A stretch of DNA of 46,347 bases, filler included, from Catajapyx aquilonaris (taxonomy: Eukaryota): assembly GCA_000934665.2 (NCBI GenBank). It is 2 parts of 2 records of this genome, joined end to end, with 100 filler letters (N's around TTAATTAATTAA, not from the genome) between each part and the next. Parts side by side here need not be neighbours in the genome. Positions count along the whole stretch, not along the records: positions 23,228 to 46,347 come from JYFJ02005742.1; 1 more part is not named here. The stretch is one strand, 5' to 3'. The notes under the pieces were generated by a model that saw nothing but the letters and a program-made list of their open reading frames with translations, made no database searches and was not told where the DNA came from. A program made the translations under genes and the position numbers. Positions within the stretch are counted from its first letter, which is position 1, and each line of letters starts with the position of its first letter. Below are positions 1-46,347 of the stretch, piece after piece.

Positions 1-324
1 ACGCGTCACGCGAGAGGTGCTAGGTGAGCGGATTGTTTTGTTGATAGATGGCACTCGGATAGTAACCAACGATGCGATGTGCCATAACGTGGCAACAGCA
101 GAGCCATCTAGCAACTAAAGTCCGCCTCCTAGGAGACGCGCAGATAATCAACAGCGGTTCTGTTGTTGCCAGGTTATGGCGTATCGCGTTGTTGTTTACT
201 TACAACGACACGATACCCCATAACCTGGCAACACCTGCGTGCCATCTATCAACAAAACAGTCCGCTCTACTAGCGCCTCTCGCGTGACGCGTCTGAGCGC
301 ACCCGTTCCTTGTCTATGAACCCC
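1..324. mobile_element. Non-autonomous DNA transposon (MITE), left end cut by the window edge
   Basis: 1-54 is an imperfect reverse complement of 240-292. There is a second internal hairpin at about 164-233. The right end probably continues to ...ctatgaacccc at 324, but the matching left part lies outside the window. Confidence 0.7.
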
Positions 325-1553
325 CTCTAGATGGCGTTTCCGGACATGGTTTCCTATGTCAAAAATGTTTGTCTTGGTCCCCTCTATCACCCCTGCAAGT
401 CTTTGCAGAGTTACAATAAACACCCTGTATAGTATACATACAGATTCTAGCAGTGCGAAAATGGAAAACACCTAATTTGGCATTACACTGAGTACTACAT
501 TGACTAGGATATTCTCCTTACCACTGATCTCCAATCTTCCGGTGTCTGATGCTTGCAATCAACCATAAACAAGATTTTAGTTGCAGGGTTACTTTGTATA
601 TTACACCAATACTAACTTCATAATTATGTGCAACTACATAAATTGACGAGTTTATTATGCAGAATTGGGCATACGGCCTATACAATGTAGCATTCGAAAA
701 TAAATGGGGTGTTTTGGCCCGGTTTTCTCACTACTCTGGTGCAATAAGTGCGTGAACAAAAAATAATGCAGAATCGGAAATTTTACATGTTGCCTCGGGG
801 GAAAATGCCAAATTAGCTTTGGTATTCTCATCAACATGTAAGTCAAGTTCCTCCTCAGCGCAAGGCATTCGCCTGAGATGCATCTAAACGGTCAAAATAA
901 CCGTCAAGTAGCCTATACCTCTATTATATTACCTTCTTTCAACACCCCATAACAATAACCATAGTAATCTGGCTCAAAAACCGAAGCTCCCAGAAGCACT
1001 TTTAGCACAATGCAACACTAATGGCAGCTTGTGGGGCAAGAGCCTTGTCACCTTTCAAGTGTCATTCAATGAAAGCAGATCTAATATTTCTGTTGTCATT
1101 TGACAAAGCTGACTGCAACATTCTTACTTCACATGATTGCAGCCCTACAGCAACGTGTTTTCAAATTGCCTCTATGGTTCCATCAATTCCTTCCTTTCTA
1201 ATAAGGAGATCAGACGCCCCTAGTGGACGAGGCAGTGTCGCCTTTGCCTTCACCTTGTATTATCATATTTTCTTCCACTACAGAGTGTAGAAAATCTGGC
1301 TCTAAATTCAAGACATTAGCACAAAAAATTGGGCCCAGGAATCAAGAGCGAACACCTGTCTCATACAGCTCATTCCTACAACTGGTCCAGCGTGCCAACA
1401 TATTGCGACCATTTATTTTCGTTGCTTCATGCTCTTAGGCCCTAATGGAAACATGGGAATGAATAATTTACTCGACACAAGGTACATGGACAATACTGAT
1501 ATATGAATCCATTATATCTCCCTAGTGAAGGAAACATTTATCGTAACATGGGC

Positions 1554-4500
1554 TCACCCAATCACCACCCTCTCCTTGATGTCGCCATTGGAAGAAGAGA
1601 ACGTGATGAGCGGAATCGTAGTCATGGGCAAGCTGACTTTATCATCTTCTCCGGAGGAATCTTCATCTTCACTCTCGGGCACGCGCTCCTTGCGCTTGCG
1701 TAAATACGGAATGAAGAAGAAGGATTGGTCCTTGCCGAAATTCTCAGCCTCAGCCACGTTGTTTGGCAGAGGTAAATTGGCAGTCTCGGGTAGAAGCAGG
1801 GACATTCCTCCGCCCACGGCAGATGCTAGACCCATGATCAGAAACGGCAGAAGTGTGTCCTGGGTTCCCTATGAATAAATGTGTAATCAGCCTGACTTTT
1901 CGTGGTGGACACTAATGGAGTGCTGGATTTCACTGTCAAAACAAACCGTGGTCAAAACCAAAATCTAAATTGCAAGTTTCGCGTCTAAATATAGCCTACA
2001 TGGTCAATTTCTTTCTGTGTTTACAGCATACTCTAGGCCTGCAGCACTGCCATCATGTTCTGAGGGCTGATGCTATTTATTGCGCTGCATATCGTTGGAC
2101 TTGTATTTGACCATTGAGGGATATAGGCGAGTCAGAGAGGACTTGGTGGGGGTGGGTAAAATGGGTGGTGATAATGGTTGGCTGTCACGTGCCTTCCTCC
2201 CATCAAAGCAAAAATTGATAGGTCTGATATGATGCCGCCCAATTTTACCAGGTTGGTAATGCATGAACATAATTATACGCTTGCTAAAGATCAGGATTCA
2301 TAATTCAGGCAATTGTACTATTTTCTGGCTGGATCTTCAGCAAGTGTAACTTATTATGAGTAGCTACAGTAACATAATAATTATGTCACAGAGGGTACGA
2401 ATACAAGTAAATCTGTGAATGAGAGGAAGACTAGTGAATCTGTCGGCCAGGTACGAATCCAGGGAAGTCAGAAATTCAAATCCCAAAGACTTTCCCTGGA
2501 CTAGTACCCAAACCTCTCATTTCACCGCCATCTACATAAATTACGTAGTGTAAATAAAGTGGTACATTATGACTGTATTGTTATCATCCCTATAGGTGCA
2601 GAATTCCCAGTGCAAAAAAGAATATTACTTGGCAGAGATGTCAATATACAGTACAGGGTGGGCACAAGTTCTCACAATCTTCCAGACAGTTATTTACGCT
2701 ATTTGTAATTTTTTCTGGAAAACTGACGTTTGTAATGATTGTAATCCAATCACGCTAACGGTTCGGGTTGTCTGTAATTTTTGATAGCGCTCAGGCCCGG
2801 ATGATGTCAGATCTATTGCAGCTCTTCAAACTTGAAAGTTGCAAAATCACCTGCCATCTAACGGGCTTAGCCTGGACCAGTCTAGTACTTCTGATAAGAA
2901 ACGTCAGGAAGAAGTTCCCAGCTTGCATTAAAATTTAACCTCGAATATAACTTGGTATGCTCAATTTAACAATATCTCCGTGTAAAGTGTGCGTTTGATA
3001 ATAATTATATTTTTTGAAACCGTGTTTGTAGGATCGTAGCTCCCATATTATTCATGCGACTTTTTCTACACTTATACTCTAACTGAGTACAGTATAACTT
3101 TAGAAAACCTTCAGCATAAAGCTCGGACGGTGTATGTACAAGTATGTCAGTTTGCGCAGGATTGGAAAAATTCGGATAGGTAAAGGCAACGGATTTCTTA
3201 GAGTGAACAGACACGCCCCCCCCCCCCCNTAATAAATGTAATTGACGGTGTATTTCAAAAAGGAATTCGACCGATATCAATTATTTGGTTCTGACATAAT
3301 TTATGAACACTAAAGCATTATTTAGAATAGCGTTATTAGTTACTAACGCGAAAAATTAAAATCAGCAACCTTGCCACATGGGGACTACTTTCAAGGCGAG
3401 AGACAAAAGAGCATCGGGATCCGTGCCCGCGTAATTTCGAAGCATTGTTCGAATCCAAGGCAACGGTGTTCGAATCTCTTCTTTTCACTTCTTTTCGGCG
3501 CGCATAAGCACCATCGGAATAAGGTGTCCGGCTCTGGCGGAGGGATACATGTTGTTATGGTGCCAAAGTGGTGGGGGGGGGGAGAAGGTGGGGAGGAGGG
3601 AGGAGGGAGGAGAGAAGTTTGTTTGGGGGCGGGGCCATGGGCCCAGCAGTTCACTCTAAGAAATCCATTGCCTTTTAGAATCAGATTAATCGTATCGTCT
3701 AATTTGTAGAATCAGTAACGCAACTAAAGCTTAGTAACAAATGCATCATATTACCCTAAACTCTAAAGAAAGTGTAAACTAGGTAATAGTTGGTAAATAT
3801 AGTCTGCCAGTGAGTATCGTAAACATAAAGACAACCTCATACTGCGTCCTGAAGCAGGGTGTCCAAGCCATAAGCGAAGATATAATTATGTGGTGGTGAA
3901 GCATAGTGTCGTCTGTCCCCATGTTCTAACACTGGACATGCAACCTTATGCCGCGCAGCCACATAATTTTTAAGATGCGGGTGCTTTCTCAGATGCATAA
4001 AGTTAGTGCAAGTCATTTCGTTGGCCAAGTGTATAAGAATGATAACTAACAATTTTAGTAACATAAAGTTACCAGCACCAATTAAGTCCAAGCTCCAAAC
4101 TTCATCTAGTGTACTGAACAATATTAATAGTTCGCCTTTAATAAATAACTTACAAAATTAAATACGTATTAATTAATTAATTGGAGTCAAGCATATGTAC
4201 TGCATATCATAGGACATATATGATTTACCAGTTCAAGATTTCGTGGTTTTGGACCATCTGTAAAATGCATAGTCTACACTCTACAGAATGTAACTGACAA
4301 TAACCACTTGGCCATCGATATATATCATGGGTGCTTATACAAGTACAGCAGTTAGAAATACACTGAGAAGTTAGACCGTTAACAGCCCATTAATTATACA
4401 AGGAGGTCATCAGAAAAATCTAGTCCACATATTAGTTCCCAAAATGAGCTAAGCTTGTTAATCTATAAGACTATAAAAAAATGCGGCCATCCCTTACTTC

Positions 4501-7500
4501 GACCTTACGTCATCGTTTTGTTTACCGACTCCTAGTCAATGAAATCTGCCAAACGCACCCCTGGAACCTCACACTTTTCAAGTTTCCATGGAGATGCCTT
4601 CACACAACAATATATTGGAGTAAACATTGTTCTTTTCTTGTTGACACTGTTTGCTCCAATTGTTACGTGAGGAAATTTCCGTGGAAACTTGAAAAGTGTG
4701 AGGTTCCAGGGGTGCGTTTGGCAGATTTCATTGACTAGGAGTCGGTAAACAAAACGATGACGTAAGGTCGAAGTAAGGGCGGGCCGCCTATATCCTGGCC
4801 TATATTTTTGGTTGGAAACAACTTTTCTGTTGCTGTATGAGGATCTAAATCTACAGAGAATTTGGGAATAATTAAAAAATAATATTATTAATACCGACAT
4901 GATATGTAATCTCGGTAGTGTCATTGTTTTATTGGCATTTGTGTAGCCACGGTGCAACAAGAAATATTATTCTGCTTCCCACCAGAAAATTAATACCTAC
5001 ACAGAGTATATTAGAACTGGCCTACTCAAATTATCTTCACTATTTCCCATTTCTTTTGAAGAAACGGAGGCTTGTCAAAATATTTATGAGGGAGGTAAGC
5101 ACTAATTATGTCAAAAAAGTTTCGGACAATCATTTGTCCAAGACTTTTTAAATGCCTAAAAACACATCTCACAAGTCATTGGTTTGAGGAAAACATATCA
5201 CACAGGTGGAGTATCACAAGCATTATTTTGTAACAAACTGTCGTGCTAATAATGATTATTATGTTATTACTTATTATGTTGGAAAACACAAATCCTTACC
5301 AGGTAGACCACGTAGGGAGCAAAACAGTTGGCCAGATGTCCTGATACGTGAACCAGGCTGCTTCCTTGACCCCTCAGGTTTGTTGGCACAAGCTCCATAG
5401 TATATTGCAGGGCTCCATTCAGCGTCATAGTAATGAAGAATCGGCCCACCATGGCCAGTATCGCAATTGGAAGAGGATTTCCTTCACCCCAAAGAAATTT
5501 TTACAATAGTAAATTGCCTTTTAAAAATTTAATTAAGAACCAATCCAAGGAAGTTTAAACGTCAGTACAGGACGTCAGTCCAGTTATTATTTAAATATAT
5601 TGCCATGGTATTCTTCAATTAGTGGACATGACCCATTCATTAGTTTAATTCTCGTTTCAATCATATAAGTTAATATGCAATCCTATGCTTACCATATGCC
5701 ACAGCAGCAGCAATCAAGTAAACAATTCCACTCAGGAGGAGAGACGATGCGGTGGTCCAACGTCGCCCCAGGTGATCCAGTAAATACATGGTCACGATAT
5801 CTGCAGGTAGTTCCAGGACACCAGCAATAGTGAAAGTCAAATAGAGGCTGTAGTCCAGGTTGTCAATGTTGCGGACATGACCATCATAGCAAACCGATGT
5901 CACCATCCTGTACAGTACAATAATTCTGTATTGTATTTATCGATGAACATGTAAAAGTGAGACAACTGCACAAGAGGAGCTCACAAGCAAAACTATCAGC
6001 TATCTCCAACTGTGGGGAAAAATGAGTTTGAAGTGGCATTTGATTCTTCATGTTGCCCTCTACCTATAGTACCCAAATATGGTGTAGGACAGCCACTTAG
6101 AAATTGGTGTAAAATGGCTCCAAATGTGCGTGTCCTAAGCTAAAACAGCTAAATCCTAGCCATAAAATTGGTTTGTTTCATGCAAAAGCAGCTAGCTCCA
6201 AGTTTATGTACATAACAAGCCAGCTCAAATGCTATAAATTTTTCCGTAATGTTAAATGTGTTAAATGTAGTTTTTTTCGTGTCTATATGAAACAACATGA
6301 GACTGTCTCATGAGTGGTGGAAATCAGAATTTTAACACTCTCCATATTATTGTTAAAATATAATTTCTGTGGAAAAAAATACTTTTTTCTACAAGCAAAA
6401 CCAGCTATCTCCAAACCGACCTCTCAATTTGTGGCTAACCTACCAATCCGCGGTTTTCAAAACTGACATTTAAACAAGATGGGCAAATCACGTGAGCGTG
6501 ATTTATATAGAGTAGACTTTTCTCATGTTTACCGAGCTATTGTCCCCAACGTCAGTCACGGGACTGGGAGGGGGTAAAGGGTAAAGGGTGATCTGGGGGA
6601 GGGGGCGGTGGGGGGGACTGGGAGGTCAGGGGGAAACGGATGGTTTGGAGAGATTGGGCGATCAAGGGGAGGAGGTAGTGGGTGGAGGGAGAAGCCAGGG
6701 GGAAGTGGCGGATAGAGTGAACCCGGAACCCGAAAATCGAAAAAAGTATTTTAGCACGGCTCTGTCTGTCTGTGATACCTGTCTACAGACAGACAGACAG
6801 AGCCGTTCTATAAGACTTTTTATTCGAAAAAGTCTAAAATGCATAAAAATGCCATCTCGTGACTTCCCCTATCAGCTACTTTCAGTTTGCAACCGTTGCC
6901 AAATGACAGGTTTTTCTCCTCTCCTGTACAATTGCTTATTATGGAGTTAGCTGCTTTTGCTTTCGACCTCTTCGTCGTGCGAATCGAATCTTCATGTCGC
7001 TCTCTGTTTTTCAATAAAGGGATAAGCTAACAAGCAACATGCCTCCCTTCCCTTCACTTCCCCAAATGCTCAACTTGACGCATGTATGCAAGGTTTCAAA
7101 ATTAACGCACCAAACGATGGTCATGATGACGATGTTCTTACGCAAGCCTGGCGAACGGAATAAATCCAAAAATGACTCGTGCTCTTTCTTCTTCTCCGCC
7201 GCCAATTTTTGACCTGCAGCCTGCAAAAGTATTAAAAAGGTGAGGAAAGAAAATAGAGCATAACGTGAAATGAAACCAAAAAGGCAACAATGTTTGCGAT
7301 ATTCCTTGACCGGGAATCGAACCCGGGACCTCTCCCCTGTTAATCAGGGAAGCACTCTGGCCACTGAGCTATCAAGGATTCAATCGCATATTCCTATAGC
7401 TACACTGTGACCAGAATAACGTACAAACTGACCCGGAATTCCTCATAAGCTGATTCAGGTACCTCCCTTTTGTTGACTTTGGCCACATGTCTGAGTATTT

Positions 7501-10500
7501 TTTCAGCTTTGTCTACACGACCCTTCGACAAAAGCCACCTCCCGGATTCTGGCACAAACCTGAAACCATTTTGGATGTGATTATGAGTACAATATTACTA
7601 AGTATTATGTCGTGGGAAATCAGAAATATATATACACACACAATGCACTTACCACGGAGCCAGTATAACGGCGGCAAAGGGAATAGATAAGACCAAGGCC
7701 AAGGTCCTCCAATTCCAAATGGCATATGCCATCCATGGCAGTGTAACTAATCCGACAGTCAGAAAAAATGCCATGGGCAAATTAGCAGCAATAGATCGCT
7801 TCTCAGCACTCACGTACTCTTGCACTGAAATATGATCATTCGTGTTAAAATTGACGTAACATTCATGCGAATTTTTTTCTCACTCAAAATAATATTAGTA
7901 AAGAAATTATCAAGCTCCAAATATTACCAGACATACGGTAATGTCTTACAAAAAATTTGCACTATCCAGCCCATTGCTTCAATTCACAATAATTGCTTCA
8001 TTCCGAGACTATGCTCAATTACCCTTCGCATGTCGTGGATTCCTCACCGTGAAGCATTCTCAGATTGGTCACGAAAAACACATAAGCAGAATTCCACTAC
8101 ATATCATATGGCGCTCTAACCCTTCTCCCCATCATTCTCCGGTTCAGCTCACACTACTCTTTACTTACAAATGATGTATATCATAGTGTAGAAGGTGTCA
8201 ATAGAGAGTCCGGTGACAAAGCGGCAGAGAGTGAAGATGATGAAGCTGTTGGCAAAAGCTGTGGCGACAGTTGAGACACAAGCCAACAAGTTTGATGCCA
8301 TCAGGACCGGAAGACGACCCCATCGGTCAGCTGCCCACCCGAACAAGATGGTACCGAGCATGCTACCCATGAAGCACACTGTCTGAGCTGCGCTTGCCTT
8401 CCAATCATCATCGCACACCCAATCAAGCTGGAAAAAGCAATATTATGTGTATATGTACAGTACAACGAATTTAGAGATTATTTATCTGGCATACGGTATG
8501 CCATTGACTTGCTTCCTAAACGCTTTTTCAAAAAAAAACTAAACACTTTTTAGGTACTGGTATGAAACTTTGTGAAACACTCTCTGTTGACTATTTTCAA
8601 TAATAGCACAACATGATTGTATTATGCAATTTGTTGGTATTGTCAGTCTCTCTTCAAAGGGAAGGTCACACCCAACGCCTTACCTGACTCCCACTTCCTC
8701 TCAGCCATCACTGAATGACTCTAAAGTAGGGCAAACACTTTTAATGTCAGAGAACCCTAAAAATAGGCACTATAAGAGTCTTCAGAGAGACCTTAAAACA
8801 GAGAATGAAAGGAGAAATTTGTAAAATACCTTTCATTTTTATGGCTTGGAATTTCCGGCTAGAGCAAGTTCCAGAATCATTTGCATTTTGGAGGTTCCCT
8901 TTTCTAACATGGCAAAACTCATAAGACCAATTTCAAAATTGCTAATCCCAACTTTGCGCCCACTTCCCCTGCAAAATTTATTCTATAACGCTATAATTAC
9001 ATCCCGATAATTACATTATGATATATAATCATTATTATACATCCCACAGATCAAAATTGCAAACAATATCTTCCAAACTCCGAGTCGGTATTTGGGTTTA
9101 CGAGACAGGCAATCAGAGTTTGAAAAATAATGTTGTAGTACAATAAAAATTGAGTAGGCCAAGTACAGTACGGCTTATAGAGAACATTTATAATATGGAG
9201 TAGGAGAGATAGTAAGGGGACACTATTGCGAAACCCACTCTCTTCATTGTGATGTTCAAGGAAATCAGAGGTAGGTAACATTCCAATAATTATTAAAAAT
9301 AGATAGTTGTAATTTTCATGACTGTTGTAGCAATAATTATATTTTAATCGAACATGTTGCATCCTTCCCTCAGAATACGTACTGTGTCAATGCAAGAATA
9401 TAAGACTTTTAAAAACTTTACTTGAAGCCGAATAATTATGAATAAACCCGAGCAGTTTTGTTGTCATAAACCAAACATCTAAAAGCTGGATTAGCTCATT
9501 TATCAGAGTATCAATGATTAACATGACAATTTGTGTAAGAAAGTAAGATAAAAATGGTTAGATTTTGGAAACTGGCGGGATAACGCCAAACACTACATTA
9601 TCTGGATGATATTCACTGTAAGAAAATAAGTAGTACCATATTTATTTTCACGAAACGATTTAAGATTAAATATGTTTTTTATAGATGCTAGAATTTTTCC
9701 TCTGCGTAACTCTACACTCCGTGATATCTGCTAAACAGAGGGAATTAAGTTTCATGAGCGTACTGTAAAACATCATGAAAAACCTACCGTAAGTTAAATT
9801 TTTATTATTCTACATTTTAGCTATACGATTGACTTAGAAAGCTATTTGTTAAGAACCGTTGCTGTTTGGACAGGAAAGGCGTGTCTTCTAATTCCCTCTC
9901 CAAGTTTTGGTAACGTAACGTAAGCTCACAAACTTTGCAAAGTTATAGAGTCATATTGTTATCTATCACATTTCGAACTGTGAACTATGAACTGGTTTTA
10001 GGAAAGTGCCCCTATTTATTTCAGATATTGGAGAAGTCACTGTCCTGCTCATAGATGATGATATTAATGAGCTGATATTCAGGACTTTAGCATTGTGCAT
10101 CCAACAGATATGACAGGTTGCAGTGATAATTTTGATAACAGTTGCACTATATATATTTAATGAGTGTCATTGTCGAGTTCAAACAAACACCGTCACGTAG
10201 AAAATGATTTCAAGGTATCAGGATGTTTCAGAAAGAAACCGACAGACTTTCATGGTGACCTCGTGCTATCTGGTTTACTAGTACAACGTACTGTGGAGTG
10301 TCGTACCTGATCAAAAATCCCATCAGTTTCGCGAATTATAAAGGTTGCCACTACAACTTGTGCGAGAACTTCTGTGGTCACTGGGATCTCGTATACTGTA
10401 CGCTCAACACTTGCTGCACTTGGTAGAGTACCACAAATGATAGCAAGTTCTGAATACCGATACATCATTATAGGTTCAAGTAAAATGCATTTGGGCAGGG

Positions 10501-13500
10501 GCTGACTATCAAAAATGCACCCAACACAGCTGATGGACATACAGAAAGTAGGTCGCTAGTCCCTATCATGGAGGAGTTAAGTTCCCTTGTATGTGCCCTA
10601 GCAGCTAGCTCTTGAGCTAGCTCCTACTATCCGTTTATTTAATATAGAGCCCTGTGTTTGACTCTAAATAACTCCCAGGCAAATTATCCAATAAAATAAC
10701 GTTATATAACGTTCGAAAGCTTGTTTAAGTCCACGTTACATATATGCGAGTTGTTTTCCTATCATCGGTCTCTAATTTTTTATCGTAAAAAGAAGGCGGA
10801 AAAGTGTCATTTTTTGACTAGTTGCCAACGTTGCACCGCAAAGTGAATTTTTTTATGACACTTTCAGGAGGCCAAAAAAATCCCCCTGTGAACCCTGGGT
10901 AGTGCGCATCTTTGTGTATCTAATGATATATTTGAAACATTTAGATCGCCATTTCTGTAATCATAATTAAGTTAATTGCACACCTCTGTTATCTCGGCCG
11001 TTTATAATCCGATTTACTTCTTGAATGTCTCCACGGCAAGCCAGAAATGTGCATGATAAAATTACACAGAGATCTATTACACTAAAGATTTTAAACGTAT
11101 TAAAAAGTATCGACGTCTATTCCCGCCAGAAAGCGGGCTGGGTCCTTTTCTATTAAACTTACTAAAACAATCCTTTTATAATTTTAGTGTAATAGAGCAC
11201 AATGTAATCTTATCACGCACATTTCTGGCTTGCCGTGGAGACATTCGCGAAGTAAATCGGATTATAAACGGACGAGATAACAGAGGTGTGCAATTAACTT
11301 AATTATGATTACAGAAATGGCGATCTCAATGTTTCAAATATATCATTAGATACATAAAGATGCGCACTACCCAGGGTTCACAGGGGGATTTTTTTTGGCC
11401 TCCTGAAAGTGTCATAAAAAATTCACTTTGCGGTGCAACGTCGGCAACTAGTCAAAAAATGACACTTTTCCGCCTTCTTTTTACGATAAAAAATTAGAGA
11501 CTGATGATAGGAAAACAACTCGCATATATGTAACGTGGACTTAAACAAGCTTTCGAACGTTATATAACGTTATATTTTTGGATAATTTGCCTGGGAGTTA
11601 TTTAGAGTCAAACACAGGGCTCTATATTAAATAAACGGATAGTAGGTTGTGTCTTAGGTTGCGCGCTTGCAAGCCGTCTAGGCTCTAGGGGCCGGACTCT
11701 TGCGCCTCTGTCCTTGTGTGGATGGGTGCAAACCTTCCAGGATACGCTGCAGTCGTGGCAAATTCTAGTATTCTACCACTGCACTGCACTGGGTCAAAAA
11801 TATTATTTTTTAATGACACTGAAGCCAACAGACCTCCCCACAAAATGAAATATCCGACTGATGACGCAAGTCCTAAGGGTCGAAAAATTTATTGTTTGGT
11901 TCGAAAGGACACAGCAGTGCCGAACTAATAATAATAATAATAATAATAATAATTGTGGGTAATGCTTTCACCCCTTCCGGGGTATATCGCATGAACCTTT
12001 ATTTTATTTTCCAATTTTTCTTTTAACTTCCACTCCGGTGCAAGGAATCAAGGAATTTGGGTAAGGATAGGGATTTTTCGGGGAGGGAACATGGGTGCAA
12101 GGTGCAATGTCATAGCTATGGGCACGGTCATATAAGTAAGGTCTGGTCACTCCCACCCACCCCCTGCCGGGGCGTTTTGCAGCGGGCGCTCACCTGAGAG
12201 CGCCAGGAGTCATTTCCGGGGCCACGACATAGTGGCGACCCTACCGGACTAAGGCGGAACTTTATAGGTACGAAAGGGGAGGGGCTACATTGGGGGGCCC
12301 AACATGGCCGCCGGCGGCCATGTTGGGCCCCCTTCGTACCTATAAAGTTCAGCCTTAGTCCGGTAGGGTCGCCACTATGTCGTGGCCCCGGAAATGACTC
12401 CTGGCGCTCTCAGGTGAGCGCCCGGTGCAAAATGCCTCGGCAGCTGATAACGCCAGAACGTAGTATAAGTGTCCGTGGGCTGGCTATGGGTCATGTGCTG
12501 TTCCCCAGGAGGTTAGGTTGCCAGACACATCCTTGGTGCAGGTCAGAGACCCTCCCGACGCAGGTGAAAGGAAAGTTCCCCAGGCGGGGATCGAACCTGG
12601 GGCCTTTCACTCAGCAAGCCGTGACGTTACCATCACGGCCACCACACCTCCCCCAGCAGTGCCGAACTAAATATACGGTACCGGTATTATGTCCGTGGAA
12701 GGTTTTTTTTTCTGAACATAAAGCAATAATCCTATATGCATGAAAATAAACAATCATGTATATACAGTACTTCCAGCCATAGTATACGTGCCCTGATGCA
12801 ATCTCGCGGAAACTGCATTTTTGTGTAGAGATCAGTGGACTTGTGAAGGTGACCCTATACCCGGTAAATTCGTGGATGTGCAGAAACATGAGTTATGAGC
12901 AGTCATCAAGTTCCTCCTCGCATTAATCTTTCTTGCACTTATCTGACTCGCTGTCTGCGGCCGAGAAACCTTTATACATGTAGATCATCCAGTGCAATAT
13001 CGAGCACTGACTAATAAGATAACACAGGTCTGTATACTGCCCACCTTCGGTCTCCTTTTCACTATATCTGAGGCAATGAACTTCACATACTGATTTGTAG
13101 GCTCTCTTCTCTCTTGTTATCAAGCACATGGCTATTGTAATGGTCACGATTTCATACCTGAGACACGATGGTCGAGTAGAATTCTTGAGTGTCATAGTCC
13201 CAGCCATTTCTGCACGAGGTGGTGGACCAAGAGTTATTTCGAGTGAGGTTTTCTTCAAGTACCTGCAAAAGATCGACACCATTTCAAATTCCCAGTCGAG
13301 CTGACTTTTGTCCTTACTGTACAGGACAGCGTTTTTTAAACATCGTGCTGTTACCTGGACAATAACTGACACTGGCCAAAAAGATACATTTCCAGCTAAA
13401 CACTATCATATTATACTGTATATTACGTGCGCAATAGCGAAGTAAACGTAAAAATGATATACAGTATTGCAATAAATAATCCTCAGATTATGTGTGCTTT

Positions 13501-15197
13501 CGCCGCAAGAACAATACAAGCGCCGAAAACAATAGGGTCATTCACGTCACCCTTCATCTGACGTCATTACCTAATAAGCCAATATGCGAAGCGCCCCGAC
13601 TTGCTCAGCGCAATTATTGTTGAGATTCAAGCTGGAATGTCCACTGGAGACTCATTTCAGACTATAATGCAGGACTAATTTGGTAACCCCAATATCACTC
13701 CAGCCCCCAGTCAAGACCATGCACACCCAAACTGGTAAGCGTTGTAAATATTTTAACCCCCTCAGCGTTACTGTATGATTTGAAAAGAATTAGTGCGACA
13801 TTATTATTGCAACAACGAGCATCTACAAATACAACAAACAAAAAAAACCAAAATAATCGTGATTTTAAAAAATAAGCATGTTATCCTTGCAATAATATTA
13901 TTATAACATGAACCACAAATTACCACATAAGCCACTAATTATTAATTCTCTAAAGACGCTTGAATTAGGTGCATTTTGTGTCAGACAACATTCTAGTACT
14001 CTGTTAAATTGAGTTAGAATATGAAATAGAACCTCCGATCATGATTATGAGGTCACATTATATAGACAACTTCATGAACTGGACACTGCGAGGCACCTTC
14101 GCCCTCCAATGCAATGTTACTTCTGTACATTGGTTGTTTTTTACTACATTTTCTCCGGCAGTGTATACTGTACTTCGAGATTAATCCATGATCTTTTATC
14201 AACCTCTATGTATGACCTCATTGCTGTTTACAAAACCATATTGCAAGCAACACTTCAGGAGTATTTGCATTTTGTGTTATGCACTCTGTATTATCTACAG
14301 TACCTACACTAGTGTCTTACTCCGCCAGGTCATCAGTTGCCTGAAATTCCTTAATTGATGTGGAGCAAGCGTTCGGTATTGTACCGCACAAGGCAGATTA
14401 GGGTCTGCCGATGTAGCAGATTACCTGCTAGTTTTTTTTTTCACTGTTATGCAGGAACCTTACCTGACGGAGAGAATGATACCGTAATTTTAAAACGCGC
14501 TATAGCAGTCACTTTGGGAAAAAACAGAAGACGCGTTTCTTTCATTTATATATTATATCTACGATTTATCTGCAGAATGTAACGAAGATGTAAATTGATA
14601 TTTGGCCCGATTCAATGTTTTAGCATTCGAAGTTACCTACGTTGACACTGCTGATAACAGGCCTTAAATTAAGTTTTAATATATAATTTTTTCCTCGAAT
14701 TACTGAAATATAACGAGCCTTAAAACAGTGACTGTGGGACAATTTTGACCATATCTTTGAAGGATTGGTTACTGGCATGAAAAGTATCGGCTCCGCAATT
14801 TCTAAACGAGTCGCGTCGCTTTACGATCACCCACGAGAGTTGATCCCTTACATACGGTAACCGTCATAAAATGAAAGCATGTAATATTCGCATAACACGA
14901 AACATGGCACAATCTCACCTTAGTATAATTGACGTCAAACATCTGGCATTGGCTGTACTTCTCCTTCCCATCTCTGACCTGCATCGGGATGCTGATATTG
15001 CGCCTGGTCGCTTCTTCCATGTCGGCCAATTCAGGCACATGACACCAGTGGTCTGGCGTGGGCGTGAAGAAGATCTGGTTGAAATAGACATAGGCGTAGA
15101 TGGTATTGAAGTGCGCCGAGACGACCAGCAGCATCTTCTGGTAACGGCCATAGCCACCCACGTGCTCGAACATGTCTTCCCAGCCGTCAACCGCCAT
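1554..15197 (-). CDS. SLC22-family organic cation transporter (Orct/carcinine-transporter-like MFS protein), 9 coding exons, about 587 aa
   Basis: Manually spliced GT-AG exons: 15197-14919, 13262-13158, 8427-8169, 7824-7653, 7559-7433, 7220-7111, 5907-5693, 5481-5300 and 1868-1554. They total 1764 nt with compatible phases. Family motifs seen: [59 protein letters not shown] and LLLPET. The exon-8 acceptor (gtgaag) is weak. Confidence 0.92.
4483..4787. mobile_element. Palindromic MITE (about 305 bp) in SLC22 intron 8
   Basis: About 110-bp near-perfect inverted arms (cccttacttcgacc...ttcaagtttcca / tggaaacttgaa...ggtcgaagtaaggg). This explains the mirror-image ORFs on both strands. Confidence 0.85.
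6520..6830. repeat. G-rich element with an inverted (CTGT)n/(ACAG)n hairpin, possibly DINE-1/Helentron-like
   Basis: ggctctgtctgtctgt...acagacagacagagcc forms a hairpin at about 6758-6803, next to a purine-rich G tract. The family assignment is inference only. Confidence 0.35.
7302..7378 (-). ncRNA. tRNA-like gene or pseudo-tRNA with an enlarged anticodon arm, in SLC22 intron 5
   Basis: The minus strand folds as a cloverleaf: acceptor TCCTTGA/TCAAGGA, D stem GCTC/GAGT, T arm CCGGG-TTCGATT-CCCGG. A and B boxes are present, with a T5 run about 19 nt downstream. The anticodon loop is 11 nt. Confidence 0.7.
10623..11646. mobile_element. About 1-kb foldback element / long-TIR non-autonomous DNA transposon in SLC22 intron 2
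   Basis: About 460-bp arms (cctactatccgttt... / ...aaacggatagtagg) are near-identical reverse complements around a spacer of about 90 bp. There is no ORF. A TA target duplication is possible. Confidence 0.9.
11929..12653 (-). mobile_element. tRNA-derived SINE (head type A) with (ATT)n tail, carrying a nested palindromic element
   Basis: Minus-strand head GGGGAGGTGTGGTGGCCGTGATGG...GGTTCGATCCCC and an (AAT)n tail on the plus strand. It is flanked by the 17-bp direct repeat cagcagtgccgaactaa (11912-11928 and 12654-12670). Confidence 0.85.
12123..12482. mobile_element. Palindromic non-autonomous element with 8-bp TSD (hAT-like), copy 1
   Basis: CA...TG ends, flanked by gctatggg at 12115-12122 and 12483-12490. 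Internal hairpin at about 12164-12443. Confidence 0.8.
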
Positions 15198-17671
15198 TTT
15201 TCTTCTGGTGTGGCTTCGGTCCTTAGGTGAATTCTACATCATTAGGCAGGTGAAGTTGGCCTTGAAGGACAACATCATAACCAGGGGGTCAACTTAAGCC
15301 AGTTTATTATCGGGAAAGAACAAAGGTGAGTGTCTGATCTAGATTAGTGATGGGAACAGGCAGGTACGGTTAGCACCTACTGATTTTTCGCTACTACCAC
15401 GCGGGAAACCACGAAAATGACGAAATGACTCAAGGACGGATGCCGCATTCCCAGGATGTCTTCCTTATTTTTTGCTAACCGCGACCACGTGCCCTTCGTT
15501 GCCCTTGACATTGTGCCAGCCTGCCAAAATGTGAGCAAATCGGTGCTCATTGCCCCCAAGGGCATTTCGCAACTGGAGTGTTTTGTAGCTGAAAATGTGG
15601 CTGTACCCCACATTTATTTCGGGTTCGTTCGAATCTAGAGCATGCTAGATGTTTGCCAGAAACTAGAAGGGAGGACATTGCCCACATGTAAATCTGACTG
15701 AAACGAGGGAAATGCAGAACGACCCCCTTGCGGTCTCCCCAAAAAATACCCAACCCTCAAACTCAATCAAGACTAGTTGTAACCAAATCGGTCTCCATCA
15801 GCCTTTCTTGACACGACTTGTTAAAAACTGTCCTAATAATACTGATCTAATACCACGAAACAGATGTACTTACCAAGGTCTCCTTATAAATAATTTAAAA
15901 AATGGAGCAGGAAAAAAAAAACACTATTCACACTGGACAAAGGGATACAATGAGATGGTCTCACAAAAAGGTAGGATTTTTTGAGGGTAGTTTAGGATTG
16001 GATGATGAGAGGGGACAGTTGAGGAGAGCGCGTGACTCCTCGGGGGAAGATACTAAGGCTGGTTGCGATTGTGAGCGACTTCTTAAGTGAGCACCGAGAG
16101 TCACGTGACGCCGGCTAAGGTGCTATAATAAGCTGGCACAACGCATGCTTCTGGCGATGGAAGAATGACGACATTCAATGAGACATTCTTATTGGTTGAC
16201 GGGAGTAACTGTCAGCAAATCCTGTGTGGACAAAATTATAGACAATGATTTTTTGGTAATATTGAAAAAAAAAGGAGGTTACGTAATTTTGACTGAGGTG
16301 TGTGTGATTGTCAGTGCCTTATTACAAGCTCTAAAATGTGTTACAATATTCAATCAAGGACACGTTTCATAGATATGTGGCCAGATACCTTCAATGGTAT
16401 CGGGCATTGCTGATTATTTGCCGAGACAAGACTTTTTAAATATTACATCACGGTTTTTATTGTGCATTCATTCTTGTACTGTCTTAGTTTTGTGTCGACC
16501 AGAAAAGATTTGCTACCAGCTACTTTGTAAAACAGAAGACACGTTCGAATAATCATGGTCAAGTGGGTGTTTACTTCGTTTTTTTCATACTCTTATTTGA
16601 TGTCTACACATGGATATTTCACGCATGGTATTCACGGCGTAAATACTATGCTCATATCGTGACAGCCCCGATGACATGCAGAGAATGTACTATTATGGCA
16701 TGCTTTGAACTTGACTAGCATTCGCTTTTTACTTGCACAGTATGTTTGCATGCATCATGAATGGCACTGGAATAAACGTTCTCTACGATGCAATGGCACA
16801 ATAATAACCTTTAAAAATTTCTTCGCGAATGGAAACTTCGTGGGTTTTAATATATTTACAGACATTCTAAAGAGAACGGAAAATTTAGCTGCAATGTTCG
16901 TGCCATGCAATACAATATTTCAAATATGCCTACAGATACCAAGAACATTGCATTTATAGGCCTACAAAAATAGGTACGGAGTCATCGCTAATAAGACATA
17001 TCAAACTTATATGACGTCAGAGTATGAAGCGCTTCTGAGCGCGCCGGTCAAACTCATGCATGAGTGTTTTAAGTGTTACACAGAGTAGGAGAGTGATAAA
17101 ATGATAGTGGACTGACCCTCTCCAAATATAGGGATGCACTATGATATCCTCTAACATATGGGTCAATAGTGAAAAAAGGTGCAATTTCATTTCCAAAAAA
17201 AATGTAAATGTCCTTTAAGGAAATAATTCTTAAATAAAAATAATTAGTTATTACCTCTGGTGTTCCCACAAAAATAACGGCCGAGACCGTAGATTTATAT
17301 TTCACCTTTTTTTGTAAATTATAAAAATGCTGTATCTACAGCTGTATACACACAGTTAAGAATACAGTCTACTTGACCTTGACGAACTAAGTGTGGCACA
17401 GGGTGTATAGAACCGAACCAAGTGGCTAGCACAGTTCGCAATATAAATATAAGTAATACTTCAAATCGCTTCAAATGCAATGAAACAAGAAATGTGTAAA
17501 TTCAGAGTATACTCGAGACCTATCCGTATGCTTACATCTGACAATAAGTCGTGTACAGCTATGAGTGCATTAGAAACATGATATAGATGGTCCAAAGCAT
17601 TCAAATACGTTATTAAAATCATGTCCTTGAACATCTTACCCCGCCTGGGGGCGCCTGTGGACGGGTAGTGT

Positions 17672-18219
17672 CCACGGACGTGACAAACTCTTTGTTTATT
17701 CCACGTAAAACGTGGTAAGTTTCGGTTACAAACTTTTAGTTCGATTGAGTAAGCTCTTTGTACCTAATACCACACGTACGATGAGCAAAAATTGAAATTT
17801 GAACTCCTTACCTACATTTACCAGGTGCCACAGACGTGACGCACTGATCTCGACACTTCACTAAATCTGACGTTTAGAGCATAATTACACGCCTTCAAGG
17901 AACCAAACGAACAGGTTTTTGATTCAGCATCTCAATATGGCTGCAGCAAAAAGACAAAAATCCTGCACATTGCTGCTTCCTGGATGATTTTATAACCGTT
18001 TTTGTTTTTGTCCACGGCCGTGACTAGAAACCTTGGAAATTACTCTTGCAATAAAATCGATGCAATTTGGAACTTCAGGACAAAGAATGCACTAGCCTTT
18101 ACCTTCAGTATTCCTTTCTCCATTACTCTAATATATAAAAAGTGAAATAACATCTTATGCCTTGTATAAACATTGACAAAATTGCGAAAGTGAAGGTTGG
18201 GACAAGCCACGGACGTGAC
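17672..18219 (+). repeat. Four spaced copies of CCACGGACGTGAC, a probable subterminal motif of a decayed DNA transposon
   Basis: Copies at 17672, 17828, 18012 and 18207 with at most 1 mismatch. Confidence 0.55.
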
Positions 18220-18538
18220 ATGTCATGCTCTGTGACCTAAAGAAAAATATGAAAGAATTTTCTCATTACATATTTGTTATGTGCCCCGTATTTCGCAAGT
18301 TGCAATCTTATTTCTTTGCATGTTATCTGGTTTTCAGATGTTATACTAAATCCAGAAATTAGCTGGGACATGAAATTGCAGATTTTTTCACTGTTTACCC
18401 ATATATTACATAGAATGCTGATAGTCCTGAAAAACCTTTTCCAATTTCCATAGGTTTACAGTCACACACAGTCCTGCGCCCCATAGGCTGTGGGGGCAAG
18501 AAAAACAGACATTTTCGAAGCGAGTGTAAACTGATCTA

Positions 18539-18612
18539 GCCTAACCTAACCATACCTAACCTACCATAACCTAACCTACCCGAACCTAACCTACCCTACT
18601 GTACCTAACCTA
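18539..18612 (+). repeat. Degenerate (CCTAA)n telomere-type repeat, followed by GGGGACA/TGTCCCC motifs
   Basis: cctaacctaaccatacctaacctaccataacctaacc...; TTAGG is the common arthropod telomere unit. Confidence 0.65.
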
Positions 18613-20075
18613 GGTTGAGAAAAATGAACTTCTGTAATACCCTACATAGCGGAATTGTGGGTGTGGGGACATGTCCCCACTGAAGCAGTATCCCACCAGG
18701 CGTTTTTGCTGTGGGGACACGAAATGTCCCCACAATTTGGAGAGCATGTCCCCAGAGCTACAGTCAAAACACCAACCTTGGTCCCCAGACCCTATGCGAG
18801 ACCTGAACACACACACCTGCTCAACGTTGGGCCTGTGCGAAGGGTTGCTTCAAGACCAGGCTAAAGTGGCCAAAACAATTTGAGCCCCATAGTACTGCGA
18901 CTTCTATATACGAAAGGATCGGCCGTTGTTCATCTACATAACTACACCTGACTAAGTACCTAACTGCGCAGTTTCTGTTCCTCCTGCACGGTAGGCTACA
19001 CTGCTACTCTGCTAGTAATTGGGATCTGGATAATCAAGAAAGCAGCATGTACACACTGGTACCGTATATGTTCTGGTATAAGGATATACCTATAGGTCTC
19101 TACAAATGAGGCAGAAAGGGCGGACACAACAGGATGGAAAAAACAGCAATTAGGTGAGCTTGTCAAGCAGAAGAGGTTGATTAGGATTTTCCTGGAAAAC
19201 AAAAGGATAATGATTATCAGTAACAGCCATATTTTTTTTGTTCTCTTGGGAGCTGGGTTTCTTCCCCAATTATCCGCGACACTTCCAGTTGGGTGTCTTT
19301 GTACCAAACAGGGCCAGAAAATTAACTGATTAGATGTCTTATATAAGTTACTTAAGGGCCAGCATAAGTCTGTCAAGTAGCCTGCCGTCACCTTTCTTTC
19401 TGTAGAGTTCACTTATAAATTTAGAAGCGAGTAATAAGGCTGGTCAGGAATAGGGCTTGGAGTGTGTCATGGGTTTCATAAACCTTTCATTCCTGCTGCG
19501 CTATTTCCAACTAATCTCTGGAATTTACAGTAAATATTTACGCCATTCTACGTCCTCTGCATACTTTCAGATGGAAGGGCATCAATATGTTGAGCCAGTC
19601 GTTTCAAATGTGACATAGATGCCAGCAGATTATCTAATAACCTCTCGCAGTAATAAAAATTATTCTTATTAGTGGTAGGACAGTAATTTATAGTGACAAC
19701 AACAACCGCGACAACAGCATAACAGTTTCTAAAAGATTAATTTGAAATTTGTCAATATCAACTAGAGCAGTACCGCATATTAGTGTGAGGATTTCTAAAG
19801 AAATAATCTAGTGTACTTGTCTAGAAAAAACATCTTGTTCACTATACATTGAATAGTACAATAATCGTTAAATTTAGTAATTAAAGGAAGCAGCACCCCA
19901 ATTATATCAACTCCGAAGATGGGGACGAATGTCTTGACGAATGTACATAATATTGACTATTGGCACACTAACAAAAATTGTAGGCCAATATAACAATATT
20001 GGCGAAAAAGAGCACATTATTTTTTGTGGAAAGCAAATATGGAACAGTAACACAGTATTGTTGTGTTCAACCGTA

Positions 20076-20175
20076 CAGGCTGAGAATCCTTTATCCGAAA
20101 TGATTTGGACTGGAAGGGTTTCGGATTTCGAATATTTTAGGATTTTGGAATTTCTGATAAAGGATTCTCAACCTG
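20076..20175. mobile_element. 100-bp pogo/Tigger-type MITE
   Basis: TIRs caggctgagaatcctttatc / gataaaggattctcaacctg, with TA on the left flank. Confidence 0.75.
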
Positions 20176-21099
20176 TTATTTATTGATCAGCTTATAAAAA
20201 GATAACACAGCTCACTATCCAAATTTTCAGAGTGGAACGTGTTGCAATAATTTTATATTATTGCCCTGCCACCCTACGTTTCATATCATACTACACTTTT
20301 GTGTAATACGTCGTATATTGAATACTCCTGATAGCCATGAGACACCGCTGCTGATGTATTATGATTGCGAGAAAACACCGCAGAACTCCGAGAAACCCGA
20401 CGATTACACGAATATAGATTCCAACAACCTACACAGTTTTATGAACAATAAGTAATGCAGTAAATATCAATATCCCCGAATGTTGTTCCATAATAACCTA
20501 TGCCACACTCACGATATGACTTATCAACGAATAATGAGGTCTCATGAGAGTCAAGAATTTTCATCTAGATCCATAAAATGCACTGCCAGCCTACTGGTTT
20601 CTAATCCCATCACAATCATATGACGCATTTTTCAGTAATCATAACAGAAGTAATGAAAATAATATACGTATATTCTAAGATAAAGTTTTTGACGGAACTA
20701 GAACTAGTGCCACTTTCTTTCAAGTAGAAAGCAGCCATATCCGAGTATTTCTTATTGTTTCTATGACACATGAGAACGGATTTCGAAAAGTGCTATGGTG
20801 TCTCTTGCATTCATTTCGCACACTTCGTCGCGAAGGAAAAAGCATCCGAAGAATGCACACCTGCCATCATAATGCTTTATCTTTTGTGCTTGACGCCCAA
20901 CATTATCGCAACGGTAAGACTTGGGAAACCAAATGACACTTCTGCAGAAAATGATCCATGCATCCAGCAACTCTTTTCTTTTCTTGGAATCATTACGAAG
21001 CACACTCGATGTGCATAGAAGGAACATGAGAAACTTCGCAGTCCCAGAATTTAAAAAGCAAAGCAGTGTGTCCAACTTTCCCTACCACATGCTGGTGAA

Positions 21100-21103
<4 letters not shown>

Positions 21104-21168
<65 letters not shown>

Positions 21169-21863
21169 TTGTGGGAAATGCTTTCACCCCTTCCCGGGTA
21201 TATCGCATGGACCTTTATTGTATTTTGAGTTGTTCAGTACATGGTGCCTATTTAATTAAAGCCCGGGCCCACGGGCAGGATGACAGGAGGGGATATGCAA
21301 GGTGCAGTGCAGCCCCCGGACACTTATTTCCCCTGCCGAGGGATTATGCACCGAGTGCTCACCTGAGAGCGCCATGAGACATTTCCCGGAGCAATTATGT
21401 GGCGACCCTACCGGACTAGGCTGAACTTTATTGGTACAAAAGGGAAGCGCTACATTGGGGGAACCAACATGGGCGCCGGCGGCCATGTTGGGCCCGCATG
21501 TAGCGCTTCCCTTTTGTACCTATAAAGTTCAGCCTAGTCCGGTAGGGTCGCCACATAATTGCTCCGGGAAATGTCTAATGACGCTCTCAGGTGAGCACCC
21601 GCTGCAAAACCCCCTCGGCAGGGGGTGGGTGGGAGTGACCTAACCTGAGTCTTCTATAACCATGGAGCAGTGCATCTGATGCTGTGGCCATTTTTAGTGA
21701 ACTACCCCGGGTGGTTTAGTCTGTGGAAATACCACCCGAGACGAAGCCAGAGATGACCCTGAACTCTGCACGAGAAGAAGGGGGTGTCCCCGGGCTGGGA
21801 TCGAACCCGGGACCTTAACATCCGTGGGCGCATACGTTACCGCAGCACCACTCCGCCTCCCCT
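21104..21863 (-). mobile_element. tRNA-derived SINE (head type B) with long (ATT)n tail, carrying a nested palindromic element
   Basis: Head GGGGAGGCGGAGTGGTGCTGCGG...GGTTCGATCCC. The tail is shared with the 11929 copy. The 16-bp TSD catgctggtgaaaata lies at 21088-21103 and 21864-21879. Confidence 0.85.
21310..21664. mobile_element. Palindromic non-autonomous element with 8-bp TSD (hAT-like), copy 2, inverted relative to copy 1
   Basis: Ends CAGCCCCCGGACACTTAT...TATAACCATG. Flanks are gtgcagtg (21302-21309) and gagcagtg (21665-21672), with 1 mismatch. Internal hairpin at about 21330-21625. Confidence 0.78.
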
Positions 21864-23127
21864 CATGCTGGTGAAAATACATATTGTAGGTAGCCTACTA
21901 TGTAGATTTGGGAGAGATCAAGACATCAAAGTAATGGTGATAATACTGTAGTAGTTACAGTAGGCCTGACATGTTTTCCACTTTTAAAATCATCCTTATA
22001 TTACAGAAATACTGTATTATTAATGTGAATATTTTAGTTTTCATTTACTCACCAATGTGTTACTCCCAGTACGTATAGCATACTGTATACGTTTTAACTA
22101 CTGTAGTAAACGTGTCCTATATTTGAAGGGGAAAAAAGACGCAACTCAGCTTGGGGTCCTAGGGACAGCGCAGCGGAGGTAATTTACATAGGGTTACTTA
22201 TTGTTTATTGCAAACATTTTATACATATTGGGTCGAATTTTCGTCTCACTGCTAACTTAGCAGTACCAATTCACTACATTGGTACTGCTACATTAGAAGT
22301 ATCTAGCAGTACAGTACGACAAAAATTCCACCCACTGTCACCACGGTAGACACATCATGAGGTACCGGTATTTTCCATGTTATAGAGACCTTGAACATGA
22401 CGTAACCATATACCTTACGAGGTGCGAAGCACAATAAATTGATGCGACTGGGTTGTCTCACACAAATTCTCTCAACAACAACGCCTGTAACTACGTACAT
22501 GATAGCTGAAAACGAAGCTAAAGTGATTTAGACCTATTTCACATTGGATTCCACTACTGTCATACAGTATAATTATGTAACGCTTCCATAAAAAGCAAGA
22601 TGAATAATTAAAATTTCATACCTTATATTTTCATCGCCATTGAGCAGTAACAACATGCAGCTGGGTGGTTCCATTTCAGATCAGCCAGTGAGTGAAAAAA
22701 GGTGTCAGGTCATAGTCATCGATTTTTTTGAAAAATATATATGTGAAACCCACATCGAATTGAACTCTAATGGAACAATCAGTTTTACCAGATTAAATTT
22801 AGTTATCGAGATATAAATATTTCTTTGAAGGGGTACCAAAATCACAAGCACGCGAAGACGCACTTTTTCACGCTTCTTCCATTGCTTTCAATGAGTATAT
22901 CTCGGGAACTGTTCTGAGAACCAACATGAAATTTTTAACTCATGCTTTTGGAATAACACGCTGTTATGTAATGCATAAATTTACCTTATTTAATGGTACA
23001 GTCACCTGCAAAAAAATCTCCAACATTGCCTATTTTGGTCAAAATTCGCAATTTATTACGGCGTTATGGTAAACGTGACGGTTATGCCGATTATATTTTG
23101 TGATATACTCGGTGACCCCCTCCAGGC

Positions 23128-23227
23128 NNNNNNNNNNNNNNNNNNNNNNNNNNNNNNNNNNNNNNNNNNNNTTAATTAATTAANNNNNNNNNNNNNNNNN
23201 NNNNNNNNNNNNNNNNNNNNNNNNNNN
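23128..23227. other. Assembly gap with an artificial six-frame stop linker
   Basis: 100-position N block with TTAATTAATTAA embedded at 23172-23183. Confidence 0.95.
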
Positions 23228-23253
23228 TATCTTCCTTCCTTCCTTCCGCACAG

Positions 23254-25179
23254 ATCTATTTGGAGGGACCCTATGGATCAATGGCACAGACGTGGAGGGA
23301 CTACGAGGTCTCTGTCATCATTGCGGTAGGGGAAGGGGTGCTGACCTTCATATCAGTCCTGGATGATGTGGTGTATCACGGAAACATGGGCATCCCAATG
23401 CCCTGTCAGAAGGTGAGTGGTTGCCACATTTGGATCAAGTTCACCCCGTTCGACTGTAGTTTGTGACATGTTAACAAACTAGTTTAAACGGAATTAGTTA
23501 TAAAGTTTTCATAAAATGAAATATGGAGAAATTGGACTTGCCAGATCATTTGTTTTTTACAATGGCTTCCTCCTTACTGGTTTGTATGAAATTTTTCTTG
23601 AAGGTTTATTTCATATGGTGCACCAGCTCCCAGAAGCATTACGAGTGGATGATTGAATACATGCGAGAACTAGAGAGAATAGACACTGCTCGAATTCTGT
23701 CCACGTTCATCTGCATCACTGAAGCCACAGACAAGTACGACCTGAGGACCATCATGCTATACCTGTGCGAGGAGCACTTCCACAAGGTTCGACACAGGTC
23801 CCTCTTCACTGGTCTCAGCACCCAGATCCACTTTGGGGAGCCAGCCTACAGGACCTTCTTCACCTCCCTCAGGGCCATCTACCCCCACGTGAGCACTACC
23901 ATTATTCTTTGCTCTGGTTGTTGCATCCAGAGTGGTGGATTGCCCAAATTGGCTGCATACCAAGTGCTACCCAAAAGTTCCCGAAATGACACCAATACTT
24001 TTGAACCTCTTATAGTTTGTCGCTACCACTCCAGGTAGAGCTGCAGGTGACCTTTCTGAATATCTCTGCTAAGTGGCAGCATCTGCCGTTGAATTGATCA
24101 CTTTATGTGGGGGGGTTTTGTAGTGTCGTCTTCGGTCCATTCAGCGATTCTATCGGGGGTTAAATTGGTGACCTGAAAGACCAGCATCAAGTTTTGCTTC
24201 ATAAACTTACTTGACAAAGGTTCTCAAATCTACTTCCTTTCAGCTTAATTTTCATTTTCGGGAAAAGAAAAAGTTGCAGGGAGGTAAATTTGGCGAAAGA
24301 GGCGGCTGAGGGAGGACAGTCGAAGGAAACTCATTCAGAAGTGGCGCAACAACAACATCATGACTACGCCAGCTCACAATGCGTTTGCTGTGAAGCAGTT
24401 TTGGGCGTCACAGTCATGATGATTCTCCCTTACCCGCCTTTTCATCGAGATTTAGCTCCCTGCGACTTCTTCCTTTTCCCGAAAATGAAAATTAAGCCGA
24501 AAGGAAGGAGATTTAACTCCGTAAACCAGAACCACGAAGAATCACATCCTGTGCTGAGATCCCTAACAGAAAATGACTCCCAACCTATATACCAGTACTG
24601 TATATGTTACAATGGGAACTACTTCGAAGGTGACGGAGGAAAATTAGGTCTGTGGTATAAGCTAACATTTCAGGAAGAAAATTATTTCGCGAACTTTTGG
24701 GTAGAACCTCGTACATGAGAGGGTCCATCTGCCTGTTCAGAAAGGAAGCAACCATCATGGCAAGTTTCACATGTGGCCATGACTGTTGCTCGTTCTAATT
24801 GGTGTCTTCTCTTTAAATTGGTTGTTGGCATGAACAATCCTTACATTTCGTCTTCATGACCTACCCATGTCACACCACCCTGCCCTTGAGAACCGTTAGT
24901 TGCAAAATGGGGCGTTATTCAAATTGTCCGCCTTACTCTCAATTCCAGCATACCTGTTTTGCAACAAGGACTCCCTCCCAAATTGCATTGACATTGAGCC
25001 ATGTTTTCATGTAATCAGTTGCTAATCAATATTATTATCATTATTTTTTAAATTTGCAGGTGAAGAACTTTGGCGTGTACTGTGCAGGGAGCTCGAAGAG
25101 TAAGAAAGACCTGCATGATGTGATTGCCAGGGTGAACGAGACCAAAGGTGGTTACTTCGAGTTCATCATGGTGAAGTGA
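23254..25179 (+). CDS. Duox: 3' end (last three exons) of an upstream tandem Duox-like paralog, 5' part lost in the gap
   Basis: Exons 23254-23412, 23604-23888 and 25060-25179 have the same lengths (159/285/120 nt) and highly similar sequence to 43774-43932, 44161-44445 and 45109-45228. Frames are open and splice sites intact. Confidence 0.88.
23958..24713 (+). mobile_element. Internally deleted mariner transposon relic
   Basis: TA-flanked TIRs (ccaagtgctacccaaaagttcccgaaat / atttcgcgaacttttgggtagaacctcg). Transposase remnants are PPFHRDLAPCDFFLFPKMK (YSPDLAP.DF-like) and CICYNGNYFEGD. Confidence 0.88.
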
Positions 25180-26384
25180 ATGCGGAGTTGGGCTTGGGCT
25201 TGGGCCAGGAAGAAAGAAGGAGGAACCAAGACACTTCTCTCACGAGATTTGGTTCCTGGAATATGTCATCCTAACCATTCGCAGTACCATTTTGTTTGAT
25301 TTGCAAGGTATAGTTTGCTGTGCAGCTAGTCCATCAAAAAAGACGAATTTTCAGTGTTGTTTGCCTGCATGTTACTTGTTTATTCTGCCATTAAAGCGTG
25401 GTTAAACTGTGATTATTTAGAGATGTGAGATCGATGTCAAAGAAGGCATGAATTCAAATCAGCGCCTATGTTCTCGCCCTGGTCGGTGAATCGGATTTGA
25501 ACCGAATTGTCTCAACCAATCTAGGAAACTAATCATAATTATGTTTATAATAATATTTAATGCATGGAATTTGAGGATGGAAAGTCGGTATGATCTCCCT
25601 GCATGCAGCCATCTTGTATATTTATTGGTCGAGGGTTGTGAGGTGTGGCCACAGATTCTGTACAGGCAAGTGTGGTACCAGTACCAGACGTGTGTTAGTT
25701 TCAGTAACATAATTATATGATGAGGAACTGCTCGAGTTTCATCCTTTTCAGTCGACTCAAGCTGAATCGGTAAAATACTTCAGAAAAATCTGGAGATGCT
25801 CAAAAATTACTTTCCATTATCATTGAAGAGCCCTGCAATGAATTTGACATGAAAATATACCAACACATAGTGTAGTCATGTCATCTAGGCCTCTAGGGAG
25901 AAAGAATATGCCTCAAAATAATTATAGTCACTTGCATCTTAACAATCGGAACAACAAAACTTGCATGCGTGAATTCCAAGAATCCAAGATGACATAATCA
26001 GCCTTGTTGGTCAGGCTCCTCCTGACGAGGGCGGTGTTGACATCAAGTCATCAAGATATCAAGTCATCATTTTACACCTCAAGTTGCTGCACGCAACCTA
26101 ATGATTCAACCCTGTCAATGGTGCCATGAATTATTATTCAACAACGATTAATTGTTGATAAGTGCATTACTGTGGGAACAGGCCAGTAACCCCTGATGTT
26201 GCCATGGAAGCCAATATTGAATAAATAACAAACCAAGAAATTATTTAGGTTTTTACAAATACACTATGGGGATTTTTAAATGCCAGATTTTAGCATATGA
26301 AGGAATGCAGTGTAACAAATTGGGACGTATAAGTAAGGCGCCTCGGAGCAAAAAACTACAAACTGAAAAAATATGATTGTAATA

Positions 26385-26875
26385 ATAGGCGTATTCGGCA
26401 ATTCAGATTATTCTGAGATGCGTCACGTGATATCTGAGTTGTTAGCCCTGCCCCTCAGAAGATTATTGCCGAACGGCCGAACTGAGAGACCCCCCTACCC
26501 GCCTCTGCTGCATCCCAGTGATATCCGATGCCAATGTTCGGGTATTTCGGTGCCGTATTTCGGACGCTTGCGGGTAATGGTGCGGGTAAAATGAAAATGC
26601 GGGTACCGAGGCGGGTACAATCGGGTATTTTCAGGTCCTCTCGCGGGGTTTTTGGGCATTTTTCATTGGCAACACTGCTGAATCCATAACAATAATTTGT
26701 TTGTTAATTGTTTCTCAGCAAGTAAGTCAGGTCAGGAGTACACTAATTGTAAGTTCCTGAGCTTGGGAAGTCAGGTAGGGCGCATGCGCACTTACTTCAG
26801 GGGGCGTGGCACCTGATTTGCCGAACATCCAAACTGCCCAGAAAGTCAGATTCCTGAATTGCCGAGTACGCCTAT
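26385..26875. mobile_element. MITE between the two Duox-like genes
   Basis: TIRs ataggcgtattcggcaattcag / ctgaattgccgagtacgcctat. Confidence 0.75.
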
Positions 26876-27185
26876 TATTGAATTCCATCAGTGCATGATC
26901 TTTCAGGATGGCCCCAAAATTTCAATTGGATCCAGTGCACTTGTTAGACGTGCTCATGTTCTTTCTAGATAGGTTTATAAAATGTACTTTCAACCAAATA
27001 TTCAAGACTCGTCCTGCTGACTTCGAGCATCCATTTCACCAATTTACTCCCAATTACTTGGAAGTCGATTACAACCTTGTTTGCATTGTTGCAGGGGCAT
27101 CGATGCACGGTTGCTATGTGGTGTGGCATCCCTGCTTTGACCAAACAAGCATTTGAATTTGGGTGGGAACCGTCGCCAGGCAAGT

Positions 27186-27191
27186 TCAGTT
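27186..27191 (+). promoter_or_regulatory. Candidate initiator (TCAGTT) of the Duox-like gene
   Basis: Matches the arthropod Inr consensus TCAKTY and lies about 30 nt upstream of the signal-peptide ATG at 27217. It is a short motif and could be chance. Confidence 0.4.
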
Positions 27192-27216
27192 GGAGAGAAT
27201 TGTTCTGAGAGAGAGG

Positions 27217-30200
27217 ATGTCGCCCCCAGAGGTTCTTCTCCTGGTGCTCCTGGGCCTCCTGGCATCGAGGGCTACCCTTGCATACGGTCAGTGTCTGAAC
27301 AAGGCTCACTCACGGAGATGGCGTAACTTTCCCGCATATGCCGCTCGATTTCCCTGCTCCCCAGAAGCATTTATTTCGCCACATTTTTCGTCACTTTCCT
27401 CCATACAGAGTGTGTCAGAGCAGTCAGAGTCACGGGTCAAGAGCACGCAGGGGGGTGGGGAAAAATCGTAGGTGGCGACAACCCCTGTCAGTTTTATCAA
27501 ACAATTAGAAATACGGGAGTCATCAATTATTTTATTATGGCGTGACGTCACCTCCTTTCTGTTCGAATTGACTGGCGCGGACTGGCAGGTGCCGTGGGTT
27601 GAACGGCTTTTTAGCCTTGCGGGTTGCACTGAAAAAGGTGCTCTCATGAGCCAAAACCACGGGTCAATACGTGACGATAATCACCTTTATTTATTAACAT
27701 TTTTATATTTGAAAATGCAGGTTATTGTCGATATTTTTAAAAGGCAAAACAATTATAATCTCTGCTTCCGTGGAACCTAGGATGACTGTTCTTTTTCAAA
27801 TATACGTATATATAGCTATTTTAAAGGCGCTTTCAACTGTACCTTGCACTCTTAATTTATATGGTAAGTTTAAGCTTGAGAAATGCAAAATCTCTGGATG
27901 AGGGTCATAAACACTCTCGTGATAGACTACGACACTACGTGGCAGGTCAGTTAAGGGTAACATGCTGGTTTATAGGCTTCAATCAACATAGCAACAGTGA
28001 AGGCATTCATTTCCCCGAGAAAAGCTTGAAGTGATAAATCGTATATCCCGCATATAACGCTATCTAGCTTATAACGCTACTTTCAGGCTGCCCCTTGAAG
28101 AGCGTTATGTCGAGGTTTTACTGTAAGCACATCGGATATAAGCAAGTAGAAAGGTCGATCCCTTCATATTTCCAGCAGTGCCATTGTACAAGTTCAGTTG
28201 AATCCGGATATAACACACTTGTCTGCTATTCTGACTGCACAAATCTGCCCGCCTTTTTCCGCTCCCAGCGTCAGGCGCCCTCAAAAGGCGTCAAGGGCGC
28301 CCCTTTCGTAATTTTAGCAGGAGGGCAATGTTTCCCCCCCGTTGATACCCCACTGCTGCCACTATACAGTTACTACTACTACTTTTTTTTTGTTAATGTG
28401 GTTGTTTCATGCTTCTCTTCTCTAGCACAAGATGGTGACGAAGTAGTTCCTGAAGGCGATCCCGAAGTCCTTCCAGATCCCGAAGTAGTTCCTGAAGGTG
28501 ATCCCGAAGTAGTTCCTGAAGGCGATCCTGAAGTAGTTCCTGAAGGCGATCCCGAAGTAGTTCCTGAAGGCGATCCCGAAGTAGTTCCTGAAGGCGATCC
28601 CGAAGTAGTTCCTGAAGGCGATCCCGAAGTAGTTCCTGAAGGCGATCCCGAAGTAGTTCCTGAAGGTGATCCCGAAGTAGTTCCTGAAGGCGATCCCGAA
28701 GTAGTTCCTGAAGGCGATCCCGAAGTAGTTCCTGAAGGCGATCCCGAAGGCGGTGATTATGGCAGTCCCGGAGGCGGTGATTATGGCAGTCCCGGAGGCG
28801 GTGATTATGGCAGTCCCGGAGGCAGTCCCGAATCTCCTGGCGCAACTTGGTGAGATGAGGGCAGAACAAACAGTGCTGCCTTTCTGGTCATTTTCACCCT
28901 AACATTATATGGGATTAATGTAATGCCAGCATGCTTGCACAGTAACGTGTGCGAAGCTGGCTCACCACCTACCTCGGATCGAAGTGAAATTAATGGACTA
29001 TGCAGTACTCTCAATGGACTCTTTTGGATCTTTTTACTCTGCTCATTGGACCCCTCTAGTTTCAGAGATATTCAGGTTCAAAGTTTTCACGCCAAAACAT
29101 TTCAATTGCGACTCTGCTCACACCATTCGACATGGCCGTCTGAAATTAATGGACTATGTATTATGTCCCAAGGACTGCCAGACCCAGGACTCCGTGTCGC
29201 CAGATTAGGTGAGAGTATTCACCTGAAGAAACAGCTTTGCTCATATCCCATTGATATATTTGATCTGCTGTACTCACAAGGGAACTGGAAGAGTGCTGTA
29301 AATGGAGTTGGTGTATGAAACTTGGCACAATAATATAGGCAGGTAAGTTATTAAACAAAATGCAAGCTGTTTCTGCGAATGCACAAGGTCAAAAGTTATG
29401 ACCTCTTGGACTCACAAGGGGCACTTTCCAAGTGCCACTCGCGGATTTTCTTGAAATTCGGTGTATTGGTAACCCACCCAAATGGATGAAAAACTCACCT
29501 ATAAAGTTGCCTGCTCAAAATGACCCTGTGACCCCCTTTTTTTTTAGGGGAGCAGAGCCCCCTAGATGTTAAATTTTTTTTAGACCGACGAAAGGTTCTG
29601 TGAAAACTGTCAGACAGTGTCGTCTTACTTTTATGTTGATTGTGTACTTCCCACGTGCGACAATCTCGTAAAGATATGTGATGTCTCTGACCAGTTTGCG
29701 TCCCCCTCAGGCCCGTGATACAGTACGCCTGGTTTAAAAGAACGTAAATGGAGGACAGGCCTGCAGAATTTCAGACACCTGTTCCGTTTCGCTTCAAATT
29801 AGATAAAGATGACTGGTGTGCATTATGTCGTGCAGTAGCCTATTCCTAAAATGCAGTTGGTGTAAGGATCTCCTGTGATTCTCCCACTTTTTCATTGAAT
29901 CTACCCCCTCTGGAATGAGTTTGTTGAGTATAACCTGATTTATTAAGAGTTCAGGCTTTTGAGAGTTCTTCCGTACTATGTATCTGAAAATATGACCTTT
30001 TCCCTAAATGGTATTTCTCAATTTCTTTAATTTGCACGGTCATTTTACATACATTCCTCTGCGTTTTAGCTTGCGACTTGTTTTCATTATGTAAGTTATT
30101 ACTCTGTGACTACAAGATCTGTAATGTTTTTAGTTTAGTTTCATTTTGTCTTGAAAATTATTTCCATTGCAGTTTTTAGGTTTTACAAGTCAGTTTCGTC

Positions 30201-33200
30201 CAGTAAGAAAGCATTTCGTTTCTGTCCAACGTTGCTCTATTGACATAAATATGTCTTGAGAAAATGTCGTTTTTTATAAGCACAAATATATTTTGTCCTT
30301 AAGTTGTGCTTTAGTAGGTTATACCCCTATTTCTGTTCTCTTTTTGAGACATGTACGTATGTAGCACTGTCATCAGGAAAGCTCGTGCGCCTGGCTAGAG
30401 TGCTGCCACCGTGTGATCAGCCACCAGTGCGTTGCTAACCGAGATATCTTGGCATACCTCGAACTTGTGCATCGGGTAACTTGCAGTTACATAGTGTAAA
30501 CTACAATAATTACAGAGGCTCGTAACATGTTTCTGTTAATTTCAGATGGCTAGGTCGGATGGGGCAATTACAATCGCAGTTGAAATGCTTTTTTGGGCAA
30601 CCTTTGAAGCCAAATATCTCTGAAACTAGTAGGGTCCAATGAGCGGGGTCAAAAGGTACAAATAGTCCATTGAGAGTAGTGCATAACCCATTAATTTCAT
30701 TCCGAACCGCCGTGGGTGGCGAGCCAACTTCACACTTTCGGCCACTTCCTTGAAACCGAATATTTCTGAAACTATGCGAGTCCAATGAACGAAACGTATA
30801 GACCTGGTAGTCCTCGGGACGTAGTACATAGTCCATTAATTTCAGACGCCCACGTCGAATGGTGTGCGCACAATCGCAATTGAAATGTTTGGGCATGAAA
30901 ACTTTGATCCTGAATATCTCTGAAACTAGAGGGGTCCAATGAGCGGGGTAAAAAGATCCAAAAGAGTCCATTGAAAGTACTACATTGTCCGTTGAGTTCA
31001 CTTCGATCCGAGGCAGGTGGTGAGCCAACTTCACACCCATACGTTGGATGGGTTAAGCATGGCAGGAAGATAATATTGTACAGTGAAAAACACATCAATG
31101 AAATTTATTATCAATACAATAATTCATAATGGTTCTTAGGTGCGTAACTTTTGTCCTGCCAAATGTCAATTTGAAAGCATATTATGTGGCCTTCAGAAAA
31201 ACTTAATCGGTTTGATGAAATATTGCACATGCTGCATCGATGCATGGATGAGCTTGCATTCCTGCACTTAACAATGTTTGTAATGTTTTCAAGTGAGAAT
31301 AATTCCTCATTACCTGAAGCCACTTACAAGAAAGCAGCAAGGCAATGGCCACCGAATGTATGTGGAACATGGAAAGAAACGTCAGGAGGTAAGTATAATG
31401 AGTGTGTCAACCATTGTATTGATGCAGTAGCCACCCTTTCTGAGTTTGTGCCCATGTGATTTGAAAGTACAGTCCCACTTGCAGATTTTGGGTATCGTCA
31501 TAATAACATTAGCTTTCAACTGGATTACCCAAGGGAACAAGATATGAACTCAGGAAGGGAACTGAAATGGTGGTGTTGACCCCCCTTCCTCTGTTCTTTC
31601 CAGTGAACAAACCACGACGAGATGTGTGGGGCAAAACAGGGAAAAAGGAAGGATTTCTTCGATGGCTGATTGATGGCTGCGACTTTTACGATGATTCTTG
31701 CAAACCAGCGCCATTCAAGATGATTGAGTACGCCCGATTTGACGGATTTGGCAACAGCAGAGCCTTTCCAGAGAGAGGATTAGCAAGTGAGCGCTCCTTT
31801 TTTTAAAAAAAAAAAAAGGCTGAAAATAAGGCAGTAAGCTTATTAGGATTAGAAAAAGGGCAGCGCATACTGTGACACTGACCGTGTTCTTTTCTGAAAA
31901 ATAATCTGCTTCTCATTAGAGAGAAGGCAATAGTGTGTGTGATAGTGACTGCCGTAAGACAGTGTCATGCAAAGTGATATTCCTACGTTCGAAATGCGCC
32001 TACCTTCTTTTTTTGCAACTGTTGTTTAGCCAGCCAGTGATGACTCCGGCCATGCATCCAACAGCCATCCCATCCTGTTCTATTCTGTTTTGTTATGTGG
32101 CATGTTTGGAATGGATCGCCAGTCCCGCCAGTCCTGGAGCTCCCTATAATACATTATGTTACGAATTTCATGTCACTACTACAGTATTATTTTATGGTCC
32201 CATCACACAGGGCACTTGGATGGGCAGTACATATTCCCTGTGTGTTGTGAGATAGCTAAACTCTGATGATGATAATGATAATGATAATGATATTGATGAT
32301 GATGATGATGATAATAGTGAAAAATTTTGACCTCAGGATCAGCCATGAATCAAGTGATTACCTACAGTTATGGAGACAAAGTGTCAGCAGCAGACACTAC
32401 ATCAGGCCGCCCAGATCCACTGGAAATCAGCGCGAAGTTGTTTGGTTCTGAACATAGTGCAACCAAGTCAACAGAAAGCGGAAGATCAGTCCTCCTGCAT
32501 TACTTTGGTGAGAATTTATCGCCAATTTACATCACTTGTGGTGATTTAGAGAATATTGTTGTGGTCCGTTTCTCGAGTTGATTAGCTGGGTAGGAAAAGC
32601 ACGTGAAAGACATTGTTTGTCCATTTTGGGATATTGGGAAGAACTCAACTCAGCAGAAACATTATTCAAGTGCTTAGTACCGGTTGTTTTGAGCAAAGAA
32701 AATGCGTGAGCATGTGTCCATCCGTCTTCTCACTTCTGGACAAACTTAACCACATTGACTTACTTCCTGTATTCCCACAGTCGTACTCATTTTCTGTTTA
32801 TTACATTATGACTGCATCAACTTACACAGGGAAATATGTTGTCGAGGAGATTCTGAACAGTCGTCAGGCAGCATGCCCTATGGAGCACCTGGACATTGGC
32901 CCTGGTGATGAGCCAAAGATGCCATTCAAGAGGACCATATATGACCCTACAACTGGAACCAGCATGACCAACCAGCGTCGGCAGCTTAACCTGGTGACGC
33001 CCTGGATTGATGGCAGTGCTGTTTATGGGACTTCTCGCATGTGGGCCAATGTGCTGAGGACACAGCACGATGGCTATTTGGACCCAGATGGGAAGCTGGC
33101 CACTGATCCATCTGGAGAGTACCCGGAGTACAACTGGATGCGAATGCCCTTTCGCAACGACCCATCCGTCGTCAACCACTCATTCTTCAAGCAGGAGAAG

Positions 33201-35979
33201 CAACGCTTTTCAGCATCCCGTCTTCGTGGATTTGGACATGTCAATGGCAACGAGAACCCAGTGATTTTTGCCATCTCGACACTGTGGTTTCGCTGGCACA
33301 ACGAGGTGGCACAGTACCTCAGAAAAACCCATCCGCACTGGCCCAATGAGATATTGTTTCATGAAGCACGCCGCTGGGTCATTGCCACGATGCAAAGCAT
33401 CTTCCTGTACGAGTGGTACCCAGCAACCTTCCTGCAGCCCCTCCCGGCTTACCATGCTTACGATTTTCTGGATGACCCACAGATAGAGGCCATGGTGGCA
33501 GCTGCCACCCTTAGATACGGACATGTGACCATTCCCCCAGGTCAGTTGCTTATACACCTTTTCTCTGCTCCTCCTTCCAGCTCTGCCTCTCTGATAGTAT
33601 ATTATCCGCTACACATGCCCTTAATGATTAGGTCACGTTGGAAACCGAAACGTATGTTGTCGTCTCCCTTGTTCATTTTTGTTGAACTGGATACACTGGC
33701 TTTAAAAAAGTAATATTTGGTTGAGTGTATTTTTCCTCGTCTAAGTAGTACGATGTTTGTTTGCTACAATATTATTGGAAAGAGTTATTTCCCCTTAGTT
33801 GGAGGAAGGGTAATACGAGGTAATCCTCTCTGGCGATTTTAACGCTCGTGTTGGAATGGAACGACAAAGCTCATTTTTAAAATCCTAATGAGGTTTCCAC
33901 AGTACCGCTGTTAACCGAAGCAGTAGGGGTGGAGTGGATAGGGTGTCCGACTGCTAATCGGGAGGTCCTGGGTTCGAATCCCGGGCCGGCAACCCTGACC
34001 GTTGTTTTCCACGGTCTTTCTAGGATAATTCCGGGGTCGATTCCGTATATATTTTTTTTTTCATTACCCCACGGGGGGAGTTATACTATGGCCCCTAGTC
34101 TGATGACCCGGGGTAAGCTATCCCGGGGGCAATCACCATGGCAGCATACGTAAAAGGATAGCAGTAAACAACCAGTTACCCCAGGGGGCAAGCTACCCTG
34201 GGTCACCAGACTATATACCTATACTCCTTAGGGGGGGGGGGGGGGGGGGTNGGGAGGGGATGTGCAAAGTGCAAGTGCAATGTCTCTAATCGTCATTTTG
34301 TGAACTCCCCCGGGTGGCTTAGTCTGCCGGAAATTGCCACCCGAAACGAAGCCAGAGATGGCCCAACTCTGCACGAAAGAAGGTGGGAACCCCGGGTGGG
34401 GATTGAACCCGGGACCTTAACTTCCGTGGGCGCGCGCGTTACCGCGGCGCCACTCCGTCTCCCCGTCGATTCCGTATAATAGGCCACAGCCGCTTCCTTC
34501 CTTCCCTATCCTTGGAGGTTGAAAGGCAATGCTGGGCCAACCTCCTTAAATATCAATTATAAAGTACTGCAGTTAGTACATACGGTTAGGTAGTACGGCT
34601 GTTAGAAAACAGACTGCGGTCTTGGGCGGAGGACAATAAGATATTACCGTAAAACCTGGCGGGTTTTAGAAGGACCAGATGCTGTATGGACCACATATTC
34701 GTTCTCACAGAGTTGATACAGAACTATACTGCGAAGAAAAGGGGAAAACTCTACGCACTGTTTGTGGATCTTGTGAAAGCGTTCAACTCGGTAGAGCGCA
34801 GCAAGCTTTTTTCAAAGCCATTGACTCGGGGAGTCAGTCAAAGTAGGTTGCACATGCAAGTTTTGTCCCGTTATAAGTACTATACTGATCTTTCGCCTGA
34901 TATTGGACTCTCCCAATATTTCCTTTACTCTCTCCCCCTCCCATATTATGTCCGTTTGGTGAGCAATCTCAGAAATGCATCATATTCTCTTTATGTTGAA
35001 AACTACAAATTCCTACAAATTCAGCTCCCCCACTCGCACTTCCTGTACACTCTGTAATAGTAACGATAATTGGTCTCTTTATCGCTTAATTTACGATTGC
35101 CACTTCTTTCGGGCAATTACAAGGGATAAACTGGTAGGAATTCCAAAACTTCCTCAGGGTATTCTTTCCGCTGGTTGTGCTTATTATTTATTGATAATGG
35201 TTGCCTTCCATCACATCCTCTCTTCCCACCAGCCAATTATATTTATCAGTAGTTGTACTTTTTTTTAAATGCACATGATTGGCTGACAGGAAGCGATTTC
35301 GGGGCTGAAGGTTTCCATACCTTCCCGGATACTTTGTACTTGTCGTTTGAACGCAATTATCTCCGTAACCTATTAGTAACTAGTCGAGTAACTAAGTAGA
35401 CTATCTATTAGGCAATGCAGTATATCTCGAAAACTGTGCTTGGCAGCACAATTCCAAGTCCAGATATGGAATCAGCACAGAAAGTACTATAGGAATCACT
35501 ATTCACATCTTCAGAAAGAACACAAATATTTAAAAAATCAACGGTATATCTGCAAAACACGTCTATTATTTTCTCGCGAGCCATGTATGACCCAGGATTG
35601 AAACTGAACATACTGAACCTTGTGCCGGTCACAACATACTAGTGTCACCAAATGCAGCTGATGTACCGCAAATTCATCACTAATTATTGTCGGGGTCCTA
35701 ATTCTTGGGCATGTGTCTAGAGCCAGTGACCAATGAAATGTGAAAATAATTTTAGTTACATTTTAGAGAAAAACGAATCTTCTATAGACTGATTCTGCAG
35801 GTGTTTCACGCATCAGCACTCCCTATTATCCGGGTGCAGATTATCCGTGTTGCGCATCGCCATAAAATAACATCTTAAAGTAAATGTCCAAAAGTATGTC
35901 AATATGTTTCGCCAACCTTGGTGGTATCCCCCCCCCCCCCCCTAAGAGGGCCCATGGCTCGAGCACGGGGTACAAATTA

Positions 35980-36011
<32 letters not shown>

Positions 36012-39000
36012 GTTTCACTAACCAAGTAATATGAGACTTTCCCCAGAAGACCAATTTAAAATCTATCCCATGGTAAGTTTCATTATTTTTGATTAACTTA
36101 AACCTTATTTAAAGCATACAGCATACAGCATGTACTGTAGTTCTTTTGAACCTCTGAACAGCTCATTTTACTGCATCTAGGACCATTTGCGGATCATCAA
36201 TGTTTTACGATTATCATGGTATCATACGCCGATGCACATTCAATAGCACAGTTGATAATAATAAGGAGTGTACAGTGCACGTACCTTCTCCGTTATGAGT
36301 ATACATCGAGATTTCCTTCTCAGGTTAATCGGCATGTGCAAGGGACAAAATATGAAATGATATTTACGTAGCAACTTCTATTGTCACCTAACTGACTGTA
36401 TAAAACTTTCCAGAAAGTCACAGGGTCATATTTAAAGAACATCTGCAAAAAAGGGGGGGGACGACGACACGAAATGTGTGGCTGAATAATTATGATGTAT
36501 ACATAAATATTACGTACCTGTAACTTTTATTGCAGTCATCAACATGATGCACCCAAGCCATGAATTCTGCAAGTTACAACCGTTCAGAGTATCTGGTAAA
36601 GTGAGTGTCGGAGGTGCCCGCTTGTGCCAGAGCTACTGGTTGGGACAGGATGTTTTCCTGCAGGAGTTGGACTCTCCTACTGGACAACATGACTCGGTCA
36701 TGCCGGAGTACATCTTCTTGGGAGCAGCCACCCAAACGCCCATGCCTTATGGCATGAAAATGAATGACGATATGAGAAGTAGCTCTCTTCTTGTCCATGA
36801 CTTTTTTCTGGATATTCTGACAGGAGTGGTGCATGTCTTTACCTTGTTCCTATACCTCCAAATTTTAGAGTACATGTACGGTCCGATGTCATTCAGCCGT
36901 CGGGACCTGGCCGCAATTGACATCCAGAGGGGCCGGGACTGGGGTCTGCCTTCATATGAAGAGGCTCTCAGATTATATGGGCTCATGAGTTATTTGGAAC
37001 GGAAGAAGCTGGACCCAAACAAGATGGTCGATATTAATAAATGGGTGAAAGACTCTGCAGTCTCTCCACAGGTAAGTGAGAATCACACTCCTTGTTGTTG
37101 TTGAGCATCAATTATGAGTACTTGCCCCCATATTCTTTGTTGCCTTGCAGCTTTTAAAGGAAGCAGATGACCTTTACAAAGGCAAACCTGTTGACCTGTT
37201 GGTGGGTGGTCTCCTGGAGGGCAGGAAAGGGTATCCTGGACCACTGTTTGAAGAAATGGCGAGGAAGCAGCTCCTGTCCATACGTGATGGAGACTACTTC
37301 TGGTTTGAAAATGCTGTCAACAAGTGAGAAACTAATAAGTGCTAATAATTATTTGTGTCGGTTATGCGTTCAAGAGATTCAGTTGTTAAGGGCAATAATT
37401 ATAGTTCAAGTTTCAAACTGCGAGCTTCAATGCCACTCATTCATTCGAAATAAATTTCGCTCTTTTCAAGCTGGTGATAATTCCAAATGAAATAATTATT
37501 GAAGGCTGAAATGTTTGCTCAATGAAATATTAATTTACTTTACAGACGGTTCAGCGCAAAGCAGATTGCCCGCCTCCGTGAAGTATTTCTTGGTGATCTC
37601 ATTCTCTTTTTGTTTGAAGTTGAGGCGGAAGATATTCAAGAGCGTGTTTTCTACCTTCCTACTAAAACAGGTACGTTCCGGAAGTGGAGATGATTTCCAC
37701 TGGGCATCCATGTTTTAAGCTGATGTGTTTTCCTTACACCATTACTCCGCATCCAGAAATGCTACCAGAAGGACACCCGTGTGAGACAAATTTCCCAAAT
37801 ACGGAGAGATGTTATGTCCCTGATCCCAATTGTGAAGGGGGTCCGATGAAGAAGGAAGGTGACATTAATTGGAATTGTTATCACGAAAAGGACACTTCGA
37901 GTGACCCTGACAAAATGGAAGAATGCACACCTCTGCAGACGATGTCATACTTTGACGGCAACATTGTTAGTGTCGTCTTCACTTGTGTGGTCTATTTCTT
38001 GGTCCTGGTGGCCCTGTGGGGACTGCTCAAGTTCCAGATCGCATCGTCCGAGCAGGAGTGGGAGGTGAGGGTTCCAGAACTGCTGGGACTGGTCAGCCTG
38101 TCCAGTGTCTACGGGACGAACATGCCTACCTTCGCAGCCATGGAATTTCAGGGAATGAGAGGGGGCTCCAGGTCTGTCGTTCTCCTCTTCAACACGAAGG
38201 ACAAGACCATCGAGTTGTGGGGACCTCTGGGAGGGGAGATCCGGACACTCAAACTTTCCCTCTTCACCAAAGTCAACATTGTAATGGGGGATGATGGCCA
38301 GCACCTCATCATCAAGGTATGCCCAGTACTAAGCAATTATTTACGTGCGAAAACAGGAGCCAAATTTCAACAAATTTATTGACTTGTTCATTGCTGTTGC
38401 ACTGTGTGCACAGTGCAGATTGTCTTGGAATAGGAACCTAAGACAGAGTGTCCCCCTTATTGTCCCCCACACCCTTTCAGGTGCCACACGAGTATGACAT
38501 GGTGTTGGAGTTTGTGACGTCCTCCCACCGAGATGTTCTGATGTCAGCCTTGGCTCACTTTCTGGATGAGAATAACATAGGCTATCTCTGCCGGAATGTG
38601 AAGCTTAGCGATGCTATGGCGAACGCCATCACCTTTGAGGACCGACAGGATATCCTGAAGCGTTACTTCAATGTCATAATTCTTCAGGCGCAAAGGGTGT
38701 ACAAAACTACAGCAACATTGCTCAGCCCGAAGGAAATGCGCAAGCGATACATGGAAGTGGCCAACGTGCAGCTTAACGAGCTCGAATTTGCGGAGGCCCT
38801 TGGGATGAGCTCCAAGTCTATCTTCGTTCAAAAGGTACTCGTGACGTGATGGGTTTCAGAATATATTTAGCTAACATATTTTCGTGACATTGGAAACGTG
38901 ATACAAGTTGTTGATTCCATGACTGCTTCATGACTGTACAAGGGAGACCAATTTTTTAAATTTAATAATCCTGCCTGTCTAATGCATGGTAGTATCCTTG

Positions 39001-40563
39001 GGCACAGGATTTCCACCTGTTATGCAGGAGAATCCGTGCAATTTCCTCCAGTGCAAACATGTGCTGAAACCCTGTGAGTGGTTAACGCAATGTGGTATTC
39101 TCATATCCACTATGAATGCATTCACACTAGTTTTACTGGCCGCTTGGTGTTAAATTATATTTTTGAGAGCTCTGGCAGACATATGTCCGTTTCACTCTTG
39201 CAATCGTAGAGTGGTACCTGATACAGTTGTACTCTTGGACCTGTGTTTCCTAGCTTATTGCAATGACAAGGTCGCATGAGAGAAGTTTTAATGAATGCTT
39301 TCTCGCAGTTGTTTCATCTGGTGGACAGCGACAAAGACGGATATGCAAGCATACGTGAATTCCTGAACTTCTTCCTTGTCTTCAGCAGAGGTATGATGAT
39401 TGTGCTGTTTCACATTCACCACTGAATCGTAGCACATGATCTTACTCGTTTGGGCTGGTTCAATTGGGGATTTCCCCAAATGCACAGGAGCACCGCAGTC
39501 GTGAGTCATTCGAGATGTCTGAAATTAATGCAAAACAATCGGAAGTTTTATAGATTGATTTTGGAATTGATCATGTGGTATATGTATGTGTACATTTTCA
39601 CAGTGCTACTTAACCTTTGTCCTACACTACAGAGTGAATGAGGCCTTTTCTGCATCTGTCCCAGTTGATTAAGCAACAACAATAATTTTGAGTGTCAGTC
39701 CTGCGTTGCCCTTGCACATACAAATGTGCTGTTAAATTCCAGCTACATTCACAGCTAGCCCTTCTTTTCTACTAGGTACTGCCAAAAGGAAGGTGAACAT
39801 GTTGTTTGAGATGTATGAGACCCGTGACACCCGTGGGAAACTGGGCTTTGCAGAGTTCAAGCAGATCCTAATGTGAGTGCTCAAAGGTGCTGAAGATGCG
39901 AGTGGAAAAGCGCTCTTATTTTGATTTTGTTTTTTGTGGCCTTGCAGAAACTTGGCTGACATATCAAATGCCAATGTCAATCGCCAGAACTTGTCTGAAG
40001 CAGTAGATGAGTTGATGAAGAACGCTGGGATATTTGAACAGACAGAGTTCAGGCCAATCGATCTGGAGAACGTTCTGCAGAGCAACAAGGACCTTCTTGG
40101 ATACGCCCACCTGGACCTGTATGGGCCAAACATCCCAGAAACAGGAGGATCCGTGGCCATGGCCATCGAGAGCAAGAGGCTGAGCTACTTCGATGCAGCC
40201 ATGCTGGGAGCCCTTGACCTCCACAAGTTGTTGCTTCTTCTTCACTTTTTTCTTTTTTTCTTAATCACTGTCAGAAACGTTATGGTGCCTTACGTGTGTT
40301 CTTTCGTGAATGTAGTTTGGAACAGGAGCAGAAATCTGAAGTAAGTAAGAGAACTAGCAGGGGAGACAACGTGGTCCTCCTGACCCTGGAAAAAGTGAGG
40401 AAGAGCAAGTTGGGCTCCTTGCTGACTGTCATACAACTTCACTGGGAGAAGATCTTGTGTTTTTTTATTGTCCTCGTAGCCTCTGTATGCGCACTGCTGT
40501 ATGGCTTAAGTAAGTCTTTCATTATTTAATATTATGCATAAAATTTGTGTGCTACTTATTCTG

Positions 40564-40595
<32 letters not shown>

Positions 40596-43500
40596 GGCTT
40601 GAGGTCTTGAAACTGCTGCATTGCAACATTAAGTGATAATGTAACACACCTGGAAGTGGATTCACTGAGATAGGTTGCTTTAACTCAAGGGTGCTCAGGT
40701 GTCTACCTGCGCCATGACATTATTTTTGTATTTCCTTAATCATCACTATTTTGCTTCTTTTCAGTGGTTGCTTCAGCACCATTCCATACGCTCCAAGCTT
40801 ATGTGTTTGGTCCGTCCTGGACGGTATCTGTACTGTCAGGAAATGCCGTGTTGTACCTCCTTTTCTTCCTTCCGCTCACCAACTGCCGGAACCTGCACAC
40901 ACACATGCGAGAGACATTTCTCTCCAATGTCATACCCTTCGACTCCATGCTTTTCATTCATAAAGTCATTGCCTGGATGGCATGCCTCTTCATGAGTAAG
41001 TACTCAGTATATCAGCAGTATTTGCAGGGAATGTGCATGCCACCTGATGTAATTATGTTGCTCTTTTTTATTTGCAGTCGTGCATGTGATATGCAATATT
41101 GTTACTTTTGCAACCCTGTCAGGAACTGAGCCTGAGGAAATAGACTGCATGACTTGGGTGCACCTAGAGTGAGTTTGTTTTGGTATTATTAGTACATTCA
41201 CTACACTTCTTGTGTTCCTTTCTATTTGGCACATAATTATCACATCCATTTTCACATGCAATATTTTACAACATGCATTTTGCCATCAACCAATCTCGTC
41301 ACCCAATTGCGAGGCTGCAATGAAGGCTCATACATGTACAGAATGTGCCTGTGGATGATGCCGCACTGTAGCGTACGCCACAGATTGCACTGGAAATTAC
41401 AATCACAAAGTACACCATGGCATTTAATGTGCCAGATGCAGTAGTGGGAAGCATTCATTGCCGGCAAGCCACACTTAATAAGAAACTGCTTTCAACACTC
41501 ATAGTCTTAGGAGTTACCAAAGTGCTTTATGTTACGTTGAATTGAAAGCAGGTGTAAGGGCCATTATACTGTTGTGTGGTGAACACGTCTTCTATTGCAG
41601 TGAGTTACACGATCATTTCTGAGCCACTGCGGGATAGCCAGGACCAATAACAATTGGCACTTTTAAAAATGCGAATGAACACTGATCAGAGTGTATCTCA
41701 GGGAGAAGTCTTACTGGATGTTCAGTAACATCACAGTATCGTTAAGTGTTAGAAGGCTTTTGGTATGTTTTTGCTTTGCACAGCAACACTGCTCATGAGC
41801 AGTAACATGAATAAGGCATTGAAGTATAACTTATTAGTATCATTGTTCACACTTTTAAGGAATGTCCATTTATTAAGTCAAACTTGCCAGAACCATGTGC
41901 AATGCTGAGATGTGCCAATTATGGATGGAACATATAGATCAATCAGAATGCATAATATTTCTGAATAATAATTCTGATTTTTATGCCATGTTTTGCTTTG
42001 TTTTCAGGACGCATTTGTGGGTGGATTTTGATTACTTCATGTGGCGCACCACAACTGGTTTGACAGGCAATGCCATGGTCATGATAATACTGGTCATGTA
42101 CTTCTTCTCACTCCGAATCTGTCGGCGGAAAGCCTTCCGCTGGTTCTGGGGCACACACAAAGCTTACCACATCATGTACCCTTTGATGATCTTGCACATC
42201 GTGGGAGACTCTCTGAAGGTAAAGTGCTGCCTAACGGTGTGTATAGTTCATGGAAGGCAAAAATAAATATGAAATTCATCGATTGCAACATAATTATCAT
42301 ACCAATTATTTAAGTAGAGAAAATAATACAACTGACATAATTTTACTCATGTCCTTTCCATGTTTTGTATTATTGTATTTATATCACTTGTACTTACTCT
42401 GCCCTTCTTAGGTCCCTGACCACTCCTGGCTCCTGATGACTCCTCTGATCATCTTCTACTTGGATCACTTTGGCACCCTCAGTCGCCAGAAGAGGCCCAT
42501 TGAAGTCATTGACTTTGAGCTACTACCTTCCAGTAATATGCCTTCTTGCATGATTGATAATATTATTATTATTATTAAGGTTGGACGGTGTGATCATTGG
42601 CAAATCCAGACCAAGTGATTGATCCTTGCTATTCCTTGTTGGTGGCAATGCACCACACAGGACTGCCCCATTCCACAACCATAGTTTCTGTGGAGCTTGG
42701 TATGGAAGATGGTTAATAAAGCCTCGTGCTTTATAGGGGGAAGGTCAAAAAGCACTTTTGGCCAATTAAACACGCATGGACACACGCACCATGTTATTAT
42801 CGAGGGTCGGCAAATTGTTGGGTTTACTAACGATCCTGCGTCCCAGCCAAAAATAAATGAGAATGGACACTCAGGTGTAGCCACGTACTGTTATTTGGAT
42901 GGATTAGCTGATCCACCAAAATGAAAGGTGACAGGCTGACTTAGAAATTAAGAATGAATAATAATGATAATTCAAGAGGGAATAGCGGGTCATTCACCCC
43001 AGCAACGGGTGTAAATGAGACGACCCATTGGAAGGAATAATATTAAGGCCAGGGTCATTTGCATGGAGTGACTATCATTTGCCCAATGTAACATTGCAAT
43101 GCTATGTTCATTCCACTTTTGGGAGGAATTCTTGAGCCAATTTTGATGCCAAATGGTCCTTTCATACTAGGTGCTGCTATTTCCCAAACAATTTTTTTTT
43201 TTCATGATTTAACTCGTTACATGGAATTTAATAACATGGCAGCACTTTCTCCTTTATCCAGCTCCAGGCCACTCCTCATTGAAATGGCACCTTTGCAATA
43301 CTCCATTAGTGACGAAGTAATACATGTGCGTGTTATCAGTTAACATTTGATGAAAACAATAAGGGGGAAATACTCTGATGTCCATGGCGATTGAATAGTC
43401 ACAAGAGATGAGCACATATTGTGATTAAAACCGGATCCTAATGCACAACTGACTCTATACCTCCAGACATGATCAAGCTTGTTGTTCGTCGCCCTCTGAA

Positions 43501-45012
43501 CTTTGAGTTCAAGTCTGGCCAGTGGGTGAGGATGGCCAGCAGCGGACTGAATGCAGAGGAGTTCCACCCCTTGACCATCGCCTCTTCTCCACGTCAGAGC
43601 GTCATGAACTTCTACATCCAGGTGCTTGGGCCCTGGACCTACAACATGAGGCACCTGTACCAAACCAGGAAGACCAGGAGGAAGAAGTACCCCAAGGTGA
43701 ACTATACACAGTCAGCTGCTTCTTGTGACTGCAACCTTCCTCTAATCTTCCTTCCTTCCTTCCTTCCGCACAGATCTATTTGGAGGGACCCTATGGATCA
43801 ATGGCACAGACGTGGAGGGACTACGAGGTCTCTGTCATCATTGCCGTAGGGGAAGGGGTTCTGACCTTCATATCAGTCCTGGATGATGTGGTTTTTCAGG
43901 GCAACAAGGCCATCCCAATGCCCTGCCAGAAGGTGAGTCGTATCCACTTATTGTAGTGAACTGTCAAATTTTTTGTTCTGACAAATCGATGAAAAGATTG
44001 TCACAGGACATATAATCGTTGCACTAGTAAGTCCAAGTCAACGACAGGAAAAATGAGATAATTTCATTAGCGTATGTTGAAAAAATTGGACTTGTAAGAT
44101 CATTACTGGTTTGTTTAAACGAAACTGAACAATAAGTAATTCTTATAAATTTTCTTGAAGGTTTATTTCATATGGTGCACCAGCTCCCAGAAGCATTACG
44201 AGTGGATGATTGAATTCCTTCAAGAACTAGAGAAGATAGACACTACTCGCATACTGTCCACGCACATCTGCATCACTGAAGCCACAGACAAGTACGACCT
44301 GAGGACCATCATGCTGTACCTGTGCGAGGAGCACTTCCACAAGATTCGAAACAGGTCCCTCTTCACTGGTCTCACCACGCAGACGCACTTTGGGGAGCCA
44401 GCCTACAGGACCTTCTTCACCTCCCTCAGGGCCATCTACTCCCACGTGAGCACACAGCTTGTTCTTTGCTCTGGTTGCTACATCCAGAGTGGTGCACTGC
44501 CCATGTCCGCAGTGTAAAGACCCATACACACAGGCCGTCGACGGTTTTGGTCTTTGGTTGCGTTGACGCCGCGGACCAATCATGACCCATGTAAACAATG
44601 TGTTGCGCATGTTTACATGAGTCATGATTGGTCTGCGGCATCAACGCGACCAAAGACCAACACTGTCGACGGCCTGTGTGTATGGGCCTTTAAGTAAGAG
44701 GGATGAGGGATGAGGATTGTTCAGTCCAGCCACCAGTCTAAAAAGGAAGCAACCATCGCATATGGGGCCATGACTGCTGTAGCTTATTGTTCCAATTGGG
44801 GTAGATGATATGAACAATCCTTCAACGTTGCCTTCATTTCCTATACCCATGTGTACTTGGACAGCACCCTGCACTTGCAAAATTGGTGAACCATGAAATT
44901 GTCCACCTTACTCTCAAGTACAGCATAACAGTTTTGCAAGTACTGTACAAGGCTCCCTCCCCAATAGCGTGGACATTGTGCTATGGTGGCATGTCATCAG
45001 TTATGCATTATT

Positions 45013-45082
<70 letters not shown>

Positions 45083-45228
45083 CCATCATAATTTCTGAAT
45101 TCGTGCAGGTGAAGAACTTTGGCGTGTACTGCGCAGGCAACCTGAAGAGCAAGAAAGAGCTGCACGATGTGATTGCCAGGGTGAACGAGACCAAAGGTGG
45201 TTACTTCGATCTCATCATGGTGAAGTGA
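27217..45228 (+). CDS. Duox: Divergent dual oxidase (Duox)-like protein, 24 exons, about 1803 aa: signal peptide, repeat domain, peroxidase-homology domain, TM, EF-hands, 6-TM heme domain, FAD/NAD(P)H domain
   Basis: Exons 27217-27286, 28426-28849, 31294-31388, 31604-31786, 32337-32507, 32830-33540, 36536-36778, 36869-37071, 37151-37323, 37546-37670, 37757-38316, 38481-38834, 39309-39390, 39776-39872, 39948-40226, 40316-40509, 40765-40995, 41078-41168, 42008-42218, 42412-42532, 43467-43696, 43774-43932, 44161-44445 and 45109-45228. They total 5412 nt, are all GT-AG and have compatible phases. Motifs: EYARFDGFGN, NLVTPWIDGSAVYG, QRGRDWGLP, IRDGDYFWFEN, DSDKDGYASIRE, KSGQW, HPLTIASSP, GPWT, EGPYG. 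Exons 1-3 and two weak donors (36779, 40227) are less certain. Confidence 0.88.
28440..28817 (+). repeat. Coding 24-bp tandem repeats: (EVVPEGDP)x12 then (G/E-GGDYGSP)x3
   Basis: gaagtagttcctgaaggcgatccc units, where the variants in the 28482-28745 array are at third codon positions, followed by ggaggcggtgattatggcagtccc units. Confidence 0.95.
28947..31040. repeat. Inverted copies of a roughly 235-bp repeat bracketing Duox-like intron 2
   Basis: 28947-29181 is the diverged reverse complement of about 30803-31040. A further diverged unit lies at about 30535-30790. The sub-motif tgaaattaatggactatg is shared. Confidence 0.8.
33914..34510 (+). mobile_element. tRNA-derived SINE (third family) interrupted by another SINE
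   Basis: B box ggttcgaatcc at about 33971, then cctgaccgttgttttccacgg. The element resumes after the insertion with ggccacagccgcttccttccc. Confidence 0.7.
34050..34464 (-). mobile_element. tRNA-derived SINE (head type B) with poly(A) tail, nested in another SINE
   Basis: Head and body align with 21695-21863. The 14-bp TSD gtcgattccgtata lies at 34036-34049 and 34465-34478. There is an internal imperfect hairpin at 34096-34213. Confidence 0.85.
34662..35140 (+). mobile_element. Non-LTR retrotransposon (LINE) relic
   Basis: GFRRTRCCMDHIFVL...LYALFVDLVKAFNSV is a reverse-transcriptase motif. It is followed by a degenerate C-terminal zinc knuckle CTLC...C. Confidence 0.8.
40565..40592 (+). repeat. 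(TG)n microsatellite
   Basis: Read directly from the sequence. Confidence 0.9.
44517..44690. mobile_element. Palindromic MITE (about 175 bp) in the last Duox-like intron
   Basis: aagacccatacacacaggccgtcgac... / ...gtcgacggcctgtgtgtatgggcctt. It is flanked by TA and is palindromic over almost its whole length. Confidence 0.85.
45013..45088 (+). repeat. (CAT)n microsatellite just upstream of the last exon acceptor
   Basis: Read directly from the sequence. The paralogous intron has only a short attattatcattatt at this position. Confidence 0.9.
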
Positions 45229-45855
45229 GAATTCTTCTTGCGACGAGTGGCTAGGATTGCAGAGTCAACCCCACACGCCTTTCCTACTAGCCACATGTTG
45301 TGTTTGGTTCCTTATTATTATGTTTTTGTAGCCAGGTGCATACAGCAGAGCAAGTCGGTCAGAAATGACGGATTGGATGTGCTGTTCGTCTCCAGGTTAC
45401 TTTTGTTTGTTCTGCGTAATAAAGGGTGGTTAAACTCCCAATCCATATTATTATTATTAATTACTCCACAAGGCCCAGAGGCCTTCTTCGGGGGACACAC
45501 ACTACATCTTTACAATGGTATCTAGTATTCACATTTCAACATCACAAAAAGTCAAATTCTTGATTATCAGGTCAAAGAAACGAGCCAACATAATATGATT
45601 GTATCTTCTTTAGATAGTGACCGAAAGAGCATGTGTAGCAGGTGAGGTGGGGTTCGAGGTATTTTGACAAGATATTTTTTCCTCACATTTCGAGAGAATA
45701 ATCTACATTCATATTATATCAGATGGAACATTATTAAGTCAGGGGTTCGGCGCTCCAGCACAGTGTATATGGGTGATTCTCCAAAAACTTACCATTTTCA
45801 AAGCAAGAATTAATGAATTTCAAAACTTGTTTTAAAAATCTGAAAAAATTCTCAC

Positions 45856-45857
<2 letters not shown>

Positions 45858-45901
<44 letters not shown>
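45858..45901 (+). repeat. (AAT)n microsatellite
   Basis: Read directly from the sequence. Similar tracts occur at 35976-36009 and in the SINE tails. Confidence 0.9.
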
Positions 45902-45902
<1 letters not shown>

Positions 45903-46347
45903 TTTATTTCCCTATACAAAGTAGTATTTGGAAAGACCATCCCCCTCCAAAACTTACATAACAATATCACATAGTTGTAATTTTTCCACTGCATTAAAAA
46001 AAAAATTATATAAAGAAAAAACCTTTATAGTAGGCATATCTATGAACAAGGTGTATACATCATCTGGTGGAACCCTCGGAAAATCTCTTACACACTCACG
46101 AGCTTCTTGGTAAAAAAAATACACTCAAACAGGATATGGAAAAGAGAACAACCAACCATATCATTACATAAGGAACATATTTCTTCATTGTCAATTTTCA
46201 TACAGTAACCTTGGATGTAAAGAACTCTGGAATTATTCCTTAAATTTATCATTAGTAGTAGCCCACTGCATATTACGGAGCCTCATGGAAAAATTCCGCA
46301 GTGTCGCCACCGTCTATGCGAGTTTAACATGGGAAAGCGCCACTGCG

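Follow-up and report, generated by a model that had tools for sequence, protein, structure and literature searches.

An intact, divergent dual oxidase gene of Catajapyx aquilonaris with replaced oxygen- and NADPH-site residues: a candidate pseudo-enzyme

Dual oxidases (Duox; NOX/DUOX family, EC 1.6.3.1) are membrane enzymes that produce H2O2 on Ca2+ stimulation and depend on a DuoxA partner. They draw interest as suppliers of peroxide in gut immunity, in cuticle and eggshell cross-linking and in wound signalling. A Duox-family gene on the + strand of Catajapyx aquilonaris DNA (positions 27217-45228 of the window, the whole stretch of 46,347 nucleotides analysed here) has the full set of Duox modules and unusual residues at its catalytic sites. 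We ask whether its product is still an oxidase, a protein put to another use, or a remnant. If silent or re-purposed, it would be a natural separation-of-function form, showing ectodomain and assembly roles without peroxide; if re-purposed, it would show how the Duox haem wire can serve other chemistry. Were this true, counts of arthropod 'Duox' genes would not equal counts of oxidases. We found that the locus is an intact, divergent member of the dual oxidase family with at least one other close copy; its rate of evolution is about three times that of its relatives.

Architecture of the gene model

The rebuilt model comprises 23 exons encoding 1788 aa without a stop codon. All introns (22/22) are GT-AG with compatible phases, and the frame closes with a TGA at 45226-45228. 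The preliminary description had proposed 24 exons and about 1800 aa without stop or frameshift; the open frame and the phases held, and the exon count was corrected to 23. The modules follow in the order signal peptide, acidic repeat, peroxidase-like domain, EF-hands, six-transmembrane haem domain, FAD domain and NAD domain. Duox protein queries (tblastn, blastp) recovered every module in order on the + strand. Pfam searches of raw ORF pieces detected An_peroxidase (1.3e-43 and 9.4e-10), FAD_binding_8 (1.5e-10), NAD_binding_6 (1.7e-6) and Ferric_reduct (1.4e-5; 25.6 bits on one exon, below the 28-bit cut-off), in agreement with the earlier claim that all Duox modules are in order. Residue numbers given for kept or replaced sites are those of human DUOX1 unless a model position is stated. 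The exons and the upstream copy are as follows.

27217..27286, + strand: E1, start codon with a signal-peptide-like leader (MSPPEVLLLVLLGLLASRATLAY) and donor site GTCAGT; by splice logic
28426..28849, + strand: E2, acidic Pro-rich repeat of some 13 PEGDPEVV units followed by 3 of GGDYGSP; by tandem repeats, with phases that fit E1 and E3
31554..31786, + strand: E3, segment preceding the peroxidase domain (KKEGFLRWLIDGC), then the beginning of the peroxidase-like domain; by Duox tblastn/blastp
32337..32507, + strand: E4, peroxidase-like domain as far as the distal motif YFG|K; by Duox alignment
32830..33540, + strand: E5, peroxidase-like core with Ca loop TPWIDGS, VNGNEN, proximal RYGH and Cys315; by Pfam (1.3e-43) and PDB alignments
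36536..36778, + strand: E6, peroxidase-like domain (ARLCQSYW), after a 2995-nt intron; by Duox alignment
36869..37071, + strand: E7, peroxidase-like domain (FSRRDLAAIDIQRGRDWGLP); by Pfam and Duox alignment
37151..37323, + strand: E8, peroxidase-like domain (LLVGGLLE ... RDGDYFWFEN); by Duox alignment
37546..37670, + strand: E9, end of the peroxidase-like domain; by Duox alignment
37757..38316, + strand: E10, Cys-rich linker, TM0 helix and start of cytosolic loop 0; by Duox alignment
38481..38834, + strand: E11, loop 0; by Duox alignment
39309..39390, + strand: E12, EF-hand 1 with canonical loop DSDKDGYASIRE; by Pfam EF-hand_1 (7.4e-5)
39776..39872, + strand: E13, degenerate EF-hand 2 (YETRDTRGKLGFAEF, one extra residue); no EF-hand match at E<=1, placed by alignment
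39948..40226, + strand: E14, loop 0, 3' end uncertain, weak donor GTTGTT; by Duox alignment
40316..40509, + strand: E15, pre-M1 and M1, 5' end uncertain; by Duox alignment
40765..40995, + strand: E16, M2 and M3, R1087 lost (WTVSVLSGNAV), CRN, PFD and inner-haem His1372 kept; by alignment
41078..41168, + strand: E17, M3, outer-haem His1386 kept, H1148 replaced by N1390, loop C Cys1407; by alignment
42008..42218, + strand: E18, M4 and M5, GLTG, R1453, His1464 and His1477 kept, HG changed to HI; by alignment
42412..42532, + strand: E19, M6; by Duox alignment
43467..43696, + strand: E20, FAD-binding subdomain (HPLT, GPWT); by Pfam FAD_binding_8 (1.5e-10)
43774..43932, + strand: E21, degenerate NADPH glycine loop AVGEGVLTF; by alignment
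44161..44445, + strand: E22, NAD-binding subdomain, R1424 replaced by S1662 and R1495 by E1733; by Pfam NAD_binding_6 (1.7e-6) and alignment
45109..45228, + strand: E23, GVY-CAG for GVFSCGP, end IMVK followed by TGA; by alignment
23254..25179, + strand: upstream tandem copy, represented by its last three exons (23254-23412, 23604-23888, 25060-25179); by similarity to the model

E1 and E2 are included in the model by splice logic, as putative exons. At the E14/E15 junction (40226|40316) the splice sites are weak and several alternatives exist, and a two-intron solution of this region brought no improvement over the single weak intron. For E18, an alignment-driven acceptor at 41947 was dropped, the one at 42008 fitting both the E17 phase and the canonical sequence. 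The intron before E6 is full of repeats. A search for sequencing runs covering 36400-45300 listed four DNA runs, all from the same sample, a further run of unknown kind, and no RNA run. Contigs of run X5 covered repeats and none of the exons.

Retained and replaced residues

The N-terminal exon E2 consists of tandem repeats (a 24-nt unit in 13.2 copies and another in 3.4 copies) whose Pfam match was just a weak one to Trypan_PARP. The repeat had been taken as a new ectodomain; it is real, but a damselfly Duox2-like protein also has an N-terminal low-complexity extension. The peroxidase-like domain, for which DUOX1 was the best PDB match (1.4e-33), keeps 63/74 near-invariant columns. The Ca loop TPWIDGS is present, as had been reported, and the proximal His (RYGH) is retained. 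Cys315 and Cys1407 of the model correspond to C118 and C1165 of human DUOX1, indicating that the disulfide pair between ectodomain and membrane domain is retained. The distal site of the peroxidase-like domain reads Lys for Gln and Asn for Arg. These two replacements, originally listed with the catalytic losses, were seen again; we regard them as minor because the arthropod relatives all lack the distal His as well.

The membrane part is a six-helix ferric-reductase domain with four haem histidines. The pairs H1372/H1386 and H1464/H1477 of the model (14 and 13 residues apart) align to H1130/H1144 and H1225/H1238 of human DUOX1. According to the accessible text of Wu 2021 (PMC7794343), the latter four are the haem ligands of human DUOX1, R1087 and H1148 form its O2-reducing centre, R1424 and R1495 lie on the 2'-phosphate of NADPH, R1214 lies on FAD, and C118-C1165 is a disulfide. 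At the O2-reducing centre of the model, the M2 segment WTVSVLSGNAV has nothing basic where R1087 would be, and N1390 takes the place of H1148 in M3; the M4 Thr-Gly signature GLTG is kept. Both the preservation of the four histidines and the altered O2 pocket had been anticipated. Among the Duox rows, R1087 is Arg in 29/31 and H1148 is His in 30/31. H1148 corresponds to His-119 of NOX2. Near-invariant columns are kept at 18/33 in the membrane domain versus 63/74 in the peroxidase domain (Fisher p 0.0012), and the membrane domain of the model is 26-32% identical to its relatives, compared with 55-63% for canonical pairs.

The FAD-binding subdomain contains an HPFT-type motif (HPLT) as well as GPWT, the two motifs initially described as kept; 19/23 of its near-invariant columns are retained, and the FAD-phosphate arginine R1214 is conserved. 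The NADPH site is not intact, though an NAD_binding_6 domain is detected. Its glycine loop reads IIAVGEGVLTF versus LVGGGIGVTPF in human DUOX1, with Ile, Thr and Pro lost and G-x-G still present. Both 2'-phosphate arginines of the dehydrogenase domain are replaced (R1424 by Ser, R1495 by Glu), the Cys of CGP is Ala (GVY-CAG for GVFSCGP), and the protein ends in IMVK, with the C-terminal aromatic residue lost. Each of these elements confirms the alteration first proposed for this site. Conservation was counted over 31 Duox rows, 30 of them with residues at the dehydrogenase-domain positions. A canonical glycine loop occurs in 29/30, R1495 is Arg in 28/30 and the Cys is present in 28/30, and R1424 varies in canonical Duox (Arg in 24/30 rows, Pro in a shrimp Duox). 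Over the NADPH subdomain as a whole, 22/27 near-invariant columns are kept, no different from the peroxidase domain (p 0.76). Decay of the whole subdomain was considered and ruled out, the losses being few and confined to motif residues. The selective pattern of loss suggested at the outset is seen at the motif residues; it is weakened by this 22/27 count and by the existence of NOX in-paralogs lacking the His-119-type histidine.

Cytosolic loop 0 holds one canonical and one degenerate EF-hand in place of two Ca2+-binding ones. The EF-hand 1 exon (E12) matched Pfam EF-hand_1 at 7.4e-5, and the EF-hand 2 exon (E13) had no Pfam EF-hand match at E<=1; a 31-aa crayfish segment, included as a positive control, gave an EF-hand match at 8e-6. 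The first reading of the two hands, one kept and the other altered, is supported by these searches.

Could these substitutions be lineage-specific variation tolerated by an ordinary active Duox? Full architecture and purifying selection agree with this explanation, and presumably active relatives vary at R1424 (6/30), at H1148 (Tyr in a limpet Duox) and at R1495 (Lys or His in 2/30). However, the same combination of changes occurs in 0/30 other rows with a dehydrogenase domain, and a degenerate glycine loop recurs in just one further row, a horseshoe-crab (Tachypleus) protein that itself lacks a haem His and the FAD motif. In addition, mutating the csNOX5 residues that correspond to R1087 and H1148 affected reoxidation by O2 (work cited in the accessible text of Wu 2021, PMC7794343). 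We consider an ordinary active Duox unlikely. The protein is probably not a normal NADPH oxidase, and from its motif residues we infer that it would have lost its ROS output.

Selective constraint and possible roles

A partial tandem copy lies 2 kb upstream of the gene, right behind assembly gaps, and shares its odd motifs and splice sites, which bears out the description of the gene as duplicated. The exons of the two copies are 89-94% similar; the blastn match is limited to exons and short flanks, and the introns are otherwise unaligned. Between the copies, dN/dS was 0.376 over 187 codons of the last three exons (Fisher p 0.003), a value near 1 having been named beforehand as the expectation for a young pseudogene. 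The end branch of the model has a length of 1.77 against a median of 0.59, and of 2.63 against 0.85 under a mixture model, about three times the usual length. The gene is under purifying selection and selectively maintained; a dN/dS of 0.38 represents only moderate constraint and covers the 187 codons of the last three exons. The earlier preference for maintenance over decay is supported by this ratio, by the open 1788-codon frame on a long branch and by the confinement of similarity to exons.

A non-functional remnant, either a pair of drifting unexpressed duplicates or a model flattered by the choice of splice sites, would account for the weak E14/E15 junction, the repeat-laden 3-kb intron, the assembly gap beside the upstream copy and the lack of an RNA run among those listed for 36400-45300. 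Against it stand 1788 stop-free codons despite a branch length of 1.8-2.6 changes per site, 22/22 GT-AG introns with compatible phases, a dN/dS significantly below 1, and copies alike in exons with introns unaligned beyond short flanks. Contigs from public DNA runs, identical to the window, also span several exons. Compared with an unprocessed pseudogene, the locus has no stops, no failed intron boundary and no relaxed dN/dS, one weak junction being the exception. A remnant is very improbable in our assessment.

Because the neighbouring copy has the same changes, another role for the protein is probable. We see about an even chance that it is a pseudo-enzyme that would make little or no H2O2 from NADPH and be retained through its ectodomain and assembly. 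The ectodomain with Ca loop and proximal His, the Cys staple, the four haem His, the FAD motif with its Arg and EF-hand 1 would allow the protein to be built and to hold its cofactors. With the O2 centre, the NADPH-loop residues, the 2'-phosphate arginines, the CGP Cys, the C-terminal aromatic residue and EF-hand 2 lost, it would not be a canonical Ca2+-activated NADPH:O2 oxidoreductase. Such a pseudo-Duox could pair with an active Duox/DuoxA complex or regulate it, or could organise the apical matrix.

Judged from the sequence, continued redox use fits the haem His kept on a long branch and the column counts of the FAD (19/23) and NADPH (22/27) subdomains as well as a scaffold does. A transmembrane electron carrier with another donor (for example, NADH) or acceptor, or a weak Ca2+-insensitive oxidase, is possible, and we propose it tentatively. 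Electrons in such a carrier would travel via FAD and the two haems to an acceptor other than free O2, which could be a metal ion, a substrate in the matrix or the protein's own peroxidase-like domain. These subdomain counts favour a carrier, as does the survival, despite the long branch, of all four haem His together with HPLT, GPWT and the Arg at the FAD phosphate. The arginines replaced by Ser and Glu are said, in the accessible text of Wu 2021 (PMC7794343), to discriminate NADPH from NADH in human DUOX1, and the residue type lost at His-119 sets NOX apart from metal reductases in the part of Zhang 2013 (PMC3591440) available to us. However, the glycine-loop Pro, the CGP Cys and the C-terminal aromatic residue are changed as well, and the sequence names no acceptor. 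NADH-using relatives of the reductase fold generally keep this Pro, Cys and aromatic residue too, which counts against a carrier.

Beyond the pseudo-enzyme and the carrier, a Duox-derived protein could hold FAD and two haems and yet be disengaged from NADPH and O2, a proposal that we regard as doubtful. It would be either a carrier between a new donor and a new acceptor, with a remodelled outer pocket, or a redox-silent apical anchor. NADH would be the obvious candidate for the new donor because of the Arg to Glu change. As an anchor, the protein would offer its Tyr/Gly/Pro-rich N-terminal repeat as a tyrosine cross-linking substrate of an active Duox and peroxidase, and would have a diverged DUOXA-like partner.

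Relatives and known systems

In a full HMMER scan, the peroxidase exon had no relative above 45% identity. Word-index searches gave 2 matches for E5, 16 for E22 with the best of these 16 at 60% identity, and 8 candidates for the glycine-loop exon E21, none at E<=10; the last exon, E23, had no PDB match at E<=10. The recommended check for orthologs with the same substitutions returned none in the HMMER (E5) and word-index (E5, E21, E22) searches. Our literature search found no description of a catalytically dead or degenerate Duox kept by selection. NOX in-paralogs lacking the His-119-type histidine are already on record in the accessible text of Zhang 2013 (PMC3591440).

Among solved structures, human/mouse DUOX1-DUOXA1 (PDB 7D3E/7D3F, 6WXR) gave the best match to all exons tested apart from the last. 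The model conserves the haem ligands of human DUOX1 along with its R1214 and its C118-C1165 pair, and departs from it at R1087 and H1148, at both R1424 and R1495, in the glycine loop and CGP, and at the C-terminus. The proximal His (RYGH) of the peroxidase-like domain is present in the model and absent from human DUOX1.

The arthropod 'dual oxidase 2(-like)' proteins (Type 2: the damselflies Hetaerina and Ischnura, the weevil Cylas and Duox2 of the crayfish Procambarus clarkii) have the same domain order as the model and the top overall identity to it (34-35%); a Type 2 DUOX subclade is named in Massari 2022 (PMC9421330). They share with it a KKxGFLxWLxxGC-type motif ahead of the peroxidase domain. 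Unlike the model, they have the canonical GGGIGVTPF, CG[PST], C-terminal aromatic residue and O2-centre Arg and His. A tree constrained to join the model with the Type 2 clade was 4.3 log-likelihood units better than a free quick search. Grouping with the shrimp-type Duox clade was not rejected (p-AU 0.25), and the mixture-model tree places the model between the two main groups.

Loss of the O2-pocket His in one copy of a multi-copy family has a precedent in NOX in-paralogs without the His-119-type histidine, such as Dictyostelium NOXC, whose knockout lowers ROS despite the missing residue (Zhang 2013, PMC3591440, in its accessible text). Unlike the model, these proteins are NOX rather than Duox, and the same portion of that paper reports no NADPH-site loss for them.

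The Tachypleus tridentatus 'dual oxidase 2-like / 1-like' protein (XP_076336211 and 7 further isoforms) has a degenerate loop (GGGRGGPLL), FGS for CGP and Gln at the R1087 position, and it shares the YFGK distal variant with the model. It differs from the model in lacking a haem His and the FAD motif, and is only 27% identical to it. A sister relationship between them was not rejected in the test and was not recovered in the mixture-model tree. This paralog is degenerate in a different way, and its case suggests that such change may have happened more than once.

Gene model and domain order

The window is animal DNA of about 42% G+C that contains introns and interspersed repeats. Within 27.2-45.2 kb of the + strand, Pfam searches of the stop-to-stop ORF pieces recovered the Duox families in their expected order: An_peroxidase (1.3e-43 and 9.4e-10), Ferric_reduct (1.4e-5; its 25.6 bits fall short of the curated 28), FAD_binding_8 (1.5e-10) and NAD_binding_6 (1.7e-6). 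The modules were also colinear on this strand in tblastn and blastp comparisons with full-length Duox proteins, bearing out the preliminary description in which all Duox modules stood in order. Manual placement of exon borders, guided by reading frame, splice dinucleotides (GT/AG) and phase, gave the gene called the model here.

27217-45228, + strand: Duox-like gene with exons E1 (leader), E2 (repeat), E3-E9 (peroxidase-like domain), E12 and E13 (EF-hands 1 and 2), E15-E19 (membrane helices), E20 (FAD subdomain), E21 (NADPH glycine loop), E22 (NAD-binding subdomain) and E23 (C-terminus)
1500-15300, minus strand: multi-exon MFS transporter gene, by eye of organic-cation-transporter type; its ORF piece 8161-8442 matches MFS_1 (2.3e-11) and Sugar_tr (1.4e-10)

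All 22 introns are GT-AG, every phase is compatible, and the protein runs without an internal stop to a TGA at 45226-45228. The open frame described earlier stands, but its 24 exons and roughly 1800 aa become 23 exons and 1788 aa. An alignment-driven E18 acceptor at 41947 was dropped for 42008, which matches the E17 phase and the canonical sequence. The sole weak junction is E14/E15 (40226/40316, an 89-nt intron), where donor and acceptor are weak and several other solutions keep the frame. A strong-looking acceptor, CAG behind a 40-nt pyrimidine tract, lies at 40272-40274 without a good in-phase donor; this region may be spliced in an alternative way or carry a homopolymer error. The key residues discussed below all lie within exons, none at junctions. 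Intron microsatellites include (TG)n at 40555-40600, after E15, and a long CAT/ATC run at 44990-45090, just before the last exon. Intron 5 (33541-36535, 2995 nt) is packed with very high-copy repeats (summed contig depth up to about 147,000; about 20-90 for single-copy DNA) and holds a reverse-transcriptase fragment at 34653-35057 (RVT_1, 1.2e-5).

E1, a signal-peptide-like leader, and E2 link to E3 through good sites with fitting phases. The added repeat ectodomain described earlier was recovered in E2 as an acidic, proline-rich array of PEGDPEVV (about 13 times) followed by GGDYGSP (three times). As the 24-nt repeat is open in all frames, the openness of E2 is no proof of coding. Its Tyr/Gly/Pro part presumably resembles cuticle proteins cross-linked through tyrosine.

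Residues kept and replaced

Model exons were mapped by phmmer onto human DUOX1 (PDB 7D3E), whose numbering is used here; residue roles follow the relevant sections of Wu et al. 2021 (PMC7794343). All four haem ligands are kept (H1130, H1144, H1225 and H1238; model H1372, H1386, H1464 and H1477), together with the FAD-phosphate residue R1214 (model R1453), HPLT and GPWT of the FAD subdomain, and the M4 Thr-Gly (GLTG). The R1131 position is Lys, as in most relatives. Also kept is the pair C118-C1165 (model C315 and C1407), a disulfide described there as anchoring the peroxidase domain on the membrane domain. EF-hand 1 matches Pfam EF-hand_1 at 7.4e-5, and the peroxidase domain keeps the Ca loop TPWIDGS, the Glu of GNEN and the proximal RYGH. 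Structure mapping, Pfam and alignment agree with the earlier account that the four haem histidines, FAD motifs, EF-hand 1 and peroxidase Ca loop are retained.

That account had also called the NADPH site, O2 pocket, EF-hand 2 and peroxidase distal site altered. R1087 of the O2-reducing centre is indeed lost, the corresponding WTVSVLSGNAV having no basic residue, and H1148 is Asn. The glycine loop reads AVGEGVLTF against GGGIGVTPF in human DUOX1. R1424 is Ser and R1495 is Glu; with R1036, these two grip the 2'-phosphate so that NADPH is told from NADH (Wu et al. 2021, PMC7794343, same sections). GVFSCGP has become GVY-CAG and the C-terminus is IMVK against an (E/K)-N-F type ending, the last exon being so strongly diverged that a phmmer search of PDB returned nothing for it at E<=10. 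The exon for EF-hand 2 carries one extra residue and gave no Pfam EF-hand match at E<=1, while a 31-aa crayfish Duox2 segment, the control, scored 8e-6. At the distal site, FFGQ is YFGK and the distal Arg is Asn; however, the distal His position is Glu in all arthropod relatives too, which makes this change in the peroxidase domain minor.

Rarity was read from an alignment of the model with 31 Duox rows, all full-length matches, including animals and two fungi or protists; one row lacks the dehydrogenase end, hence denominators of 30 there. By itself, the R1424 replacement would say little.

Table. Duox rows with the canonical state at positions replaced in the model
R1087: 29 of 31
H1148: 30 of 31
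Glycine loop: 29 of 30
R1495: 28 of 30
Cys of CGP: 28 of 30
R1424: 24 of 30 (Pro in a shrimp Duox)

Table. Near-invariant columns (conserved in all but at most 2 of the 31 rows) kept by the model
Peroxidase domain: 63 of 74
Loop 0 and EF-hands: 16 of 20
Membrane domain: 18 of 33
FAD subdomain: 19 of 23
NADPH subdomain: 22 of 27

Compared with the peroxidase domain, retention differs in the membrane domain (Fisher p 0.0012) and not in the NADPH subdomain (p 0.76), so, taken domain by domain, the membrane domain is the most heavily remodelled. Its 15 lost columns, assigned to helices from aligned positions and not from a fold, include the M2 Arg stretch, the M3 G-H-x-x-N-x-Y stretch and the Gly that follows the final haem His. 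Changes in the NADPH subdomain are few but fall on motif residues. Membrane-domain identity between model and relatives is 26-32%, against 55-63% for canonical pairs. Among 66 of the 214 collected proteins resembling the membrane and dehydrogenase part, most carry the canonical glycine loop, the exceptions being the products of one horseshoe-crab gene (eight isoforms), two truncated proteins and a fragment of 130 aa.

The model retains the residues that hold cofactors and build the architecture, and has replacements at those that read NADPH, in the O2-reducing centre and in EF-hand 2. The protein would fold like a Duox, with two haems, probably FAD, and an ectodomain stapled to the membrane domain, and would be no Ca2+-triggered NADPH:O2 oxidoreductase. 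We infer, reasonably in our view, a non-ROS function, and give even chances to a protein with little or no redox activity, retained for its ectodomain and assembly roles; it might join or regulate an active Duox/DuoxA tetramer or organise the apical matrix. An electron carrier using another donor or acceptor would suit two features, the replacement of a 2'-phosphate arginine by Glu and the well-conserved FAD and NADPH subdomains, but loss of the Pro, the Cys and the C-terminal aromatic argues against canonical binding of any pyridine nucleotide, and we consider such a carrier doubtful. According to parts of Zhang et al. 2013 (PMC3591440), His-119 (the H1148 position), Thr-178 and Gly-179 mark ROS-making NOX enzymes as against metal reductases. 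Exceptions occur in species with multiple in-paralogs; one is Dictyostelium NOXC, and knocking it out still lowered ROS. The loss of H1148 thus has precedent and does not prove inactivity. We consider an ordinary active Duox improbable.

Upstream copy and selection

23254-23412, 23604-23888 and 25060-25179, + strand: last three exons of a partial tandem copy, 2 kb upstream of the model
23128-23171 and 23184-23227: runs of N directly before this copy; the assembly, rather than the genome itself, may lack the remainder of the copy
24215-24718, + strand: 167-aa ORF in the last intron of the copy, with no Pfam match at E<=0.01; we take it, by eye, to resemble the C-terminal part of a mariner-type transposase

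Splice sites of the upstream copy are identical to the model's, and the odd motifs AVGEGVLTF, CTSSQ, GEP, YCAG and IMVK-stop are common to both, indicating that the substitutions are older than the duplication. Similarity between copies (89-94%, blastn) covers only the exons and about 14-60 nt of flank. Over 187 codons, dN is 0.053, dS 0.141 and dN/dS 0.376 (Nei-Gojobori), with 22.5 non-synonymous and 15.5 synonymous changes (Fisher p 0.003). Both copies have been under moderate purifying selection since the duplication. With the 1788-aa open frame, these values uphold the earlier view of a duplicated gene that is maintained, not decaying. The gene is intact, duplicated and constrained, and a dead remnant is very improbable. 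The rebuilt model and residue mapping leave the preliminary observation as a whole standing, with small corrections.

DNA-run contigs are identical to the window over all of E3, E16, E17 and E19 and parts of E6, E9, E10, E18 and E20. Three DNA runs of one sample yield a 317-nt contig that links the E5 end with the E6 start through 50 other letters, with 12 mismatches to the window on each side; this implies a paralogous copy, about 92% identical, whose intron measures about 69 nt where the model has 2995 nt. At E21/E22, contig letters match the upstream copy at 5 of the 8 variants checked. Together, these indicate that the family may exceed two members, or that divergent alleles exist.

Relatives and comparison with known Duox proteins

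A complete HMMER search against 1.84 billion representatives, with the peroxidase exon of 237 aa as query, gave 4015 matches at E<=0.001, no relative among them exceeding 45% identity. The top full-length relatives are 'dual oxidase 2(-like)' proteins of a weevil, a sawfly, damselflies and a crayfish, followed by chytrid fungus, amphioxus and shrimp Duox; the first seven inspected are all canonical at the motifs. Word-index searches gave 16 matches for E22 (best 60%, a crinoid Duox2-like protein) and, for the glycine-loop exon E21, 8 candidates, none at E<=10. The model's end branch is long in both trees (1.77 against a median of 0.59, LG+G4, 34 rows; 2.63 against 0.85, mixture model, 21 rows). 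Constraining the model with the pancrustacean Duox2-like clade raised the likelihood 4.3 units above the free quick search, and with the horseshoe-crab protein 2.8 units; a shrimp-type grouping was not rejected (p-AU 0.25), and the mixture-model tree did not join model and horseshoe-crab protein. Several placements are compatible with the data and none is singled out. In the scheme of Massari et al. 2022 (PMC9421330), Type 1 DUOX is confined to Ecdysozoa and Type 2 is distributed patchily; the nearest relatives here belong to Type 2.

Searches on Duox, NADPH oxidase homologs and arthropod paralogs found no published account of a catalytically dead or pseudoenzyme Duox. Two to three DUOX copies occur in some chelicerates and Daphnia, as stated by Palmer and Jiggins 2015 (PMC4833078). 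A comparable case is the Tachypleus tridentatus 'dual oxidase 2-like' protein XP_076336211, with eight annotated isoforms, whose substitutions indicate that degenerate Duox paralogs occur in one or more other arthropods. Only 27% identical to the model, it has the same YFGK; its R1087 position is Gln and CGP is FGS. Its glycine loop is GGGRGGPLL, unlike the model's AVGEGVLTF, and it has Arg for the H1225-type haem ligand and YCFP for HPFT, whereas the model keeps the haem His and HPLT. By these residues, the horseshoe-crab gene is a second, independent-looking degenerate Duox, whose degeneration differs from the model's and is further advanced.

Follow-up and report, generated by a model that had tools for sequence, protein, structure and literature searches.

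We identified, in a dual oxidase (Duox) gene of Catajapyx aquilonaris, a block of tandem repeats that we tentatively read, with a probability of about 45%, as a real and young coding exon. The message would run from a signal-peptide exon through the repeat and a short bridge into the Duox peroxidase domain. The exons concerned, named E1 to E4, and the other features of the window (the whole 46,347-nt stretch of DNA that was analysed) are listed in Table 1.

Table 1. Coordinates of the Duox-like gene and of the repeat region preceding it.
Feature	Position	Strand	Remarks
Core-promoter-like Inr + DPE pair	27186..27219	+	TCAGTT (A+1 at 27188); GGATG at +28..+32
E1, start codon and signal-peptide-like leader	27217..27286	+	23 codons + 1 base, phase 1
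E2, candidate repeat exon	28426..28849	+	424 nt; phase 1 in, phase 2 out
Main array	28440..28745	+	12 x 24-nt EVVPEGDP + one 18-nt EVLPDP; TRF 28439-28749
Second array	28746..28823	+	three 24-nt units encoding GGDYGSP; TRF 28742-28823
In-frame TGA	28851..28853	+	stop of a 165-residue secreted protein on read-through of the 28849 donor
Inverted-repeat-bounded block	28949..31036	.	233-nt repeats 28949-29181 / 30804-31036, 90% identical (blastn against the window)
E3, candidate bridging exon	31294..31388	+	95 nt; phase 2 in, phase 1 out
E4, first homology-backed exon	31604..31786	+	phase-1 acceptor; peroxidase homology begins (EYARFDGFGN)
Remainder of the Duox-like gene	32337..45228	+	stop 45226-45228; tblastn with two Duox proteins, Pfam on single exons

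The gene is an arthropod-type dual oxidase, its identity as a Duox being confirmed by Pfam. The exons that follow E4 encode peroxidase-homology, EF-hand, ferric-reductase membrane, FAD and NAD regions. The N-terminal extracellular homology to animal haem peroxidases expected of a Duox was found by Pfam and by tblastn with two Duox proteins, with An_peroxidase (PF03098) matching both exon 32832-33539 (148.8 bits) and 36874-37017 (37.4 bits). The C-terminal ferric-reductase membrane, FAD and NAD domains were likewise recognized by Pfam and tblastn: FAD_binding_8 reached 41.7 bits (cut-off 22) and NAD_binding_6 25.4 bits (cut-off 22.2) on single exons, and Ferric_reduct scored 25.9 bits on a 70-residue piece (cut-off 28). 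On a 29-residue exon piece EF-hand_1 reached 21.3 bits, against a cut-off of 25.4; by eye, the second loop appears degenerate. Loss of a haem-ligand histidine from the membrane domain was considered and rejected: read by eye, the DNA contains a short exon, preceded by a consensus GTAAGT donor, that supplies this residue. E4, whose best junction to the next exon is 31786|32337, carries a short W-L motif common to mite and lacewing Duox. The peroxidase exon, compared with longer proteins, gave 4 matches among 534 candidates (best 39% identity), and the C-terminal exon gave 22 among 51 (best 57%); a near-identical protein was found in neither set. A search with a transporter-like exon on the minus strand gave one candidate and no significant match.

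The NADPH-binding region has diverged. In place of the GGGIGVTPF and CGP motifs found in all six reference Duox proteins, the gene reads AVGEGVLTF and CAG and ends in ...MVK, and the same three features are present in a partial paralogue located upstream. The canonical NADPH-binding residues of Duox (the G-I-G-V-T-P stretch, C-G-P and an aromatic C-terminal residue) are absent, and exon 43774-43932 gave no Pfam match. The proposal that the protein would cross-link its own tyrosines with self-made H2O2 is therefore weakened, since this otherwise invariant motif is degenerate here.

Among the sequences preceding the Duox exons, only E1 encodes a good signal peptide. When the 58 ATG-ORFs of region 25200-31603 (+ strand) were ranked by 10-residue Kyte-Doolittle mean, the E1 leader came first with 3.46, ahead of 2.27 for the next best; judged by this hydropathy heuristic only, it is the cleavable N-terminal signal peptide of a Duox. 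The E1 donor (ACG|GTCAGT, 27286/27287) scores 12, inside the range of the six homology-backed donors, and the exon lies 1-1.8 kb downstream of the poly(A)-type signals found for the upstream paralogue. A scan of the + strand of the window with the Inr and DPE consensus sequences gave 75 Inr-type matches, a single one of which has a DPE-type match at the right spacing. This match is found 29 nt upstream of the ATG at 27217, with which its GGATG overlaps. Transcription would start about 29 nt ahead of the ATG, and E1 would be spliced to E2.

The initial annotation had described a signal exon and a 424-nt block encoding (EVVPEGDP)12 and (GGDYGSP)3, and both are present as described, together with one EVLPDP unit. 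The second array is followed by a short unique Ser/Pro/Gly tail, and the 140 residues of E2 include 45 acidic, 31 Pro, 3 Tyr and no basic residues. Both arrays have a period of 24 in TRF (main array, 13.2 copies, score 545, 92% matches; second array, 3.4 copies, score 157, 98% matches), and no other minisatellite was found in the 46-kb window, where the remaining arrays have periods of 2-15. Prediction of E2 by AlphaFold2 from the single sequence gave a mean pLDDT of 58.9 and a pTM of 0.10, without secondary structure. With 9 of its 12 full units identical in DNA, the main array appears to be evolutionarily extremely young. The three single-base variants among the full units are all C>T changes at the only two CpG sites of the unit (position 18 twice, position 24 once). 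They are synonymous, as had been stated for the main array as a whole, but the shortened unit differs by V>L and by the loss of two codons. Synonymous variation was rejected as evidence of selection, because near-identity of the units together with variants restricted to CpG transitions gives no sign of selection on the protein.

The E2 splice sites lie within the ranges of the homology-backed sites of the gene (acceptors 7.5-11, n = 6; donors 11-16, n = 6). The acceptor (...tctctag|CA at 28426), 13 nt upstream of the arrays, scores 9.5 and stands at the 97th percentile of the 323 AG sites in 27000-32000. The donor (TTG|GTGAGA, 28849/28850), 26 nt past the arrays, scores 11 and is letter-for-letter the homology-backed donor at 32507. 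Coding of E2 in the Duox message is favoured by the strength of the E1 and E2 splice sites, by the Inr and DPE pair before the ATG and by the low-complexity extensions of other Duox proteins (see below), as well as by the 24-nt period common to both arrays and the in-frame 6-nt loss that is their sole length variant. E2 is open in one + frame only, which is the frame selected by the phase of E1; all three minus-strand frames are open across the array as well, so that openness of the block says little.

These open minus frames could indicate that the array is a Ser/Thr/Gly/Pro mucin-like exon of another gene, read from the opposite strand, and, read by eye in the corresponding GSPSGTTS frame, the third-position variants again leave the protein unchanged. 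However, no minus donor scoring at least 8 occurs in 28300-28445, the best minus acceptors score only 6-8, the frames lack Met, stops in the second array close the GSPSGTTS frame and no minus-strand gene context is seen nearby. Lacking a strong donor, a Met or a gene context, this extremely improbable reading was rejected.

A more serious, although still unlikely, rival is that the array is an intronic minisatellite with decoy splice sites, the mRNA joining E1 to 31604 and the repeat never being translated. The 31604 acceptor, with a score of 11, is the strongest of the 323 AG sites, and direct joining of E1 to E4 is in frame and yields a canonical Duox N-terminus resembling those of other Duox proteins, with about 45 residues between the leader and the peroxidase homology (68 residues ahead of the motif). 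The youth of the array, its exclusively CpG mutations and the openness of the minus frames point in the same direction, as do the repeat codons GTA, AGT, GAA and TAT, which are minor ones in the homology-backed exons of the gene. No relative shows such a fused domain: Duox motifs are absent from the best 150 of the 2136 matches obtained in a phmmer search of the repeat against 1.84 billion representatives. Against an intronic origin, the co-occurrence by chance of a strong upstream acceptor of the right phase with an equally well placed strong donor, in the 28 nt from array end to first stop, is expected in roughly 2-3% of cases, a rough estimate that rests on site densities (10 acceptors and 17 donors scoring at least as high as those of E2 in 5 kb). 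In addition, strong unused sites that give a frameshifted message should be selected against, and both array periods are a multiple of three.

If E2 is used, a frame-restoring exon is expected downstream, because an E1-E2-E4 message without E3 stops after 187 codons. The bridging exon that carries the frame into the peroxidase-homology domain would most likely be E3. Its donor (GAG|GTAAGT) matches the consensus, scores 15 and is in frame with E4. Its AAG acceptor scores 6.0, a value that is reached by 94 of the region's 323 AG sites and lies below all six homology-backed acceptors; an AAG acceptor is also used by one homology-backed exon, at 44161. E3 matched no Pfam family, and no relatives of it were found. 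Most of the E2-E3 interval is occupied by the inverted-repeat-bounded block, probably a transposon-type insertion, around whose repeats no obvious target-site duplication was seen. A candidate exon derived from it, 29060-29208, bridges E2 to E4 with an equal total score.

It had been proposed that the phase-2 donor of E2 fits the acceptor at 31294, in frame with the peroxidase domain. The proposed path E1+E2+31294-31388+31604-31786 is indeed open for 257 codons, into the peroxidase homology, but the fit is no better than chance: at modest score thresholds, open candidate exons exist in 28860-31603 for 8 of the 9 combinations of entry and exit phase, the required 2-to-1 combination being provided by five candidates on two donors. 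Phase compatibility was accordingly rejected as evidence for the fusion. The ease of such bridging, the weak E3 acceptor, the equal-scoring alternative bridge and the in-frame joining of E1 to E4 all count against inclusion of E2, as do the near-identical units and their minor codons, and an intronic minisatellite would fit a phase match that is not special. Since skipping both E2 and E3 (519 nt, 173 codons) preserves the frame, their inclusion may well be alternative.

The in-frame TGA raises a further reading, in which E1 and E2 form a small secreted acidic repeat protein, either as a separate gene or as an alternative product of the Duox promoter, with full-length Duox produced by splicing of E1 to E4 or by initiation further downstream. 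We regard this as quite improbable. Arthropod cuticle commonly contains small, secreted, Tyr-containing proteins of low complexity. The E2 frame ends 2 nt past the donor, and the product would have about 165 residues for a message ending beyond this TGA (28851), and 187 for one in which E2 joined 31604 out of frame. The only poly(A)-type hexamer between 28853 and 31603 is an ATTAAA at 29350, about 500 nt downstream of the stop, and in-frame ATGs with a moderately hydrophobic stretch precede E3 (31229, 31244) and E4 (31567). However, the identity of the E2 donor with a confirmed donor of the Duox-like gene argues against a separate transcript, and no AATAAA occurs in 28854-31603. The downstream leaders are poor (2.1-2.15 vs 3.46 for E1) and no Inr-type match was found in 31000-31620. 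By eye, moreover, the full-length Duox N-termini examined all start with a hydrophobic leader, which only E1 supplies here.

In the preferred reading, splicing of E2 into the Duox message, the mature protein would begin with a rigid, extended, polyanionic Pro-rich rod of about 105 residues (3 acidic residues and 2 Pro per 8 residues, none basic), followed by three Gly/Tyr motifs and a four-Cys linker. By analogy with the low-complexity extensions that precede the peroxidase domain in echinoderm and mite Duox, such a segment could act on the extracellular face as a disordered spacer or tether that binds cations or matrix, and its three tyrosines could be cross-linked by peroxidase activity. A more specific scenario, which we consider very improbable, is that of a membrane-bound Duox paralogue, devoid of canonical NADPH binding, that would be a non-enzymatic cell-to-cuticle tether or cation-binding (calcium-nucleating) matrix anchor. 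A polyanionic rod of about 100 residues at its extracellular tip, with resilin-type tyrosine motifs at the end, would be stitched covalently into cuticle by another peroxidase or oxidase activity, and repeat number would vary between individuals. In that scenario the protein would probably make no H2O2 itself, because canonical NADPH binding is lost.

The resemblance to resilin that had been put forward rests on three short DYGSP motifs. In resilin, Tyr is followed by Gly-small-Pro within Gly/Pro-rich disordered repeats, and the tyrosines are cross-linked to dityrosine. The three Gly/Tyr motifs of E2 share Tyr-Gly-small-Pro with insect pro-resilin, but the bulk of E2 is an acidic Val/Pro/Glu repeat lacking Tyr. 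Long elastic Gly/Pro/Tyr arrays are absent, with 3 Tyr in 140 residues and three 8-residue units, and at E values up to 10 no match to the R&R chitin-binding domain (PF00379) was seen in E1, E2, E4 or the E3 frame. On sequence grounds the resemblance is one of short motifs, not of membership. In fly, Duox knock-down left resilin unpolymerised, according to a preprint (bioRxiv 10.1101/2025.10.01.678482). If the exon is used, cross-linkable tyrosines would be placed on a protein family that this study ties to resilin polymerisation, and a conserved enzyme gene would have gained a new disordered domain through minisatellite expansion within its first intron. If it is unused, the array is an unremarkable intronic repeat flanked by decoy splice sites.

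The only Pfam family scoring on the tested pieces (E1, E2, the E3 frame and E4) was procyclin/PARP (PF05887), with an E value of 2.7e-4 and 21.4 bits against a cut-off of 100. Trypanosome procyclins are, like the E2 repeat, extended polyanionic Glu/Pro rods, found on the outer face of the membrane, but they are unrelated, GPI-anchored protist coat proteins; membership was rejected, the match being sub-threshold and compositional only. The phmmer matches that were inspected are low-complexity Pro/Glu repeats. Several long proteins from genome and metagenome records (P0006, P0011, P0016, P0018 and others) contain E-V-L-P-E-G-E-G octads that are 55-61% identical to the EVVPEGDP repeat over about 100 residues. 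Unlike E2, these octads lie mid-protein or C-terminally in unrelated proteins. They were rejected as homologues, given their low complexity and the lack of Duox motifs among the best 150 matches, and the likeness most plausibly reflects convergence between low-complexity linkers.

The initial annotation had also presented the N-terminal extension as novel, and had stated that canonical Duox starts its peroxidase domain soon after the signal peptide. The latter holds for the vertebrate sequences examined, with 15-38 residues ahead of the FDGW-type motif, but 5 of the 16 full Duox N-termini examined have long pre-peroxidase stretches, partly in tandem repeats (sea urchins, 126 and 142 residues; crinoid, 106; mite, 107; lacewing, 83), and the extension is therefore not novel in kind. 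In the literature searched, no paper on low-complexity N-terminal extensions of invertebrate Duox was found; if used, E2 would add an acidic, possibly cation-binding kind to this little-noticed group.

The Duox proteins of sea urchins (Strongylocentrotus purpuratus P0173, RefSeq 'dual oxidase 1 isoform X2'; Lytechinus pictus P0169) and of the crinoid Anneissia japonica (P0156) have the arrangement proposed here, a signal peptide being followed by 106-142 low-complexity, partly tandem-repeated residues, a short acidic stretch and the peroxidase-homology motif. Sea urchin and crinoid Duox are also among the best-scoring relatives of the C-terminal exon (55-57% identity). In contrast to E2, their extensions are Thr/Asn/Pro-rich (glycosylation-type) rather than polyanionic, have no Gly-Tyr motifs and contain repeats that are not near-identical in protein; their gene models are annotated records, whereas the splicing of the window gene is a candidate path drawn from sequence. 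The mite Duox (Dinothrombium tinctorium 'dual oxidase 2-like isoform X1', P0002) lacks tandem repeats and Pro-rich octads and, unlike the window gene, retains a canonical NADPH-binding motif. Its 107 pre-motif residues include, as in E2, an acidic tyrosine-containing N-terminus; this protein is the top match of the peroxidase exon (39% identity), and its W-L-L motif aligns with E4.

The Duox-like gene lies on the plus strand of the eukaryotic window. Its exons were placed from 32820 to 44475 by tblastn with mite and crinoid Duox proteins as queries, and single exons matched the Pfam families An_peroxidase (148.8 bits), FAD_binding_8, NAD_binding_6 and Ferric_reduct, together with an EF-hand piece. 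Downstream junctions were set by maximal similarity to six reference Duox proteins. The peroxidase homology starts in E4 (31604-31786), which has a short W-L motif in common with mite and lacewing Duox proteins. At 41040-41150, the second haem-ligand histidine of the third membrane helix reappears only when a consensus GTAAGT donor, placed behind ...LFM, is read as spliced to a putative short next exon; an unspliced reading would falsely suggest its loss.

Coordinates of the Duox-like gene, its candidate 5' exons and the related upstream copy (a slash marks a junction or splice boundary)
Feature	Coordinates	Strand	Details
E1, signal-peptide exon	27217-27286	+	ATG, 23-residue hydrophobic leader; donor ACG/GTCAGT, phase 1
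E2, candidate repeat exon	28426-28849	+	424 nt; long pyrimidine tract and TAG before; donor TTG/GTGAGA, phase 2
Downstream junctions, 5' side	31786/32337, 32507/32830	+	similarity to six reference Duox proteins
Downstream junctions, 3' end	43696/43774, 43932/44161, 44445/45109	+	similarity to six reference Duox proteins
Duox-like gene stop codon	45226-45228	+	
Regions matched by upstream paralogue exons	43751-43938, 44144-44503, 45085-45228		95%, 92% and 89% identity
Changed NADPH-binding regions, Duox-like gene	43774-43932, 45109-45228		
Changed NADPH-binding regions, upstream paralogue	23242-23418, 25054-25179		

Among 58 ATG-initiated frames on the plus strand between 25200 and 31603, the E1 leader has a hydrophobicity of 3.46, far above the next value (2.27). 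Of 75 Inr-type matches on the plus strand of the window, only that at 27188, 29 nt 5' of the E1 ATG, has a DPE-type match at +28, both motifs being searched by consensus sequence. In-frame ATGs upstream of E4 and of E3, the candidate bridging exon, offer poor leaders only, and no Inr-type match was found there. Of a second Duox, the upstream paralogue, the window has the final three exons (23231-25179; 89-95% identical to those of the Duox-like gene); they end at 25179, and poly(A)-type hexamers follow at positions 25390 and 26220, so that E1 occupies the expected promoter place of the downstream gene. We are fairly confident that the Duox gene begins with E1. The paralogue starts right after two N runs (23128-23171, 23184-23227); since no further Duox exon was found upstream of it in the window, the 5' portion is either absent or on the far side of an assembly gap. 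A minus-strand series of open frames (1554-15233) resembles by eye a putative organic-cation-transporter-type membrane transporter; no protein match was found for the first of its large exons.

The leader, phases, repeat units and TGA described for E1 and E2 in the initial annotation are all seen in the sequence. Of the three plus frames, a single one is open through E2, that chosen by the phase of E1; it codes for 12 EVVPEGDP units, one EVLPDP and three GGDYGSP motifs, then a short Ser/Pro/Gly tail. TRF detected two arrays in it (period 24, 13.2 and 3.4 copies), the sole minisatellites across the 46 kb. Its 140 residues include 45 acidic, no basic, 31 proline and 3 tyrosine residues. Single-sequence AlphaFold2 prediction gave no secondary structure (pLDDT 58.9, pTM 0.10), consistent with a segment that is extended and disordered.

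Splice sites were scored against the consensus by a hand-made scheme. With 9.5, the E2 acceptor lies within the 7.5-11 range of the gene's six homology-backed acceptors and, among 323 AG sites, at the 97th percentile; the donor scores 11 and its nine letters are identical to the confirmed donor at 32507. Both sites lie close to the arrays (acceptor 13 nt before, donor 26 nt after), both array periods are divisible by three, and the only unit of different length lacks 6 nt without breaking the frame. We put the probability that E2 is translated within a Duox isoform at about 0.45. These site scores, positions and periods argue against E2 being an untranslated intronic array with E1 spliced straight to E4, which we consider less likely. 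This direct join would keep the frame, because E2 and E3 total 519 nt (173 codons), and would give a normal-looking Duox N-terminus. Several features of the array speak against E2 being an exon: nine of the 12 full units share one DNA sequence, the three single-base variants are all C>T and fall on the two CpG positions of the unit, and the codons it uses are minor codons in the confirmed exons of the gene. The array variants, noted as synonymous, are indeed so for these three changes, but they need no selection since all are C>T at CpG positions. Two GGC>GGT array variants create AAG/GTGATC donor-like sites (28497/28498 and 28665/28666; score 11) in frame with E4, through which the repeat exon could in principle also be used in a short (72-nt) or medium (240-nt) form.

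If the E2 donor is ignored, a TGA 2 nt past it would close a predicted secreted protein of 165 residues, and the sole poly(A)-type hexamer after E2 and before 31603 is ATTAAA at 29350; such a small E1+E2 product appears rather improbable. Reading the array on the minus strand is far less probable still: the frames are open, but they have no Met, no donor scoring 8 or more was found, and the acceptors are all weak.

For translation within Duox, the two leftover E2 bases would join the T at 31294, opening the 95-nt E3, which would reach the consensus donor GAG/GTAAGT (31388) in phase 1, matching the 31604 acceptor of E4. E1 to E4 so joined give 257 residues without a stop, 241 of which precede an FDG-type motif; used without a bridge, E2 would lead to closure of the frame after 187 codons. 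This join is the weakest link of the fusion. The acceptor at 31294, an AAG site, scores 6.0 and ranks under each of the six confirmed acceptors; AAG also occurs at one of these (44161, 7.5). A transposon-derived block (29060-29208) also bridges E2 to E4 with an equal total score, and at modest thresholds open candidate exons exist within 28860-31603 for eight of the nine phase combinations. The phase fit between the E2 donor and 31294 is therefore at chance level: the in-frame path exists but is not special. In the E2-E3 interval, 233-nt inverted repeats (28949-29181 and 30804-31036, 90% identical) bound a 2.1-kb block. The block resembles a transposon carrying long inverted repeats at its ends; a search for a target-site duplication gave no clear one, and removal of the block would leave an E2-E3 spacing of about 350 nt. 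We regard the observed sequence features as real and the fusion as a possible interpretation, to which the statistical arguments of the initial annotation lend no support.

The E2 repeat was searched with phmmer against 1.84 billion protein representatives. No relative with an E2-like domain was found, which also counts against E2 being an exon, and Duox motifs occurred in none of the best 150 of 2136 hits; those sampled were compositional Pro/Glu repeats and were rejected as homologues. Long arrays of the near-identical octad E-V-L-P-E-G-E-G were present in many unnamed proteins of genome and metagenome collections (P0006, P0011, P0016, P0018, P0060, P0088, P0110, P0137), which suggests that an 8-residue acidic Pro/Gly unit emerges repeatedly as a linker.

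Among 23 proteins from our searches, 16 have an FDGW-type motif within their first 400 residues, the other seven being fragments or carrying a variant motif. The motif is preceded by 15-38 residues in vertebrate Duox (10 sequences) and by 39 and 44 residues in a crinoid and an acorn worm. The stretch is long in five: 126 residues in S. purpuratus, where it has A-T-N-A-T-T-P repeats, 142 in Lytechinus, 106 in the crinoid Anneissia, 107 (acidic and tyrosine-bearing) in a mite and 83 in a lacewing. Invertebrate Duox is therefore known to include low-complexity sequence before the peroxidase domain and after the leader. The view that the peroxidase domain begins soon after the signal peptide holds for the vertebrate sequences examined but not for these five, and the proposed novelty of the repeat domain is reduced: a low-complexity N-terminal extension of Duox is not new in kind. 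Our literature search found no paper on such invertebrate extensions; in the accessible text of a study of Nox/Duox evolution (PMC1940245), 'N-terminal extension' means other things.

Judging from its composition (three acidic residues, two prolines, no basic residue), the E2 octad should form a stiff, extended polyanion. Its nearest analogues are the Glu/Pro rods of procyclin type, with a Pfam match far under threshold. The three GGDYGSP motifs resemble the tyrosine motif of resilin, and 'resilin-like' refers to this resemblance; no R&R domain was found by Pfam in E1, E2, the E3 frame or E4, and three motifs lacking that domain are not enough for a resilin. According to the available part of a preprint, Duox knock-down leaves fly resilin unpolymerised (bioRxiv 10.1101/2025.10.01.678482), and the accessible text of PMC9612446 proposes that tyrosine motifs in cuticle proteins with disordered sequence serve as dityrosine sites. 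The proposal of cross-linking by H2O2 from the protein itself is weakened because the NADPH-binding motifs are changed in both the gene and its upstream paralogue: the glycine-rich stretch GGGIGVTPF of all six reference Duox proteins reads AVGEGVLTF, and their invariant C-G-P reads C-A-G. The exon with the changed glycine-rich stretch (43774-43932) gave no Pfam hit. The aromatic C-terminal residue is missing from both copies, which end in ...MVK, and from these substitutions they are candidate non-oxidase paralogues.

Follow-up and report, generated by a model that had tools for sequence, protein, structure and literature searches.

A DUOX-like gene, here called copy B, occupies positions 31723..45228 on the plus strand of the window, the whole 46,347-nucleotide stretch of Catajapyx aquilonaris DNA that was analysed, and three exons of a second copy, copy A, lie upstream of it on the same strand. 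Copy B was delineated by spliced profile alignment, tblastn chains to 8 DUOX homologues and Pfam matches; its model comprises 22 exons and 1527 codons, with every intron GT-AG and with no internal stop (the spliced aligner avoids stops by construction, which applies to this open frame). The model spans profile column 74 to the stop codon, so that at least one exon, carrying the start codon and signal peptide, lies 5' of it; it is doubtful at the small exon 36424-36477 and over the 3' portion of exon 39948-40278. A polyadenylation signal, AATAAA, follows on the plus strand at 45418..45423, ~190 nt past the stop codon. Pfam identifies An_peroxidase on two exons (E 1.8e-43 and 1.5e-9), FAD_binding_8 (E 1.7e-9) and NAD_binding_6 (E 1.7e-5), and the protein is predicted to retain the DUOX architecture, comprising a peroxidase-like ectodomain, an EF-hand region, a six-helix dihaem domain, and FAD and NADPH subdomains. 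Human and mouse DUOX1 (PDB 7d3e/7d3f, 6wxr) share their domain order and fold signatures with copy B, but the NADPH loop and arginines, the Cys and Pro of the CG(S/P) motif, R1087 and H1148 are replaced in copy B, and its second EF-hand is degenerate.

In the extracellular and linking parts of the protein, the peroxidase Arg is lost. The first EF-hand loop, DSDKDGYASIRE, matches the canonical pattern (EF-hand_1 21.6 bits against a cut-off of 25.4, for a 30-residue piece); the second carries a one-residue insertion and is missing the acidic pattern. Among the long open reading frames of the window, no DUOXA-like gene was found.

The dihaem domain is encoded in part by exons 15 to 17, all on the plus strand. 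Exon 15 (40777..40995) covers helices M2-M3, with the inner-haem His in FIHK and, by PDB alignment to DUOX1, a Val at the position of R1087. Exon 16 (41078..41168), bordered by a strong acceptor and a GTGAGT donor, codes for the last part of M3; it holds the outer-haem His in IVH and, in the spliced model, an Asn at the position of H1148. Exon 17 (42008..42218; aligned to 7d3e residues 1184-1238) covers helices M4-M5 and keeps the equivalents of H1225, H1238 and R1214. All four positions equivalent to the haem-ligating histidines H1130, H1144, H1225 and H1238 are His; R1113 and the FAD-phosphate Arg R1214 are kept, and the Lys at the R1131 position is the arthropod consensus. The D1128 position, a contact to the FAD ribose, is Phe, in a column that is also variable among the canonical rows. 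The Pfam Ferric_reduct match, on one exon, reaches 25.9 bits, under the cut-off of 28. The FAD-binding subdomain follows in exon 19 (43467..43696, plus strand; DUOX1 residues 1291-1363), which carries HPLTIASSP and GPWT and is recognized by FAD_binding_8 (38.2 bits, cut-off 22). The FAD motifs had been described as kept; this holds for GPWT and GPYG, but the HPFT motif reads HPLT (72 of 78 homologues have the F), leaving 10 of the 11 conserved FAD-motif positions intact. The middle of the electron path is thus kept, from the FAD motifs and the residues at the FAD phosphate to the histidines of both haems.

The two ends of this path look different. At the entry end, exon 20 (43774..43932, plus strand; aligned to DUOX1 residues 1364-1416) reads IYLEGPYG...AVGEGVLTF against the canonical GGGIGVTPF, and gives no Pfam match at E 0.01 or better. 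Exon 21 (44161..44445, plus strand; DUOX1 residues 1417-1510, E 1.9e-29) holds the core of the NADPH subdomain, with WCTSSQ for WVTRTQ and HFGEP for HFGRP, and matches NAD_binding_6 with 25.4 bits (cut-off 22.2). The terminal exon 22 (45109..45228, plus strand), found by the spliced aligner, reads VKNFGVYCAGN...FDLIMVK-stop, with GVYCAGN for GVFSCGP; its likeness to the canonical C-terminus profile is equalled by 6 of 500 shuffles, and it is conserved in copy A. A PDB sequence search with exon 22 and the exon preceding M1 returned no DUOX match. The motif strings read in the earlier note are all present, in frame and in exons with GT-AG borders, and the spliced aligner independently picked the same four exons. 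Alignment to human DUOX1 (7d3e) resolves the changes as G1387A, G1388V, I1390E, T1393L, P1394T, R1424S and R1495E; the acidic residue that the note had seen in the pyrophosphate loop is the Glu at the I1390 position, and the lost equivalent of NOX2 P415 is P1394T. The readings FGEP for FGRP and CAGN for CGP, and the missing C-terminal aromatic, were likewise borne out in exons 21 and 22. The note had all NADPH-binding motifs altered, but their core glycines (G1389, G1391 and the Gly of the Cys motif) are kept.

These substitutions are rare or absent in the family. Homologue counts refer to a de-duplicated alignment of 79 proteins, from which 16 isoform duplicates were left out. At six of the altered NADPH positions the residue of copy B occurs in none of the 76-79 homologues compared: V for G1388, E for I1390 and L for T1393 (0 of 78 each), T for P1394 (0 of 77), E for R1495 (0 of 79) and A for the motif Cys (0 of 76). 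The A for G1387 is seen in 7 of 78, the S for R1424 in 1 of 79 and the N for the motif Pro in 1 of 76; among all 216 proteins collected, none has Glu at either the I1390 or the R1495 position. The chain ends in IMVK, two residues short of DUOX1 and lacking the terminal aromatic, a position at which 64 of 79 homologues have F or Y. Nine of the 13 NADPH-motif positions are unlike every accepted residue, and the changes are concentrated there: of the columns conserved at 90% or more, 5 of 8 are changed at NADPH-motif positions against 4 of 34 elsewhere (Fisher one-sided p = 0.006). The nicotinamide cavity is formed by the terminal Phe with the XGXGX and CG(S/P) motifs (PMC11564096), and the 2'-phosphate of NADPH is bound in DUOX1 by R1495, R1424 and R1036 (PMC7794343). 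Of this pocket, which would be expected of FNR-type NAD(P)H-dependent flavoenzymes, NADH users included, copy B retains the loop glycines, but the loop Pro and motif Cys are replaced and the terminal aromatic is absent; R1424 and R1495, both of them 2'-phosphate arginines in human DUOX1, read S and E. The canonical set of NADPH contacts (GxGxGVTP loop, 2'-phosphate Arg pair, CG(S/P), terminal aromatic) is thus not preserved. At the pre-M1 positions R1036, E1039 and N1040 the model has T, Q and L; they were set aside as a diagnostic, the motif being missing in insect and crayfish DUOX too. The fold of the subdomain is nevertheless recognizable, with NAD_binding_6 above its cut-off and 72% of near-invariant columns retained, much as in the peroxidase and FAD parts, the scaffold being preserved and the ligand contacts replaced; as the loop glycines are kept, the protein may still bind some nucleotide. 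The entry end would be lost with the XGXGX flanks, the Cys and Pro of CG(S/P), the terminal aromatic and both 2'-phosphate arginines.

At the exit end, neither residue of the oxygen-reducing centre, an Arg on M2 and a His on M3, is found in copy B. At R1087 copy B has V, where all 36 canonical rows have R, and at H1148 it has N, where 34 of the 36 have H. In one structural study R1087 is termed invariant, and the corresponding mutants of csNOX5 are reported to be affected in their reoxidation by oxygen (PMC7794343). This loss of the oxygen-reducing centre, at the exit end, goes beyond what the earlier note had described. The note had proposed that NADPH hydride transfer is lost; the sequence basis stands, the equivalents of P415 and C537 and the 2'-phosphate arginines being gone, and the loss of transfer itself would follow from it as a prediction, one that is strengthened because the oxygen-reducing centre is lost as well (R1087V, H1148N). 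Since residues at both the entry and the exit are replaced, we infer that the copy B protein neither oxidizes NADPH nor reduces oxygen.

Disease mutants of canonical enzymes bear on this prediction. NOX2 with P415H/L or C537R still binds FAD but its diaphorase activity is abolished, and DUOX2 R1492C, in the GRP motif, produces 5-fold less H2O2; in each case the mutant protein is still expressed (PMC4550764). The positions of these NOX2 X+ chronic granulomatous disease mutants and of DUOX2 R1492C are those of P1394T, the Cys to Ala exchange and the GRP Arg to Glu exchange in copy B; however, the disease mutants are single changes in canonical enzymes, whereas copy B is changed at many sites in a gene that is seemingly maintained. 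Of the three NOX2 substitutions invoked previously, P415 and C537 are pertinent, but E568K, according to a review, acts through lost FAD incorporation and complex assembly and is not purely a matter of the NADPH site.

The same residues could be taken to indicate re-tooling and not loss, with copy B a transmembrane flavocytochrome that accepts electrons from another donor (NADH or a protein partner) and passes them to an acceptor other than oxygen. The cofactor chain is consistent with this, as the four haem histidines, R1214, the Lys at the R1131 position and 10 of 11 FAD-motif positions are all retained; the Glu at the R1495 position and the kept loop glycines fit as well. A likeness exists to SpNOX of Streptococcus pneumoniae, which is described as being without the ionic contacts of the DUOX1-type R1424/R1495 to the 2'-phosphate, the feature that sets it apart, and as using both NADH and NADPH (PMC11564096). 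The likeness ends there, however, as SpNOX, which is highly active, retains XGXGX, CG(S/P) and the terminal Phe, all of which are altered in copy B (PMC11564096); SpNOX also has no peroxidase or EF-hand parts. The earlier note's alternative of a changed nucleotide thus draws weak support from the arginines, and the motifs speak against it. Against re-tooling speak further the replaced P415 and C537 equivalents, mutations of which abolish diaphorase activity (PMC4550764), the Phe at the D1128 position, and the haem domain, which keeps only 45% of its near-invariant columns (70% are kept in the peroxidase and 69% in the FAD part). We regard re-tooling as rather improbable, and are yet more doubtful of its specific form, a redox-active FAD-dihaem membrane wire with NADH or a protein as donor and with an acceptor outside the cell that is not free oxygen, such as a metal, a quinone-like cuticle precursor or the protein's own peroxidase-like ectodomain.

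A further possibility is that the unusual motifs are an artefact of the gene model, canonical alternative exons having been missed or lying outside the window, which ends 1.1 kb beyond the stop codon of copy B, and that the real NADPH site is normal. But the changes fall in three different exons, and in two more of the haem domain, and recur in copy A; each altered exon is the sole homologous one found, whether 8 tblastn queries or the spliced aligner were used. An alternative last exon ending in ENF was looked for; the only open reading frame ending in NF-stop (44814-45098, HHH...NF-stop) derives from a (CAT)n/(ATC)n microsatellite at 45013-45089 that is absent from copy A, and was rejected. 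Read-through of the exon 21 donor has the look of a decayed canonical tail in tblastn, but 491 of 500 shuffles of the copy A sequence and 438 of 500 of that of copy B score as high, and the copies differ there at 5 amino acids, each by a non-synonymous change; read-through gives no homologous tail and was likewise rejected. When 23889-31300 and 44446-46347 were scanned with the profile for a further terminal exon, copy A exon 22 scored 23.8, within the noise of 22-27, so that the scan did not discriminate and excludes a hidden terminal exon only weakly. Taken with the other evidence, an artefact of the model seems highly improbable.

Copy A provides a second view of the same exons. Its counterpart of exon 20 (23254..23412, plus strand) has the AVGEGVLTF loop as in copy B and is 94.3% identical to it, with no indel; that of exon 21 (23604..23888, plus strand; NAD_binding_6 E 6.1e-5) has WCTSSQ and HFGEP as in copy B, with 93.3% identity; and that of exon 22 (25060..25179, plus strand) reads GVYCAGS and ends in FEFIMVK-stop, with 91.7% identity. 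The first of these lies 26 nt downstream of a gap (23128..23227) formed by two runs of N around the linker TTAATTAATTAA, by which the remainder of copy A is hidden or truncated; tblastn with 8 queries found no further DUOX exons in 1-23127. Between the copies, exons are 92-94% identical without indels, and introns ~77-78% over the aligned part, with many indels. The 3' flanks also align (45353-45436 with 25328-25408), copy A having ATTAAA at the position homologous to the AATAAA of copy B. Over 187 codons, dN/dS is 0.38, which, coming from 38 differences, indicates moderate constraint only and would fit one constrained and one neutral copy as well; 15.5 of the 38 differences are synonymous, above the neutral share (binomial p = 0.003 to 0.009). 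Directly observed, then, are the substitutions, the unbroken frame and a conservation between copies A and B that is specific to the exons.

This comparison bears on whether copy B is simply a recently inactivated or decaying duplicate without function, its open frame being a remnant. Such a gene might show what is seen in the tree, in which copy B has the longest terminal branch (1.97 against a median of 0.47, in a quick LG+G4 tree that is less reliable for long branches), and in the protein searches, which yielded no orthologue, as well as the joint losses in several domains (NADPH site, oxygen centre, second EF-hand, peroxidase Arg) and the visibility of only the last three exons of copy A, beside a gap. 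It would hardly be expected to maintain 1527 codons over 22 GT-AG exons with neither stop nor frameshift, 69-79% of the near-invariant columns outside the haem domain, a conserved polyadenylation signal, and a second copy whose exons are free of indels and far more conserved than the introns, with the dN/dS ratio and synonymous excess given above. An open frame despite the longest branch, a second copy with the same changes and this dN/dS argue that copy B is probably not a decayed gene, and we hold decay to be unlikely.

In the protein searches, the best identity was 60% for a single exon and 34% over the full length; the former came from a word-index search with exon 21, exon 20 yielded no scored match among 8 candidates, and the peroxidase exon reached 44%; an exhaustive search of representatives reached 54%. 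In the tree, the weak sister of the copy B protein (SH-aLRT 80) is dual oxidase 2 of the crayfish Procambarus clarkii (P0045, XP_045615867.2), an arthropod DUOX of the same architecture with 31.5% identity and a branch of 0.77 against 1.97; in contrast to copy B, it retains AGGIGVTPF, the CGS motif and the ENF end. Degenerate DUOX-like proteins, annotated as dual oxidases, occur in weevils (P0063, P0184/P0073, P0186/P0078) and in the horseshoe crab Tachypleus (P0052/P0192), with changes at 5 to 8 of the 13 NADPH-motif positions and, as in copy B, the Arg of the oxygen centre replaced. These proteins fall into other clades than copy B, inside the beetles and beside scorpion DUOX respectively, and therefore arose independently of it. 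The weevil proteins no longer have the FAD motifs, and a FAD-phosphate Arg or a haem His is gone as well from two of these three; copy B keeps all of these.

The reading that we favor, with some confidence, is that copy B is a full-length, very divergent paralogue of arthropod dual oxidase that is under selection and non-catalytic. Such a pseudo-enzyme would most likely act through its ectodomain or by associating with DUOX or DUOXA. The low share of near-invariant columns kept in the haem domain (45%) weighs against this reading, as it may point to relaxed constraint in general and not to a cofactor wire under maintenance.

NOX and DUOX proteins are regarded as enzymes dedicated to making reactive oxygen species, and, to our knowledge, every full-length homologue is named "dual oxidase" by genome annotation; a full-text literature search found no paper on a maintained pseudo-enzyme of this family without NADPH entry and oxygen exit. 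Copy B, if maintained, would be such a pseudo-enzyme, a cofactor scaffold with neither NADPH entry nor oxygen exit. DUOX copy number would then be unsafe as a proxy for the capacity to produce reactive oxygen species in studies of crustacean immunity and moulting, and copy B would represent a natural separation-of-function allele for the DUOX ectodomain and for DUOX-DUOXA assembly without electron transfer. Seen alongside the proteins of weevils and the horseshoe crab, it would suggest repeated inactivation of DUOX copies in arthropods. Were copy B instead a membrane wire, the DUOX scaffold would have gained a new enzymatic use, of which the degenerate DUOX copies in weevils and horseshoe crabs could be additional, separately evolved trials.

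The window DNA is of animal type, with introns, microsatellites and transposon remnants, and a chain of dual oxidase (DUOX) matches runs along its plus strand from about 31.7 to 45.2 kb (tblastn, eight DUOX homologues as queries). A purpose-written spliced aligner, fitting a protein profile of 16 full-length DUOX proteins to the genome, resolves this gene (copy B, 31723-45228) into 22 exons, all with GT-AG borders, and 1527 codons with no stops; the model lacks one or more 5' exons, with the start codon and signal peptide, and is doubtful at two places, one the small exon 36424-36477 and the other the 3' part of exon 39948-40278, which is rich in pyrimidines. It is a strong indication that the frame of copy B is open and intact, not proof, since the aligner shuns stops by design. 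The last four exons, which the aligner chose independently, are 43467-43696 and, with clean GT-AG borders on the plus strand, 43774-43932, 44161-44445 and 45109-45228; together these four code for the FAD and NADPH subdomains of a dual oxidase (Pfam FAD_binding_8, 38.2 bits; NAD_binding_6, 25.4 bits, cut-off 22.2). Among solved structures the best relatives are DUOX1 of mouse (E 6.8e-30) and of human (E 1.9e-29), both values from PDB sequence alignments of exon 44161-44445. A 2.9-kb intron of copy B contains a reverse-transcriptase fragment (34653-35054; Pfam RVT_1, E 1.2e-5), and no DUOXA-like gene was seen among the long ORFs of the window.

An earlier note had described the NADPH motifs at 43774-45228 as altered; all the strings it quoted are present, and PDB alignments map them onto human DUOX1, whose residue numbers are used here. 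The loop GGGIGVTPF reads AVGEGVLTF (G1387A, G1388V, I1390E, T1393L, P1394T), WVTRTQ reads WCTSSQ (R1424S) and HFGRP reads HFGEP (R1495E); the last exon carries GVYCAGN in place of GVFSCGP, with Ala for the motif Cys, Asn for the Pro and a Cys one place earlier, and the protein ends in FDLIMVK-stop, the final two residues of canonical proteins being absent in the alignment. The core glycines, G1389 and G1391 in the loop and the one in CG(S/P), are retained. Among 79 homologues (all proteins of at least 500 residues from three homologue searches, after 16 isoform or cluster duplicates, P0184-P0199, were dropped), the window residue never occurs at G1388, I1390 and T1393 (0/78 each), P1394 (0/77), R1495 (0/79) or the motif Cys (0/76); it occurs once at R1424 (1/79) and at the motif Pro (1/76), and seven times at G1387 (7/78). 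R1424 is the least conserved of the altered NADPH sites (R in 59/79), and a terminal F or Y is found in 64/79. In columns with 90% conservation or more, the altered positions are 5 of 8 in the motifs and 4 of 34 elsewhere (Fisher p = 0.006); with the threshold at 80% they are 6/10 and 17/77 (p = 0.019).

R1495, R1424 and R1036 are described as binding the NADPH 2'-phosphate and telling NADPH from NADH (PMC7794343). In the account of PMC4550764, NOX2 P415H/L and C537R keep FAD but have no diaphorase activity, FAD incorporation is lost in G408E/R and E568K, and DUOX2 R1492C, in the GRP motif, yields 5-fold less H2O2. That the FAD motifs are kept, as was also claimed, holds for GPWT and GPYG, which are identical to the canonical ones, and for 10 of 11 conserved positions; it does not fully hold for HPFT, which reads HPLT (F in 72/78 homologues), so that these motifs are nearly intact. 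In an alignment of 36 canonical full-length rows with the window model and four degenerate proteins, the model retains R1113, R1214 and all four haem histidines (the ligands H1130, H1225, H1144 and H1238 of PMC7794343), and has K, the arthropod consensus, at R1131; the same source has R1214 and R1131 bind the FAD phosphate. The middle of the electron wire being retained, the enzyme might have been re-tooled for another donor and acceptor, and the arginine loss mimics SpNOX, which is described in PMC11564096 as lacking the arginine contacts and accepting both NADH and NADPH; a switch to NADH, however, leaves the loss of the P415 and C537 equivalents and of the terminal aromatic residue unexplained, and we hold this reading to be distinctly unlikely.

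R1087 and H1148, described as invariant and as surrounding the putative oxygen-reducing centre (PMC7794343), are Val and Asn in the model, and R and H in 36/36 and 34/36 canonical rows, respectively. The first sits in the same exon as the PDB-aligned block, five residues upstream of it with no gap; the second follows the outer-haem His by four residues, and its exon has a strong acceptor and a GTGAGT donor. Both assignments are thus robust to errors in exon boundaries. This alignment predicts that the electron path is lost at its oxygen end too. The second EF-hand is degenerate in the model alignment. In the peroxidase-like exon 32830-33540, the NPRGNENP conserved in the peroxidase domain of arthropod DUOX reads HVNGNENP, with Asn for an Arg that we take to be the catalytic one of animal peroxidases; if it is, the ectodomain would also be non-catalytic.

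Counterparts of the last three exons, with the same altered motifs, recur on the plus strand at 23254-23412, 23604-23888 and 25060-25179 (copy A), so that the motif changes are older than the duplication. The join at 23128-23227, two 44-nt N runs around the linker TTAATTAATTAA, lies 26 nt upstream of the first visible exon of copy A (the linker string recurs, without Ns, at 4169-4180); since tblastn with DUOX homologue queries found no further DUOX exon upstream of the join, either the assembly truncates copy A or copy A is a 3' fragment. The interval 28068-31104 between the copies contains inverted repeats of about 230 nt (30804-31036 versus 29181-28949, 90% identical) and a low-complexity tandem-repeat ORF. 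The exons of the two copies are 94.3, 93.3 and 91.7% identical, with no indels, and the introns (191 versus 228 nt and 1171 versus 663 nt in A and B) 78 and 77% over their alignable part, with many indels, a contrast that is truly larger than measured because, at the global-alignment settings used, even unrelated sequence shows an inflated identity. Over 187 codons dN is 0.053 and dS 0.141 (ratio 0.38, Nei-Gojobori), and 15.5 of 38 differences are synonymous, more than the 21.5% expected under neutrality (binomial p = 0.003 to 0.009). These comparisons argue for some purifying selection on the exons since the duplication; that the gene is a young pseudogene we consider unlikely. Poly(A) signals are homologously placed after the stops (AATAAA at 45418-45423 in copy B, ATTAAA at 25390-25395 in copy A).

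The earlier note had named an alternative last exon ending in ENF as evidence that would count against it. The one ORF found to end in NF-stop, a poly-His frame, is an (ATC)n microsatellite (45013-45089, some 26 units) just before the last acceptor, which copy A does not have; its N-F-stop in one frame resembles the canonical DUOX end by chance. Read-through past the exon 21 donor gives a tail that looks canonical in tblastn, with scores below those of shuffled controls, and was rejected. The window stops 1.1 kb past the stop codon, so that a distant alternative exon could lie beyond it; such an exon would need to replace three exons at once, and a gene-model artefact, with canonical exons elsewhere, is very improbable. 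The read-through frame stops exactly where a MITE-like palindrome begins in the last intron of copy B (44515-44692; 83-nt arms, 92% complementary, 12 nt apart), which has no counterpart in copy A; the last intron of copy A carries a transposase-like ORF remnant (24215-24715; no Pfam match, likeness by eye). The first ~58 nt of the last intron of each copy (44446-44503 in B and 23889-23946 in A) are far better conserved between the copies than the rest; they are not coding-like, since 5/5 in-frame amino-acid differences are non-synonymous, and may be a splicing element.

Of the near-invariant columns defined on 18 canonical proteins, the window protein keeps 70% in the peroxidase-like domain, 76% in the linker, 79% in the EF-hand region, 69% in the FAD subdomain, 72% in the NADPH subdomain and 45% in the haem (TM) domain, the most changed. 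By these shares the NADPH subdomain as a fold is no more eroded than the rest, its losses falling on ligand contacts. The most economical reading, which we hold to be fairly probable from the sequence, is a pseudo-enzyme: a paralogue of DUOX through which electrons no longer pass from NADPH to oxygen and which is kept for something else. Its retained ligands of haem and FAD may be there for folding and maturation, or for a residual redox role. Full-text literature searches found no description of a catalytically dead DUOX, nor do passages of the evolutionary surveys PMC5372347 and PMC11721785, whose supplementary files might list such copies, describe one; the oxygen-centre loss and the second copy are what is new beyond the altered NADPH motifs.

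A quick LG+G4 tree built on 45 proteins puts the window protein on its longest end branch (1.97; median 0.47), with Procambarus clarkii dual oxidase 2 (P0045, XP_045615867.2) as a weak sister (SH-aLRT 80; 31.5% identical). Among the 79 homologues, NADPH-motif positions are altered in three weevil proteins (7-8/13) and one horseshoe-crab protein (5/13). Like the window protein, the weevil proteins P0063, P0184 and P0186 and the Tachypleus protein P0052/P0192, all publicly annotated as dual oxidases, have lost the oxygen-centre Arg; unlike it, the weevil proteins no longer have the FAD motifs. Of the proteins seen, the window protein alone keeps FAD and haem sites yet loses both the NADPH and the oxygen ends. 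As the weevil and horseshoe-crab proteins sit in two clades other than that of the window protein, their losses are independent events, which suggests that DUOX copies have been inactivated repeatedly in arthropods.
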